DNA of 54,354 nt, counting the filler, from Jimgerdemannia flammicorona (Eukaryota), in the NCBI GenBank assembly GCA_003990765.1. It is 3 parts of 3 records of this genome, joined end to end, with 100 filler letters (N's around TTAATTAATTAA, not from the genome) between each part and the next. Parts side by side here need not be neighbours in the genome. Positions count along the whole stretch, not along the records: positions 36,307 to 54,354 come from RBNJ01002319.1; 2 more parts are not named here. The stretch is one strand, 5' to 3'. Under the pieces are notes generated by a model. That model worked only from the letters and a program-made list of their open reading frames with translations. It had not been told where the DNA came from and did not search any database. Below, piece by piece: positions 1 through 54,354 of the stretch. A program made the translations under genes and the position numbers. Position 1 is the stretch's first letter. The number at the start of each line of letters is the position of its first letter.

Positions 1-530
1 TTCCCCACCTCGCACCCCCCCACCCCATGTACGGACAGCCCGTCACCAAGGTTTTGATGACACCACCCGTCCATCCTCTTGCCTCGCCGGAATCCGATTT
101 CCAGAGTTATCTATGCGGGAAGGCCCATCATAGATGAAGCATCCAGACGTTACTTCCTTGAACCATAAGGCTCAGGGAATGGGGAATGGGTTCCGTAACA
201 TAGGGCCTACCTGCAGCAGGGTACGAGTGCGAATTGTACGCTGCCAAAAGGTACCTACCTGCGACAGGATATGTATGATACGGAAAGATGGCAGCTACGT
301 AGACGAATGGAAGAGATGTAAGATTTTATCGGTATCGGAACAAGAATAGATCGGATTCGAAAGCGGATGACTTACCCTTGATGGCATTGCATAGGTGACG
401 CGCGTTTATTGTGCCATTGTTAAAGCAAGAGGAGACACAATGAAAAGTGTTGGAGATGGATCGAAATTTATAGACATTCTGAGTGGCTTACCTAAGACTG
501 CTTTACCGCACGCACTCCACATTTTCGAAG
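1..530 (-). other. Possible 5' exons of an unidentified spliced gene running off the window start
   Basis: Minus-strand GTAAG/GTAGG donors near 491, 376 and 209, YAG acceptors near 258 and 111; CpG-containing, balanced-GC DNA. No recognisable protein and frame uncertain. Confidence 0.2.
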
Positions 531-1879
531 ACTGCGGATTGTGATTGGCGGAAAAGGGGAGGAGAGGAAACGAATTTTGTTATTGGAGGTATGAAGACGA
601 TCGCGACTGGTGATGTCACAGGTGGACATAAATAATGTGACGGTGGGGGGGGAACAACGCAGGCGAGACAGAGACAGAGAAAGAGAATACTGTGTGTACC
701 GCGAAATCAGAAGGTTGAGTGAGTTGAGAAGGCAGGTGGAAGCACTCAGAGGTAGGTGGGGGCAGTGCTATTCAATTCGACGGTTATGAATGGTTATGGA
801 AAGGCCGATTGTTGGCTGACAAGCGCAATATTATAGTCAACGATTCTTTTGCATGCGTTTTCCGTTTCCGCGTTCGCAGTTTTATTCGTCTACTTACCAG
901 AGTCGCAGTGTTGTTTACCTTCAACGCCGGCGCTCATTACTGCCTCCACCACGAAACTTGGTTGTGGTATTCACCGCATTCGAACGCTTTACCAGTAGTT
1001 CCGCCGGTTCGTCGGCACGGGTTTGTCGTATCAGTTCAGTGACTATTGGTTGAGAAGTTTTGAGGGGAAAAAAAAATGAGTCTCGCAACGATAACCTATT
1101 ACGCTACCATCTTTCTGCGGGGTAAGTAACAGCAGGTATACCTAATACAAGAGGCAAGAGGGAAGGCGCTTCACTTAGAAGAAAAAAAAAGAGGATAAAC
1201 AAGCATCACATGATGAATTTCATCGTGTCGTCATGATGATTTACAATGTCGCAGTGTGTTGCTGTAGCGCAGTGATTGTGACCTGTCATGTTACAAGATA
1301 TTTTGGCCGTGTTTTATTTCTGTCCTTTAATTGCGCGTACCCAATAGTCCGTCGTTGTTCTTTCTCCTTCCAACTAATGTTCTGCGCCGCATACACATTA
1401 AGCTCATCTTCGCCCAAGCGATCATTGGTGATGAACACGAACATTATTGTCATCGTCGTAGTAATTCACGACTCAAAAAAAAATATTTATCGCTATCTCC
1501 CTGAAGCACGACGACCATCCCGGTGAAGAGAAAGAAATCTCCCGTAATGAAATCTGACCGTTCATCTTGTTTGGGACGGGTAGGTAAGCTGGGTGTAGTA
1601 GCCGTGACCGACTTTGGAGACCTTGAGATTCACCGGTTAGCGTCGGCGAGATTTTCGAGACCATATCGAAGCTGAGCATGAAGCTCTTCTATGATAAGCG
1701 GAGAGAAATGTGTGTATACTTTTTTGAGCCATTGAACAGTTTGAAGCGGGTGTGTGTGTGCCATCATAGATACTGCGAACGAACAAGACAAATCCCAATT
1801 CAGGCTTGTAATTCTCAACGTCCCTTTTGACATCTCACAATGCATGCATATTCTGTGACCTAGGCGTTGCGAGACCTAC

Positions 1880-2370
1880 AAATATATTTTGTAAATTTTG
1901 AATAAATTTTAAATATGTGAGAGAAATGCAATAAGAATTTTATACATTAGTAATAAATTAGGGGTAAGCTAATATTATATATATATATTATGAAATATAA
2001 AATCATAAAGAAAAAAGAAGAATATTATTATTATTTAATATTATTTAAAAAGTCAATATATAATTATAAATCAGTTTAAGTTTATATATAAATCAGATAT
2101 CAAATATATTATATATAATAGTATCTCAGCTCTATGATAATTATATAAGTATTTATATATTGAGAGTAGATAATAGAAGTCAGCTGTAAGATTTATTCTC
2201 TTATATAGTTTCTTTTATTATTTTTATAATATTTCATTTAATATAGTTTTTTGAAAGATATTTAATCTTTAAGATGATATTGAATGAAATAAATAAAAGA
2301 GTTTCTTTTATAATATTATCCTCAGTTTTATAGTACTCAATATTATTTTTGGATTTATTTATATTATAAC
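1880..2370. repeat. Highly AT-rich decayed repeat, unclassified; probably continues at 16319-17763 and 34438-34660
   Basis: Abrupt loss of CpG and GC at about 1880; same composition resumes after the Tc1 right TIR. No domain recognised. Confidence 0.45.
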
Positions 2371-4900
2371 TATAGTGACTTTCAAAACTGATCCAATGTT
2401 TCAATATTTTTTACTTTTTATTATTTTAGAAATATAAAAAAATAGATAAAAATATGAAACTAGAATATATCATAGTCCTATATCAAAGATTTTTATAGAT
2501 ACTAATTTTGTTATATTTGGTATTAATTTTGCTATAGAAAATAATTTTTAAAAAGACCAGTATATTGGACCAGTTTTGGAATGACCAATTTGATAAATAC
2601 TGAATATAATACTGGTTAATACTTTACATAACCACCTTTTGTCTTATATATTATGCTGATATATCTTGGTATATCATCAATTAAATCTATATATATTTGT
2701 CTAGAAATTACATTCCATTCATATTCCACATATTCTCAAAACTCATATATATCCTTTGCTAGTTTCTTATATAGATTAAACTATCTTTTAAAATATGCCC
2801 ACAGATATTCAATTGGACTTAGGTCTAGGAACTATATCAGTCAGTCTAAAAGACAAATGCTGTTAGTTTTGAACTACTTTATTACTATTTATAATATGTA
2901 TTTTGAGTTATTGTCTTGTTAAAATATTAGTTTTTTTTAATTAATCTTGAAATACTTGATCAATTTCTTTAATTTATTATCAAGAATACTTTCATAAAGC
3001 TCAGCATTTATTCTTTCTTCAATCTTACATATATAGTCAGCATCATAGTAATTTATATAACCTCAAACCATAATAGTACTATCTCAAACTTTAAAGTTAT
3101 ATAGTATTATATAGTTCTCTTTCAATGATTTGTCTTAATGTTTTTATATTTATTATTAACTATTAGATCCAAAATAGTTAATTTTGATCTTATCAGAGAA
3201 TATAATATACTTCTAGTACTCTGAACAAATGAAGTTGATCCAGATGAGATTCGATTTAGATTTATCATATAATAGATTTGAATTAACTCAGATTGATCCA
3301 GATTGATCCATCTGAATTGATCCATCTGGATTGATCCATTCAGATTGAAATCTTTAGTGATATCACCCTTTCTTTTATTTATTTCTCTCTTATTTTTTTT
3401 TCTTGCCACACTTTGGTGACATCACTCTTTTCTTTTGTTCTCTCTCTTCTTTTGTTCTTTTCTTTGTTCTTTTTCTTTATCCTTTCTTACTACATTATGG
3501 GCAAAAAAAATAACAGCTCTTAATTCATACATTAGTCTAGTTTACTTATTTTTTACTCTGTAATAATTATCAAAAGAGAGAGTATTTGAGGTGGAAACAC
3601 ACTCTCTGCTGACAATGTTAGATTTTTTCTTATATGGACAGTGTACAAGCTACTCATTGAGAGCCAAAGGGGTGATGGTGGTGATAATGGTGGTGGTGAT
3701 GGCAATAGTAGTGGTAATGGTGATAGCAATAGTAGAGATGAGAGAGAATTTTGGCAACAACTTATAGTGGTCCTTTGGACCTTGAAATTTACAGATCTTA
3801 CAGCTATGTATATGGCAGTCTTTTTGAAGTAGTCAATAGTAGATATAGGTTGCTCACTTGACTACCACTTATTTACTTGTATTTATTTAAATTTCTCCAG
3901 CACAATCCAATTTATCTTGTGCTTTTCTTAGGATCTACAGCTCTATAGTGAGATCTGCTGACTTTATTTGCAATATCTGGTCAAGATGAAGAAAGGCTGG
4001 TAGATATTGCAGAGTATACCTTTGGTGGCTGAGCTATTGAGTCAATACATCATATAGCAGAGGTCTCAAAAGGAATAGAAGCAAGCCTTTATAAGTAATC
4101 TTATATAACTTATATAACTTATATAACTCATCAGCATGCAACTCATTAGTATATAGCTCACTCACTTACTCACTTACTTACTCATGCTCTTTTTCTGAAA
4201 TACTTATCTCTATGTTTTATTTAATTTTATTTTTTATATGATCTCTCTCTAAAAAACACCTACACCTATATACAACCTATCTGCATGCAATCTGTCCACA
4301 TATAACCCATCTGCATACAACCCATCTATATGCAACCTATCTGTATACAACCTGTCTGCATACTTATCTCAGTCTCTCAGATCAGAGCTCAGTTTTATTG
4401 GAAAAGAGAGTTCAAAGTTACTCAAGTTCAATCATGTCTAGTATCTGATCAAATAGAGAAATTCAAGGGCAAGATATTCAGCATGAGTAGTACTAGCATC
4501 ATTATTAAGGCTTGGGGGTCTATATTTGAATTAGAGTCAATCATTCTTAACTAAGAGGTCTATTGGCCAGCAGGAGTAACCAATGATGAAGAGAACTATA
4601 TCATTATTAATAAATGTAGAGAGGTGGTTACAATGGTGGTAAGGAATCTCTATAGTAATAAGCTTTACTACCACATCAACAAGATTTGCAAGAATTGTAT
4701 CAAATATCAGGTAGCAGGAAAGAGGGGGCAAAAAAAGCAAAGAGAGGGGATTTGGATGAGAATTGGATATACTGTAATACTGGTGAAGAGTAGGTTCCAG
4801 AGTTCCAAAATCTCCCACACTTGTCTCTCTTTTTTTTACTCCTCTCCAGATAAATCACACTCTTTACTAATAACTTTTTTTGATATAATTCCAGAGATGC

Positions 4901-5356
4901 TATAATAATTTCATAGTTATATTTAGTCTTAGTATATTTTTACATCTTTTAGTTAGTCTTTTCTTGTCATTTCTTGAACATTTTACTATATTCCATCACC
5001 TTCTACTTGCTTAGAAACCTTCTCTCAATACCCAAACACTACTAGAACATTCTTATCTTTCCTTAGATCTTATCTTAGCTAGTTATGGAACCTTTTGGAA
5101 CATTATAGAATAGTATTAGTCAGCTTTGCCAAGAACCTATTTCTTGGCATTTCTCTTTCTTTCCAAGATCCTTCTGGATCTTTCTTTCAGATTATGTATA
5201 AATATTCTTATTCTCTATCTGAATAAAGCTCAGAATATTTTCTCTCAGAAATCCTTTGAGAATACTTGAACCTTTAAGTATCTCTTCAAGCTACTTTAGA
5301 CCAACCAGAACTTCCAGATTTAGCCACTTCCTCTTAAAGAAACTAGAACCATTATA
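4901..5356 (+). repeat. 5' LTR of family A element
   Basis: Direct repeat of 10515-10978, differing mainly by transitions. Confidence 0.9.
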
Positions 5357-6409
5357 CTTAGTAGCAGTAGTGTTATTATATCTTACCTTATTAAGAAACC
5401 TCACATGAATTTGGAAACCAGTCACAACTAGTCACATGAACCCAAAATGAGCTATGAAGAGTCAGTCTACTAGCCAGACCCCTCTACTACAAAAGAAGCA
5501 GGAGGATTGTAGCTCAACATAGAAGATATGATTAATGCTATAGTCTACCAAATTCAAGAACTTCAAGTACAACTAAAATACCAGAAAACACAAACTATGG
5601 GAACATTACATTCTGCTATAGCACTAGTTAGTTTTAAGTCACTCAAGTCAGATATCTTCAACAGTTATTGAGGAGGACTATCTACAGATGCATGGACCTT
5701 CTAGTTGAACTAATATTTTGAACTCATAAGAATGGAAAATGACATATAAGTTCAATTTGCTGCCACACTCCTCTGAGGAAATATAGCCATCTAGTAGCAC
5801 AATCATATCATGGTTACATTGGTATACTTATATACATAAATCAGAGATTGGAAAGCTTTCAAGAGAGCTCTTCACAAGCAGTTCAAGTCTGCTAATGCTA
5901 CCAAGCTAGCCAGGGACAAGCTAGTGAATATCAAGCAACTCAAATCTATAATACACAATTCTTATCAATCCTACTTGAGCTATCAGTAGTATCCAAGAAT
6001 GAAAAGATAGACTGCTATGTCTGAGGTCTGAAGAGAAATACATGAGTCAAGGTTGAGCTAGAAGAGTCTAAATCTCTTGATGAAGCCATGAGAATTACTG
6101 ATAGATTTGATGTTATCACCTTTGGCAACTGCTTTAAACCAGAATGCCACAAGAAGAACCACTTTGAGAACTGCCACAGAAATCAACCAAGAATAGTTGA
6201 CCTGACACCAATGGACTTAGATACTATGAACAAAAAGAACACTAAGCTCATTCTTGAAGAAAAGGACCACTTGAAGAAATCCAGAGCCTGTTTTTTCTGT
6301 TACCAAATAGAACACATTGCAACCAATATCCTAGGAAGACTAGCAAACCCTCAAGACTAGTTACCATATTGTCCAAGGATACACTGGTTAATCCCACTAT
6401 CAGTCAACT

Positions 6410-6822
6410 TGAGTTCAAGGTCAAGAAGCTTCATCTGAAGACTCAGGTCTCTCAATATTAAACAGAAGGAGCCATTGGTCTTGACCTATACTTAGTCAAA
6501 CAAGTCACTATTCTAGCCAAGGGCCACACTCTAGTGTTTACTAGAATTACAGTTCAATGTTCTAAAGGATATTATACTAGAATTGTACCATAATTAAAAC
6601 TCAGTATCAAATATCATTTAGATATAGGTGCTAGTGTTATTGACCCAGACTTTCAAGGATAAGTTCAAGTCTTGCTTGTCAACCAGAAAGATTAAGACTA
6701 TATAGTTAAAGAAGGAGACTAAGTCATGCAAATGATCCTAGAAGAAGCCAGTCAACTCAAGATTACAGAAGTCCAAGAACTCCCTAAAACCAAATGAGAT
6801 CAAAAGGGTTTTAGTAGCACTA
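6410..6822 (+). pseudogene. dUTPase domain between gag and protease in family A
   Basis: VKVKKLH...GAIGLDL...GASVIDPDFQG*VQVLLVN...GD*VMQMI...K*DQKGFSST matches trimeric dUTPase motifs. Confidence 0.85.
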
Positions 6823-9800
6823 ATCAAGCAGTAAGTTTTAGTGAAAATCAAGCTCAAGCTATGCTCATTTTCAAAGACCTAGTTAAAGGAAAAGAAGTTC
6901 AAGTACTCATAGACAGTGGTGCTGCAGAGAATTTAATTAATCAGAATCTCATTGAAAGTCTCAAGATTCTTACCAAGCCTACTCCTAAGAATAATAGTAT
7001 AGTCACTGCAGATAGTACTCTACACCCCATCAAGTCAATTGCTGCCAAACTGCCCATTAAGATCTAGAAATATTGAGAATGAGTAGACCTTGAGGTTGCA
7101 CCACTAGGAGATCATGACCTGATCTTAGGAAAACCCTGGCTTATAAAGCATAACTCAGATATTAATTGGTATAAAAATGAAGTCACCCTACTTTAAGATG
7201 GAGCCAACATTATAATTAAGACAGACAAGACCATGAGCAAGACCTAGATTATAATACTGTCAGCTATACAGTATAAGAAAGCACTCAAGAAGGTAATGTA
7301 TGCCTTTGTTATAATGATCCACTCTAAAAAACAAGACAAGAGACTATCAGTTAATGAAAGTATCCAGCTACTGCTAGAAAAATTCAAGGATGTCTTTCCA
7401 GACAAGCTATCTGGTCTACTACCTACATGAGAAGTTGATCATGAAATTAAATAGACCCCAGGAGCTATATCACTCAAGAAACATATATACTATATATCAC
7501 CACTTGAAATTGAAACAGTCAAGAAGGAACTAGAAGAACTACTTATATGAGGAGCCATTTAGCCAAGCAAATCTCCTTATGGCTCACCAGTCTTATTTGT
7601 CAAGAAGAAGGATGGTACTCTGAGACTATCATGCACTCAACAAACTTAATGTCAAGAACCACTATCTACTACCCTTGATTGATCAAATCTTTGATGCTCT
7701 CAAGAATACCAAGTACTTCACCAAGTTAGATCTCATGTCAGGATACCACCAGATCTGAATCAAGCCAGAAGACATTCCCAAGACTGCATTCATGACCCTC
7801 TTTGGACTCTATGAATTTCTGGTCTTAGTATTTGGTCTCACCAATATACCCACTACATTCCAGACCCTGATGAATAAGATATTCAAGAACCAATTATTTA
7901 TTTTTCTATTAGTATATCTTGATGACATCCTAATCTTTAGTGTAACTAAAGAAGAACACCTCAAACACATTTGAATAGTCCTGGAGATCCTGTGAAAATA
8001 CAAGCTTTATGCCAAGCTCAAGAAGTATAAATTCTTCAAGGAATAAGTTGAATACCTTAGCTACATTATCTCTGTATAAGGAATTCAAGTAGACCTACAT
8101 AAGATAGAAGTAATTGAAAAATGATCCATTCTATCAAATCTTACAGAACTCTGATCCTTCCTTAGTCTAGCTGGCTATTACTACCACTTTGTCAGAAACT
8201 TCTCTAGTATTGCTGAGCCACTGACTAATCTCATGAGGAAGACCCCACACTCAGATCACTATGTACCCTACATCTGGGACCTCTTCTGTCAACAAGTCTT
8301 TCAAGAACTCAAGAACTGCCTGACCTATACTCCAGTTTTACATAATACAGATCAAGGCCTAAAATTTATAGTCACTACTGATGTGTCAAATTTCACCATT
8401 AGAGTAGTCCTATTATAAAATAATAGTAAAGGACATTGCTCTATTGCTTTCAAGTCCTGCAAGCTGGCCCCAGCTGAACAAAAGCTAGCTACTCATGAGA
8501 AGGAACTATTAGTAATAATATATACACTAGACTACTGTGATGCTATCTAGAAGATATTGAGTTTGATGTCATTACTGATCATTAATCTCTCAAATACATC
8601 AACATCTAATCTACTCTGTCACATCTACAAGCCAAGTGGAGCCTCAAGCTTCAAACCTTCAATCTGACAATCATATATAAGCCTGGCAAGATACTTATAG
8701 TATCAGATGCCTTATCAAGACACCCAGACCTCACCATAATCATATAAGTCACCTTGGTATCAGAATTCCTAACAAATCAGACAAGCTTACAAAAAAGACA
8801 CAGTTACCACTAGAGTTTTCTTAAATGAACTCAAGGATATATATACTGTTGAGAACAACCTAATCTATCATCAAGACTAAGTCTATCTATCTGAAAACAT
8901 GAATCTATACTATAAGGTTTTGCAAGAACACTATGACTCCCCTCTTGCTGGTCACCTGGAAATTGAGAAGACTGTTAAGAACATCCAATGCTGCTACTAT
9001 TGGCCAAATATGATCAAGGAAATCAAGAACTATATTTCCAGCTGTGAGCTATATCAGTATAACAAGTCTACCAACTAAGTATCTGCCAGTTTGCTACAGC
9101 TACTGCCAATTCCTACTAAGAAGTTTGAGCAAGTCACTATAGATTTTATAACTCAACTACCATGAACTCAATCTGGTGCTGATGCTATCATCATATTTGT
9201 TGACCACCTGACCAAGACTATGGTTACTGAACTAACTACTACCAATGCTACTACACCTAAGATTATAAGAATCTTCTTCAAGTCCATCTTCTGTCACTAT
9301 AGTCTACTCCAAGTAATTGTTAGCAATTATGATCCCAAGTTCACCAGTCACTTCTAGCAAACCCTCTTCAAGACTCTGGAAATCCAATTGGCTATGTCTA
9401 CTGTCTTTTACCTACAAACTGATGGACAAACTGAGTACATGAATAGAACTCTAGAATAAATACTTAGAAACTATGTTTCTTACAAGTAAGATGATTGAGA
9501 CATCTACCTAACTTATGTAGAGTTTGTATACAACAATGCTGTCCAATCATCTACTGGTCTTTCTCCTTTCCAGTTACTCTACAGTCAATTCTGAGACCCC
9601 TGTAAGTCTATTCTCTTTCAAGAAAACTAGTCAAATACAAGTTCCAACCACCAAGAACCTTATAGACAAAATAGATAAACTACTTAAGATTGCTACTGTG
9701 AATCTTCAGAAGGCTCAACAATATCAAGCCAAGTATGCTGATAAGAAATACCATAATGTCACTTATACTGTTGGAGATCAAGTCCTACTGTCTACCAAGA

Positions 9801-10034
9801 ATCTCAAGATACAATCTCAAGTCAACTGCTCTTTAAACAAGTTCCAACCCAAGTATATCAGATCTTTTGAGATTACTGAACAAGTCTCTGTATCCTCCTA
9901 CTATCTCAAGCTACCTGAAACCATGAGAGTACACTCAGTCTTTCATATATTATACCTCAAGATCTGAAACCAGTCACCACCCTACTCTGGTTGAATTTTT
10001 AAGTCTTCTGCTCCTGTGATTATTGAAGACCATA

Positions 10035-10185
10035 TTGAGTATGAAGCTGAGAAAATCCTTGACAAATGAATCTGCTACCATCATCCTGAATACCTAGTCA
10101 AGTAGATAGATTATCCCAAATATGATACTATCTAGGAACTACTGATCAACCTCAAGAACTCTCAAGATCTAGTTCAAGACTTCGA
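10035..10185 (+). pseudogene. Integrase C-terminal chromodomain
   Basis: EYEAEKILDK*ICYHHPEYLVK*IDYPKYDTI*ELLINLKNSQDLVQDF; stops fall at conserved Arg/Trp positions. Confidence 0.85.
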
Positions 10186-10514
10186 GGCAAAATATATTAC
10201 CCAATCTCTATAGTAACTTCCTTGGATTGTTGACAACTTATGGTAATAACCAGTGCCTTATGTATTGGAAGTTTACTTTGGGACTCTAGAACTAGCAGAA
10301 TATTTAATAAACAAAAAGTCCACTGAAATAAAGCTACTAGCTGGGTTTGAATATCTTTCAGTTGGTTAGTCTAGTAATAGGTCTTCTGCCCTATATAAGA
10401 ATGGTCAATCCTCACCAATACACTGATTTAAGTTTGAGAAATTTTGATTAAGTATATCTAGTCTTGTATTATCTAAGAACTCAATGAGGACATTAATTCT
10501 TAAGGAGGGAGAAA

Positions 10515-10978
10515 TATAATAATTTCACAGTTATATTTAGTCTTAGTATATTTTTGTATCTTTTAGTTAGTCTTTTCTTGTCATTTCTTAAATATTCTAC
10601 TATGTTCCATCACCTTCTATTTGCTTAGAAACCTTCTCTTAGTGCCCAGACACTACCAGAACATTCTTGTCTTTCCTTGGTACCAAGTATCTTATCTTAA
10701 CTAGTTATGGAACCTTTTAGAACATTGTAGAATAGTATTAGTCAGCTTTACCAAGAACCTATTTCTTGGTATTTCTCTTTCTTTCCAAGATTCTTCTGGA
10801 TCTTTCTTTCAGATTATATATAAATATCCTTATTCTCTGCCTGAATAAAGCTCAGAATATTTTCTCTCAGAAATTCTTCAAGAATACTTAAACCTTTAAG
10901 TATCTCTTTGAGCTACTTTAGATCAACCAGAACTTTCAGATTTAGCTACTTCCTCTTAAAGAAACTAGAACCATTACA
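10515..10978 (+). repeat. 3' LTR of family A element
   Basis: Follows PPT; ends ...ccattaca. Confidence 0.9.
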
Positions 10979-11689
10979 GATATACAAGATTCTGTACCTC
11001 TATCAAAACTTTAGAAGTGCTATTGAAGAGCAAACTATGCACAAGCATAACATGGTCTGTGTAGCAATAACAGCCATGATCTGGGGTTCTTTGAGTAGAT
11101 TGGTAGAGTGTATAGCAGATCAGCTTGGTGGTAATCTTAGTGTGGCTGTATATATATTCTTGGTGCAATTTAGCATACTATATAAGATAAGAAGCTCTGC
11201 TTTTTTTGAGTGCTGCAGCCCAGGGGATTTCTGCAGCCTGGGGGGTTTCTGTCCCCCTATATACAAAAAGGACTGACTGGTTACCATCTATTTTGGCAGG
11301 TTTCTAAGCCAGAGCTCCCAGGGCTGGACTAAGAGCAGGCATCCACCAGTACAACCTGGCAGTATGAGGTCCTGGGCCAGGAGTTCATCCAACTATACAC
11401 TCATATCATATTAGGATATATTGGGTACAATATTTCTCTACCACATACAGAAAAAATGTCACTCTAGTAATATTTTACATTCCAGAAAAGAAGGGCCCAA
11501 TCTGAGAGGATAGTAGTGAAGTTTGATATAATCTCACCTATAGTTTCAGAGTCCTGTTTGTGGTCAACACAGCTATTCTATTCCAACCATATGACCACCA
11601 TAGTACTGTTGCCTTCAAGGAGAGCTTGGACACAATAGTTGTTATACTCACAACAGATGATAGACTCATCAAGGCCTGGAACCAGTGGG

Positions 11690-12560
11690 TGGAGCAGTTT
11701 TTGTGAGGGTTAGGAAATCTTTCATGAGAGTTAGGCAATATTTTGTGAGAGTTAGGCAGTCATTTTGTATAGATTGGGCAGTTTTTTGTGAGGGGTTGGG
11801 TCAGATGTCTCTTCTGTAGCACTAGTTTAGCTGTTATGTAAGGTCCTATCAGCCCCTTGGCCTTGCTCTGTAGTACTGCCAGTACAGTGCTATGGTGTAG
11901 GGCCAGGGTGCCTATGGGACCTGAACTGGCAATAGAGTCTAAATCTGTGGTAGACTTTGACTGCCAGAAGTACCCTCTGACCACTAGAAATACCCTCTGA
12001 CTGCCAGAAGCACTCTCTGATCACCAGAAGTACCCTTTAACTGCCAGAAGTACTCTCTGACCTAGACTTGGACTCTTTGGTGGCTTGGGGCTGCCTCTAT
12101 GCTACTGGTAGAGGGTTGCAAATTTTGCATACTCCCTCTGCCTGCTCTGCCCATCCTAGATACTTATGGCTTGGGACTGCTCCTTGCTGTCAGCAGAGGG
12201 CTGTAAATTTTGTGCACTCTCTCTGCTGACCCTGCATCTACCAACCCTGCCAACTGACCCTACTCACTAATCTGGGTACTGACAGCTTGGGGCTGCCCCT
12301 CACTGCTGGCAGAGGGCTGCAAATTTTATATGCTCCCTCTACCTACCCCCTCTCTATCAGCCCCCTTGACCTGGACACTTGTGGCTTAGGGCTGCTCCTT
12401 GCTGTCAGTAGAGGGTCACAAATTTTGTGCACTCTCTCTACTGACTCTGTGCCCACCCACTGATCCATCCACTGACCTGAGCACTGACAGCTTAAAGCTG
12501 CCCCTTGCTGCTAGTAGAGGGCTGCAAATTTTGCACACTCTCTCTGCTGCTGCCAATCAC
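11690..12560. repeat. Tandem repeat tracts inside the hAT element
   Basis: About 21-bp unit ctgccagaagtaccctctga (11960-12062), tttgtgagggttaggca units, and five copies of a gcttggggctgc...agagggctgcaaattttg unit. Confidence 0.8.
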
Positions 12561-12704
12561 TACCCCACTTGGGCCATAAACTCCAGGTCAAGTTCTTAGG
12601 TTTTTTTTCCCTTTTATTATTTTTGAAAGGTATTAAATATTCTATAAGACTAACTAACTTGTCTGCGAACCCCCAGGGTCTACTGAATTTTAGTAGCCCA
12701 AGCC

Positions 12705-15250
12705 CTACCAAGACTTCAGATATATATACACCCAGATTGTCTTAGAATTCAGTATATATCTCTTTGAAGTAATGAGGTCTACCTTACCTGAGAACACCTG
12801 CTCAACAGGAGCGCTAGAGGTAGGAATTACCAGATAGTCCTGAGCCATATCACACAGACTGGGAAAGTTCATTTGACATAGCTGCATGCCCCAGTGGGTA
12901 GAGCAGTAGTTAGATTGGTGGGTTAAATTGACCCAATGCCCACCTGACAACCCACCTTCTACCAGTTGAGCACCTCCACACTCTCCAGCAGGATTATGTA
13001 GTTGCTGGTAAGATAAATGGTAAGTTTGTCTATTGATGGCAGCTCTTCTACTAATGGCTCCCTCTTTCTCTTTCTGCTGAAGTAAATATAGGATAGGAGA
13101 GATCTCTCAATATATTCATCCAGACTTTAGTCAGAACCTTGTAGTGGTACATAGTTTTTTCAATATACTTCAATTATGGCCTGCTTGGTTCTCTCAATGA
13201 AGTACTGCTCCCAGCTCTAATCTTTATGGTATTGTAGCTTTAAGCATGAGTCCAGTACTGTTCAAAGAAAAGAGAGTGAGTTTTTATAGTGGTTTCTCTA
13301 TTTTGGAAGAAACAATGATCATACACTGATATTAACATACCTGTACTGATTGAGTATATAGTAGTACTGTTTTGGAGTAGTTTTTCTGAGCTTACTTAGA
13401 GCAACCTCCATAATGTCTCTCTGATTTGGGCTTAATCATAAATTACCACAATCCTCCAGCCTGTCTTCAAGCTTGTCCTCTAGCTGGTCAATCTGAAGGT
13501 TGTATACTGGTATTATAGAGCTTATTTTTGGGGTTATTTGTTTGACTATATCCTTTATACAATCATTGAAACACTGGCAGTTATATGTGGTGAGGTATTG
13601 TATTGTATAGAGGTAGACAAAATGAGTATAGAGACAGACAAAATGAGTATAAAGCTAGAGCAATCACCACTTACTTCCAAAACTCTGACAACACTCCTAA
13701 GTATGTCCCACTCACTTTCATCTAGAGCCTTGCTCCATATTTCCTTATTAGTAGCAACTGTTGAATCTATTGGCTTTTTTGTTTTTTGTTTTTAAAAAAT
13801 AAATCTTCAATTATCTGAAATAAGTTGCTTCAGCTGACTGAAGAAAAAAAGGATACATACTATAGCAAACTCCAGTGCACACTGGATCATTGCAAATGTT
13901 GAGTTCCAATATGTACAGATATCCAATATAAGCTCTTTTGGGGCTAAACTGATTGCCCTACACTATACAGTGAATTTGTCTCATCATTGTAGGGATGATC
14001 AGACTGACACAACTAGTTTGTATAGCTTGGAAATTATACTCAGGACCCCTTCTCTCTCAGATATTTTATCTATGTACATAAGATAGTCCTGAATAGTGAG
14101 GTTCAGTATATGGGTCTGGTATTATATATAACAGCTTTCTATACTGAAGACTATATTTTCCTATTTGAGGCTGGCTGCTAAAACTTAGAAAAATATTGAG
14201 TTGTTTGTGACATTATCTATCATAATGGCCAAAATCATACTTGAAATATTTAGTTGGCAAATTTATATGAAAATAAATAATCAATAAAATCTGTTTTATT
14301 TTAGGACCTCTCTCAAAATACTGACCTGATGGTAAGCCCTCCTTTTTTACCTTAGTTGTAATTCCAAGCTCCTGGATATAACTAATAAAAGCATCTGCAA
14401 TGTTGTCTCCAGAATAAGGGCCAGCAAGTTTGATGAAGTCAAGGGTGAGAGATTTAAGCTACCAATCAAGATCAATCTAATGACTGGTAATGTCCAGAAA
14501 TGAAATTGTATTGGAGGATGTCCATGTGTTAATTGTAAATGAAATTTTACCTGCTGAATTCTGCTTATTGAATGTGAGGTTAAATTGGTGAACTCTTTAT
14601 AAAAAAATATATATAATTCAGCTTGCAAAGGTCATGGTGCTGTCCTTATTTTACCTGAAATATCTGGTGGAGATTGTTGTGCTCCTTCCTATAGGCCTCC
14701 AGGACATCTTTGCAAATAGTATCAGCACTTGGCAAATATAAATCAAGCTTGAGAAGGCCAAAGATACTATGCAATTGGTCACTCTTGATGGTTGTGAATG
14801 GCTGATCTGTATATACAATCTAGCAAATAAGCTGATTTCAAAATTCTACCAAAGAGTATGACTAAATATTTTTGATTAAATGGGATTGTTGGTACAGAAA
14901 TAGTCAGGCAATTGGATAAATGTACCCACTATAGCTTGGATGTTAATTTTATTTATCTCTATATTCTTTTTGATTTTGTCAGAGTGCTTGTCTTTTATAT
15001 ATTATATGTTCAAAGTCATACCACTAAGCATTTTGAACTTCTGGCTGGTGTAGTTTATAGGAGTGGATGAAATAGTATCATGTATATATCAAACAAAAAG
15101 TATCAGTTATATCAATAGGTGCATTTTAATTTTTTATCTGTAATAATTACAAACAATATCATCTTCTATCTTAATATAATATTGTCAGATTTTAGAGTAA
15201 GGATTGTATGGAAGATGTGGAACTATCAAAGATGTTTGACTTGAAGCATT
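12705..15250 (-). pseudogene. Intron-containing hAT transposase pseudogene (5' boundary approximate)
   Basis: ISFTINTWTSSN...FLDITSH*ID, ELILDICTYWNSTFAMI (cf. DVxTRWNST), C-terminal dimerisation domain FPSLCDMAQDYLVIPTSSAPVEQVFS...LKSW*. Confidence 0.88.
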
Positions 15251-16908
15251 ATTAGTACTGTGAATTGTTGAAGATTGATCTGTCAATATATGTGTTTATA
15301 TGTTTACATATATATGTATATATTTACATATGTATATATTGTATATGTAGATGTATTCAGTATATGAGTTATGTGGAGGATTTAGATTGGAGGATTCAGT
15401 TGAAGGATTTGGATGAGGATTCAGATTGAAGAATTTGAATTGAAGAATTTGAATTAGAGGATTCAAATTGGAGGATTCAGATTGAGTAATTCAGATTGAG
15501 TGATTCAGATTGAGTGATTTAGATTGGAGTAGTTCAGATGAGTGATTCAGATGGGGTAATTTGGATTAATCTGAGTTGATTCAGATGGCTTCAGATTTGA
15601 GATTTAGATCAAACCATTATATGATGAATCGAATCTGGATTTGATTCGAATTAACTCATTCAGAGCACTATATACTTCTAATCATTAACTATCTACTATT
15701 TATACTCATATATGAATTTGTATTAAGCTTTTATATGTCAGCAATAGAGTAAAGATTTCTTTTACTTTATAGCAATCTTCAAACCAGCTTTCTTCAGAGT
15801 ACAACATACTGTTTGGATACTGGCTTTTGCTTGGCCATCTTCTTGAAGTAGTTTTGCAATCTCAGGGACTATATCAGCATTACTACCAGTTATCTGGCAA
15901 ACTATCCATAATTTGTCATAGTCTAAAAGTATTTTTAAATAACTTCTTTTTGATGATATAGTGGTACAATGCTCCTTTCTAATATAGATTATAGTTGTCT
16001 TACTAACACTAGTCTATTCAGTAATTTCATGCATCAACATACCTAAGTTTAGCAGAGAAATGATATTTTTTTGAGTGTCTAATGAGGTTTTTCTCATTCT
16101 TTTTTATCAAAATAGTTATTCCAAAACTGATCCAATGTTGTGACTTTTTTAAAAATTATTTTCAATAACAAAATCAATACTAAATATAACAAAATTAATA
16201 TTTATGGAAACCTCTGATATAGAGCTATAATATACTCTAGTTTCTATTTTTTAATATTTTTAAAATAATAAAAAGTAAAAAATAATAAAATATTAGACCA
16301 GTTTTGAAAGTCACTATATCAACAATTCTGTCAATACTTCTATTGTAATATATTTTTACCATATAGTAAACTTTTTTCTCCTCTCTAAGTTTGTGAAGAT
16401 AATACTAATATATATATATAATATCACTAATTTTGATATTATCTCATTGCTGCTTAATAAAGTCATTACTGTTATATTATAAAGTAAAGCTAATAAGGAT
16501 CTCTATGAAGTATTTCTTAATTTTTTTTCTTCTTACAAGCTCACTATCAGTGATCTGATCAAACTCTCTAAAGAGGCCTCATCAAGACAGTCACTCTTTC
16601 TATATCTGAGTATGATTTATTACTATATATATTATTTACTAAGTTTGAGACTCAATAAGAACATACTATTGATCTTAAAATATTGTACAGTTTTGTATTA
16701 TATAAATGATATAGTTGTAGATTATAATAGTATAGTCTGACTAGAATATATTATATTATATATCTTAGTGCTCAAAATAGTGATCTATTTTAATCTTATA
16801 ATTATTTATCCAACTCTCATAGAAGTAGTTAATATGTTTAAAGAGATATCTCCTCAATATTTGGTATTTTTTTTATATTTTACAGATCATCTATCTATCT
16901 ATAAGCTA

Positions 16909-17346
16909 TAGTGCTTGAAATGAATTAAATTAAATTGAATTTACCTCTAATTTAATTTAATTTAAAATATTTAAATCAAATTAAGAGTTAATTTAATTTG
17001 ATTTAATTCAAATTAAGACTCAATTTAATTCAATTCAAATTAAATCAAGGTTCAATTTGATTTAAAGTCTAATTTAAATCTAATTTTTCAAAATTCAATA
17101 ACTTGACCAAATATATCTAAATTTAATAAATTTTAACTTATTTAATATATCTTATAATAGAGAATCTAGTATAATAAAAAATATTAAATTTGGATATATT
17201 TCTATTAAGTTATTATATTTTGAATTTGAGATAAATATTTTAAATTAAATTGGACCTTGATTTAATTTAAATTCAAAAATCTTCAATTCAATTTAATTTA
17301 AATAACTCTCAATTCAATTTAATTTGAATTGATTCAATTCCTAGCA
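16909..17346. mobile_element. hAT-type MITE, degenerate
   Basis: Starts tagtgct after ataagcta; AATTC/AATTG arms and central inverted repeat as in 28588-29011; right end partly deleted (ctagca then agcta). Confidence 0.7.
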
Positions 17347-17763
17347 AGCTATAGAGGAGTATGTTATAATATTGATCTCTAATAAAATTGACTATCCTTA
17401 AGTCATTATTTTTGTTATAGAGCTTTTATTATTTTTGAGACAAAAGATATAGATTTCTATTTTAGAACAAAGATCTATCTCTTAGATGATATATGTAAAT
17501 GTCTTTTAGCAGTAATTTTTTTATTAAAAAATCTAATTTTTCAAGTTTATATTTTCTGTTAAAAATATAACTCAATTTATCAAATTTTAATTTTTTTTAT
17601 TTATTTATTAAATTTTATCTAAAGATAAAACAAAAAGTATAAAAAATCAATAGTTAAAATATTTTTAAAAAGTTATTATGATTTTCAGACTTATAAATTT
17701 TTAAAAATTTACAACTAAATTTGGCTGCATTACTATCTAAGAGATAATGATCTATATATATAG

Positions 17764-18054
17764 TGTAACGTAGTGGACGCTTACTCTTGAAAGTACGTCG
17801 GATTTCTGTATCTTGAAAACTTGACTGTTCTGACTCTCGCAGAGTCTCTTGAAGTGGCAGGGGAAGGGTGGGTGAGTTCGAAGTGTATCTGCCCGCAGGC
17901 TTACTAGTTCCTTTGCTATCTCTTTGCTTTGAACTATTTCGATCTGAGGTTTATTCACTTGAAGATACTGGGTTATTTATACAAGTTTGCTAGCTATGAG
18001 AGGGTGGCTAAGTAATAAATGAGTCATTTGGACTTTGTCGAAACATTTAGACAA
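17764..18054 (-). repeat. Partial LTR of Gypsy family B, cut by assembly gap
   Basis: Reverse complement of about 22070-22362; retains CpGs. Confidence 0.9.
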
Positions 18055-18154
18055 NNNNNNNNNNNNNNNNNNNNNNNNNNNNNNNNNNNNNNNNNNNNTT
18101 AATTAATTAANNNNNNNNNNNNNNNNNNNNNNNNNNNNNNNNNNNNNNNNNNNN
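18055..18154. other. Assembly gap with artificial ttaattaattaa spacer
   Basis: 100-nt N run; same spacer at 36207-36306. Confidence 0.97.
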
Positions 18155-20214
18155 GAACCAGGAAGATCTACCAGGAAAGAAGCCAGAAAGCCCTCAAAAA
18201 ACAGACCACGGAAGAAGAGAAGGAGGAAGATGATGAACCACCAGCCCTCCTGGAGGACAGCGATGATGAAGAAGAAATCAAGGTCAAGATTTGAAAGATC
18301 CACTCTGATGCAGTCTTGCCAGAATACAAGTCAGAAAACACAGCAGGAATGGACATCGCTACAGTAGAAGAAACTGTACTCGAACCCCAGACAACTACCC
18401 TACTTGCAACTGGACTAGAGATGACCATCCCAAAGGATTATGTTGGGATTCTCAAGACAAGAAGCAGTCTGGCTAGAAGTGAAATCACAATCGAAGGAGG
18501 AGTCATTGATTCAGACTATACTGGAGAAATTCTACTCATTGCTAGGAACCACAATCCTATAATTCCATTCCCAGTCAAGAAGAAGGACCAATTGGCACAG
18601 ATGTTGATCTTCCCAATCATACAGCCAAGGATCATAGAAGTCAAGAATCTAAAGGAAACAAAAAGAGGAAAGAAAGGATTTGGATCTACAGGAAGAGAAG
18701 TATTCGCCAGTACCAAGATCACTGAACTCGAGCATAAGAAGGAGGAAAACATGAGCAAGCACAGTTACACCATTGGAGATGAATTTCCACTCAAGGAGGA
18801 ACTCAAGAAGATACTCCACAAATTCAAGGATGTCCTTGCCACGGATTTCAAGAATATCAAGGAGAAGACCCCACACTACTATCATGAGGTAGATACTGGA
18901 GACACTGAACCAATTTACCAGAAGGCAAGACCTGTCCTGCCAGCCTACCGAGAATGGCTCAGAGAAGAAATCAAGCAGATGGAAGAAGCCAGCATCATCA
19001 AAGAAGCCAGCAGCCCCTGGTCTTCACCAGTTGTACTAGCCCCGAAAAAAGGAAGCAAACCTGGAGAATTTGCCCCAAGGCTCTGTGTCGACTATAGAAA
19101 ACTCAATGCAGTCACCAAGAAGGATCACCAACCACTGCCACTTATCAGCGACATCCTTATAACACTGGGAGACGAAGCACAGTACTATAACACCTTGGAC
19201 TTATACTCAGGATTCCACCAAATCGGACTCACAGAAGTCACAAGTGAAAAGTCAGCCTTCATCACCCCAGATGGAACCTACATCTACCTACAAATGCTAT
19301 TTGGAATGTGCAATACACCAGCAAGCTTTCAGCAAATGATGAACAAAATCTTCCACTATGACATGGGAAGATGGATGATGGTCTATATCAATGATGTAAT
19401 CATCTACAGCAAGACGGCCAAGGAATATCTGCAGCACATACAGCAGATAATAGAGAGACTAAGACATCATGGCCTTTATATCAAACCCAAGAAGTGTAAG
19501 TTTGTGGAAATCGAGATCTCCTATCTTGGCCATATCATCAATCGAGATGGAACACACACGGACCCTCTCAAAATACAAGCAGTAGTAGCATACCCAAGGC
19601 CCACTACCGTCACAGAAGCCCAAGCCTTCATGGGACTTGCCTCCTACTATCGCAGATTCATTAGAGGATTCTCCAACATTGCAGGCCCAATCTATGAACT
19701 CAACAAGAAGGATACCAAGTTCTAGTGGACTGGCATACAACAAAAAGCATTTGACGAACTCAAGATCAGACTAACTCAGGCACCCATCCTCAGACGACCC
19801 AATTGGACCCAAGAATTTATCCTTCAGACGGATGTAAGCACACAGGGACTAGGAGCAGTCCTAGCTCAAAAAGAAGACAAAAAAGAGTATGTCATCGCAT
19901 ACCTCAGCTGTGGAACCCGAGGAGCTGAAAAATAATATGAATCCTACAAGTTGGAATGCCTTGCAGTCATCTGGGCTGTAGAAAAGTTCCACTACTATCT
20001 GGCCGGAAGACACTTCACCATCCAGATGGACCACTCAGCTCTCACCTGGCTACCGACAACCGGACAACCCAAGGGAATCTATGCCAGATGGATAATGAAG
20101 TTACAAGCCTACGATGTAACCATCATGTACTGCCCTGGAAGAACAAATTCCAATGCAGATGCTCTCTCACGGACACCTCAAATCACCTCCAACCAACAAA
20201 TCAATCATGAATAA
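18155..20214 (+). pseudogene. pol: dUTPase, reverse transcriptase, RNase H
   Basis: AGMDI, RSSLA, GGVIDSDYTGEI, RGKKGFGSTG; RLCVDYRKLN, LDLYSGFHQI, VYINDVII; ILQTDVS, NADALSR. In-frame stops at about 18293, 19723 and 19933. Confidence 0.92.
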
Positions 20215-21398
20215 GGAGCTCTACTATGGAATCATCACATACCTGGGATAGCGAAAGATGCCCCAACATCTGGAAGAATGGACACAAACGATTATCAACA
20301 GGACATGGAAACAATTCAAAACTGATGGAGAAATACTGAAGAAAGGAAAACTACTAGTCATACCAGAACATAAGAAGGAGCAAGCAATGAAATCAGTACA
20401 CGAACTTGGCCATCTAGGAGGAACAAATATATACGATAAGGCAAGAAGAACAATATGGTGGCCAGGAATGGAGGAAGATATCAGACAATTTGTCAAGACC
20501 TGTGACAAATGCCAGAAACAGAAATAAGACCAATGAAATCAAGCCCCAGGATCAGTACACATAGAACCAGTACCATTCGCCCACATTGCAATGGATGTAA
20601 TTGGCCCCCTACCCTTGACTTTAACTGGCAACCAATACATCATTGTCATCGTAGACCTTTTTACAAAGTGGATAGAAGCGGGACCCCTTATGGAAGCTAA
20701 TGCACAGTCAATTGCCAATTTCTTTCACAAGGAAATCATCTGCCGGTTCAAGACACCAACACAAGTAACTACAGATAGAGGAACCGAATTTGTGAACCAG
20801 TTCTTCGAAGTTCTCTACAAGAAGTATAAGATTCAGCACATTCGGACCACAGCCTATCACCCTCAAGGAAACGGATAAGTAGAAAGGACCAACAAACCCT
20901 CAAGAATGTTATCGCCAAGATCTGTGATAACTACGAGAACTGGGATCACTATCTGCCAATAGCATTACCTGCTCTCCGGGATATCCGATCACAAAGTACC
21001 CACTTTACTCCTCGAGAAATGCTGTTTGGAGAAGAATGTTCTCAAGGAACCCTATCATCCAATAGAGATGCTGTATGGAAACATATGGACATGGAAATAT
21101 GGAGACTACACCAAATCAGGAAGAAGGCTGAGGATTACATAACCAAGGTGCAGACACTACAATGGAAGAATGCGGAAAAGATCCACAAGCCCTTGGAGAT
21201 TATCAAGATAGGAGACAAGGTCCTGGTATATCGGAATATAGTAGAAGCTTCATGGTCACGAAAACTGGAGCCCAAGTGGGAAGGACCTTACCTTGTGCAA
21301 GATATAAAAGGAACCACTTTTGGCTATGAAAACCCTCAGGTACAATAATCCCCACCACCATTCACCGAAACCAATTCAAGAAATATCATGACCAGTAA
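20207..21398 (+). pseudogene. Integrase, separate ORF whose ATG overlaps the RH stop
   Basis: HELGH...CDKCQ zinc finger, AMDVIGPLP, TTDRGTEF, YHPQGNG, KLEPKWEGPY; several stops and 1-nt deletions. Confidence 0.9.
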
Positions 21399-21849
21399 CA
21401 AAAGTACTGCAACGGTACTCAAGATCACTAGTGCTGCCCAAAGAGCCATCGAAAGACAATGGCACACCACTGAGCCTCTGACCATAGAGCCATTCTATGA
21501 GGATATTCAGAGTATTGTGCAGACTCATCTCTCTCGGATCTCACACTTCAGAGCCTATCAGTATCGCACAGAATTCCAAGAGTACTTCAAGCTTGGACAA
21601 GTGCTCAATCAAGATCTGGCAAAGACCAAAGAGGACTGGATTGCCGAGTGTCAACTCTCCCACTCACAGATCACTATTGCCAAAAGGATCCACAAGTTAT
21701 TCCAAGAAGATGAAGCAGTGATAGACCACCTGAGAGGAGTAACCCCTACTGACTTCGAGAAAGTGAGAAGACATCATTGGGAAACAGTCATGCAGCAAAT
21801 TGCACAGTACAAGACCATACAGACCGTCGAAGCCTGGGAGTTTGAATAG
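21388..21849 (+). CDS. Family B accessory ORF3, 153 aa, unknown function
   Basis: Intact ORF between IN and PPT; colinear homologous remnants at about 25039-24578 (-) and 33478-33936 (+). Confidence 0.75.
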   Translation: MTSNKSTATVLKITSAAQRAIERQWHTTEPLTIEPFYEDIQSIVQTHLSRISHFRAYQYRTEFQEYFKLGQVLNQDLAKTKEDWIAECQLSHSQITIAKRIHKLFQEDEAVIDHLRGVTPTDFEKVRRHHWETVMQQIAQYKTIQTVEAWEFE

Positions 21850-24083
21850 ATGCCTCAGGGACAAGACCATCCATTCAGGAGGAAGTTGTGATGGTACAGC
21901 CGGATTTGGAAGAAGGAAATAGGGAATAGACACTTGATCGCACTCATTCCCAAAGTAGTATAGCATTATAGTTAGCAGTCCTCGATTTTGACATTGTCTA
22001 AATTTTTAGACATTGTCTAAATTTTAGACATCATCCAAATCGGATACCCCGATTTAGTATAGCATTTAGACATTGTCCAAATGTTTTGACAAAGTCCAAA
22101 TGACTCATTTATTACTTAGCCACCCTCTCATAGCTAGCAAACTTGTATAAATAACTCAGTATCTTCAAGTGAATAAACCTCAGATTGAAATAGTTCAAAG
22201 TAAAGAGATAGCAAAGGAACTAGTAAGCCTGCGGGCAGATACACTTCGAACTCACCCACCCTCCCCTGCCACTTCAAGAGACTCTACAAGAGTCAGAACA
22301 GTCAAGTTTTCAAGATACAGAAATCCGACGTACTTTTAAGAGTAAGTGTCTGCTATGTTACAATAGTTAATGAGACTGAGATTTACAGAAATAGTCAAAG
22401 ATCAAGAATAAAAGATAGTTGAGACTAATAATATATAAAAGAATTTAGATAATGAAAGTGAAGAAGATATGTAACTATAAGATCTCTGCCTATACTATCT
22501 GTCAGATTAAGAATAGGATCTTTAAAGCCATTATTGATATATAAGTAGAAAGATATCTCTTTAGCAAAAAAGCTATAGACTACTTAGGTTGAAAAATTAA
22601 AGAAGTTATAAAAGTAGTATTCATTACAGTTAATAGTATAAGAGCCATATCTCTAGAAAAGATTTGGGATATTCTCATTAAGTTTAGAAAAGTAACTATT
22701 TTAGAAAATGTGATCATTATAAATATTATCAACTATGATATCTTCATTAGTAACCAGTGGCTTTACAAGACTAAGGCTATAATTAATATGAACTCTTAGA
22801 AGATATAGATTATTTATTGAGGATAAAAGATGTAAATTTTCACCAATATCAATAAAGAAGTACTCTTTAAGATAAAAAAAGAAGACAGTGAGTAAGAAGA
22901 AATCCATAAAAGAAGGTCAGATGAATTAGTAAAAAAGACTGATATAAGAAAATTGCTGAAGAATATACCCTACAAGGAGTATGTTCTTATAGACTTTGAA
23001 TATACTATATGAAGTATATAGATGAGTACTATCAATGTATTATTAAGATCTATAAGATTTACTATGTATTACTATAGTTGAGGAGATAATTCTCAAATCT
23101 CAGATAATAACTCTGCTTGTAATAGAACTAGAGATAACTATTCCTAAGAACTATATTGGAATACTCAAGATAAGAAGCAATCTAGTTAAGAGTAAAATTT
23201 CAATTGAAGGAGGAGTTATTAATTCTAATTATATTGGAGAAATCTTACTTATTGTTAGGAATTATAACTTCACAATTCTATTTGTAATCAATAAAAAGGA
23301 TTAACTTACACAAATGCTAACCTTTCTAGTATTATAATCTAAGATTTTAGAAGTTAAAAAGTTAGAGGAAATAGAAAGAAGAAGAAGAGGATTTGGATCT
23401 ATAAGAAGAGGAGTTTTTATCAGTACTGAGATTATCAAATTAATTTATAAGGAGAAAACTACAGATAATTATAGCTACTTTATTAGAAACAGATTTCTAC
23501 TTAAAAAGGAACTTAAGAAGCTGCTATATAAATTTGGGAATATTCTCCAAGAATATCAAAGAAAAGATACTATACTACTATTATAATATAGATATATATA
23601 AGAGATACTGAGCCAATCTATCAAAGAGTAAGACCAATCTTATTAGCATATTATGAATGGCTCAGAGAGAAGATCAAGCAGATAGAAGAAGTCAGTATCA
23701 TCAAGGAGACTATTAGTCCCTAGTCCTCACTAATTGTACTAGTCTCAAAGAAAGGAAGCAAATTAGGAGAATTTACCTCAAGGCTCTCTATAGACTACAG
23801 AAAACTGAATAAGATTACTAAGAAGAATTACTCCTCATCAGTGACATCCTAGTGATACTAGAAGATAAAGTATAATACTATACTATCTTAGATCTATACT
23901 CAGAATTCTATCAGATTAGTCTCATCAGAGAAGTCAGTAAAAAGTCAGTCTTAATTATCCCAGACAAAATATATATCTATCTATAAATACTATTTAATAT
24001 GTACAATACTCTAGTAAGTTTTCAGAGAATGATAAATAAAATCTTCTGAGAAGATATAAAATAATAGATAATGATCTATATAG

Positions 24084-27000
24084 TGTAACATAGTGGACAC
24101 TAAGATAGGCAAGTATGTCAGATTTCTTTATCTTGAATTCTTGTCTTCTTGACTCCCAGAGTCAGTAGTTTCTTGAGGCCAAATGTGTTTAAAGAGGTAA
24201 TCCCAAAGTTCCTTTATCAGTATACTTGTTCTTTTTCTAATACTTTCAATCTGAGGTTTATTCACTTGAAGATACTGGGTTATTTATATAAGTTTGCTAG
24301 CTATGAGATAGCTTACTGAGTTACATGACTAAGTTATGAGTCATTTAGCACTTTGTGAAATATTTTGCCAGTTGCAAAATACTATACTATATCAAGAAGC
24401 TCAATCTCGCACTTTGCGAAATATTTAGCAAATGGTGAAATCAGGGACTACTAACTATATAGCTATACTACTTTGGAACTGGGTATGATCAAATATCTGT
24501 TCTCTATTTCCTTCTTCCAAATTTGGCTATACTGTCACAACTTCCTTCTGAATAGATAATCTTGTCTCTGAAGCATCTATTCAAACTCCCAGGCTTCAAT
24601 GGTCTGTATGGTCTTGTACTGTGCAATTTATTGCATTACTGTTTCCCAATGGTGTCATCTGACTCAGTCAAAATCTGAGCGAGTTACTCCTCACAGGTGG
24701 GCTAGTGCTGGTTCATCCTCTCGGAATAGCTTGTAGATTCTCTTAGTGATAGTGATCTGAGAATAAGAGAGCTGACATTCTACAATCCAATTTTCTTTGG
24801 TCATTTCTGGGTTTTGGTTGAGTACTTGGCTAAGTTTAAAGTACTCTTGAAATTCAGTTTGATATTAATAGGCCTTGAAGTGTGAGATTTGAGAGAGATG
24901 AGTCTGCACAATGCTTTGGATACTATTATAAGACTCTTCTATGATCGGAGGCTCAGTGGTGTATCATTGTCTCTCGATGGCTCTTTGGGCAGCACTAGTG
25001 ATCTTGAGTGCTATTACAGTACTTTTTTTATTGGCCATGATATTTCTTGAGTCAGTTTTGGTAAATAGTAGTGGGGATTATTGTGTCTGAGGGCTTTTGT
25101 AGCCGAAAAGTTGTTCCTTTTATATCTTGCACCAGATAAGGTCCTTCCTACTTGGGCTCTAGTTTTTATGACCAAGAAGTTTTTACTATATTCCAATATA
25201 CCAGAACTTCATCTCCTATCTTGATAATCTCCAGAGGCTTGTGAGTTTTTTCCACATTATTCTATTGTAAGATTTGCACCTTGATTATGTAATCTTCTGC
25301 CTTTTTCCTAATTTGATGCAATCTTCGTACATATCTCCATATCTATGTGCTTCCAGACTGCATCATTATTTGCTAACAAACTTCCACTAGAACTTTTTTC
25401 TTCAAACAGCATTTCTCGGGGTATAAAGTGGGTACTTTGTGATCATATATCTCATAGAGTGGATAATGCTATTGGAAGATAGTGGTCTCAGTTTCTGTAT
25501 TCATCACAGATCTTGGCGATAATGTTCTTGAGAGTCTTGTTGGTCCTTTCTGCTTGTCCGTTTCCTTGTGGGTGATAAGCTGTGGTCTTGATGTGTTGGA
25601 TCTTGTACTTTATGTAAAGAATCTCATGGAATTGGTTAATGAATTCTATTCCTCTATCTGTGGTGACTTGCTTTGGGGTCTTGAATCAGCAGATGATTTC
25701 TCTGTGAAAGAAATCAGTAATTGACTGTGCATTGGCTTCCTTGAGGGGTCTAGCTTCTACCCATTTTGTAAATAGGTCTACAATCACAATGACATATCAG
25801 TTGCCAGTCAATGTCAGAGGTAGAGGGCCAATAACATCCATTGCTATATGGGCGAATGGTATTGGTTCAATGTCTGCTAATCTGGGGGCTTGATCTCATT
25901 GGTCTTGTTTCTGTTTCTGGCATTTGTCACAAGTTCTGACAAATTGTCTGATGTCTTCTTCTATTTCTGGCCACCACATGGTTCTTCTTACTTTGTCATA
26001 TATGTTTGTTCCTTCTACATAACCTTACTCATATACTTCCTTCATTGCTTGATTCTTTTGGTGCTCAGGGATAACTACTTATTGTCCTTTCTTGAGTATT
26101 TCTCTATCAGTTTCGAATTGTTTCCATGTCTGATTAATAATTATTTTTGTCCATTCTTCTAAATGTGGGGGCATCTTTCGCTGCCCTAAGTAGCTGATAA
26201 TTCCATAGTATAGTTCCTTATTCATGATGATTTTGTAGAGATGGGGTCCTTCAGGGTGTCCATGAGAGGGCATCAGCATTGGCATTGGTTCTTCCAGGGC
26301 AGTGAATGATTGTAGCATCATATGCTTACAGCTTCATGATCCATTGGGTATAGATTTCTTTGGGTTCACTAATAGTGAGTAACCAGATGAGTGCTGAGTG
26401 ATCTGTCTGGATGGTAAAATGTCTGCCTACCAGATAGTAGTGGAATTTCTCTACAGCCCAGATAACTACAAGGTATTCCAGCTTATATGATTTATAGGAC
26501 TGCTCAGCTCCATGGGTACCTTGGCTGAGATAGGCTACTATATATTTGGTACTATCTTTCTTTTGAGCAAGGACTGCTCCAAGTCCTAGAGCACTGGCAT
26601 CTATTTGCAAGATGAACTCTTGAGTCCAGTCTGATCTTCTCAAGATTGGGGCCTGGGTCAATCTGGTCTTGAGCTCATCAAAGACTAGTTGCTGCTGCTG
26701 TGTCCACCGAAACTTGACCTCTTTTCTGAACAGATTGTAAATAGGGCTGGCAATGTGGGAGAATTTTCAAATAAATCTCCTGTAATAGAATGCAAGTCCC
26801 ATGAAGGCTCAGGCTTCAGTGATGCTGGTGGGTACTAGGTATGCTGCTACTGTCTTGATTTTTGTAGGGTCTGTATGTATTTCTTCACTGTTGATGATGT
26901 GTCCTAGGTATGTAATTTCTTCTTCTCCAAATGTGCATTTCTTAGGCTTAATGTAGAGGCCATGTTTGCAAAGTCTTCTGAGGATTTCCTCGATGTGGTC

Positions 27001-30000
27001 CAAGTACTCCTTGGCTGTCCAACTGAAGATAATTACATTATCTACATATACCATCATCCATTTTTCCATAACATCTCTGAAGATACTATTTATTATTCAC
27101 TGGAAACTTGCTGGTGCATTGCACATTCCAAAGGGCATGCAGAGGTAGATGTAGGTTCTGTTAGGAGTAATGAAGGTTGACTTTTTGCTGGCTTCTGGTG
27201 TAAGGCTGATTTGATAGAATCTGGAAAACAGATCTAGGATGATATAGAATTATACCTCATTTCCTAGCATAATAAGGATGTTGCCAATATTGGACAATAG
27301 TTGTCTATCTTTCTCTGTAACCTTGTTGAGTCTTCTATAGTCTGTACAGAGTCTAGGTGCAAATTCTTCAGGTCAGCTTTCTTTCTTGAGTGCAAGGACA
27401 ATGGGTGAGGACTAGGGGCTGCTGGCTTTCTTGATGATACCAGATTCCTCCATTTCCTTGATTTCAGTCTTGAGCCATTCTCTGTATGCCAGCAGAATAG
27501 AGTGGGCTTTTTGGTAAATTGGCTTTGCTTCTCCAGTATTGACATTGTGATAGTATAGGGGCTTCTTGGTCTTGATATTCTTGAAGTCAGTGGCCAGTAT
27601 ATCTTTGAATATATACAGGAGATTCTGCAGTTCTTCTCTGAGAGGAAAGTTCTTTCCAATTATATAGGTGTGCTTATCCTGATTTTCCTCCTTCTTGTGC
27701 TCCAATTTGGTAATTCAGGTTGCTACAAGAACTCCTCTTTCTGTTGAGCCAAACTCATTTCTTCCTCGCTCTGTTTGTCTGGCTTTTGTAACTTCCTTAA
27801 TCCTTGGGTTAAGGACAGGTAGGATGAGTATTTGTGCTAGCCAATCCTTCTTCCTTACTTCAAATGGAATGGTTGGGTTGTGGTTTCTAGCAAGAAGGAG
27901 GATTTCTCTGGTGTAATCTGAATCAATGACTCCTCCTTCTATGGATATTTCACTTTTGGCCAAGCTACTTCTTATCTTGAGGATTCTAATATGGTTTGGC
28001 AGGATGGTTACTTTGATTCCTATTCCCAATATAGTAGTAGTTTGCAGTTCGAGGATTGTGTGTATTGTAGTAGACAGGTCCATTCCTGCTGCATTTTCTG
28101 ATTTGTACTGAGACATGACTGCATCAGGGTGGATTCTTCATATTTTGACTGTGATGTCTTCTTCATCATCACTGTCATCCAGTAGCTCTGGTGGTCCATC
28201 TTCTGGTTCCTCCTGGTTCTTCTTTAGCTTGTTGGTAATCTTCTTCACCTCAATGATGCAGGAGTAGTAGCGATCCAAGTGCTGGGCACAGTACATTCCT
28301 TCACCATGGGGGCACCTTTCTAATGGGGTGTATCCATTTACAATCCTTCTATACTATTTCTTCTCTGTCAACTGCTTACTTTTTCCTTTCTTCATAGTAA
28401 CCATATAGGCTTCTTCTTCTTGCTCTTCCTCTATCTCAGAGCAAACTCCTTTGTGGATGTTGATAGGAATTCTGATTTTCTTTCCCCAGTAGATGATTTG
28501 CATCTTCTGTGCACTGAGGTCAATCATTGCCTTGACTTTGTGAAGCTATTGATTGCCAATAAGGATATCATAGTTGGTTGTATTGGTTAGTGCTCCCAAC
28601 AAATCGAATCGAATTGAATTTGGCCCAAACTCGATTCGATTTGATCGAATCAAGGGTCCAATTCGATTCAATTCAAATCAAATCAAAGGTCCAATTCGAT
28701 TTAAAGTTCGATTCAAACCTTAATTTTCAAAATGTAATAACTCGACGAAAACTCATCCAAATTTAACATATTTTAGCTTGTTAGATTCACCATATTAATG
28801 TGATTCTAACAAGCTAAAGTACGTTAGATTTGGATGAGTTTATGCTGAGTTATTGCATTTTGAAAATTAGGGTTTGAATTAGACCCTCAATTTGATTCAA
28901 CTTTTGATTTGATTTGAATTAATTTGAATTGAAAAATCCCCAATTTGATTCGACTCATTTAACCCTCAATTGGATTCGATTCAAATTGATTTGACTCATT
29001 TGGGAGCACTAGTATCAATGATGACTTTAAAGACATGGTTCTCGATCTGACAGATAGTATAGGCTGATGTCTTCCTGTTATCTTTGCTTTCTTCATCTGA
29101 ATATTCTTGTGTATTGTTGGCCTCGATGATTCTGTATCCTTGATCCTTTCCAATGTCTGATATCCCTGTTCTCATTTGCTGTCTGAATGTTGAGATTTCA
29201 GCCAGCTGGCCAAAGGTTGTATTCACTTTTTGGTCCTTGAGATCCTTGAAGATATCATACTTGAAAATCTTACTCTTATGCAATTTCTGCTCCTTCTTTC
29301 CTTCACTTGATGGGGTGGTATTTCGAATGATATCTTCTACTGCTCGCTCTAGTTCAGCATCTTGTTCTAGTTCCATATCTTGATCAGCTTCGCTCTGCTG
29401 GATTTCTTTTTCAATGACTATTTCTGGTTGTTTTATCTGTATCTGGGCCTTCTTAGGAGGTCTGCCTGGAGGTCTCTTGTAGGGATCAGTTCGGACATTC
29501 TTCTTGCTTATAGTAGCAGAATAAGCTTTCTATGTATTCTTCCTTCTCATTCTTGGATTCTCCAATCTCCTCAAAGGTGATAGTATTTGCTTTTTTATGG
29601 TTCCTGGTTGTGTTGCTCAGATTGGCCTTGTGCTTAGTTTCTATTATATAATCAGAGGCATAATGGCCTTCTTTTTCACACCTGTAGCAGGTTACTGACT
29701 ACTTGTCATTTGTGGCAGCAAATTTCTATACTGGCTTCTTCTTGAACTCCTTGACTACATTACTGAGGTGTGCAGTCATTTCTGCAAACTGCTTGACCAG
29801 TTCCTCCATTGGATTGGCTCTCCTCTGCTCTTGTGGTTGGGGTTGTTATTGTGTATTCCTGTTGACTATAGTAGTTGGGACTGTATTGGTGATCCTTGGT
29901 GCTTATTTGATTTTTACTTCTATTATTCTTTCCATTGTATGGCCTTAAGGATATCTAGCAGTCTAGTATCTTTGGGCATAGGTAATCTTCTGTGCTAGGT

Positions 30001-31009
30001 CCAGTGCTATTGAGGTAGATCAGATGGCTAAGGCAATTTCTTAATGAATGCCCTTTATAAAGGTATTCTCAGCCACTTGGTCTTGAACTGCATCTGGGTA
30101 GTCAGTAAGGACTATTTGGTATCAGATTCTTGTATAGAATATGTTTGGGTCTTTGAACATTCCTTGGCAGATAGTATTCAATTAATCCTTGAGTGCTTGT
30201 TTGATTTCATCTATGTAGTAGATTGCTCAGAGCCAGGCCTTGAAAGTCAGGATTCTTGCTAGATTATCGGCTCCTTATACATTGGCTGCCATAAATGTAG
30301 TTCTTGCTGGGCCTCTGAGGCTTACAGGGAGTAGAGCTACTTGCTATACTGTACTTAAGGTTCTTATGGCTGCATACTACTCAAAATCATCGATGAAGAT
30401 GATAATTGATTTGTCAGAGATGTATCTATAGAATACAGGTGGTCTCATATCTATTCTGTCTAATTGTATTGTGTGGGTTCTTATTACAGTTGTTCATTGT
30501 TCAGTTTAAAAGTGAGGGATTCATCTTAAATCACCAGTTAATGGGCACCAAGTTATAATATAGTAGATGCTAAGATGGGTAAGTACATCAGATTTCTTTA
30601 TCTTGAATTCTTGTCTTCTTAACTCCCAGAGTTGGTAGTTCCTTGAGGCCAAATATGTTTAAAGAGGTAATTCTGAAGTTTCTTTATTGATATACTTATT
30701 TTTTTTTTAACACTTTTGATCTGAGGTTTATTCACTCGAAGATACTAGGTTATTTATACAAGTTTGCTAGCTATGAGATGGCTTACTGAGTTATATGGCT
30801 AAGTTATGAGTCATTTAGCACTTTGTAAAATATTTCACCAGTTGTGAAATACTATACTATATTGAGAAGCTCAATCTCACACTTTGTGAAATATTTAGCA
30901 AATGGCGAAATCAGGGACTGCTAACTATATGGCTATACTACTTTAGGACTAGGTATGATCAAATATCTATTTCCTATTTCTTTCTTCCAAATTTGGCTAT
31001 ACCGTCACA
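24084..31009 (-). mobile_element. Full-length family B copy: gag-PR-dUTPase-RT-RH, IN, ORF3
   Basis: LTRs 30554-31009 and 24084-24539, ATAG on both flanks, PBS-like tggtgccc, zinc knuckle CYRCEKEGH, PR VIIDT, dUTPase ORF 27715-28116, VYVDNVII. Confidence 0.93.
28588..29011. mobile_element. hAT-type MITE, relatively young
   Basis: TIRs tagtgctcccaa / ttgggagcacta resembling the 3214 hAT ends; TCGAT-rich arms; central inverted repeat. Confidence 0.88.
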
Positions 31010-31066
31010 ATAGATATAGTTATTTATAGTAAGATAGCTAAAGAATATCTGAAACATATTTACCAA

Positions 31067-31494
31067 TAGTACTTCTAAATAAATCAAATCAATTTAAATC
31101 AAATTGAATTAAAAGTTATTTGAATTAAATTGAATTGGGAATTTTTAATCCAAATTAAATTAAATTTAAATCAAATTAAAGATCTAATTCAAACCTATTT
31201 TTAAAAATATAATAACTTGATAAAAACATATCCAAATTTAATAATTATTAACTTGTTAGATCCACCTTATATAGGGGAATCTAATAAGCTAAAGATCATT
31301 AAATTTGAACATATATTTATTGAGTTATGAGAGTAAGTAACTATAAAAAAAAATAAAAAAATAAAAATATTCATTAAGTTATTATATTTTAAAAAATAGG
31401 GTTTAAATTAAATTTTGAATTAAATTAGCATTTGATTCAATTTGAATCAAATTGAATTAGACCTTTGATTTGATTTATTTCATTAGGAGTACTA
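31067..31494. mobile_element. hAT-type MITE, degenerate
   Basis: TIRs tagtacttctaa / ttaggagtacta; 8-bp TSD tttaccaa / tttactaa. Confidence 0.85.
31329..31366 (+). mobile_element. Minimal LINE 3'-tail insertion inside the MITE
   Basis: gagagtaagtaactat plus A-rich tail between atatttattgagttat / atattcattaagttat duplications. Confidence 0.65.
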
Positions 31495-32177
31495 TTTACT
31501 AAATTCTATAGAAACTGAGAGATTATAATCTATTTATTAAGCCAAAGAAGTACATATAAATTTGAAGAAATTGAGATCTCCTATTTTAAATATATCATCA
31601 ATTAGAATAGAACTCATATAGATTCTATCAAGATTCAAGTAGTTAAAGCCTACTTAAGATCTTTTATAATTACTGAAGCTCAAGTCTTTATAGAACTTAC
31701 TACTTATTACAAGAGATTTATTAAATATTATAGGCCCTATCTATAAATTGTTCAAGAAAGATATCAAATTTTAATAGACTGATAGATAACAATAAGTATT
31801 TGAATACCTCAAGATCTATTTAACTCAAGTATCTATCTTGAGAAGATCTGACTGATCTCAAGAGTTCATCCTATAGACAAATATAAGTTCAAGCTATTTT
31901 TTTACAAAAAAAGAATAAGATTGAATATATTATTACATATTCCAGCTAAGAAATCTATGGAGGAGAAAGAGAATATGAATTCTATAAACTGAAATATCTT
32001 ATAGTCATCTGAGCTATAGAAAAGTTCTACTACTATCTTATTAGAAGATACTTCATCATTCTAACTAATCATTTAGCTCTTATCTAGTTATTAACTATAA
32101 TTAACTCAAAGAAATATTTACTAGATAGATTATAAAACTATAAGTCTATAATGTAGTCATTATATATTATCTAGAAA

Positions 32178-32226
32178 AGGAAGTCCAAGTGACTATAAAA
32201 AAAAAAAAAAAAAAAAAAACCAAAGG

Positions 32227-32253
<27 letters not shown>
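32178..32253 (+). mobile_element. Minimal LINE 3'-tail insertion
   Basis: aggaagtccaagtgactat plus poly(A), 14-bp TSD atattatctagaaa / atattacctagaaa. Confidence 0.8.
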
Positions 32254-32257
<4 letters not shown>

Positions 32258-34904
32258 TACCTAGAAAGAATCAATCTAATATAGATACACTCTTATAAAT
32301 ATTGTGAAGAACTCACAACTGATAAAACTAAAATGAATAAGAAACTTTATTATAGAATTATTATTTATTTGAAATAGTAAAAAATACTCTAATATATAGA
32401 AAAATAGATATAAATAATTTGAAATCAATAGAGAAATATTAAAAAAAGAAAAACTACTAGTTATACTAGAGTATAAGAAGGAATAAGTAATGAAATCAGT
32501 ATACAAACTTGACTATTTAGGAGTATGATAAAGTAAGAAGAATAATATAGTGATCTGAAATAGAGAAAAAATCTGATAATTTATCAAAACTTGTGATAAA
32601 TACCAAAAACAGAAGCAAGATCAGTAAAACCAGACACCAGGATCAGCAGACATAGAACCAGTACTATTTACCTATATTGTAATAGATATAATTGATCTAC
32701 TACTCTTGACAATAACTGATAACTAATATATTATTATTATTATAGATCTTTTTATGAAATAGATAGAAGCAGGACTCCTCAAAGAAGCCAATGCATAGTC
32801 AATTACTGATTTCTTTTACAAAGAAATCCTCTGCTAATTCAAGACCCTGAAGTAAGTAATAATAGATAGAGAAATAGAATTTATAAATCAGCTCTTCAAG
32901 ATTTTATATAAAAAATACAAGGTTCAGTATATTTGAACTATAGCTTATTATTTATAGAAAAATAGATAGACTGAAAGAATCAATAAGATACTTAAGAATA
33001 TTATTATCAAGATCTGTAATAACTATAAAAATTGAAACTATTATCTACTAATAGTATTATCTGCTCTCTGAGATATATAATTATAAAGTACTCATTATAT
33101 CTTTAAGAATTACTATTTAGAGAAGAAAGTTCTAAAAGAACTCTATTATCTAATAGAGATATATAGTATAGAAATTATAGATACTAAGATATAGAGATTA
33201 TACTAAATAAGAAAAAAGGCTGAAGATTATAATTAAAATATAGATATTATAATAGAATAATATAAAAAAGATCTATAAGTCTCTAGAGATTATCAAGATA
33301 GGAGACAAAGTTCTGATATATTAAAATATAGTAAAAGCTTCATAGTTATGAAAACTGAAGCCTAAGTAAAAAAGACCTTATATTATGTAAAATATAAAAG
33401 AAACTATCTTTGGCTATAAAAACTATCAGATATAATTATTCCCACCACTATCTACTAAAACTAACTTAAGAAATACTATAGCTAACTAATAAAATACTAC
33501 TCTGGTCCTCAAGATTATAAGTACTATCTAGTGAGTTATAAAAAGACAATAATATTCTACTAAGCCACTAGCTATAGAGGAATTCTTTAATAGTATTCAA
33601 AGCATCATATAGACTCACTTATTATAAATTTCATACTTTGAAGCCTACTAATATCATACTGAGTTTCAAGAGTACTTCAAGTTGAAAAAATTACTAAATA
33701 AGAAAAATATGACTAAAAAAGAATAGATTATAGAGTGTCAGATATTCTAAATCTAGATTACTATAGTCAAGTAGATCTATAAACTATTTAAGAATAATAA
33801 GTAAGCTCTGGCTCATTTCTAAGAAGTAGTTCTAAGAGATTTCTAACAAATAAAGAGATATTATTGAGAGAATGTAATCAAGTAGATTATATAGTATAAA
33901 AACATACAATTGGTTGAAATATGAGAGTTTGAATAAGATAATTCAGAGGTGAAATTATTTATTTAGAAGAAAGTTATATATAACAGTTGATCTGAATTAG
34001 AAATAATTATCAAAGAATAGTAGTATTTGAATCTGATTTCTGATATAGTATAATATTATAGTTTAGTAGTCACTTGATCTCTCAGTTGTATAATTTATAT
34101 AATTATATAAAAAGTACAAATGTATAAATCTCTTAACTATACAGATTTCACAGATATACTGATCTCTCAACTATATAAAATAACTTACAGAAAAAGAAAT
34201 CTTAACTTAGCTATTATATAACTAGTAAACTTATAAAATATTCTTAGTATCTAGAGTAAATAAATCTCAGATTAAAATAGTTTAAGTAACGAGACAAGAA
34301 ACTAGTAAGCTTATAGGCAAATATATTTCAAACTCACTTACCCCTGTATCTGAGGACTCTGAGGAGTCAAAGAAGATCAAGTATTCAAGATAAAGAAATC
34401 TACCACACTTCTATCAGTATATATCTATTATATTATAATATATATATCTCTTACTCTATAATATAGTTAAATTTGATTACTTAAATTAAAAATTCAATAA
34501 CTTATAAAATAATAACAATAATAATTTTTTATGTAGTTTTTTATATATAAAATTTTACAATAAAAAATACATTTTTTTGAAAAATATAAATCACTGCTTA
34601 TATTATGTTTCCATATACAAGTAAGGAATATATCTAGTAAACTCTTGGTATTGCAACAGATAATAGAGACAGTTCAGTTATATGCTTGGAGAGAGGCAGA
34701 AAACTCATAAAAATTTTTTATATAATGACGAGTTCAGATTATGGCGGCAGTCACAAAAAATGGTCACGTGGTGTGGCTTATAGATTCCAGATCACATCAC
34801 ACATCACAATAGAGCCGCTCAAAGTTCGATCCGAAAATGATCGCATCCATTTTTATCTAGAGCGCCTTCCATTTTCATCGTGAGCGCCTTCTAATTTTGG
34901 ATGG

Positions 34905-35425
34905 AACCCTAACCCTGGCTGAATTAGGTGAACTCTACGACCCGTAATCTGATTTTAATGTTCTTGGGCCCATTAGAAAGCCCTTGATAATGTGGTTCTA
35001 ACAAGCTTAAGAACATTAAATTTGGATGATATTCTGTAGAGTTATGATTGAAAACATCCAAATTTCTATAATGCAGCCTTAATTACAGGCCACTAATAAT
35101 TTCGGCCTTAATTTGGGTCTGATTAAAGGCCACAATTATTAGTGGCCTACATACAATTTGCCTTATTTCTCAACAACCTATCATCCGGATTTGATGTTCC
35201 TAGGCTCATTAAAAATCCATGAATATTGGGATTGCAGTACACTATATTTTATAAAATTTGGATAATAAGTCATTGAGAAATGAAGCAAAATATCTATTAT
35301 ATCATACAAATCTATTAAGTGGCCTTAAATTACAGGCCACTAATAATCTCGGCCTTAATTTGGGACTGCCATCTTAGTTACTGGCCTCTGATTTAAGGCC
35401 AGAATTATGATTCAGCTCAGTCAAG
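34905..35425. repeat. MITE-like repeat with internal direct and inverted repeats
   Basis: aattacaggccactaataat(t/c)tcggccttaatttggg occurs twice; core ttctaacaagct...aaatttggatga is shared with the hAT MITEs. Ends not defined. Confidence 0.5.
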
Positions 35426-35439
35426 TGGCCACTGCTATT

Positions 35440-36206
35440 GGGACGAGCAAACACAGATCGTGAGCTTCATTCCATCATGCAGCCTTCACACAGTTCTGAC
35501 ATACATTCGAGATTTAGGTCAAGGTCATGTTCTGCTTCAGAGACTCGACTAGGCCATGTGCCCTCTCAGCGCCAATGCTATTATCTTTAAAATGAACAGG
35601 GGATGAGTGAAATGCACAGATCGTGAGCTTCTTTCTACACACAATGCTTTACACAGTTCTGACATACAGGAGATTCAGCTCGGCCAAGGTCGTATTATGC
35701 TTCAGAGACTTGGCTAGGGCACATGCCCCCTCGTCGCCAATGCTATTCCCTTTAAAATGAACAGGGGATGAGCAAAACGCACAGATCATGAGCTTCATTC
35801 CATCGCACAACTGCACACAATGCTTCACACAGTTCTGATATACCTCAAAGATTCAGCTCAATCAAGGTCATGTTCTGCTTCAGAGACTCAGTAGGGCACG
35901 TACCCTCTCGCCACCAATGTCATTCCCTTTAAAATTGAACAGGGGATGAGCGAAAATGTACAGATCGCGAGCTTCATTCCATCACGCAGCAGCACACAAT
36001 GTTTCACACAGTTCTGACATGCCTCCGAGAATCAGCTCGGTCAAGGTCGTGTTCTGCTTCAGAGACTCGGTTAGGGCGTGTGCCACTTCATCGCCAATGC
36101 TATTCACTTTAAAAATGAACAGGGGATGAGTGAAAACGCACAGATCATGAGCTTCATTCCATCGCGCAGCTGCACACAATGCTTCACACAGTTCTGATAT
36201 ACCTCG
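35440..36206 (-). pseudogene. Degenerate tandem array of LRR exon+intron cassettes (about 180-bp unit, 4 units plus a partial), cut by gap
   Basis: Exon 36106-36023 encodes NSIGDEVAHALTESLKQNTTLTELILG; the next unit has a 1-nt deletion and the distal unit larger deletions; introns match those at 42587-43546. Confidence 0.82.
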
Positions 36207-36306
36207 NNNNNNNNNNNNNNNNNNNNNNNNNNNNNNNNNNNNNNNNNNNNTTAATTAATTAANNNNNNNNNNNNNNNNNNNNNNNNNNNNNNNNNNNNNN
36301 NNNNNN
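36207..36306. other. Assembly gap with artificial spacer
   Basis: 100-nt N run containing ttaattaattaa. Confidence 0.97.
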
Positions 36307-36845
36307 TTAACAAAATCAAGTTCTTGTGTATTTTTATTAGAAGGGAACCTAGACTATATAGACCAAAACCCTCTCTTACCCCCCTCCCAAGCACTATCTC
36401 TCTATTAATCTAAACTATTAAATTGTTCAGTAGTCTCACCATTCTAGCTATATATAACAGATATACTGCCTCCCACTATATATATCAGACTTGTCTACTC
36501 ACTAGGAATGAATCATTGACCTATTTACCATAAAAGCACATCTATATATTAGATCTAGTAATATTGAGAATGAATAAGAAATAGTCCCCCAAACCCCAAA
36601 TAAAAGCCTGAGGCAAAAGAAAAACCCCCCAACTAACCAATAAGAAACAGAAAGGATTCAAGATAGATGAGTAAAGAACTAATATACAAAACCCTCTCCA
36701 AAAGAACTAATATATAGACTAAGGTCTGAAAAGACTCCAATCCCACTTTCTGAGCCTATGGGCCTTGATATTAGCTCCCAGTTCTAGTCAGATACTACCT
36801 TATAAGGAAGGTCCCACTTTCTAAACCTGTAGACCTTAATTGCAT
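36307..36845 (-). repeat. Decayed transposon remnant, possibly LINE
   Basis: CpG-free, G-rich on the minus strand like the LINEs here; no motif identified. Confidence 0.35.
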
Positions 36846-37469
36846 TACTGTATCAGCAGGAACGTCTCCTGGCATACCCACAAGAATGGCAGGCCAATCC
36901 ACCCTTCTGTTGTACCATCAGAATGTCTTATCCCTCAAGGAGATTTTCAACGCACTCCCTATGCTCGTCTACCAGCAGTTTGTGAAGCATATGCGCGGCT
37001 GCCCGACCGCCAGGTTCTAGATGAGTCCACCGCCAATGCATTCGTACACGCCGTCCGCAGCTGGGCGATGAATCGTAGCGCAAAACCACTTCACCTTTCT
37101 GAGATTTATAGCAGTCCAATTTATTGAACTGCGGCTTCTTGACAAACAAATGCCAAGTGTGGTTCGTCCATAGACAATAACCAAAAGAAAAACCCATGGG
37201 TTTAATTTTAATATCGTTTGCCTTCAAGTTGTGCTAAAAATAAGATATATAAACAAATGTAATAATTATTTTTGCGAAATTTTGTTTGTTATAAAGGCTA
37301 TTTATTGCGCCTGGGAGATATTTTGTTTCACTGATCTGCCCCGGGTCACCTGGAAACAAGCCGCCGATTTCGTATAACCAGGTTCGACCCGAAAAGGATG
37401 TCAGCTTTATGACGGCGAGCGGGTTTGTCAAACTGGAGAATACCTGTACCCACACCCATACTCACAATC

Positions 37470-40400
37470 ATGCTAATATCCTTGTCAAAGGATACCGACA
37501 GTGACAACCCCAAAGAAACCAGAGTTCGCGTCAAGGTTTCCGCCACCGATGATCATTTGGCTGAGCTCTTTGAAAGCCATCTCTTCAACCTTCATGAAAT
37601 CCAAGAGGGTCGATCTGTCACCGTTGATGTCTTCAACTTGAAACCCAACTCTGCCGATCTCAGAAAATACGGAAAAAAGTTATTCTGGGCTCTCTTTTCG
37701 AAAAAAGAGTCCAGCTCCGCCCGGCGTCTGCTGCAGGTTATATTATCAGCTCAATTAAACGGTCGGATCCTGCTCGTACTCAACGGCGACCACGACCTCG
37801 ACGTCATCCCCTGGGAGTACACGTGGGGCAACAATACATATCTGACCAGCCTATGCAAATTCACACGCCTGCACAACCCTGGTCCTCAGCCATTTTTACT
37901 GCCCCACCTCAAACCTCAGCCGTCGAAACTTCCGTTGCGCATCGTCACTGTCATACCGGACCCCATCATTCCGCCGAACGATCCCGACGCAAAGAAATTT
38001 CCAGATCTGCATCTGAGGGATCAGTTTCAGGCACTATGTGACGAGTACGAGAACAACAATCGAACGGTATTACTGCAACGTGTGTTCCCGCCGACCGTCA
38101 ACCAAATGTACGTGTTGCTTAGGAGAAACCCTGAAATGGCCACGGTACTTCATTTTATGGGACACTGCGGCTCGCAGAACGATGGTGCGAAGGCTCTCAT
38201 TTTTGAAGATCAAGACACAGGAAGTCTCACCTTCTCTGACACGTTGCGCCTTGATCCGACAATGAATCTACGGCTGGCCTTTCTCTCTGCCTGCGATACT
38301 CACCATATCGCCCGAACCCTGATCGAAAACGGCATTCCATACGCCATCGGTTCACACTGTCCCCTGCCAGACGACATCGCCCGCAAATTCGAGTACGAAT
38401 TCTACCAGTGCCTTGGCAGCGGCTGCACGGTCGAAAAGGCAATGTTGGAGGCGCGCGCCTCCATGCACGACCCAAAAAACACCCGACAACGCGATTATTT
38501 TCCCGGTGCCATGGTGCTCTACTCGTCCACGTTTCGAGAAGAAGATGGCGCGTTCAAATGTGGGATGGGAAAGCCCACAATCGAAGATTACATGCCCCTC
38601 CACAACCTCGACGAGGTATCCTTCACGCGATATTTTTGCGGACGCAAGGAGGTGCTAATTAGGATAATCCACGTTTTGAGGCATATGGCGAAGAGAGGGA
38701 CGCAGACCTGTCCCATGTACACTATTGAAGGTATCACCGGTCAGGGCAAGACGGCGTTGGCTGAGAAGGCCGTAAGGCGGATGGCATATCTCTTCCCCGG
38801 TGGCATCTTTGCTTGGCGATTCGATCCTTCCCACGAAGTATCGGTCATGAAATATCTTCGGCGCCTGGGTCAAGTCATATTCCAGGAAGACTTCGGCAAC
38901 GACCTCGACACATTAGGACAGGCCATCATCACGAAATTCCGGCGTCATCCGACAACTTTACTGATCCTCAATCGAGCCGATGTCTTGAAGCGCGCACAAC
39001 TCAAGGACAACAAAGCTGCTGTAGCGTTGGCAGACTGGCTTCGGAAGGTTGTATCTATAAAGGACATCGCGGTTAGAATTCTCGCAACGTCGGATGAACA
39101 TTTAAAATGGACATCAGAAGAGGAAGAGATGCATCTCGACGGTTTGACAGATTCCGATATTGCGAGTGGTGTCGAGTTATTCATTCGAAATCTTGACGCT
39201 CAAGTGAGGGAGAGGATGAAAAACGAAGCAAATGCGACGCAGTTGCTGCACGACATCGTCAGGCTCACAGACGGGCATCCATTGTGTTTAGAATTCCTTG
39301 GCCATGCCACCACAAAACCGCAATATCAACATGTATCACTTAAAGAACTCGTTCATGATAATTTTAGCGCGATGCTAGCGAATGGCTCATATGAAAGTAG
39401 AAAACTCGGAACCCGTTTCCGGTCAACAATTGACAAGCTTCCAACGCAGCAGCGTATGCTCCTGTATATGTGTTCTCTCTTCACCGGACCCATCACGGAA
39501 GGAGTGCTCACGTTCGTCCGATATTTTGTTGACCTGGCTGGTTCGTCGACCGAAAAGATTGACTCTAGCATTGACGCCATTAAAGGGAACCTGTCACAAC
39601 TCTGCGATGGAAAGTTGTTGTCAAAAAGAGATGATGAATACAAGATCCACATCGCTTTTAAAGAAGGTGTGAAACAGTGTAATTCTGTGATGAAATTGCG
39701 GCTTCGTTTGCCGATACTCGGCGTATATGATGACACGTTTGTAATTGGCGTTGCCAAACCATCTAAGTATGGTGAGTAATACAACTGAAACACCATCATT
39801 TGGTTATGCTCTATGCACTTCTTTTTCAACTACCTTCTGATTTTCCATTCCAGGAATTGCCATGATGTTCGAGTGGCAACTTCGAAGTATCTGCAATGAG
39901 GAAAAGAACCGGGCTTATGGCATACAATATTACGACATTCTCGGTACCAGCGGCCACAAACTCAAAAGGGACGGCGTTCAGCAGCAAGTATTATTTGGTG
40001 GATTGGTTGTGTTCCGACGCAAAGCATCCGAAATTCTCCATACTAGCTTTCCTCAATTCTGCGTGGAGCACATCATACCGATGGTAACAGAGACGAAATC
40101 GCCGTTCATTCTGTGTTTGTATCATACCAATACCGATTCCGTCAAACGGTCAACAACAAATGTCAAGAAAAATATAATTCTAATGAAGAAAGCCATGGAG
40201 GCTTTGCGATCTGGTCTGGAGATGACGCACTTTATAATTAGAACGGAACCTCTTCCCGGTGAGTTGTAATTTCTTCCACTCCCTGAACAGCAATTGTTGG
40301 AAACAAGGCAAACTCACAATACCATCATCGAATTTCTTGATTTAATACATCAACTGATAGAAAATATCCATGTAATAGAACGGTTCCCAAATAGCCTACA

Positions 40401-43400
40401 AGGTGAGCGGAAATTTCGGTGAACAGGTTCAACTAATAGGAATCACTCACTAACAAAGATGCCTTCCATTCACCAAGCCAAAGGCGGCAATGAGAACCAA
40501 CAAGAAATGGAGGTAGATTTCGGCAACGTCAACATGTATGGAGAATTTGTTGGGCGCCAGCAAGAGCTCCAAAAATTGGAAGAACTACTGAATGATGAGA
40601 AAATTCGCTATATCACCATTCGCGGTTTCGGCGGAATGGGCAAAACGGCATTGGCAATTCAAGCGGTCAATAGCTTCAATTCTGGCAGAGTTCTGGTGAT
40701 ATCGCTCGTTGGAAACCCAAGTTCAGATTCAGTAATCTCAACGATCGCCGGACTTCTCAACATCGACATTGAAACGACTCGAGATCCTATAATTCGACAA
40801 AATTTAGTGATGGCCAAGTTAGCTAGTGGAGGACCGATACTGGTTTATCTTGACAATATGGAGGACGTCAAACATGCAACTGAACAGGGAGACTCAGCGA
40901 CGAAAAAGGATGCAATTGCTTTGGTTCGATTTTTCCACCGAATACCGGAGAACATCAAAATTCTTGCAACATCAAGAACCACTCTCGATTGGCCTAATGA
41001 AAAATTCGTCGACTTGAATGGCTTAGCACCACATGATGGTATGCAGATATTTCGGCAATGGGCTTCTCAACGTTCAAATGACATTGATGATGACAATGCA
41101 ATGAAAATTAGCGAGCTTGCAGGCGGCCACCCATTGTCAATTCGTCTTCTCGGTCGTGTCTTCAACAACTATAGGGAATCTGTTGATCAATTTATCAACA
41201 ACTTCAGCAACCGGCTATGGAATGCAACGGACATTCTTGAAGAACGTCATGGCTCGGTCGAAATTTGTATCCGGTTTAGCTTTGATTACCTAAATGATAG
41301 TCTTAAATCATTTCTTGGCTGGTTAAGACTATTCGATGTTCCATTCTCAGCGACACATGTGCAGAAGGCTTTGGATCATAACACTACATCATCTACTCAA
41401 ACCATTTTACACAAACCTTGGCAACGGATCAGGCAGCGCCTCACGTTTAAACAGAAAACTTTAGATCACAACACTACATCAAATTTACACAAACTTTGGC
41501 AACAGAGCTGGCTGAATGAGCTCAAGTACGATTCTAGGTTCGGTGACTGGCGTCCCAGGTTTATGGAGAAAGACACAACGTTTTACATCCTACATCCGCG
41601 ATTACGTGACTTCCTCAACCACCAATTTGGAGATGACGAATTACCGTTTTATACCCTACGTGGCTTCCCCAACATCCTGTTTGGCGATGCCAAAAATTCC
41701 GTTACCGACATGTGGTATGATTCAGAGATACAGTTTTATACCGCCCTATGCTACGGAGTAGGTTTTGGCGTTGCAAATGATCTAGTGAAGCAGATTGAAT
41801 GGTGCACCAAAGCTGCAATGAATGGACATGTAGAAGCGCAGCTAACCATTGCAGCATGTTACGAGGAAGGAGGGGGCGGCATTGACGTCGACAAGAAGAA
41901 GGCGTTTGAATGGTACTTAAAATCCGCAGAGGCCGGCGACAAAGGAGCACAAGCAAAGGTGATGAATTACTATTTGCAGAGAGATGGGATTGAATCTGAA
42001 TGCTATCTTCATTGGTACGAAATCCATGATGAAAACATGACAGAAGGTCTGTCGATCAAGTTTGATCTTTCTCTTCCGCTGTTACATCGCGCAGCTGAGG
42101 GTGGTCATGTGGCATTGATCCGATCACTGCTCAGTCAACCCAACGCCAACGTCGAATTGAAGGACAGGCATGGTCGGACCCCGCTGCAACTAGCCGCCGA
42201 GAAAGGCCACGTCAATGTGTTAGAGCTACTTGCATTCGTATTCAATGCAAACACTGGTGCAAAGGATAAGGAAGGTAACACGCCAGTGCACCGCGCCGCA
42301 GAAAACGGGCATGTCGAGTTCATGGTCATACTCATTGCCGCGCTCGGGGCGGACGCTAACACCAATAACATCGACGGATGGACGCCATTGCACATGGCTG
42401 CGAAGAGAGGACACATCGAAATCGCGAAGCTGCTCGTGACCGAGTTCGGGGCGGACGTCAATGCCATGAACAGCGAGAGCTTTATGCCGCTACGCTGTGC
42501 CACGGATTGTGGGCACGTCGAGGTCGTGAAATTTCTTGCGGCCGCTGTAGTCGAATCTCCGACCTTGACCACGCTGGATCTCAGATGTATGTCGAAACTG
42601 TATGGGGAATTGTGTTCAGCTGCGCGACGGGATCAAGCTGACATTTTATATGTTCTCTCATCCATGATCAGACAACAACATCGGTGGCGAGGGGACACGC
42701 GCCCTAGCCGGGTCTCTGAATCAGAGCACGACTTTGACCAACCTAAATCTCGAAGGTATGTTGGTTCTGTGTGGAGCATTTGTGCAGCTGCGCAATAGAT
42801 TTAAGCTCACGGTCAGTTTGTGTTCAGGCAACAGCATTGACGACGAAGGGGCGTGCGCCCTAGCTGAGTCTCTGAAGTTGAACACGACCTTGACCACGCT
42901 GAACCTCGAAGGTATGTCGGAACTGTGTGAAGCATTTTTTTTGGCTGTGTGATATAATCAAACTCATGTTCAATCATCCAACCCTTGTTCATGTTCAGGG
43001 AACAGCATCGGCGACAAGGGGGCACGTGCCCTAGCCGAGTCTCTGAAGCAGAACACAACCTTGACCACGCTGATTCTTTACAGTATGTCGAAACTGTGTG
43101 AAGTATTGTGTGCAGCTGCGCAATGGAATTAAGCTCACGATCTGTGCTTGTTCGATCATCCGTCCACTATTCATGTTCAGGGAACGGAATCCACGACGAG
43201 GGGGCACGTGCCCTAGCCGAGTCTCTGAAGAAAAACGTGACCTTGACCACGCTGAATCTCTACAGTATGTTGAAATTGTGTGCCGCATTGTGTGCAGCTG
43301 CGTGATTGAATAAAGCTCACAATCCGTGTGTGTTGGCTCATCCATTCCCCATTCGTGTTCAGAAAACAGCATCGGTGTTGAGGGAGCACGCGCCCTAGCC

Positions 43401-44139
43401 GAGTCTCTGAAGCAGAACACGACCTTAGGCACGCTGAATCTCGAAGGTAGGTCGGAACTTTGTGAAGCATTGTGTGCAACCGTGCGATGGATCAAGCCCA
43501 CAATCTGTGCGTGTTCACTTATCTATCCATATTATCTTGGGAGCAGGTGTTTTCGGCGTTGCCAATATATATATTCCTTCCTCATCTAAGCTGAGCATCA
43601 TTCTTGATGAGAACATCATGGATAGGGATCTAATCGCCCAATTCATCGCAGTGCTCGACGTGCGAGCTGTCACCGAACTACGTCTCCGAGATATGGCTTA
43701 CGAGGATGTCATAAAGCGTGCACAGTTGGACGGAAGAATCCTCGTAACATGTAATACCGACTACCTCTCGGAGCACGGGATGGCTCGGAATGGCATACTG
43801 GTGCTTTGGGGACGGCTTGGCAACAAACGGTTTGTCCGGCTTACAAAGAAAGAGCGTAGAATAGTAGTTCCTGGGTTGTTTCAAACACATCGCCTTAAAA
43901 TGGAAGAGTAAGTATTTGATACATCATTGTTGTAGTATTTGGGGATGTTAAGGCTAATAGTTAATAATGTCTCGTATAGGGTTCGCAATTACAATTTGGT
44001 TCGATTTGCCATTTTGTCCGGAAATGATCTCAACGACTTCAAATGGGAAATAAGGCCCCCAACTGATGAAGAACTCACCCGGTACTTTCTGAAGTATGTC
44101 GAAAAGGAGGGAGCCCTTCCGTATCTTCCGGGGGAATAG
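37470..44139 (+). CDS. Giant NLR-like protein, 1932 aa: CHAT protease, NB-ARC, linker, NB-ARC, SEL1, ankyrin, LRR, DUF5615-type PIN. Exons 37470-39771, 39854-40258, 40361-40402, 40478-42586, 42672-42755, 42828-42911, 42999-43082, 43181-43264, 43363-43446, 43547-43907, 43980-44139
   Basis: All ten introns are GT-AG and the joins keep the frame (5799 nt). Motifs: VLHFMGHCG and AFLSACDT; GITGQGKT; GFGGMGKT/LVYLDNMED/LATSR/GGHPL; KAFEWYLKSAEAGD; GRTPLQLAA, GWTPLHMAA; NSIGDKGARALAESLKQNTTLTTLxL; IILDENI...RILVTCNTDY. The exon 2-3-4 join is least certain, so this could be two tandem genes split near 40270-40459. Confidence 0.75.
42587..43546 (+). repeat. Tandem exon-intron repeat encoding ribonuclease-inhibitor-class LRRs
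   Basis: Five exons of exactly 84 nt, all phase 1, separated by mutually similar introns (gtatgtcg...ctgtgtg...gttcag). Confidence 0.92.
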
Positions 44140-45138
44140 GTATACGTAATTTACACTGTCAATTTTATATATCGAGTGATTACCAAATGGATGAAATGAT
44201 AACTTTAAACGCTACTCCAATGTCTCAGATCCCCCATGCCTCAAGACGCACAGCGACGTAGGCTCAAAGAAGGAAGACTCTAAAGAAAAATTACGATGGT
44301 CATGAAGTTGGCTCTATATTTTAGGTTTCGAGCAACCTATCATTTTGAATTGCAATGATATAAACAGGATTTTGAGATGGTAGAATGTGCGAATTTTTTT
44401 CTAAGCGAGGTTCGATCTCTTTTAATGGAAATAGTGTGTTTTGATGTTGAGCATGCACACAGCCGTGCGTCGTGGAAAGAACTGGTCAGAATTGCGATGT
44501 GACCGAGTTGGCGTATACGTGTGATTGTATGGGTTGGTTGCCCAGTGGAGGGTTCTAAATGTGCGAATTGGATGGGCTTTACAGCTCAGAATGGCTCATT
44601 CTCTGGTTATTGCATGATTAAATAGAAGATATATTCTTATCTTGAAAAGGGGAAACTGAGTGAGTGAAGCCGGGCTGTGTCTCTTGTGGCTGCTATCCTG
44701 GAAAGCTACATGACCTGTGAATGAGCCATTCGTCCAACTATCAAGAGGATGGTTTACAAGTGTTCAGCCAACAGTACAGAGATATACCATCAATAATGGT
44801 GGTATTCTCTGAATATTGGGAAATAAAGCTAAAAGGTGAAAGATCTTTATAATAGTAGGCATATTTATTGGTCAAACTGAATTTATCTATAGTCCAATGT
44901 TGTGCTGCACATTCTTTAGGTAGCTGAAAAGCCGACACCTCCACATGAAGGAACTGATGAATTATCCTAACATTATGCATGTCGTTTAATTTTTCGGCGA
45001 GCGCGTGCGTGGTATCGAGAGCACAATGTTGTCAGATTTCTTCCTCTGGCACATTACATGTACCTCAAATAGCAGCCTATTTGAGAGTGTATTGCACTAC
45101 ATCATGTATTTACATTACAAATACATGATATGAACCAA

Positions 45139-46728
45139 TGGCTTTGCAGATGACATGGTGGTCAGGCTGGGCTTGGTGGCAGATGTGGCTGCATTGATGA
45201 GTTCTCCGGGTCAGCTGAATTGGCACAAGTGTGAGACCCTAGTACTTGGTGGTAGAGTAGTGGATAGGGACATGATTGGAACAATTGTCCTAGTTGGGAG
45301 GTAGTCTGATATCTAGATATTTATTTCTTAGTGTATGGCTTATTATTATCCAGGATATAGTGGAAGCAAAAGCTGGTAAAATGGAGGAATGCTCTCCTGG
45401 AATAGAGAGATTGCTAATATTATTGGCAGAGAGAGTGATGGTGCTGAATATACACTGGATGCCTAAGCTATAGTACCTGGGATATTATTTAGACTTCTCT
45501 ACATAGGTGATAAAGAGACTTCTGAAGATAATCAGATCTTAGATTTAAATCAAGAGGTGTAGTCAGATAGGCTGTAATGTGTTGATATTATCAGTGGATC
45601 AGAGAGGACTTAGACTTGTTGACTTTATAAAGTATCTGTACTGCTTCAGAGTATGGTAATTAAAATAAGTCAGCAATTTAGAGGGTCAAAGTTGGGTAAC
45701 TCTATTGCAGAAGGTTTGAAAGATATAATTCTTCTTTAGGGAAATTTCTGGTGATTTGATATCCTTTATAGTACTAGAGGGAAGCCATCAAATGTAATAT
45801 AAGAACTTCTGGTAGAAAGTAGTAGATAGGGCCTATTGGATAGAAATCTACTAATATGGTGATGAGAAAGAGATAAACTAAAGATCAGAGATGTGGTAGT
45901 GAGATCATATTCTGTTAGAGAGCTCTCCAGAGGTTGACTTTTGATTTAAGAATGATGTAGAGTATCAGAGAGGATAGGGTAGAGATCTATTGCCTAGAGC
46001 TAGCAAGTGGTAGGCATTAGCAAAGTATGAGATTAGGCAGATATCTAATCATAGAGTACAGAAGTGTTGAGATAGCTCTCTCTCAAGTTTTGAGTAATAT
46101 ATTGGTAACTCTTGTGGCAGAATATAATACTAAACTTTTGCTCAGAATATTTGATAGAAGGGAGCTCATTTAAATGTGAGAAGTGCTTTAATATTGAGTA
46201 GAAGAATAGAGTGGTACAAACTCCAGAATACTAGCTGAGAGAGTATAAGATACTGTTAGATTTCTGGTTGACTATTGAGGGTCAGTTGAGAATACTATCT
46301 TTAAGGGGTAGATGGGAGACAGTGGAGTGCTCTTTAGTTATAGCTAGTGGGAGGAGTTGATAATGAATGGCTTTCTGTAGAGTGAACCCTTGTAGTTTGG
46401 GTTGATCTATCTGAATATTAGCTGTTAGTTTTTGAGGATAGTCAGAGATTACATATTACTAGGAGTAAGAATAGTAAGATAAGAGTAGTTATTATTGGAA
46501 TTGTTGAATAGATTGTGGGCTGAGTGGAGATCCAGAGAGAGTTTATACTATAGGTTAGTGAAAAGAATTTGTACAAATAGTAGGAAGAGGATTTAGATAT
46601 TTGAGAAAGTGTATCTTTTATTGAGAGTAGGCTGTATAGAAGAATTGAGTAAGTAGTAGAATTTTGAAAATATATTATATAGGTATAAATTGGATTGATA
46701 ATAAAAGTGAGAGTTCAAGAGTCTATAA
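45139..46728 (+). mobile_element. 5'-truncated degenerate L1/Tx1-like LINE
   Basis: Starts at FADD (tttgcagatgacat), colinear with 52720-54354, ends ...caagagtctataa. Confidence 0.85.
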
Positions 46729-46957
46729 TATATATACATATATATACTAATAACTCCTTAGCTTAGTACTTAGTTAGTGAGTTGATCAGTTTTCTCTACA
46801 AATACTAGATAGAGTAAGATACTATTAGTGAGCTTGAGCCTATAATATTAATTATCTACTCTATGACCTAGTATCTTATTTCTGACTCATACTCTATATA
46901 GATCCAGAGATCACTTCTTTTATATATTTGAATATAAAGAACTAGATATATATATAG

Positions 46958-48851
46958 TATGATGGTTGATCTAAATTAGTAATATAAATCAGGAGAATAG
47001 ATATTTAATTATAGTATCTGAATCTAATTTTCAAATATAGTATATAGCCTTATAAATAGCAGTCATTTCACAAATGTTAAAGTTTTGATGAATGTTAATA
47101 TTTTTACAAATGTCAAGATTTCATAGATATTAAATCTTAACAATTGTCAAAGATTTAACAGATGTTAAGAATTAATACTTGTAAAAAGTGACTCACAGAA
47201 AATATAGTTATAACTTAGCTACCTTATAGCTAGCAAACTTATATAAATATCTCTAGTATCTAGAGTAAATAAACCTCAGATCAAAATAGTTCAAAGCAAA
47301 GAGAAAGCAAGAGAACTTATAAGTCTGCAGGCAGATATACTTTGAACTCACCCACCCCTGTATCCTGAGGACTCTGTAGACAAAGAAGATTAAGTTTTCA
47401 AGATATAGAAATCCAACATACTTATATAGTTATATGTCTACTACACTATAACTTGGTGCCTATTGGCTGGTAATTCAAGATGAATCTCTCACTTTCAAGC
47501 TGAACAATGAACAACTGCTATCACTTGAATAACCATATAAATTAAACTAAGATATCTAGACAAGATAGATATAAAACTACCAGTATTCTACAGATATACT
47601 TCAGATGAATCAATCATCATCTTCATTGATGATTTTGAGTAATATACTGCCATAAGAACCCTGACAGCAAGGCAGCAAGTAGCCCTCATGTTCTTTAGTC
47701 TCTGAGACTTAGCAAGAGCAGCATTCATAGCTATACCCTATGTGGGAAATGATGATGATGCTGTACTGACACCACAGAAGACCTGGCTTAGAGCTATCTA
47801 CTATATAGATAAGATCAAGCAAGCTCTGAAGAATCAGCTCAATACAATATATCAAGGAATGAGTAAAGATCTAAATACATTCTATACCAGAATTCAATAT
47901 CAGATAATTCTTACAGATTATAATGCTACTATCTGAGATCAAGTAGCTGAGACAATCTTTATGAAGAAAGTCTACCTAGAAATAGCTATAGCCATCTACT
48001 CATTACTAGTAGTCCTGGATCTAGCACAAAAAGTCACCTATGTCCAGTGATACTAGATAGTCAGACATCTATAAGACCATATAATGGAAAGAGTCACTGG
48101 AGTTAGAATCAAAACACTCAAAGCAATTAGTATAATCCCCACCACAGTGATCAATTGAAACACACCTCAACTAAGAGTTACTGAGCAGTAAAGAAACAGT
48201 GATCCTATGGAGGAACTAGCTAAGAAGTTTGCTAAAATAACTATCTATCTAGGAGATGTGGTAAAGAAAATCAGAAGAAGAGATCACTATCTAGTTCAGA
48301 AGTTTGCCACTACCTCAGATAAGAAGAGAGATATCTGTTATACTTATAGAAAAGAAGGCCACTACTCATATGAATGCATAAGTAAAACTAAGTATAAGGT
48401 ATAGCTAAGCAATACTACTCAAAATAGAGAACAGGCTAATACTATTACCTTTGGAGAAATTGGAGAATCTGATGAAGAAGAATGGGTGGCCTACCCTATA
48501 CAGACCACTAAGAAGAATATTCATAAGAAACCCTATAAGAGACCACTAGAGAGACCTAAGAAGAACTCAGTAGAGAAGTGAAGATAATTGCAAGACCTCT
48601 GTCTATATAATCTATCAAATTGAAGATAGAATCTTTGAGGCCATCATTGATACTAGAGCAGGAGGATGTCTTCTCAGCAAGAAAGCAGCAGACCATCTAG
48701 ATTGGGAGGTTGAAGAAGTGACCAAGTTGGTATTTGTCACAGCAGATGAAATAAGAGCTATACCTCTAAGAAAGATATGAGATATCTTTATCAAGTTTAG
48801 AGAAGCAACCATCCTAATAGATATCATTATAATCAATGAAACCAACTATAG
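46958..48851 (+). mobile_element. 5' part of a family B Gypsy copy (LTR 46958-47450, gag, protease), interrupted by LINEs
   Basis: LTR like 33975-34437, PBS-like tggtgcc, CYTYRKEGHYSYEC knuckle, IIDTRAGGCLLS protease; preceded by ATAG. Confidence 0.87.
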
Positions 48852-49157
48852 CAGGAGAAGGTGTTACGGTGGGAGGGGCTGTTGGGGGATCTGCTGACTG
48901 GCTGGTGGGTGGGTTGGGGTCCTCAGGGGGGTCGACGTCGGGGTTTGGTGGTAAAGATCTGTGAGCAGAGTGGTGGGAGGGTGGCGATAGTGTTAGACAA
49001 AGTGGTCTTTCATTGGGAAGGGGTAGGGGGAAGGGGCCCCCCTAGGGGGATCGGTTAGGGGGTGGGATCAATGTATTTATATGGGATAGATGGGTATTAA
49101 TAAAAGCGAGGAGTCCAAGAGACTATAAAAAAAAAATAAAAAAAATAAAAAAAAAAA
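48852..49157 (+). mobile_element. LINE 3' fragment with A-rich tail
   Basis: G-rich, retains CpG, ends ggagtccaagagactat plus A-rich tail. Confidence 0.75.
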
Positions 49158-52100
49158 GAAATCAAGGTCAGAATTTGCTGTCATGATGTGTTTCAGAGGC
49201 TTGGTGGTGACTGCAAGGACAATCCTGGGGCTGGTGGCAAAGGAGGTGAAAGAGGCAGCATCGGTGAAGTTTTTGAAGGGGAAAGTAGGGGTCGAGGTGG
49301 GGTTTGAGGAAGAGGAAGCATTGCTGGCTACCATGGAGAAGTGGGTAACAGTGGGTGGAGTTGTGGTCTCTATAGCCAGGTGCATGTGCTGGGACCCCCT
49401 GAGTGGTACAGTTAACAGTGCTGGATCTTCCTATAGTGTTGAGAGAGAGGGCCAGAGAGCTGATTGTGGGGGCAGTCAAGGAATATGGTGAGATTGTGGA
49501 TATCGGGTTTAAGTTCTGGGAGAGTACAGAGCTCCGAACTGGTGACATTGATGTTTGGGTGAGGCTGGCTAGAAAGGAGAACACAGGGAAGATGAGGGAT
49601 TGGCCAGTGACTCTGAAGTGGAGACTGGTGGAGTGTGAGGTCACATGGGTGAAGGGGACTCAGGAAGAGGAGGAAGATTTGCTTGAGGCTCTGGAGGATC
49701 TGGCAGGTACAGTTGAGAGGAGGAGATTGGCTTGGAAGGAGTATGTAGACAAGACAGTGGTGGAAGTAGTCGATGGAAAGAGGATCAGGATGGATTGGGG
49801 GACCTGGGAGAAGATGCAGGGGAGGAGAATCCAGAAGGAGCTGCTGGTGAAGTTGGGCAGTAGTGGGGCTGACAGCAGCAAAGAGGATGGGAGAGCTGAA
49901 TTGTGTGAGAATGCCTGAGCAGGGGAATGTGGGACAGCCCAAGGTGGGGTCCAGGGTGGACTTAGGGAGAAGAGAGAGAGTAGTGTGGAGGAGGCAGATG
50001 TAGAAATGAGCAAAGGGGTTCACTCTCAGCATAGTGTCCCAGGTGGGGCAGGGGGTGAGGAGGAGTTGCTGGATATACCAGATGAGGAGTGGGATGAGTC
50101 AGTAAGGAGGAGTGCTTTGGTGGACCCAGAGGTGGGGGGTGATTGGGTCACCTAGGGTATGGATGAGGAGAAGTGACTGTGGAAGACTCTGGAAGGGGTG
50201 GCAGTGGAGGAGCTGGGGGGAGAGGACTTCCGGGTTATGGAAGAGAGGCATTGGGAGGAAATCCTTCATGGTGAAGAGGTGCTAAGAAAAGTGAGGAATG
50301 AGATTCTGGTAGTTCTCTTGGAATCAGTTGAATACCAAGTCAATGATCAGAGAGATGAGGAACTTAGAGGGATTGCAAATGACAGGGCAGCTTACTTGTG
50401 GGGCTCAAGGAAGGGATTGGAGAAGTGGAGGGTGGTCTGCACAGACTATCAGTCGGAGATGGAGGTGGTGGATGGGGTAGAATGTCAAGAAATCTTGGAG
50501 GTATTGGATGCTCAGGCTGTCGCAGAGGTTGACTTGGAAGCAGAGTGGCACTTGGATCTGGCTGGGGATGAGATGAGCATAGAATACTAGGCTGGGATCT
50601 CAAATCCAAATATTATTCAATATGAATAGTACACCTAGAATATTCTCTTTAAATGTGAATGGGCTATGGGGGGTAGCTAGGAGGAAGTACATATTTGGAT
50701 GGCTAAAGGAACTGGATGTGGACCCCTTTTTACTGCAGGATATCTGTTATGAGGTGGATGTGGACTTACAAGATTGGACTAAGGAATGGGGGGGGGGCTG
50801 CAGTGTGGACAGGGAGGGTGGGCATCTTAGTTTGGAAGGGGATGGGGAACATTGGGGACATTGGACATTGGGGGACTCGGTTGGTGTAGTGAGTATGGAA
50901 GAGGTCAGGATAGTGCCCATTGACAGTTGGGTCATATTACTGCTCAGCAGAGAGAGGGGAATGGGTGGATTGGATTCAGGATTTGAAAGAGGCTGGTGTC
51001 TTGGGTGAGATTGGGTTTGACTGCCTAGTGGGTGACTTCAACATGGTGCGGGATAAGGGGATGGACAGGACAGATGGTGGGAGAGGAATGAGGAGCAGGA
51101 GTAGTGGGTTGGATGATTGGTTCGAGGTAGAGAGGTTGAGTTTTTTGGTTGATTCAAGAAGATGGTTTTGGAGCAATCATCGAATTTATACTCACTGAGT
51201 GACAGGGCTGGGCTCCAGAATCAACTGGCTATTGATGGTGGAATGCTGGGGAGTAGATGTCTGGGCTATGCTGAAGGTGGTTTGGTGTCCTTGATCAGAT
51301 CACTGGGGTTTGTTAGGAGGGGGGAGGTTTGGGGAAAGTGGGGAGGGGCCTGGACATTGGCAACTAAATTCTTCTTTGTTGGAGGTTGGGGCTTTATGGG
51401 CAGACTGGAAGAAGGAGATTATTGGGAAAATAGAGAGGTAGTGGGAACAGGGCCTAGTGATTGGAGACTGCTGGAGGAGGCTGAAAGTGAGTGCTCAGGG
51501 GTACTGGAGGGAAGCCAGGAAAGGAAGGTCAGTGGTAGAGGGTGCTATAGGCCTCACAGCAATTGGCAGCACTCATGGAGAGATGGGCAGGAGTGCTAGA
51601 AGACAGAGAGGTGGCCAACTGGCATTTTGTGAGGATCCAGAAAGAAGTAGAGGAGCTTAAGAAAGTGTTATGTAGGGAGGAAGAGGTTAGGCTGAAGGGA
51701 ATAGTGGCATGGCTGAGGTGGTAGGGGCTTGAGGAGGGGGAGAGACCTACTAGGTTTTTATCATGGATGTTACAGGCACAGAGAACTAAGCAGCAGTGGG
51801 ATGGGGTCCTGGATGTGGATGAGGAGATAGTGGTGGGGACTCTGGCGATTTTGGGATTGCTGAGGACCTGGTGGGAGGATTTGTGGAGCAAGGAGGAAGG
51901 GGGGGAGGATGTGTGGAACATTGAGAGGCAGCTGGAGGATTGGCATCTGGACCCTGCAATGGGTCTGGGAACTCTGGGGGACCCAGTGAGAGGAGAGAAA
52001 GTTTGCAAGGTCTTGGCTACAACAAGTAAGGAGATGGCTCCAGGGGAGGATGAACTTTCCTGTGATTTTAGGAAGAAGATGGCTGGGGTGGCAGAGGTAT

Positions 52101-54354
52101 TGAAGGAAATGATGGAAATGTATGGTGAGATTCTTCAATCTGGAACTTGGATTGGAGACCAGCACCTAGGGCTGGTCTCCTTGCTCTACAAAGATAAGAG
52201 GAGATGGGAAGATTGGAAGAACTAGCAGCCAATCATGCTACTCGACATGGACTGCAAACTGGTGACTAAGATTTTGGTGATAAGGCTACAGGGAATCGCT
52301 CAGCAAGTTCTGGGGGTGGAGCAATGAGGATTTGTCAGTAGCTGGTTGATCCACGATGGGACAGCTTGGGTACATGGTGTGATTGAAGGGGCTCAGGCTG
52401 TAGGGGTGGATGGTAGATTGGTGTTTTTGAATCAGGAGAAGGCATATGATAGAGTGAGGAGGGTCTGGTTGGAGGGGGTATTAAAATGAGTTGGTGTTCC
52501 CCCAGGGTTCCAAAGATCATTGATCAGCCTTTTGGAAAACAGTCAGGCTGCATTGGTCATCAATGGCCACAGGGGTGTAACCTTCCCTCTTGGTCGTGGG
52601 ATGCTGCAAGGAGACCCTTTGTCACCCATCTTATATGCCCTCTCCCTGGAGCCCCTCCTGGACAGGATCTGGTGTCGAATTGGGGGGTTGGATATTCTAG
52701 GGATAAATTGAAAGATGGGGGCCTTTGCAGATGACATAGTGGTTAGACTGGGCTTGTTGGCAGATGTGGGGGAATTAAGAAGGTCTGTGGAATGGTATGA
52801 GAGGGGCTCTGGTGCTAAACTCAATTGGTACAAATGCAAGACTCTGGTGCTAGGTAGTGGAATCATTAGCAGTGATGTGATTGGGATGGTGGTGCCAGCA
52901 GGAGAGCCAGTTTGTTACCTGGGGATCTACTTTTCAGTGTTTGGGTCTCTTCTCCCCCATGCTTGGTGGGATCAACAACTCCTGGAGTGGGGTATTGTAC
53001 TTTTGCAGTGGGGTGGTTAGCATATGACCTTGGCAGGAAGGGTAATGGTACTGAATATGTATTGGCTGCCGAAGCTGTGGTATGTGGGGTATCATCTAGA
53101 CTTCTCAGCTTGGGTGGTCAGGAGCCTGTTGAAGATGGCGAGATCATGGATCTGGGCAGAGTGGCAAAGTCAGTTAGGATGGGAGGTTCTTACCCTACCA
53201 GTGGAAAGAGGCAGGCTGGGTTTAGTGGACCTTACTAAACATCTTCTCTGCTTGAGAGCCTGGTGGCTGAGGAGGGCGAGCAAGCTGAGGGGTCAGGAGT
53301 GGGTGCCACTCATATAGAGGGTGTGGGAGATCTAGTATTCCCACCATGGAGATTCTGGAGACCTGCTTGCAATGGTGGCCATAGATGGGAGCAGGAGGAT
53401 GCAGTATAAAGGCTTTTGGTAGTGGGTGGTGGATGGTGCTAAGAAAATTGGACTTTGGTGGCAGAGTGAGGAGGGAGAGAAGGATTGGGGACTGCAGATG
53501 TGGAGATGGGACAGGCTACTGCTGGGCAGTATTTTGGTGGAGGACTTCCAGCTTAGTGATAGAATGGAGTGTTTGTGGGGCTTAGGTGGGGACCTTTGGC
53601 CTGAAGCCAGGCAGAGAGTTGGGATTGGCAAGGAGTGGGACTGGAATGGTCTCTGGATTTGGAGCAAGCAGGTGATGCAGTGGCTACCCCTCAAGTTCTG
53701 GGTGGTATGGTGGTGAGTTCTACAGTGAAATGTGATGTTGAACTATCAGTCTGGGCACTTGGTGGCTGGTGGCACATTTGAGTGTGAGGAATGCTTTGAT
53801 GTTGGACAGGAAGGGGGAGTGATACAAATGCCTGAACATTGGCTTGGTGAGTGTGATGTTTTGGGGGTGATTTGGTATTGTATTGTGGACCATTTAGGAT
53901 TGCGAGCCCTGGAGGGAGGGGAAGGGGAGAGGTGGGGAGAGCTCCACCATAGGCTGGTATGAGGGGTAGGGGATGAATGGATGACCCTCAGTTAGGCTCT
54001 CGTCATATGGGTTGGGATGGCTGGGCATTAGGTACATGTATTTGAGGAGAGCCAGTGGGTTGGGGTTGGAGATAGGGTGGCACATTGGGAATGGTTACTA
54101 CTGGATATTTTGAACAGCTGGTGGTAAGGGTGGGGGCCAGGTGGGGGGAGTCACAGGGATTTGGTACAGTGTATCTCCCAGAAAAATGGCAGGAGGATTC
54201 AGATGGTATGTGACTGGGTTATCCTCTGGTAGGGGAGTGTGGAGGGTAGAGGGGTGGATCAAAGGGGTATCAGTTGAGGGGATGGGGTGATATTGTATTA
54301 TTATTATTATAGATGCCAGCACTCACGGGACGCCTAAGTGAATATAAAAAAAAA
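49158..54354 (+). mobile_element. L1/Tx1-like LINE, near full length, degenerate (ORF1 remnant about 49180-50590; ORF2 from 50622)
   Basis: APE: IFSLNVNGL, LLQDI, LVGDFN; RT: APGED, QPIMLLDMDCKL, GMLQGDPLSPILY, AFADDI, YLGI; C-terminal CEEC...EHWLGEC; poly(A) at window end. Multiple stops and frameshifts. Confidence 0.9.

Follow-up and report, generated by a model that had tools for sequence, protein, structure and literature searches.

A DUF5615-type PIN-like domain with two of four conserved acidic residues behind the leucine-rich repeats of an NB-ARC receptor locus in the fungus Jimgerdemannia flammicorona

The window (the whole stretch of DNA analysed, 54,354 nucleotides of the Jimgerdemannia flammicorona genome, filler included) contains, in an Endogonales fungus, the locus of an NB-ARC receptor with RNI-type LRR exons. 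The locus ends in a domain otherwise known nearly only from bacterial toxin-antitoxin pairs. The domain order is NB-ARC, Sel1, ANK and LRR, followed by the DUF5615-like C-terminus (Table 1). The receptor part has the composition of a STAND/NLR-like protein: a central NB-ARC module with C-terminal Ank_2, Sel1 and LRR_6-type repeats.

Table 1. Features of the receptor locus, in window coordinates
Feature	Position	Strand	Evidence
Exons 1-3: CHAT protease domain, first NOD (P-loop NTPase), linker	37470..40402	+	Pfam, X1 joints
Large exon: NB-ARC (second NOD), Sel1, ankyrin repeats, first LRR strand	40459..42586	+	Pfam, gene models
Five 84-nt phase-1 exons, each one 28-residue RNI-type LRR, plus introns	42672..43446	+	Gene model, LRR_6
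LRR-type phase-1 intron, 100 nt, GT..AG, from last LRR exon to domain exon	43447..43546	+	X1 spliced joint
Exon 10 of 11: short linker and DUF5615/PIN-like core	43547..43907	+	Pfam PF18480, acidic columns, X1 contig
72-nt GT..AG intron inside the domain	43908..43979	+	Gene model, colinear relatives
Exon 11: C-terminal beta-hairpin, subfamily-specific helix, ALP[FY] tail	43980..44139	+	Translation, alignment to relatives

The first three exons (37470-39771, 39854-40258 and 40361-40402) are joined in record 4 of the run X1 contigs, which carries the spliced joints 39771>39854 and 40258>40361. Run X1 was taken as RNA by guess, and its contigs are referred to here as 'transcript-like'. Pfam identifies CHAT in the ORF at 37413-39779 (62.6 bits, E 5.3e-17). 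The two NODs share 26% identity over 307 residues (E 5e-9). In the large exon, Pfam finds NB-ARC (35.2 bits, cutoff 23.5), Sel1 (42.5 bits) and Ank_2 (110 bits), and P-loop and Walker-B-like strings are visible in the NB-ARC translation. This exon would start with the ATG at 40459 if it opens a separate gene; if a putative intron at 40403-40477 links it to the upstream exons, it would begin at 40478. A TGA lies at 40420, within this putative intron. The CHAT-NOD ORF and the NB-ARC-LRR part are probably one gene of 11 exons and 1,932 aa. The reading frame is open for 1,932 codons as a single gene, or for 1,022 codons with the NB-ARC-LRR part as a gene of its own. All introns of the gene model are GT-AG. 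Six of the ten introns of the 11-exon model, the one leading into the domain exon among them, are seen as spliced joints in X1 contigs.

LRR_6 is the sole Pfam match in all five LRR exons, each of which is below the threshold when taken alone (best 19.5 bits vs 23.4). Tandem copies of the unit follow each other at about 182 bp (TRF: period 182, 3 copies), and the joints 42586>42672, 42755>42828 and 42911>42999 are present in spliced form in X1 contigs. Position 43446 is the phase-1 end of the last LRR exon, and the domain exon begins at 43547. X1 contig record 8 (330 nt, 0 other letters) crosses this joint, 43446>43547, with 47 nt on its shorter side, and covers the domain exon at 43545-43827, again with 0 other letters. 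The domain exon is spliced to the LRR exons. The intron removed here is homologous to the five LRR-unit introns, with a mean column identity of 75%. A sequence-only reading of this DNA had proposed that the domain is fused in frame behind the LRRs by way of an LRR-type intron, and both the spliced joint and the intron homology bear this out.

The same reading had treated 43547-44139 as the range of the domain. The range itself holds, but it is made up of two exons, with the 72-nt intron between them. The gene model is open only with this intron taken out; the in-frame TAA at this point sits within the GTAAGT donor. Relatives run on colinearly into exon 11 past the intron position. One of them, P0005, has a 30-residue insert exactly at this point, and the gene models of four of the nine relatives stop there. 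Exon 11 aligns to P0003, P0005, P0007, P0008 and P0013, and its hairpin aligns with the C-terminus of six bacterial DUF5615 proteins; a Pfam scan of exon 11 by itself gave no match. The X1 contigs have no cover across 43858-44111 (the last intron and exon 11). The domain terminates with a TAG stop codon at 44137-44139, whereas the public gene model has an alternative tail.

Together the two exons encode a C-terminal domain of about 172 residues that falls within the Mut7-C group of PIN-like nucleases, in its DUF5615/COG4634 branch. Translation of 43549-43908 gives a stretch of 120 residues, and the peptide that had been quoted from it, IILDENI followed by VRAVTELRLRDMAYEDVIKRAQLDGRILVTCNTDY and GILVL, lies where it had been placed. 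Pfam DUF5615 (PF18480) matches exon 10 with 29.0 bits (E 1.1e-6, gathering cutoff 23.8) over residues 17-101 and profile positions 3-90 of 110. A partial protein at NCBI (P0012), identical to the J. flammicorona window product at 188 of 188 residues, scores 27.4 bits against the same cutoff. This cutoff is passed by six of the nine fungal relatives, while the remaining three score 19.1, 19.6 and 15.9 bits. In the protein atlas, bacterial DUF5615 accounts for 18 of the 30 nearest clusters (top score 0.90, 209/256 features in common). Comparison of the fungal family with six plasmid DUF5615 proteins using hhalign gave E 2.2e-4 and a probability of 44.7%, and a joint MAFFT alignment with these six is colinear through the C-terminal hairpin, exon 11 included. 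No NCBIfam family was matched by P0012 or P0007. With PADLOC, the domain and the CHAT ORF were unmatched and only ankyrin-type matches were returned.

Structure models point in the same direction. For the AlphaFold model of the relative P0007 (pLDDT 82), the sole BFVD match at E<=0.001 is a phage DUF5615 protein (E 6.3e-4, prob 1.00, TM 0.48/0.56). The same phage protein ranks first (E 0.056, prob 0.98) for the window's own exon-10 model, which is weak (pLDDT 65.9). The DUF5615/Mut7-C PIN-like identity suggested from the sequence is thus supported by Pfam, the protein atlas and the BFVD match. The proposed Foldseek check of the PIN fold turned out differently for solved structures: nothing in the PDB was found at E<=0.001, and no solved PIN structure rose above background. 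With VIA-align, the best match to solved structures (Z 5.9) and that of a second look (Z 5.7) were both generic three-layer alpha/beta folds, and the PIN-like MCPIP1 (3v33_B) reached Z 4.2 (rmsd 3.5, 94 residues aligned). A PDB sequence profile search gave no match (best E 0.16). In the accessible text of Matelska 2017, the Mut7-C group is itself described as a reduced fold with no known structure.

The family was expected to be mostly prokaryotic and linked to toxin-antitoxin systems, and this is the case. The counts for COG4634 given in the accessible part of Matelska 2017 are 1536 for Bacteria, 117 for Archaea and 4 for Eukaryota. In addition, a DUF433 gene lies directly upstream of, and overlaps, the DUF5615 gene in 7 of 7 plasmid loci fetched. 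These DUF433-DUF5615 (COG2442-COG4634) loci, on plasmids of Bradyrhizobium, Xylella, Synechocystis and Picosynechococcus, are predicted type II pairs. Bacterial DUF5615 proteins and the fungal domain have in common their Pfam family and a colinear stretch that starts at the Asp behind strand 1 and reaches the C-terminal hairpin; the fungal relatives and the bacterial proteins also have the same four acidic columns. The similarity is remote: Pfam DUF5615 scores 85.6 bits for a bacterial exemplar vs 29.0 for the window domain. The bacterial proteins have about 122 residues and stand alone, whereas the fungal domain, with its 172 or so, is split by an intron and has an extra C-terminal helix. Unlike the bacterial pairs, it is fused to a receptor, keeps two of the four carboxylates and has no DUF433 partner. 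A search of the window for such a partner found none: when its six-frame translation was scanned with a profile of seven plasmid DUF433 proteins, the lowest E was 0.04, for an A-rich stretch, and the best tblastn match (E 0.006) extended across 17 residues.

The label 'VapC45-like' had also been applied to the domain. As far as its accessible text goes, Matelska 2017 places VapBC45 of Mycobacterium tuberculosis (PIN_10 cluster, with the DUF433 antitoxin Rv2018) in the Mut7-C group and relates it to COG4634. When compared using Pfam profiles, the Bradyrhizobium exemplar matches both DUF5615 and PIN_10 and the window domain DUF5615 only. Since the domain gives no PIN_10 match, 'VapC45-like' is a looser label than DUF5615/COG4634.

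A phmmer search against 1.84 billion representatives returned eight true relatives and no bacterial protein at E<=0.001. The named relatives are from Jimgerdemannia and Endogone, two genera of the Endogonales, and the position of the intron within the domain is conserved among the relatives. From these sequence comparisons the window copy appears as a member of a small, intron-bearing subfamily restricted to the Endogonales and not as a fresh bacterial insert. The term 'prokaryote-style' is therefore apt for the family, which is overwhelmingly prokaryotic, but not for this copy, given its intron-bearing two-genus subfamily and its added C-terminal helix. Bacterial DNA misread as part of a fungal gene, brought in by contamination or by a horizontal transfer in the very recent past (an endobacterium being one conceivable donor), would fit the nearly all-prokaryotic family and the bacterial nearest clusters in the atlas. 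This explanation, which we regard as extremely improbable, is already contradicted: a spliceosomal-type intron splits the domain, another joins it to the LRR exons with a spliced contig as witness, the closest relatives are fungal and come from two genera, the phmmer search reached nothing bacterial at E<=0.001, and the window lacks a DUF433 partner.

The domain occurs in three contexts: at the C-terminus of the receptor, after a protein kinase (P0005, with a protein kinase match of 109 bits and then DUF5615 at 32.4 bits) and in short proteins. P0003 and P0010 are from the same species as the window and both gene models look truncated; several of the apparently 'free-standing' relatives are visibly truncated gene models. 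Neither a single-domain nor a family-profile search found longer fused relatives, which is weak evidence. A protein of 1,608 aa (P0004, E 1e-21) was dropped as a relative, its score being a chance summation across SdrD-B-like repeats. In metagenome contigs, the narrower family alignment gave 67 pattern matches and 0 relatives.

The four acidic positions of DUF5615 lie after strand 1, at a helix N-terminus and, for two of them, in a T-x-D-x-D turn. We compared these columns with 15 relatives (9 fungal and 6 bacterial). The Asp codons at 43606-43608 and 43759-43761 are kept. The codons at 43699-43701 and 43753-43755 encode Tyr and Asn, while both columns contain Asp in 15 of 15 aligned relatives. 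In P0001 numbering, D20 and D71 are present and Y51 and N69 replace Asp, which leaves two of the four conserved acidic residues. The D>Y and D>N changes noticed earlier are thus confirmed; the X1 contig and the public protein P0012 show the same two codons. The carboxylates lost are those at the helix N-terminus after strand 2 and at the first Asp of the T-x-D-x-D turn. On the secondary structure seen in a relative's model, the substituted Asp may be the 'crossover helix' carboxylate. Among the sequences aligned, only the receptor-borne copy departs from Asp at these two columns; relatives outside the receptor, whether stand-alone or kinase-fused, keep all four acidic residues. The closest paralogue, P0003, keeps all alignable acidic positions, which limits the losses to the copy on the receptor.

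Conservation outside these two columns is uneven. Identity to P0003 is 20/49 (40.8%) in the N-terminal half and 76/91 (83.5%) in the C-terminal half, a pattern that could reflect gene conversion of the C-terminal half instead of selection. The invariants of the nine-sequence family alignment (V41, R47, T67, D71, W87, G88, L90, F95, R97, L98, R103 and others) are all retained. These figures bear on whether the domain is simply decaying, that is, an exon captured by duplication in the LRR array that is now drifting, with the substitutions marking the onset of pseudogenisation. The low identity of the N-terminal half, the loss of two invariant residues, the broken retroelements around the locus and the LRR units, which are recent tandem duplicates, would all suit a decaying remnant. 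It is nevertheless a very unlikely explanation, as the frame is wholly open over its 1,022 or 1,932 codons with canonical splice sites, the domain exon is spliced into a transcript-like contig, the C-terminal half is well conserved and no family-invariant residue of the nine-sequence alignment is missing.

Our preferred reading, to which we give somewhat better than even chances, makes the domain a PIN-like module that has lost catalysis and serves an NB-ARC–Sel1–ANK–LRR receptor at its sensor end, whether as a bait, an adaptor or a binder. With two of the four carboxylates lost, the receptor-borne domain would no longer cleave nucleic acids; its C-terminal half is still strongly conserved. 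NLR sensing usually takes place at the end behind the repeats. A non-catalytic module in this place, with the Sel1, ankyrin and LRR repeats before it, could mimic the free paralogues as a bait or integrated decoy, serve them as a homotypic adaptor, or bind RNA or protein. Execution would be left to the N-terminal CHAT protease, if this is part of the same polypeptide. The sequence-only reading had offered either an RNase effector or an inactive integrated decoy. With two of four invariant carboxylates present, the evidence leans to the inactive, integrated option, and the RNase option becomes the less likely one.

An active C-terminal ribonuclease effector would be triggered by oligomerisation or by a hypothetical CHAT cleavage, the release suggested in the sequence-only reading, and would degrade RNA like the predicted bacterial PIN-like toxins. 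The domain is a member of a predicted toxin nuclease family. Two Asp of the four remain, and Asn, which is able to coordinate a metal ion, could do so here. The requirement for carboxylates may also be looser in this branch, since a table in Matelska 2017 gives 3-5 predicted active-site residues for COG4634. The locus also has a CHAT domain (62.6 bits), which probably shares the transcript. Should the NB-ARC-LRR part instead be a separate gene with no N-terminal effector, the DUF5615-like domain would be its sole candidate effector. Despite this, we consider an active nuclease unlikely. Only this copy lacks the two carboxylates, which 15 of 15 relatives keep, the losses are confined to the receptor-borne copy with the closest paralogue keeping all that can be aligned, and our literature search found no nuclease activity reported for any DUF5615 protein.

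One prokaryotic conflict system has been cited on this side of the argument. As described in the accessible text of Kaur 2021, it combines a variable N-terminal effector with constant TPR repeats, GreA/B-C and a C-terminal PIN domain predicted to cleave transcripts. Like the window locus, it runs from a variable N-terminal effector through central repeats to a PIN-type domain at the extreme C-terminus, a likeness of logic only. Unlike the window domain, its PIN domain is predicted to be active and is of another version, and the system has no NOD module. The same source, in the part accessible, describes an effector-associated-domain principle in prokaryotic and metazoan conflict systems. Applied to the window, this would make the dead receptor copy a homotypic adaptor that recruits free or kinase-fused paralogues with catalytic residues. 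The occurrence of the domain in three contexts (receptor C-terminus, kinase fusion and short proteins) would agree with such a role, and the conserved C-terminal half could provide the interaction surface. Taken by itself, the adaptor role seems rather improbable, as the short relatives may be truncated models of bigger genes.

Several known systems resemble the dead-module reading in part. Plant NLRs with integrated decoys include RRS1-WRKY and RGA5-HMA. As in the window, an NB-ARC receptor has a non-canonical domain behind its repeats, paralogues that are apparently free occur elsewhere, and the integrated copy lacks residues needed for the domain's original activity; the kingdom and the integrated domain are different. 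Our literature search found no report of a PIN domain as an integrated domain in a fungal NLR. Among PIN-domain proteins, Utp23 is inactive and has a general RNA-binding function, according to the accessible part of Matelska 2017. Like the window domain it is PIN-like and has lost acidic active-site residues, having been kept for binding and not cleavage. Unlike it, Utp23 belongs to the Fcf1/VapC-like group and is a ribosome-biogenesis factor with no receptor, and no specific relationship is implied.

At the upstream end of the locus, CHAT is a member of the published list of fungal NLR effector domains. The accessible text of Wojciechowski 2022 cites Clave 2022 for fungal NLRs that have a CHAT or S8 protease at the N-terminus and lie beside gasdermin-like genes. 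The window locus resembles these in having an N-terminal CHAT followed by a NOD module. It differs in its two NODs, its LRRs and its C-terminal PIN-like domain, and no gasdermin-like gene was seen among the window ORFs of at least 110 residues.

It is possible, and we advance it tentatively, that a bacterial toxin-antitoxin nuclease domain was domesticated in the Endogonales and a dead copy of it integrated at the sensor end of a CHAT-bearing double-NOD LRR receptor. Such a copy might, with the same reserve and as part of the same proposal, be the fungal counterpart of the plant integrated-decoy NLRs or else a new homotypic adaptor. It would report an attack on the still-active free and kinase-fused paralogues, or recruit them.

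J. flammicorona forms ectomycorrhiza-like symbioses, so non-self sensing by such a receptor may be relevant to its partners, be they plants, bacteria or viruses. Should the dead PIN-like module prove to be a bait or an adaptor, the 'integrated domain' principle of plant immunity would extend to fungi, and the locus would be a concrete case of a toxin domain recruited to a eukaryotic receptor. These claims come from one locus and from sequence inference. In the accessible texts of Dyrka 2014 and Wojciechowski 2022, fungal NLRs are described as having ANK, TPR or WD repeats with N-terminal effectors and as being without LRRs. The accessible part of Muszewska 2021 states that no NLRs were identifiable in six Mucoromycotina genomes or in 14 predicted Mucoromycotina proteomes from NCBI. 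The window locus, if read correctly, would place NB-ARC-LRR receptors in a fungal subphylum where these surveys, as far as their accessible texts go, saw none.

Around the locus, none of the eight opposite-strand and downstream ORFs matched a Pfam family, and Rfam gave no match in 36000-48000. The neighbourhood is rich in retrotransposons and contains broken retroelements.

Translation of 43549-43908 gives 120 stop-free residues that contain, at the place claimed, the peptide strings quoted in the sequence-only reading. They match the Pfam profile DUF5615 (PF18480) at 29.0 bits (E 1.1e-6; residues 17-101, profile positions 3-90 of 110), the curated cutoff being 23.8 bits; the one further Pfam match is weak and sub-threshold. 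The TAA closing this frame sits within a GTAAGT donor, and removal of a 72-nt GT..AG intron (43908-43979) carries the frame into 43980-44139, which ends in TAG. The range 43547..44139, described as a PIN domain, must therefore be corrected: it comprises two exons, which together encode a single domain of about 172 residues. Judged by the threshold of the family itself, the domain is a DUF5615 member; its sequence shows a divergent one, eukaryotic and extended, split by an intron and catalytically degenerate.

From the ATG at 40459 the gene model has eight exons, with GT-AG introns throughout, and encodes an uninterrupted product of 1,022 residues. In Pfam searches the large exon carries NB-ARC (35.2 bits, cutoff 23.5), Sel1 (42.5 bits) and ankyrin repeats (Ank_2, 110 bits). 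Each 84-nt exon encodes one 28-residue repeat, for which LRR_6 is the sole Pfam match in 5/5 cases, below threshold in each exon scanned alone (best 19.5 bits vs 23.4). The repeat-plus-intron unit is found in tandem (period 182, three copies, 79% matches), and all five 84-nt exons and the first domain exon share a phase 1 entry. Since the intron preceding the domain shows homology with those of the five LRR units (mean column identity 75%), the earlier wording 'LRR-type intron' is apt.

Exons, spliced joints and acidic columns of the receptor gene (acidic columns were read from the joint alignment and are numbered on the protein P0001)
Feature	Position	Strand	Remark
Exon	40459-42586	+	Large exon, gene model
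Exon	42672-42755	+	84 nt, LRR repeat
Exon	42828-42911	+	84 nt, LRR repeat
Exon	42999-43082	+	84 nt, LRR repeat
Exon	43181-43264	+	84 nt, LRR repeat
Exon	43363-43446	+	84 nt, LRR repeat
Exon	43547-43907	+	Domain exon, first part
Exon	43980-44139	+	Domain exon, last part, ends TAG
Spliced joint	39771>39854	+	X1 contig
Spliced joint	40258>40361	+	X1 contig
Spliced joint	42586>42672	+	X1 contig
Spliced joint	42755>42828	+	X1 contig
Spliced joint	42911>42999	+	X1 contig
Spliced joint	43446>43547	+	X1 contig record 8
Column after strand 1	D20		Window Asp; relatives with a residue there, Asp 14/14
Column at N-terminus of next long helix	Y51		Window Tyr; relatives Asp 15/15
T-x-D-x-D, first position	N69		Window Asn; relatives Asp 15/15
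T-x-D-x-D, second position	D71		Window Asp; relatives Asp 15/15

Of the words sampled from 37400-44400, 42% occur in the public sequencing run X1. This run was classed as RNA by guess only; its intron-less contigs argue that it holds cDNA, and their spliced GT..AG joints match at least six predicted introns. Record 8, a contig of 330 nt with 0 other letters, crosses from the last LRR exon into the domain exon with 47 nt on the shorter side, as the proposed joining of the two demands, and extends to 43827, thus spanning the codons of both substituted residues. X1 leaves 43858-44111 uncovered, and the last intron is therefore predicted from homology. Over the LRR exons (42842-43603, +) X1 word depth is about 7,900-28,600, compared with 5-45 in unique exons of the same gene, and many joints in the LRR bins are chimeric, linking LRR units with foreign inserts. 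This pattern suggests that Jimgerdemannia flammicorona expresses a large, even very large, family of LRR units that are almost identical.

A profile search returned the window's own public protein, P0012, named by NCBI 'hypothetical protein BC938DRAFT_476286, partial [Jimgerdemannia flammicorona]'. It is identical to the gene model over 188/188 aligned residues; its last 17 residues differ and come from an alternative extra terminal splice introduced by the annotators (44121-44280, +). The model's own tail is ALP followed by Tyr, with the stop at 44137-44139, and ALP[FY] also closes the relatives P0003 (the closest paralogue), P0005, P0007, P0008 and P0013; the unspliced end suits this conserved tail better than that of P0012.

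With the 120 residues as query, phmmer found nine proteins at E<=0.001 among 1.84 billion representatives. P0004, a repeat protein matched by chance, was rejected as a relative. P0013, which the profile search added, brings the relatives to nine, the window's own protein not counted; the named ones come from J. flammicorona, whose order is Endogonales (Mucoromycotina), and Endogone sp. Six of these relatives pass the DUF5615 cutoff, the other three scoring 19.1, 19.6 and 15.9 bits. P0005 carries a protein kinase domain (Ser/Thr/Tyr-type, 109 bits) followed by a DUF5615-like domain. At the position of the window's intra-domain intron P0005 has a 30-residue insert, its gene model apparently reading through, and the gene models of four relatives stop; we read this as a probable conserved intron and imperfect gene calls, which makes the 'free-standing' state of some relatives uncertain. 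Set beside these relatives, bacterial contamination or a fresh transfer is scarcely credible.

The sequence-only reading had noted two altered acidic positions, D>Y and D>N, and the joint alignment locates them at Y51 and N69, where all relatives have Asp. P0003 has Asp at all three acidic columns within its coverage, so the losses are specific to the receptor-borne copy. The domain and P0003 are 40.8% identical (20/49) in the N-terminal half and 83.5% (76/91) in the C-terminal half. Matelska 2017 ascribes an exceptional role to the carboxylate at the crossover helix's N-terminus; judging by the secondary structure of a relative's model, Y51 may occupy this position. An active RNase effector, perhaps released by the CHAT protease, is unlikely, since it is in the receptor-borne copy that two invariant carboxylates are lost. 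Because these are gone while the rest of the fold is conserved, we judge a non-catalytic role, as bait, adaptor or binder, to be the most likely, a modest preference drawn from the sequence. A homotypic adaptor for the paralogues is a rather doubtful alternative, and a captured exon in decay is very improbable.

Several comparisons point to bacterial DUF5615 proteins. P0007 weakly matches a Bradyrhizobium 'DUF5615 family PIN-like protein' (tblastn against plasmids, E 0.1), itself matched by the Pfam profiles DUF5615 (85.6 bits) and PIN_10 (34.8 bits). An hhalign comparison of the fungal family with six bacterial proteins yields E 2.2e-4 (probability 44.7%). In the joint alignment the fungal and bacterial sequences run colinearly between the Asp following strand 1 and the C-terminal hairpin (exon 11), and bacterial DUF5615 accounts for 18 of the nearest 30 clusters in the protein atlas. 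For the P0007 AlphaFold model (pLDDT 82, pTM 0.78) a phage DUF5615 protein is the sole BFVD match at E<=0.001; the same protein ranks first for the poor model of the window's exon 10 (pLDDT 65.9). Among solved structures nothing matched above generic alpha/beta folds, in agreement with Matelska 2017, which describes the Mut7-C group as one with a reduced fold for which no structure is known. The earlier assignment to a DUF5615/Mut7-C PIN-like domain is supported. A DUF433 gene lies directly upstream in 7/7 plasmid loci (Bradyrhizobium and six more), whereas the fungal window has no DUF433 partner, and the locus is therefore not a toxin-antitoxin module.

Upstream, the ORF 37413-39779 encodes CHAT (62.6 bits) and a P-loop NOD (Pfam). 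X1 record 4 joins it to 39854-40258 and then to 40361. Read-through past the 40361 exon meets a TGA at 40420, only 36 nt before the ATG at 40459. A candidate 75-nt intron (GTGAGC donor at 40403, AG at 40476-40477, CTAAC about 24 nt upstream) would fuse the frames into one open gene of 1,932 codons and 11 exons, a numbering with which the earlier label 'exon 10' for the domain exon agrees. Of the 601 nt of record 4, exon 2 takes up 405 and the shorter flank of the first joint 43; beside the second joint lie only 39 nt, although 153 nt of the contig are left for that flank. We infer that it leaves the genome line near 40399-40402, at the 40403 donor. A joint at this donor is absent among the X1 joints listed. 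The CHAT-NOD and NB-ARC-LRR-PIN-like exons probably form a single gene. Its N-terminal CHAT protease would then be a typical effector of a fungal NLR, as CHAT is among such domains listed in Wojciechowski 2022, and the PIN-like module would lie at the far sensor end. The locus 37470-44139 (+) has two complete paralogous NOD modules in tandem (26% identity over 307 residues, E 5e-9), which makes it a double-NOD receptor or else two NLR genes packed tightly as a pair.

The Pfam label already stands on the public record of P0012, and related eukaryotic sequences might already be in Matelska's supplementary lists. In the literature we found no use of 'DUF5615', nor any work on fungi that brings together a PIN domain, an NLR and an integrated domain. 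Published surveys of fungal NLRs record no LRRs (Dyrka 2014), whereas this Mucoromycotina locus encodes an NB-ARC receptor with LRR exons; likewise, Muszewska 2021 reports that NLRs were absent from the proteomes of Mucoromycotina it examined, Endogonales possibly not among them. The architecture, read from the sequence of a single locus, is unusual and suggestive.

Much of the remaining window consists of broken Ty3/gypsy-type and hAT elements. Two broken Ty3/gypsy-type copies (18295-21849, +; 26326-28137, -) have dUTPase adjoining reverse transcriptase, with Pfam dUTPase, RVT_1, rve and RT_RNaseH in interrupted frames. A Tf2-1-like SH3 fragment (9521-9967, +) and a hAT-family dimerisation fragment (12705-13106, -) are transposon debris. 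At 35670-36083 (-) two short stretches match the LRR portion of P0012 (68-74% identity across 19-22 residues, E 0.006 in both cases); they may represent a piece of a further LRR gene immediately upstream of the CHAT ORF. The segment 48000-54354 contains no direct repeats of at least 30 nt; it is purine-rich, with a strong G-over-C excess on the + strand (GC skew 0.39-0.54) and many medium ORFs on both strands that lack a Pfam family.
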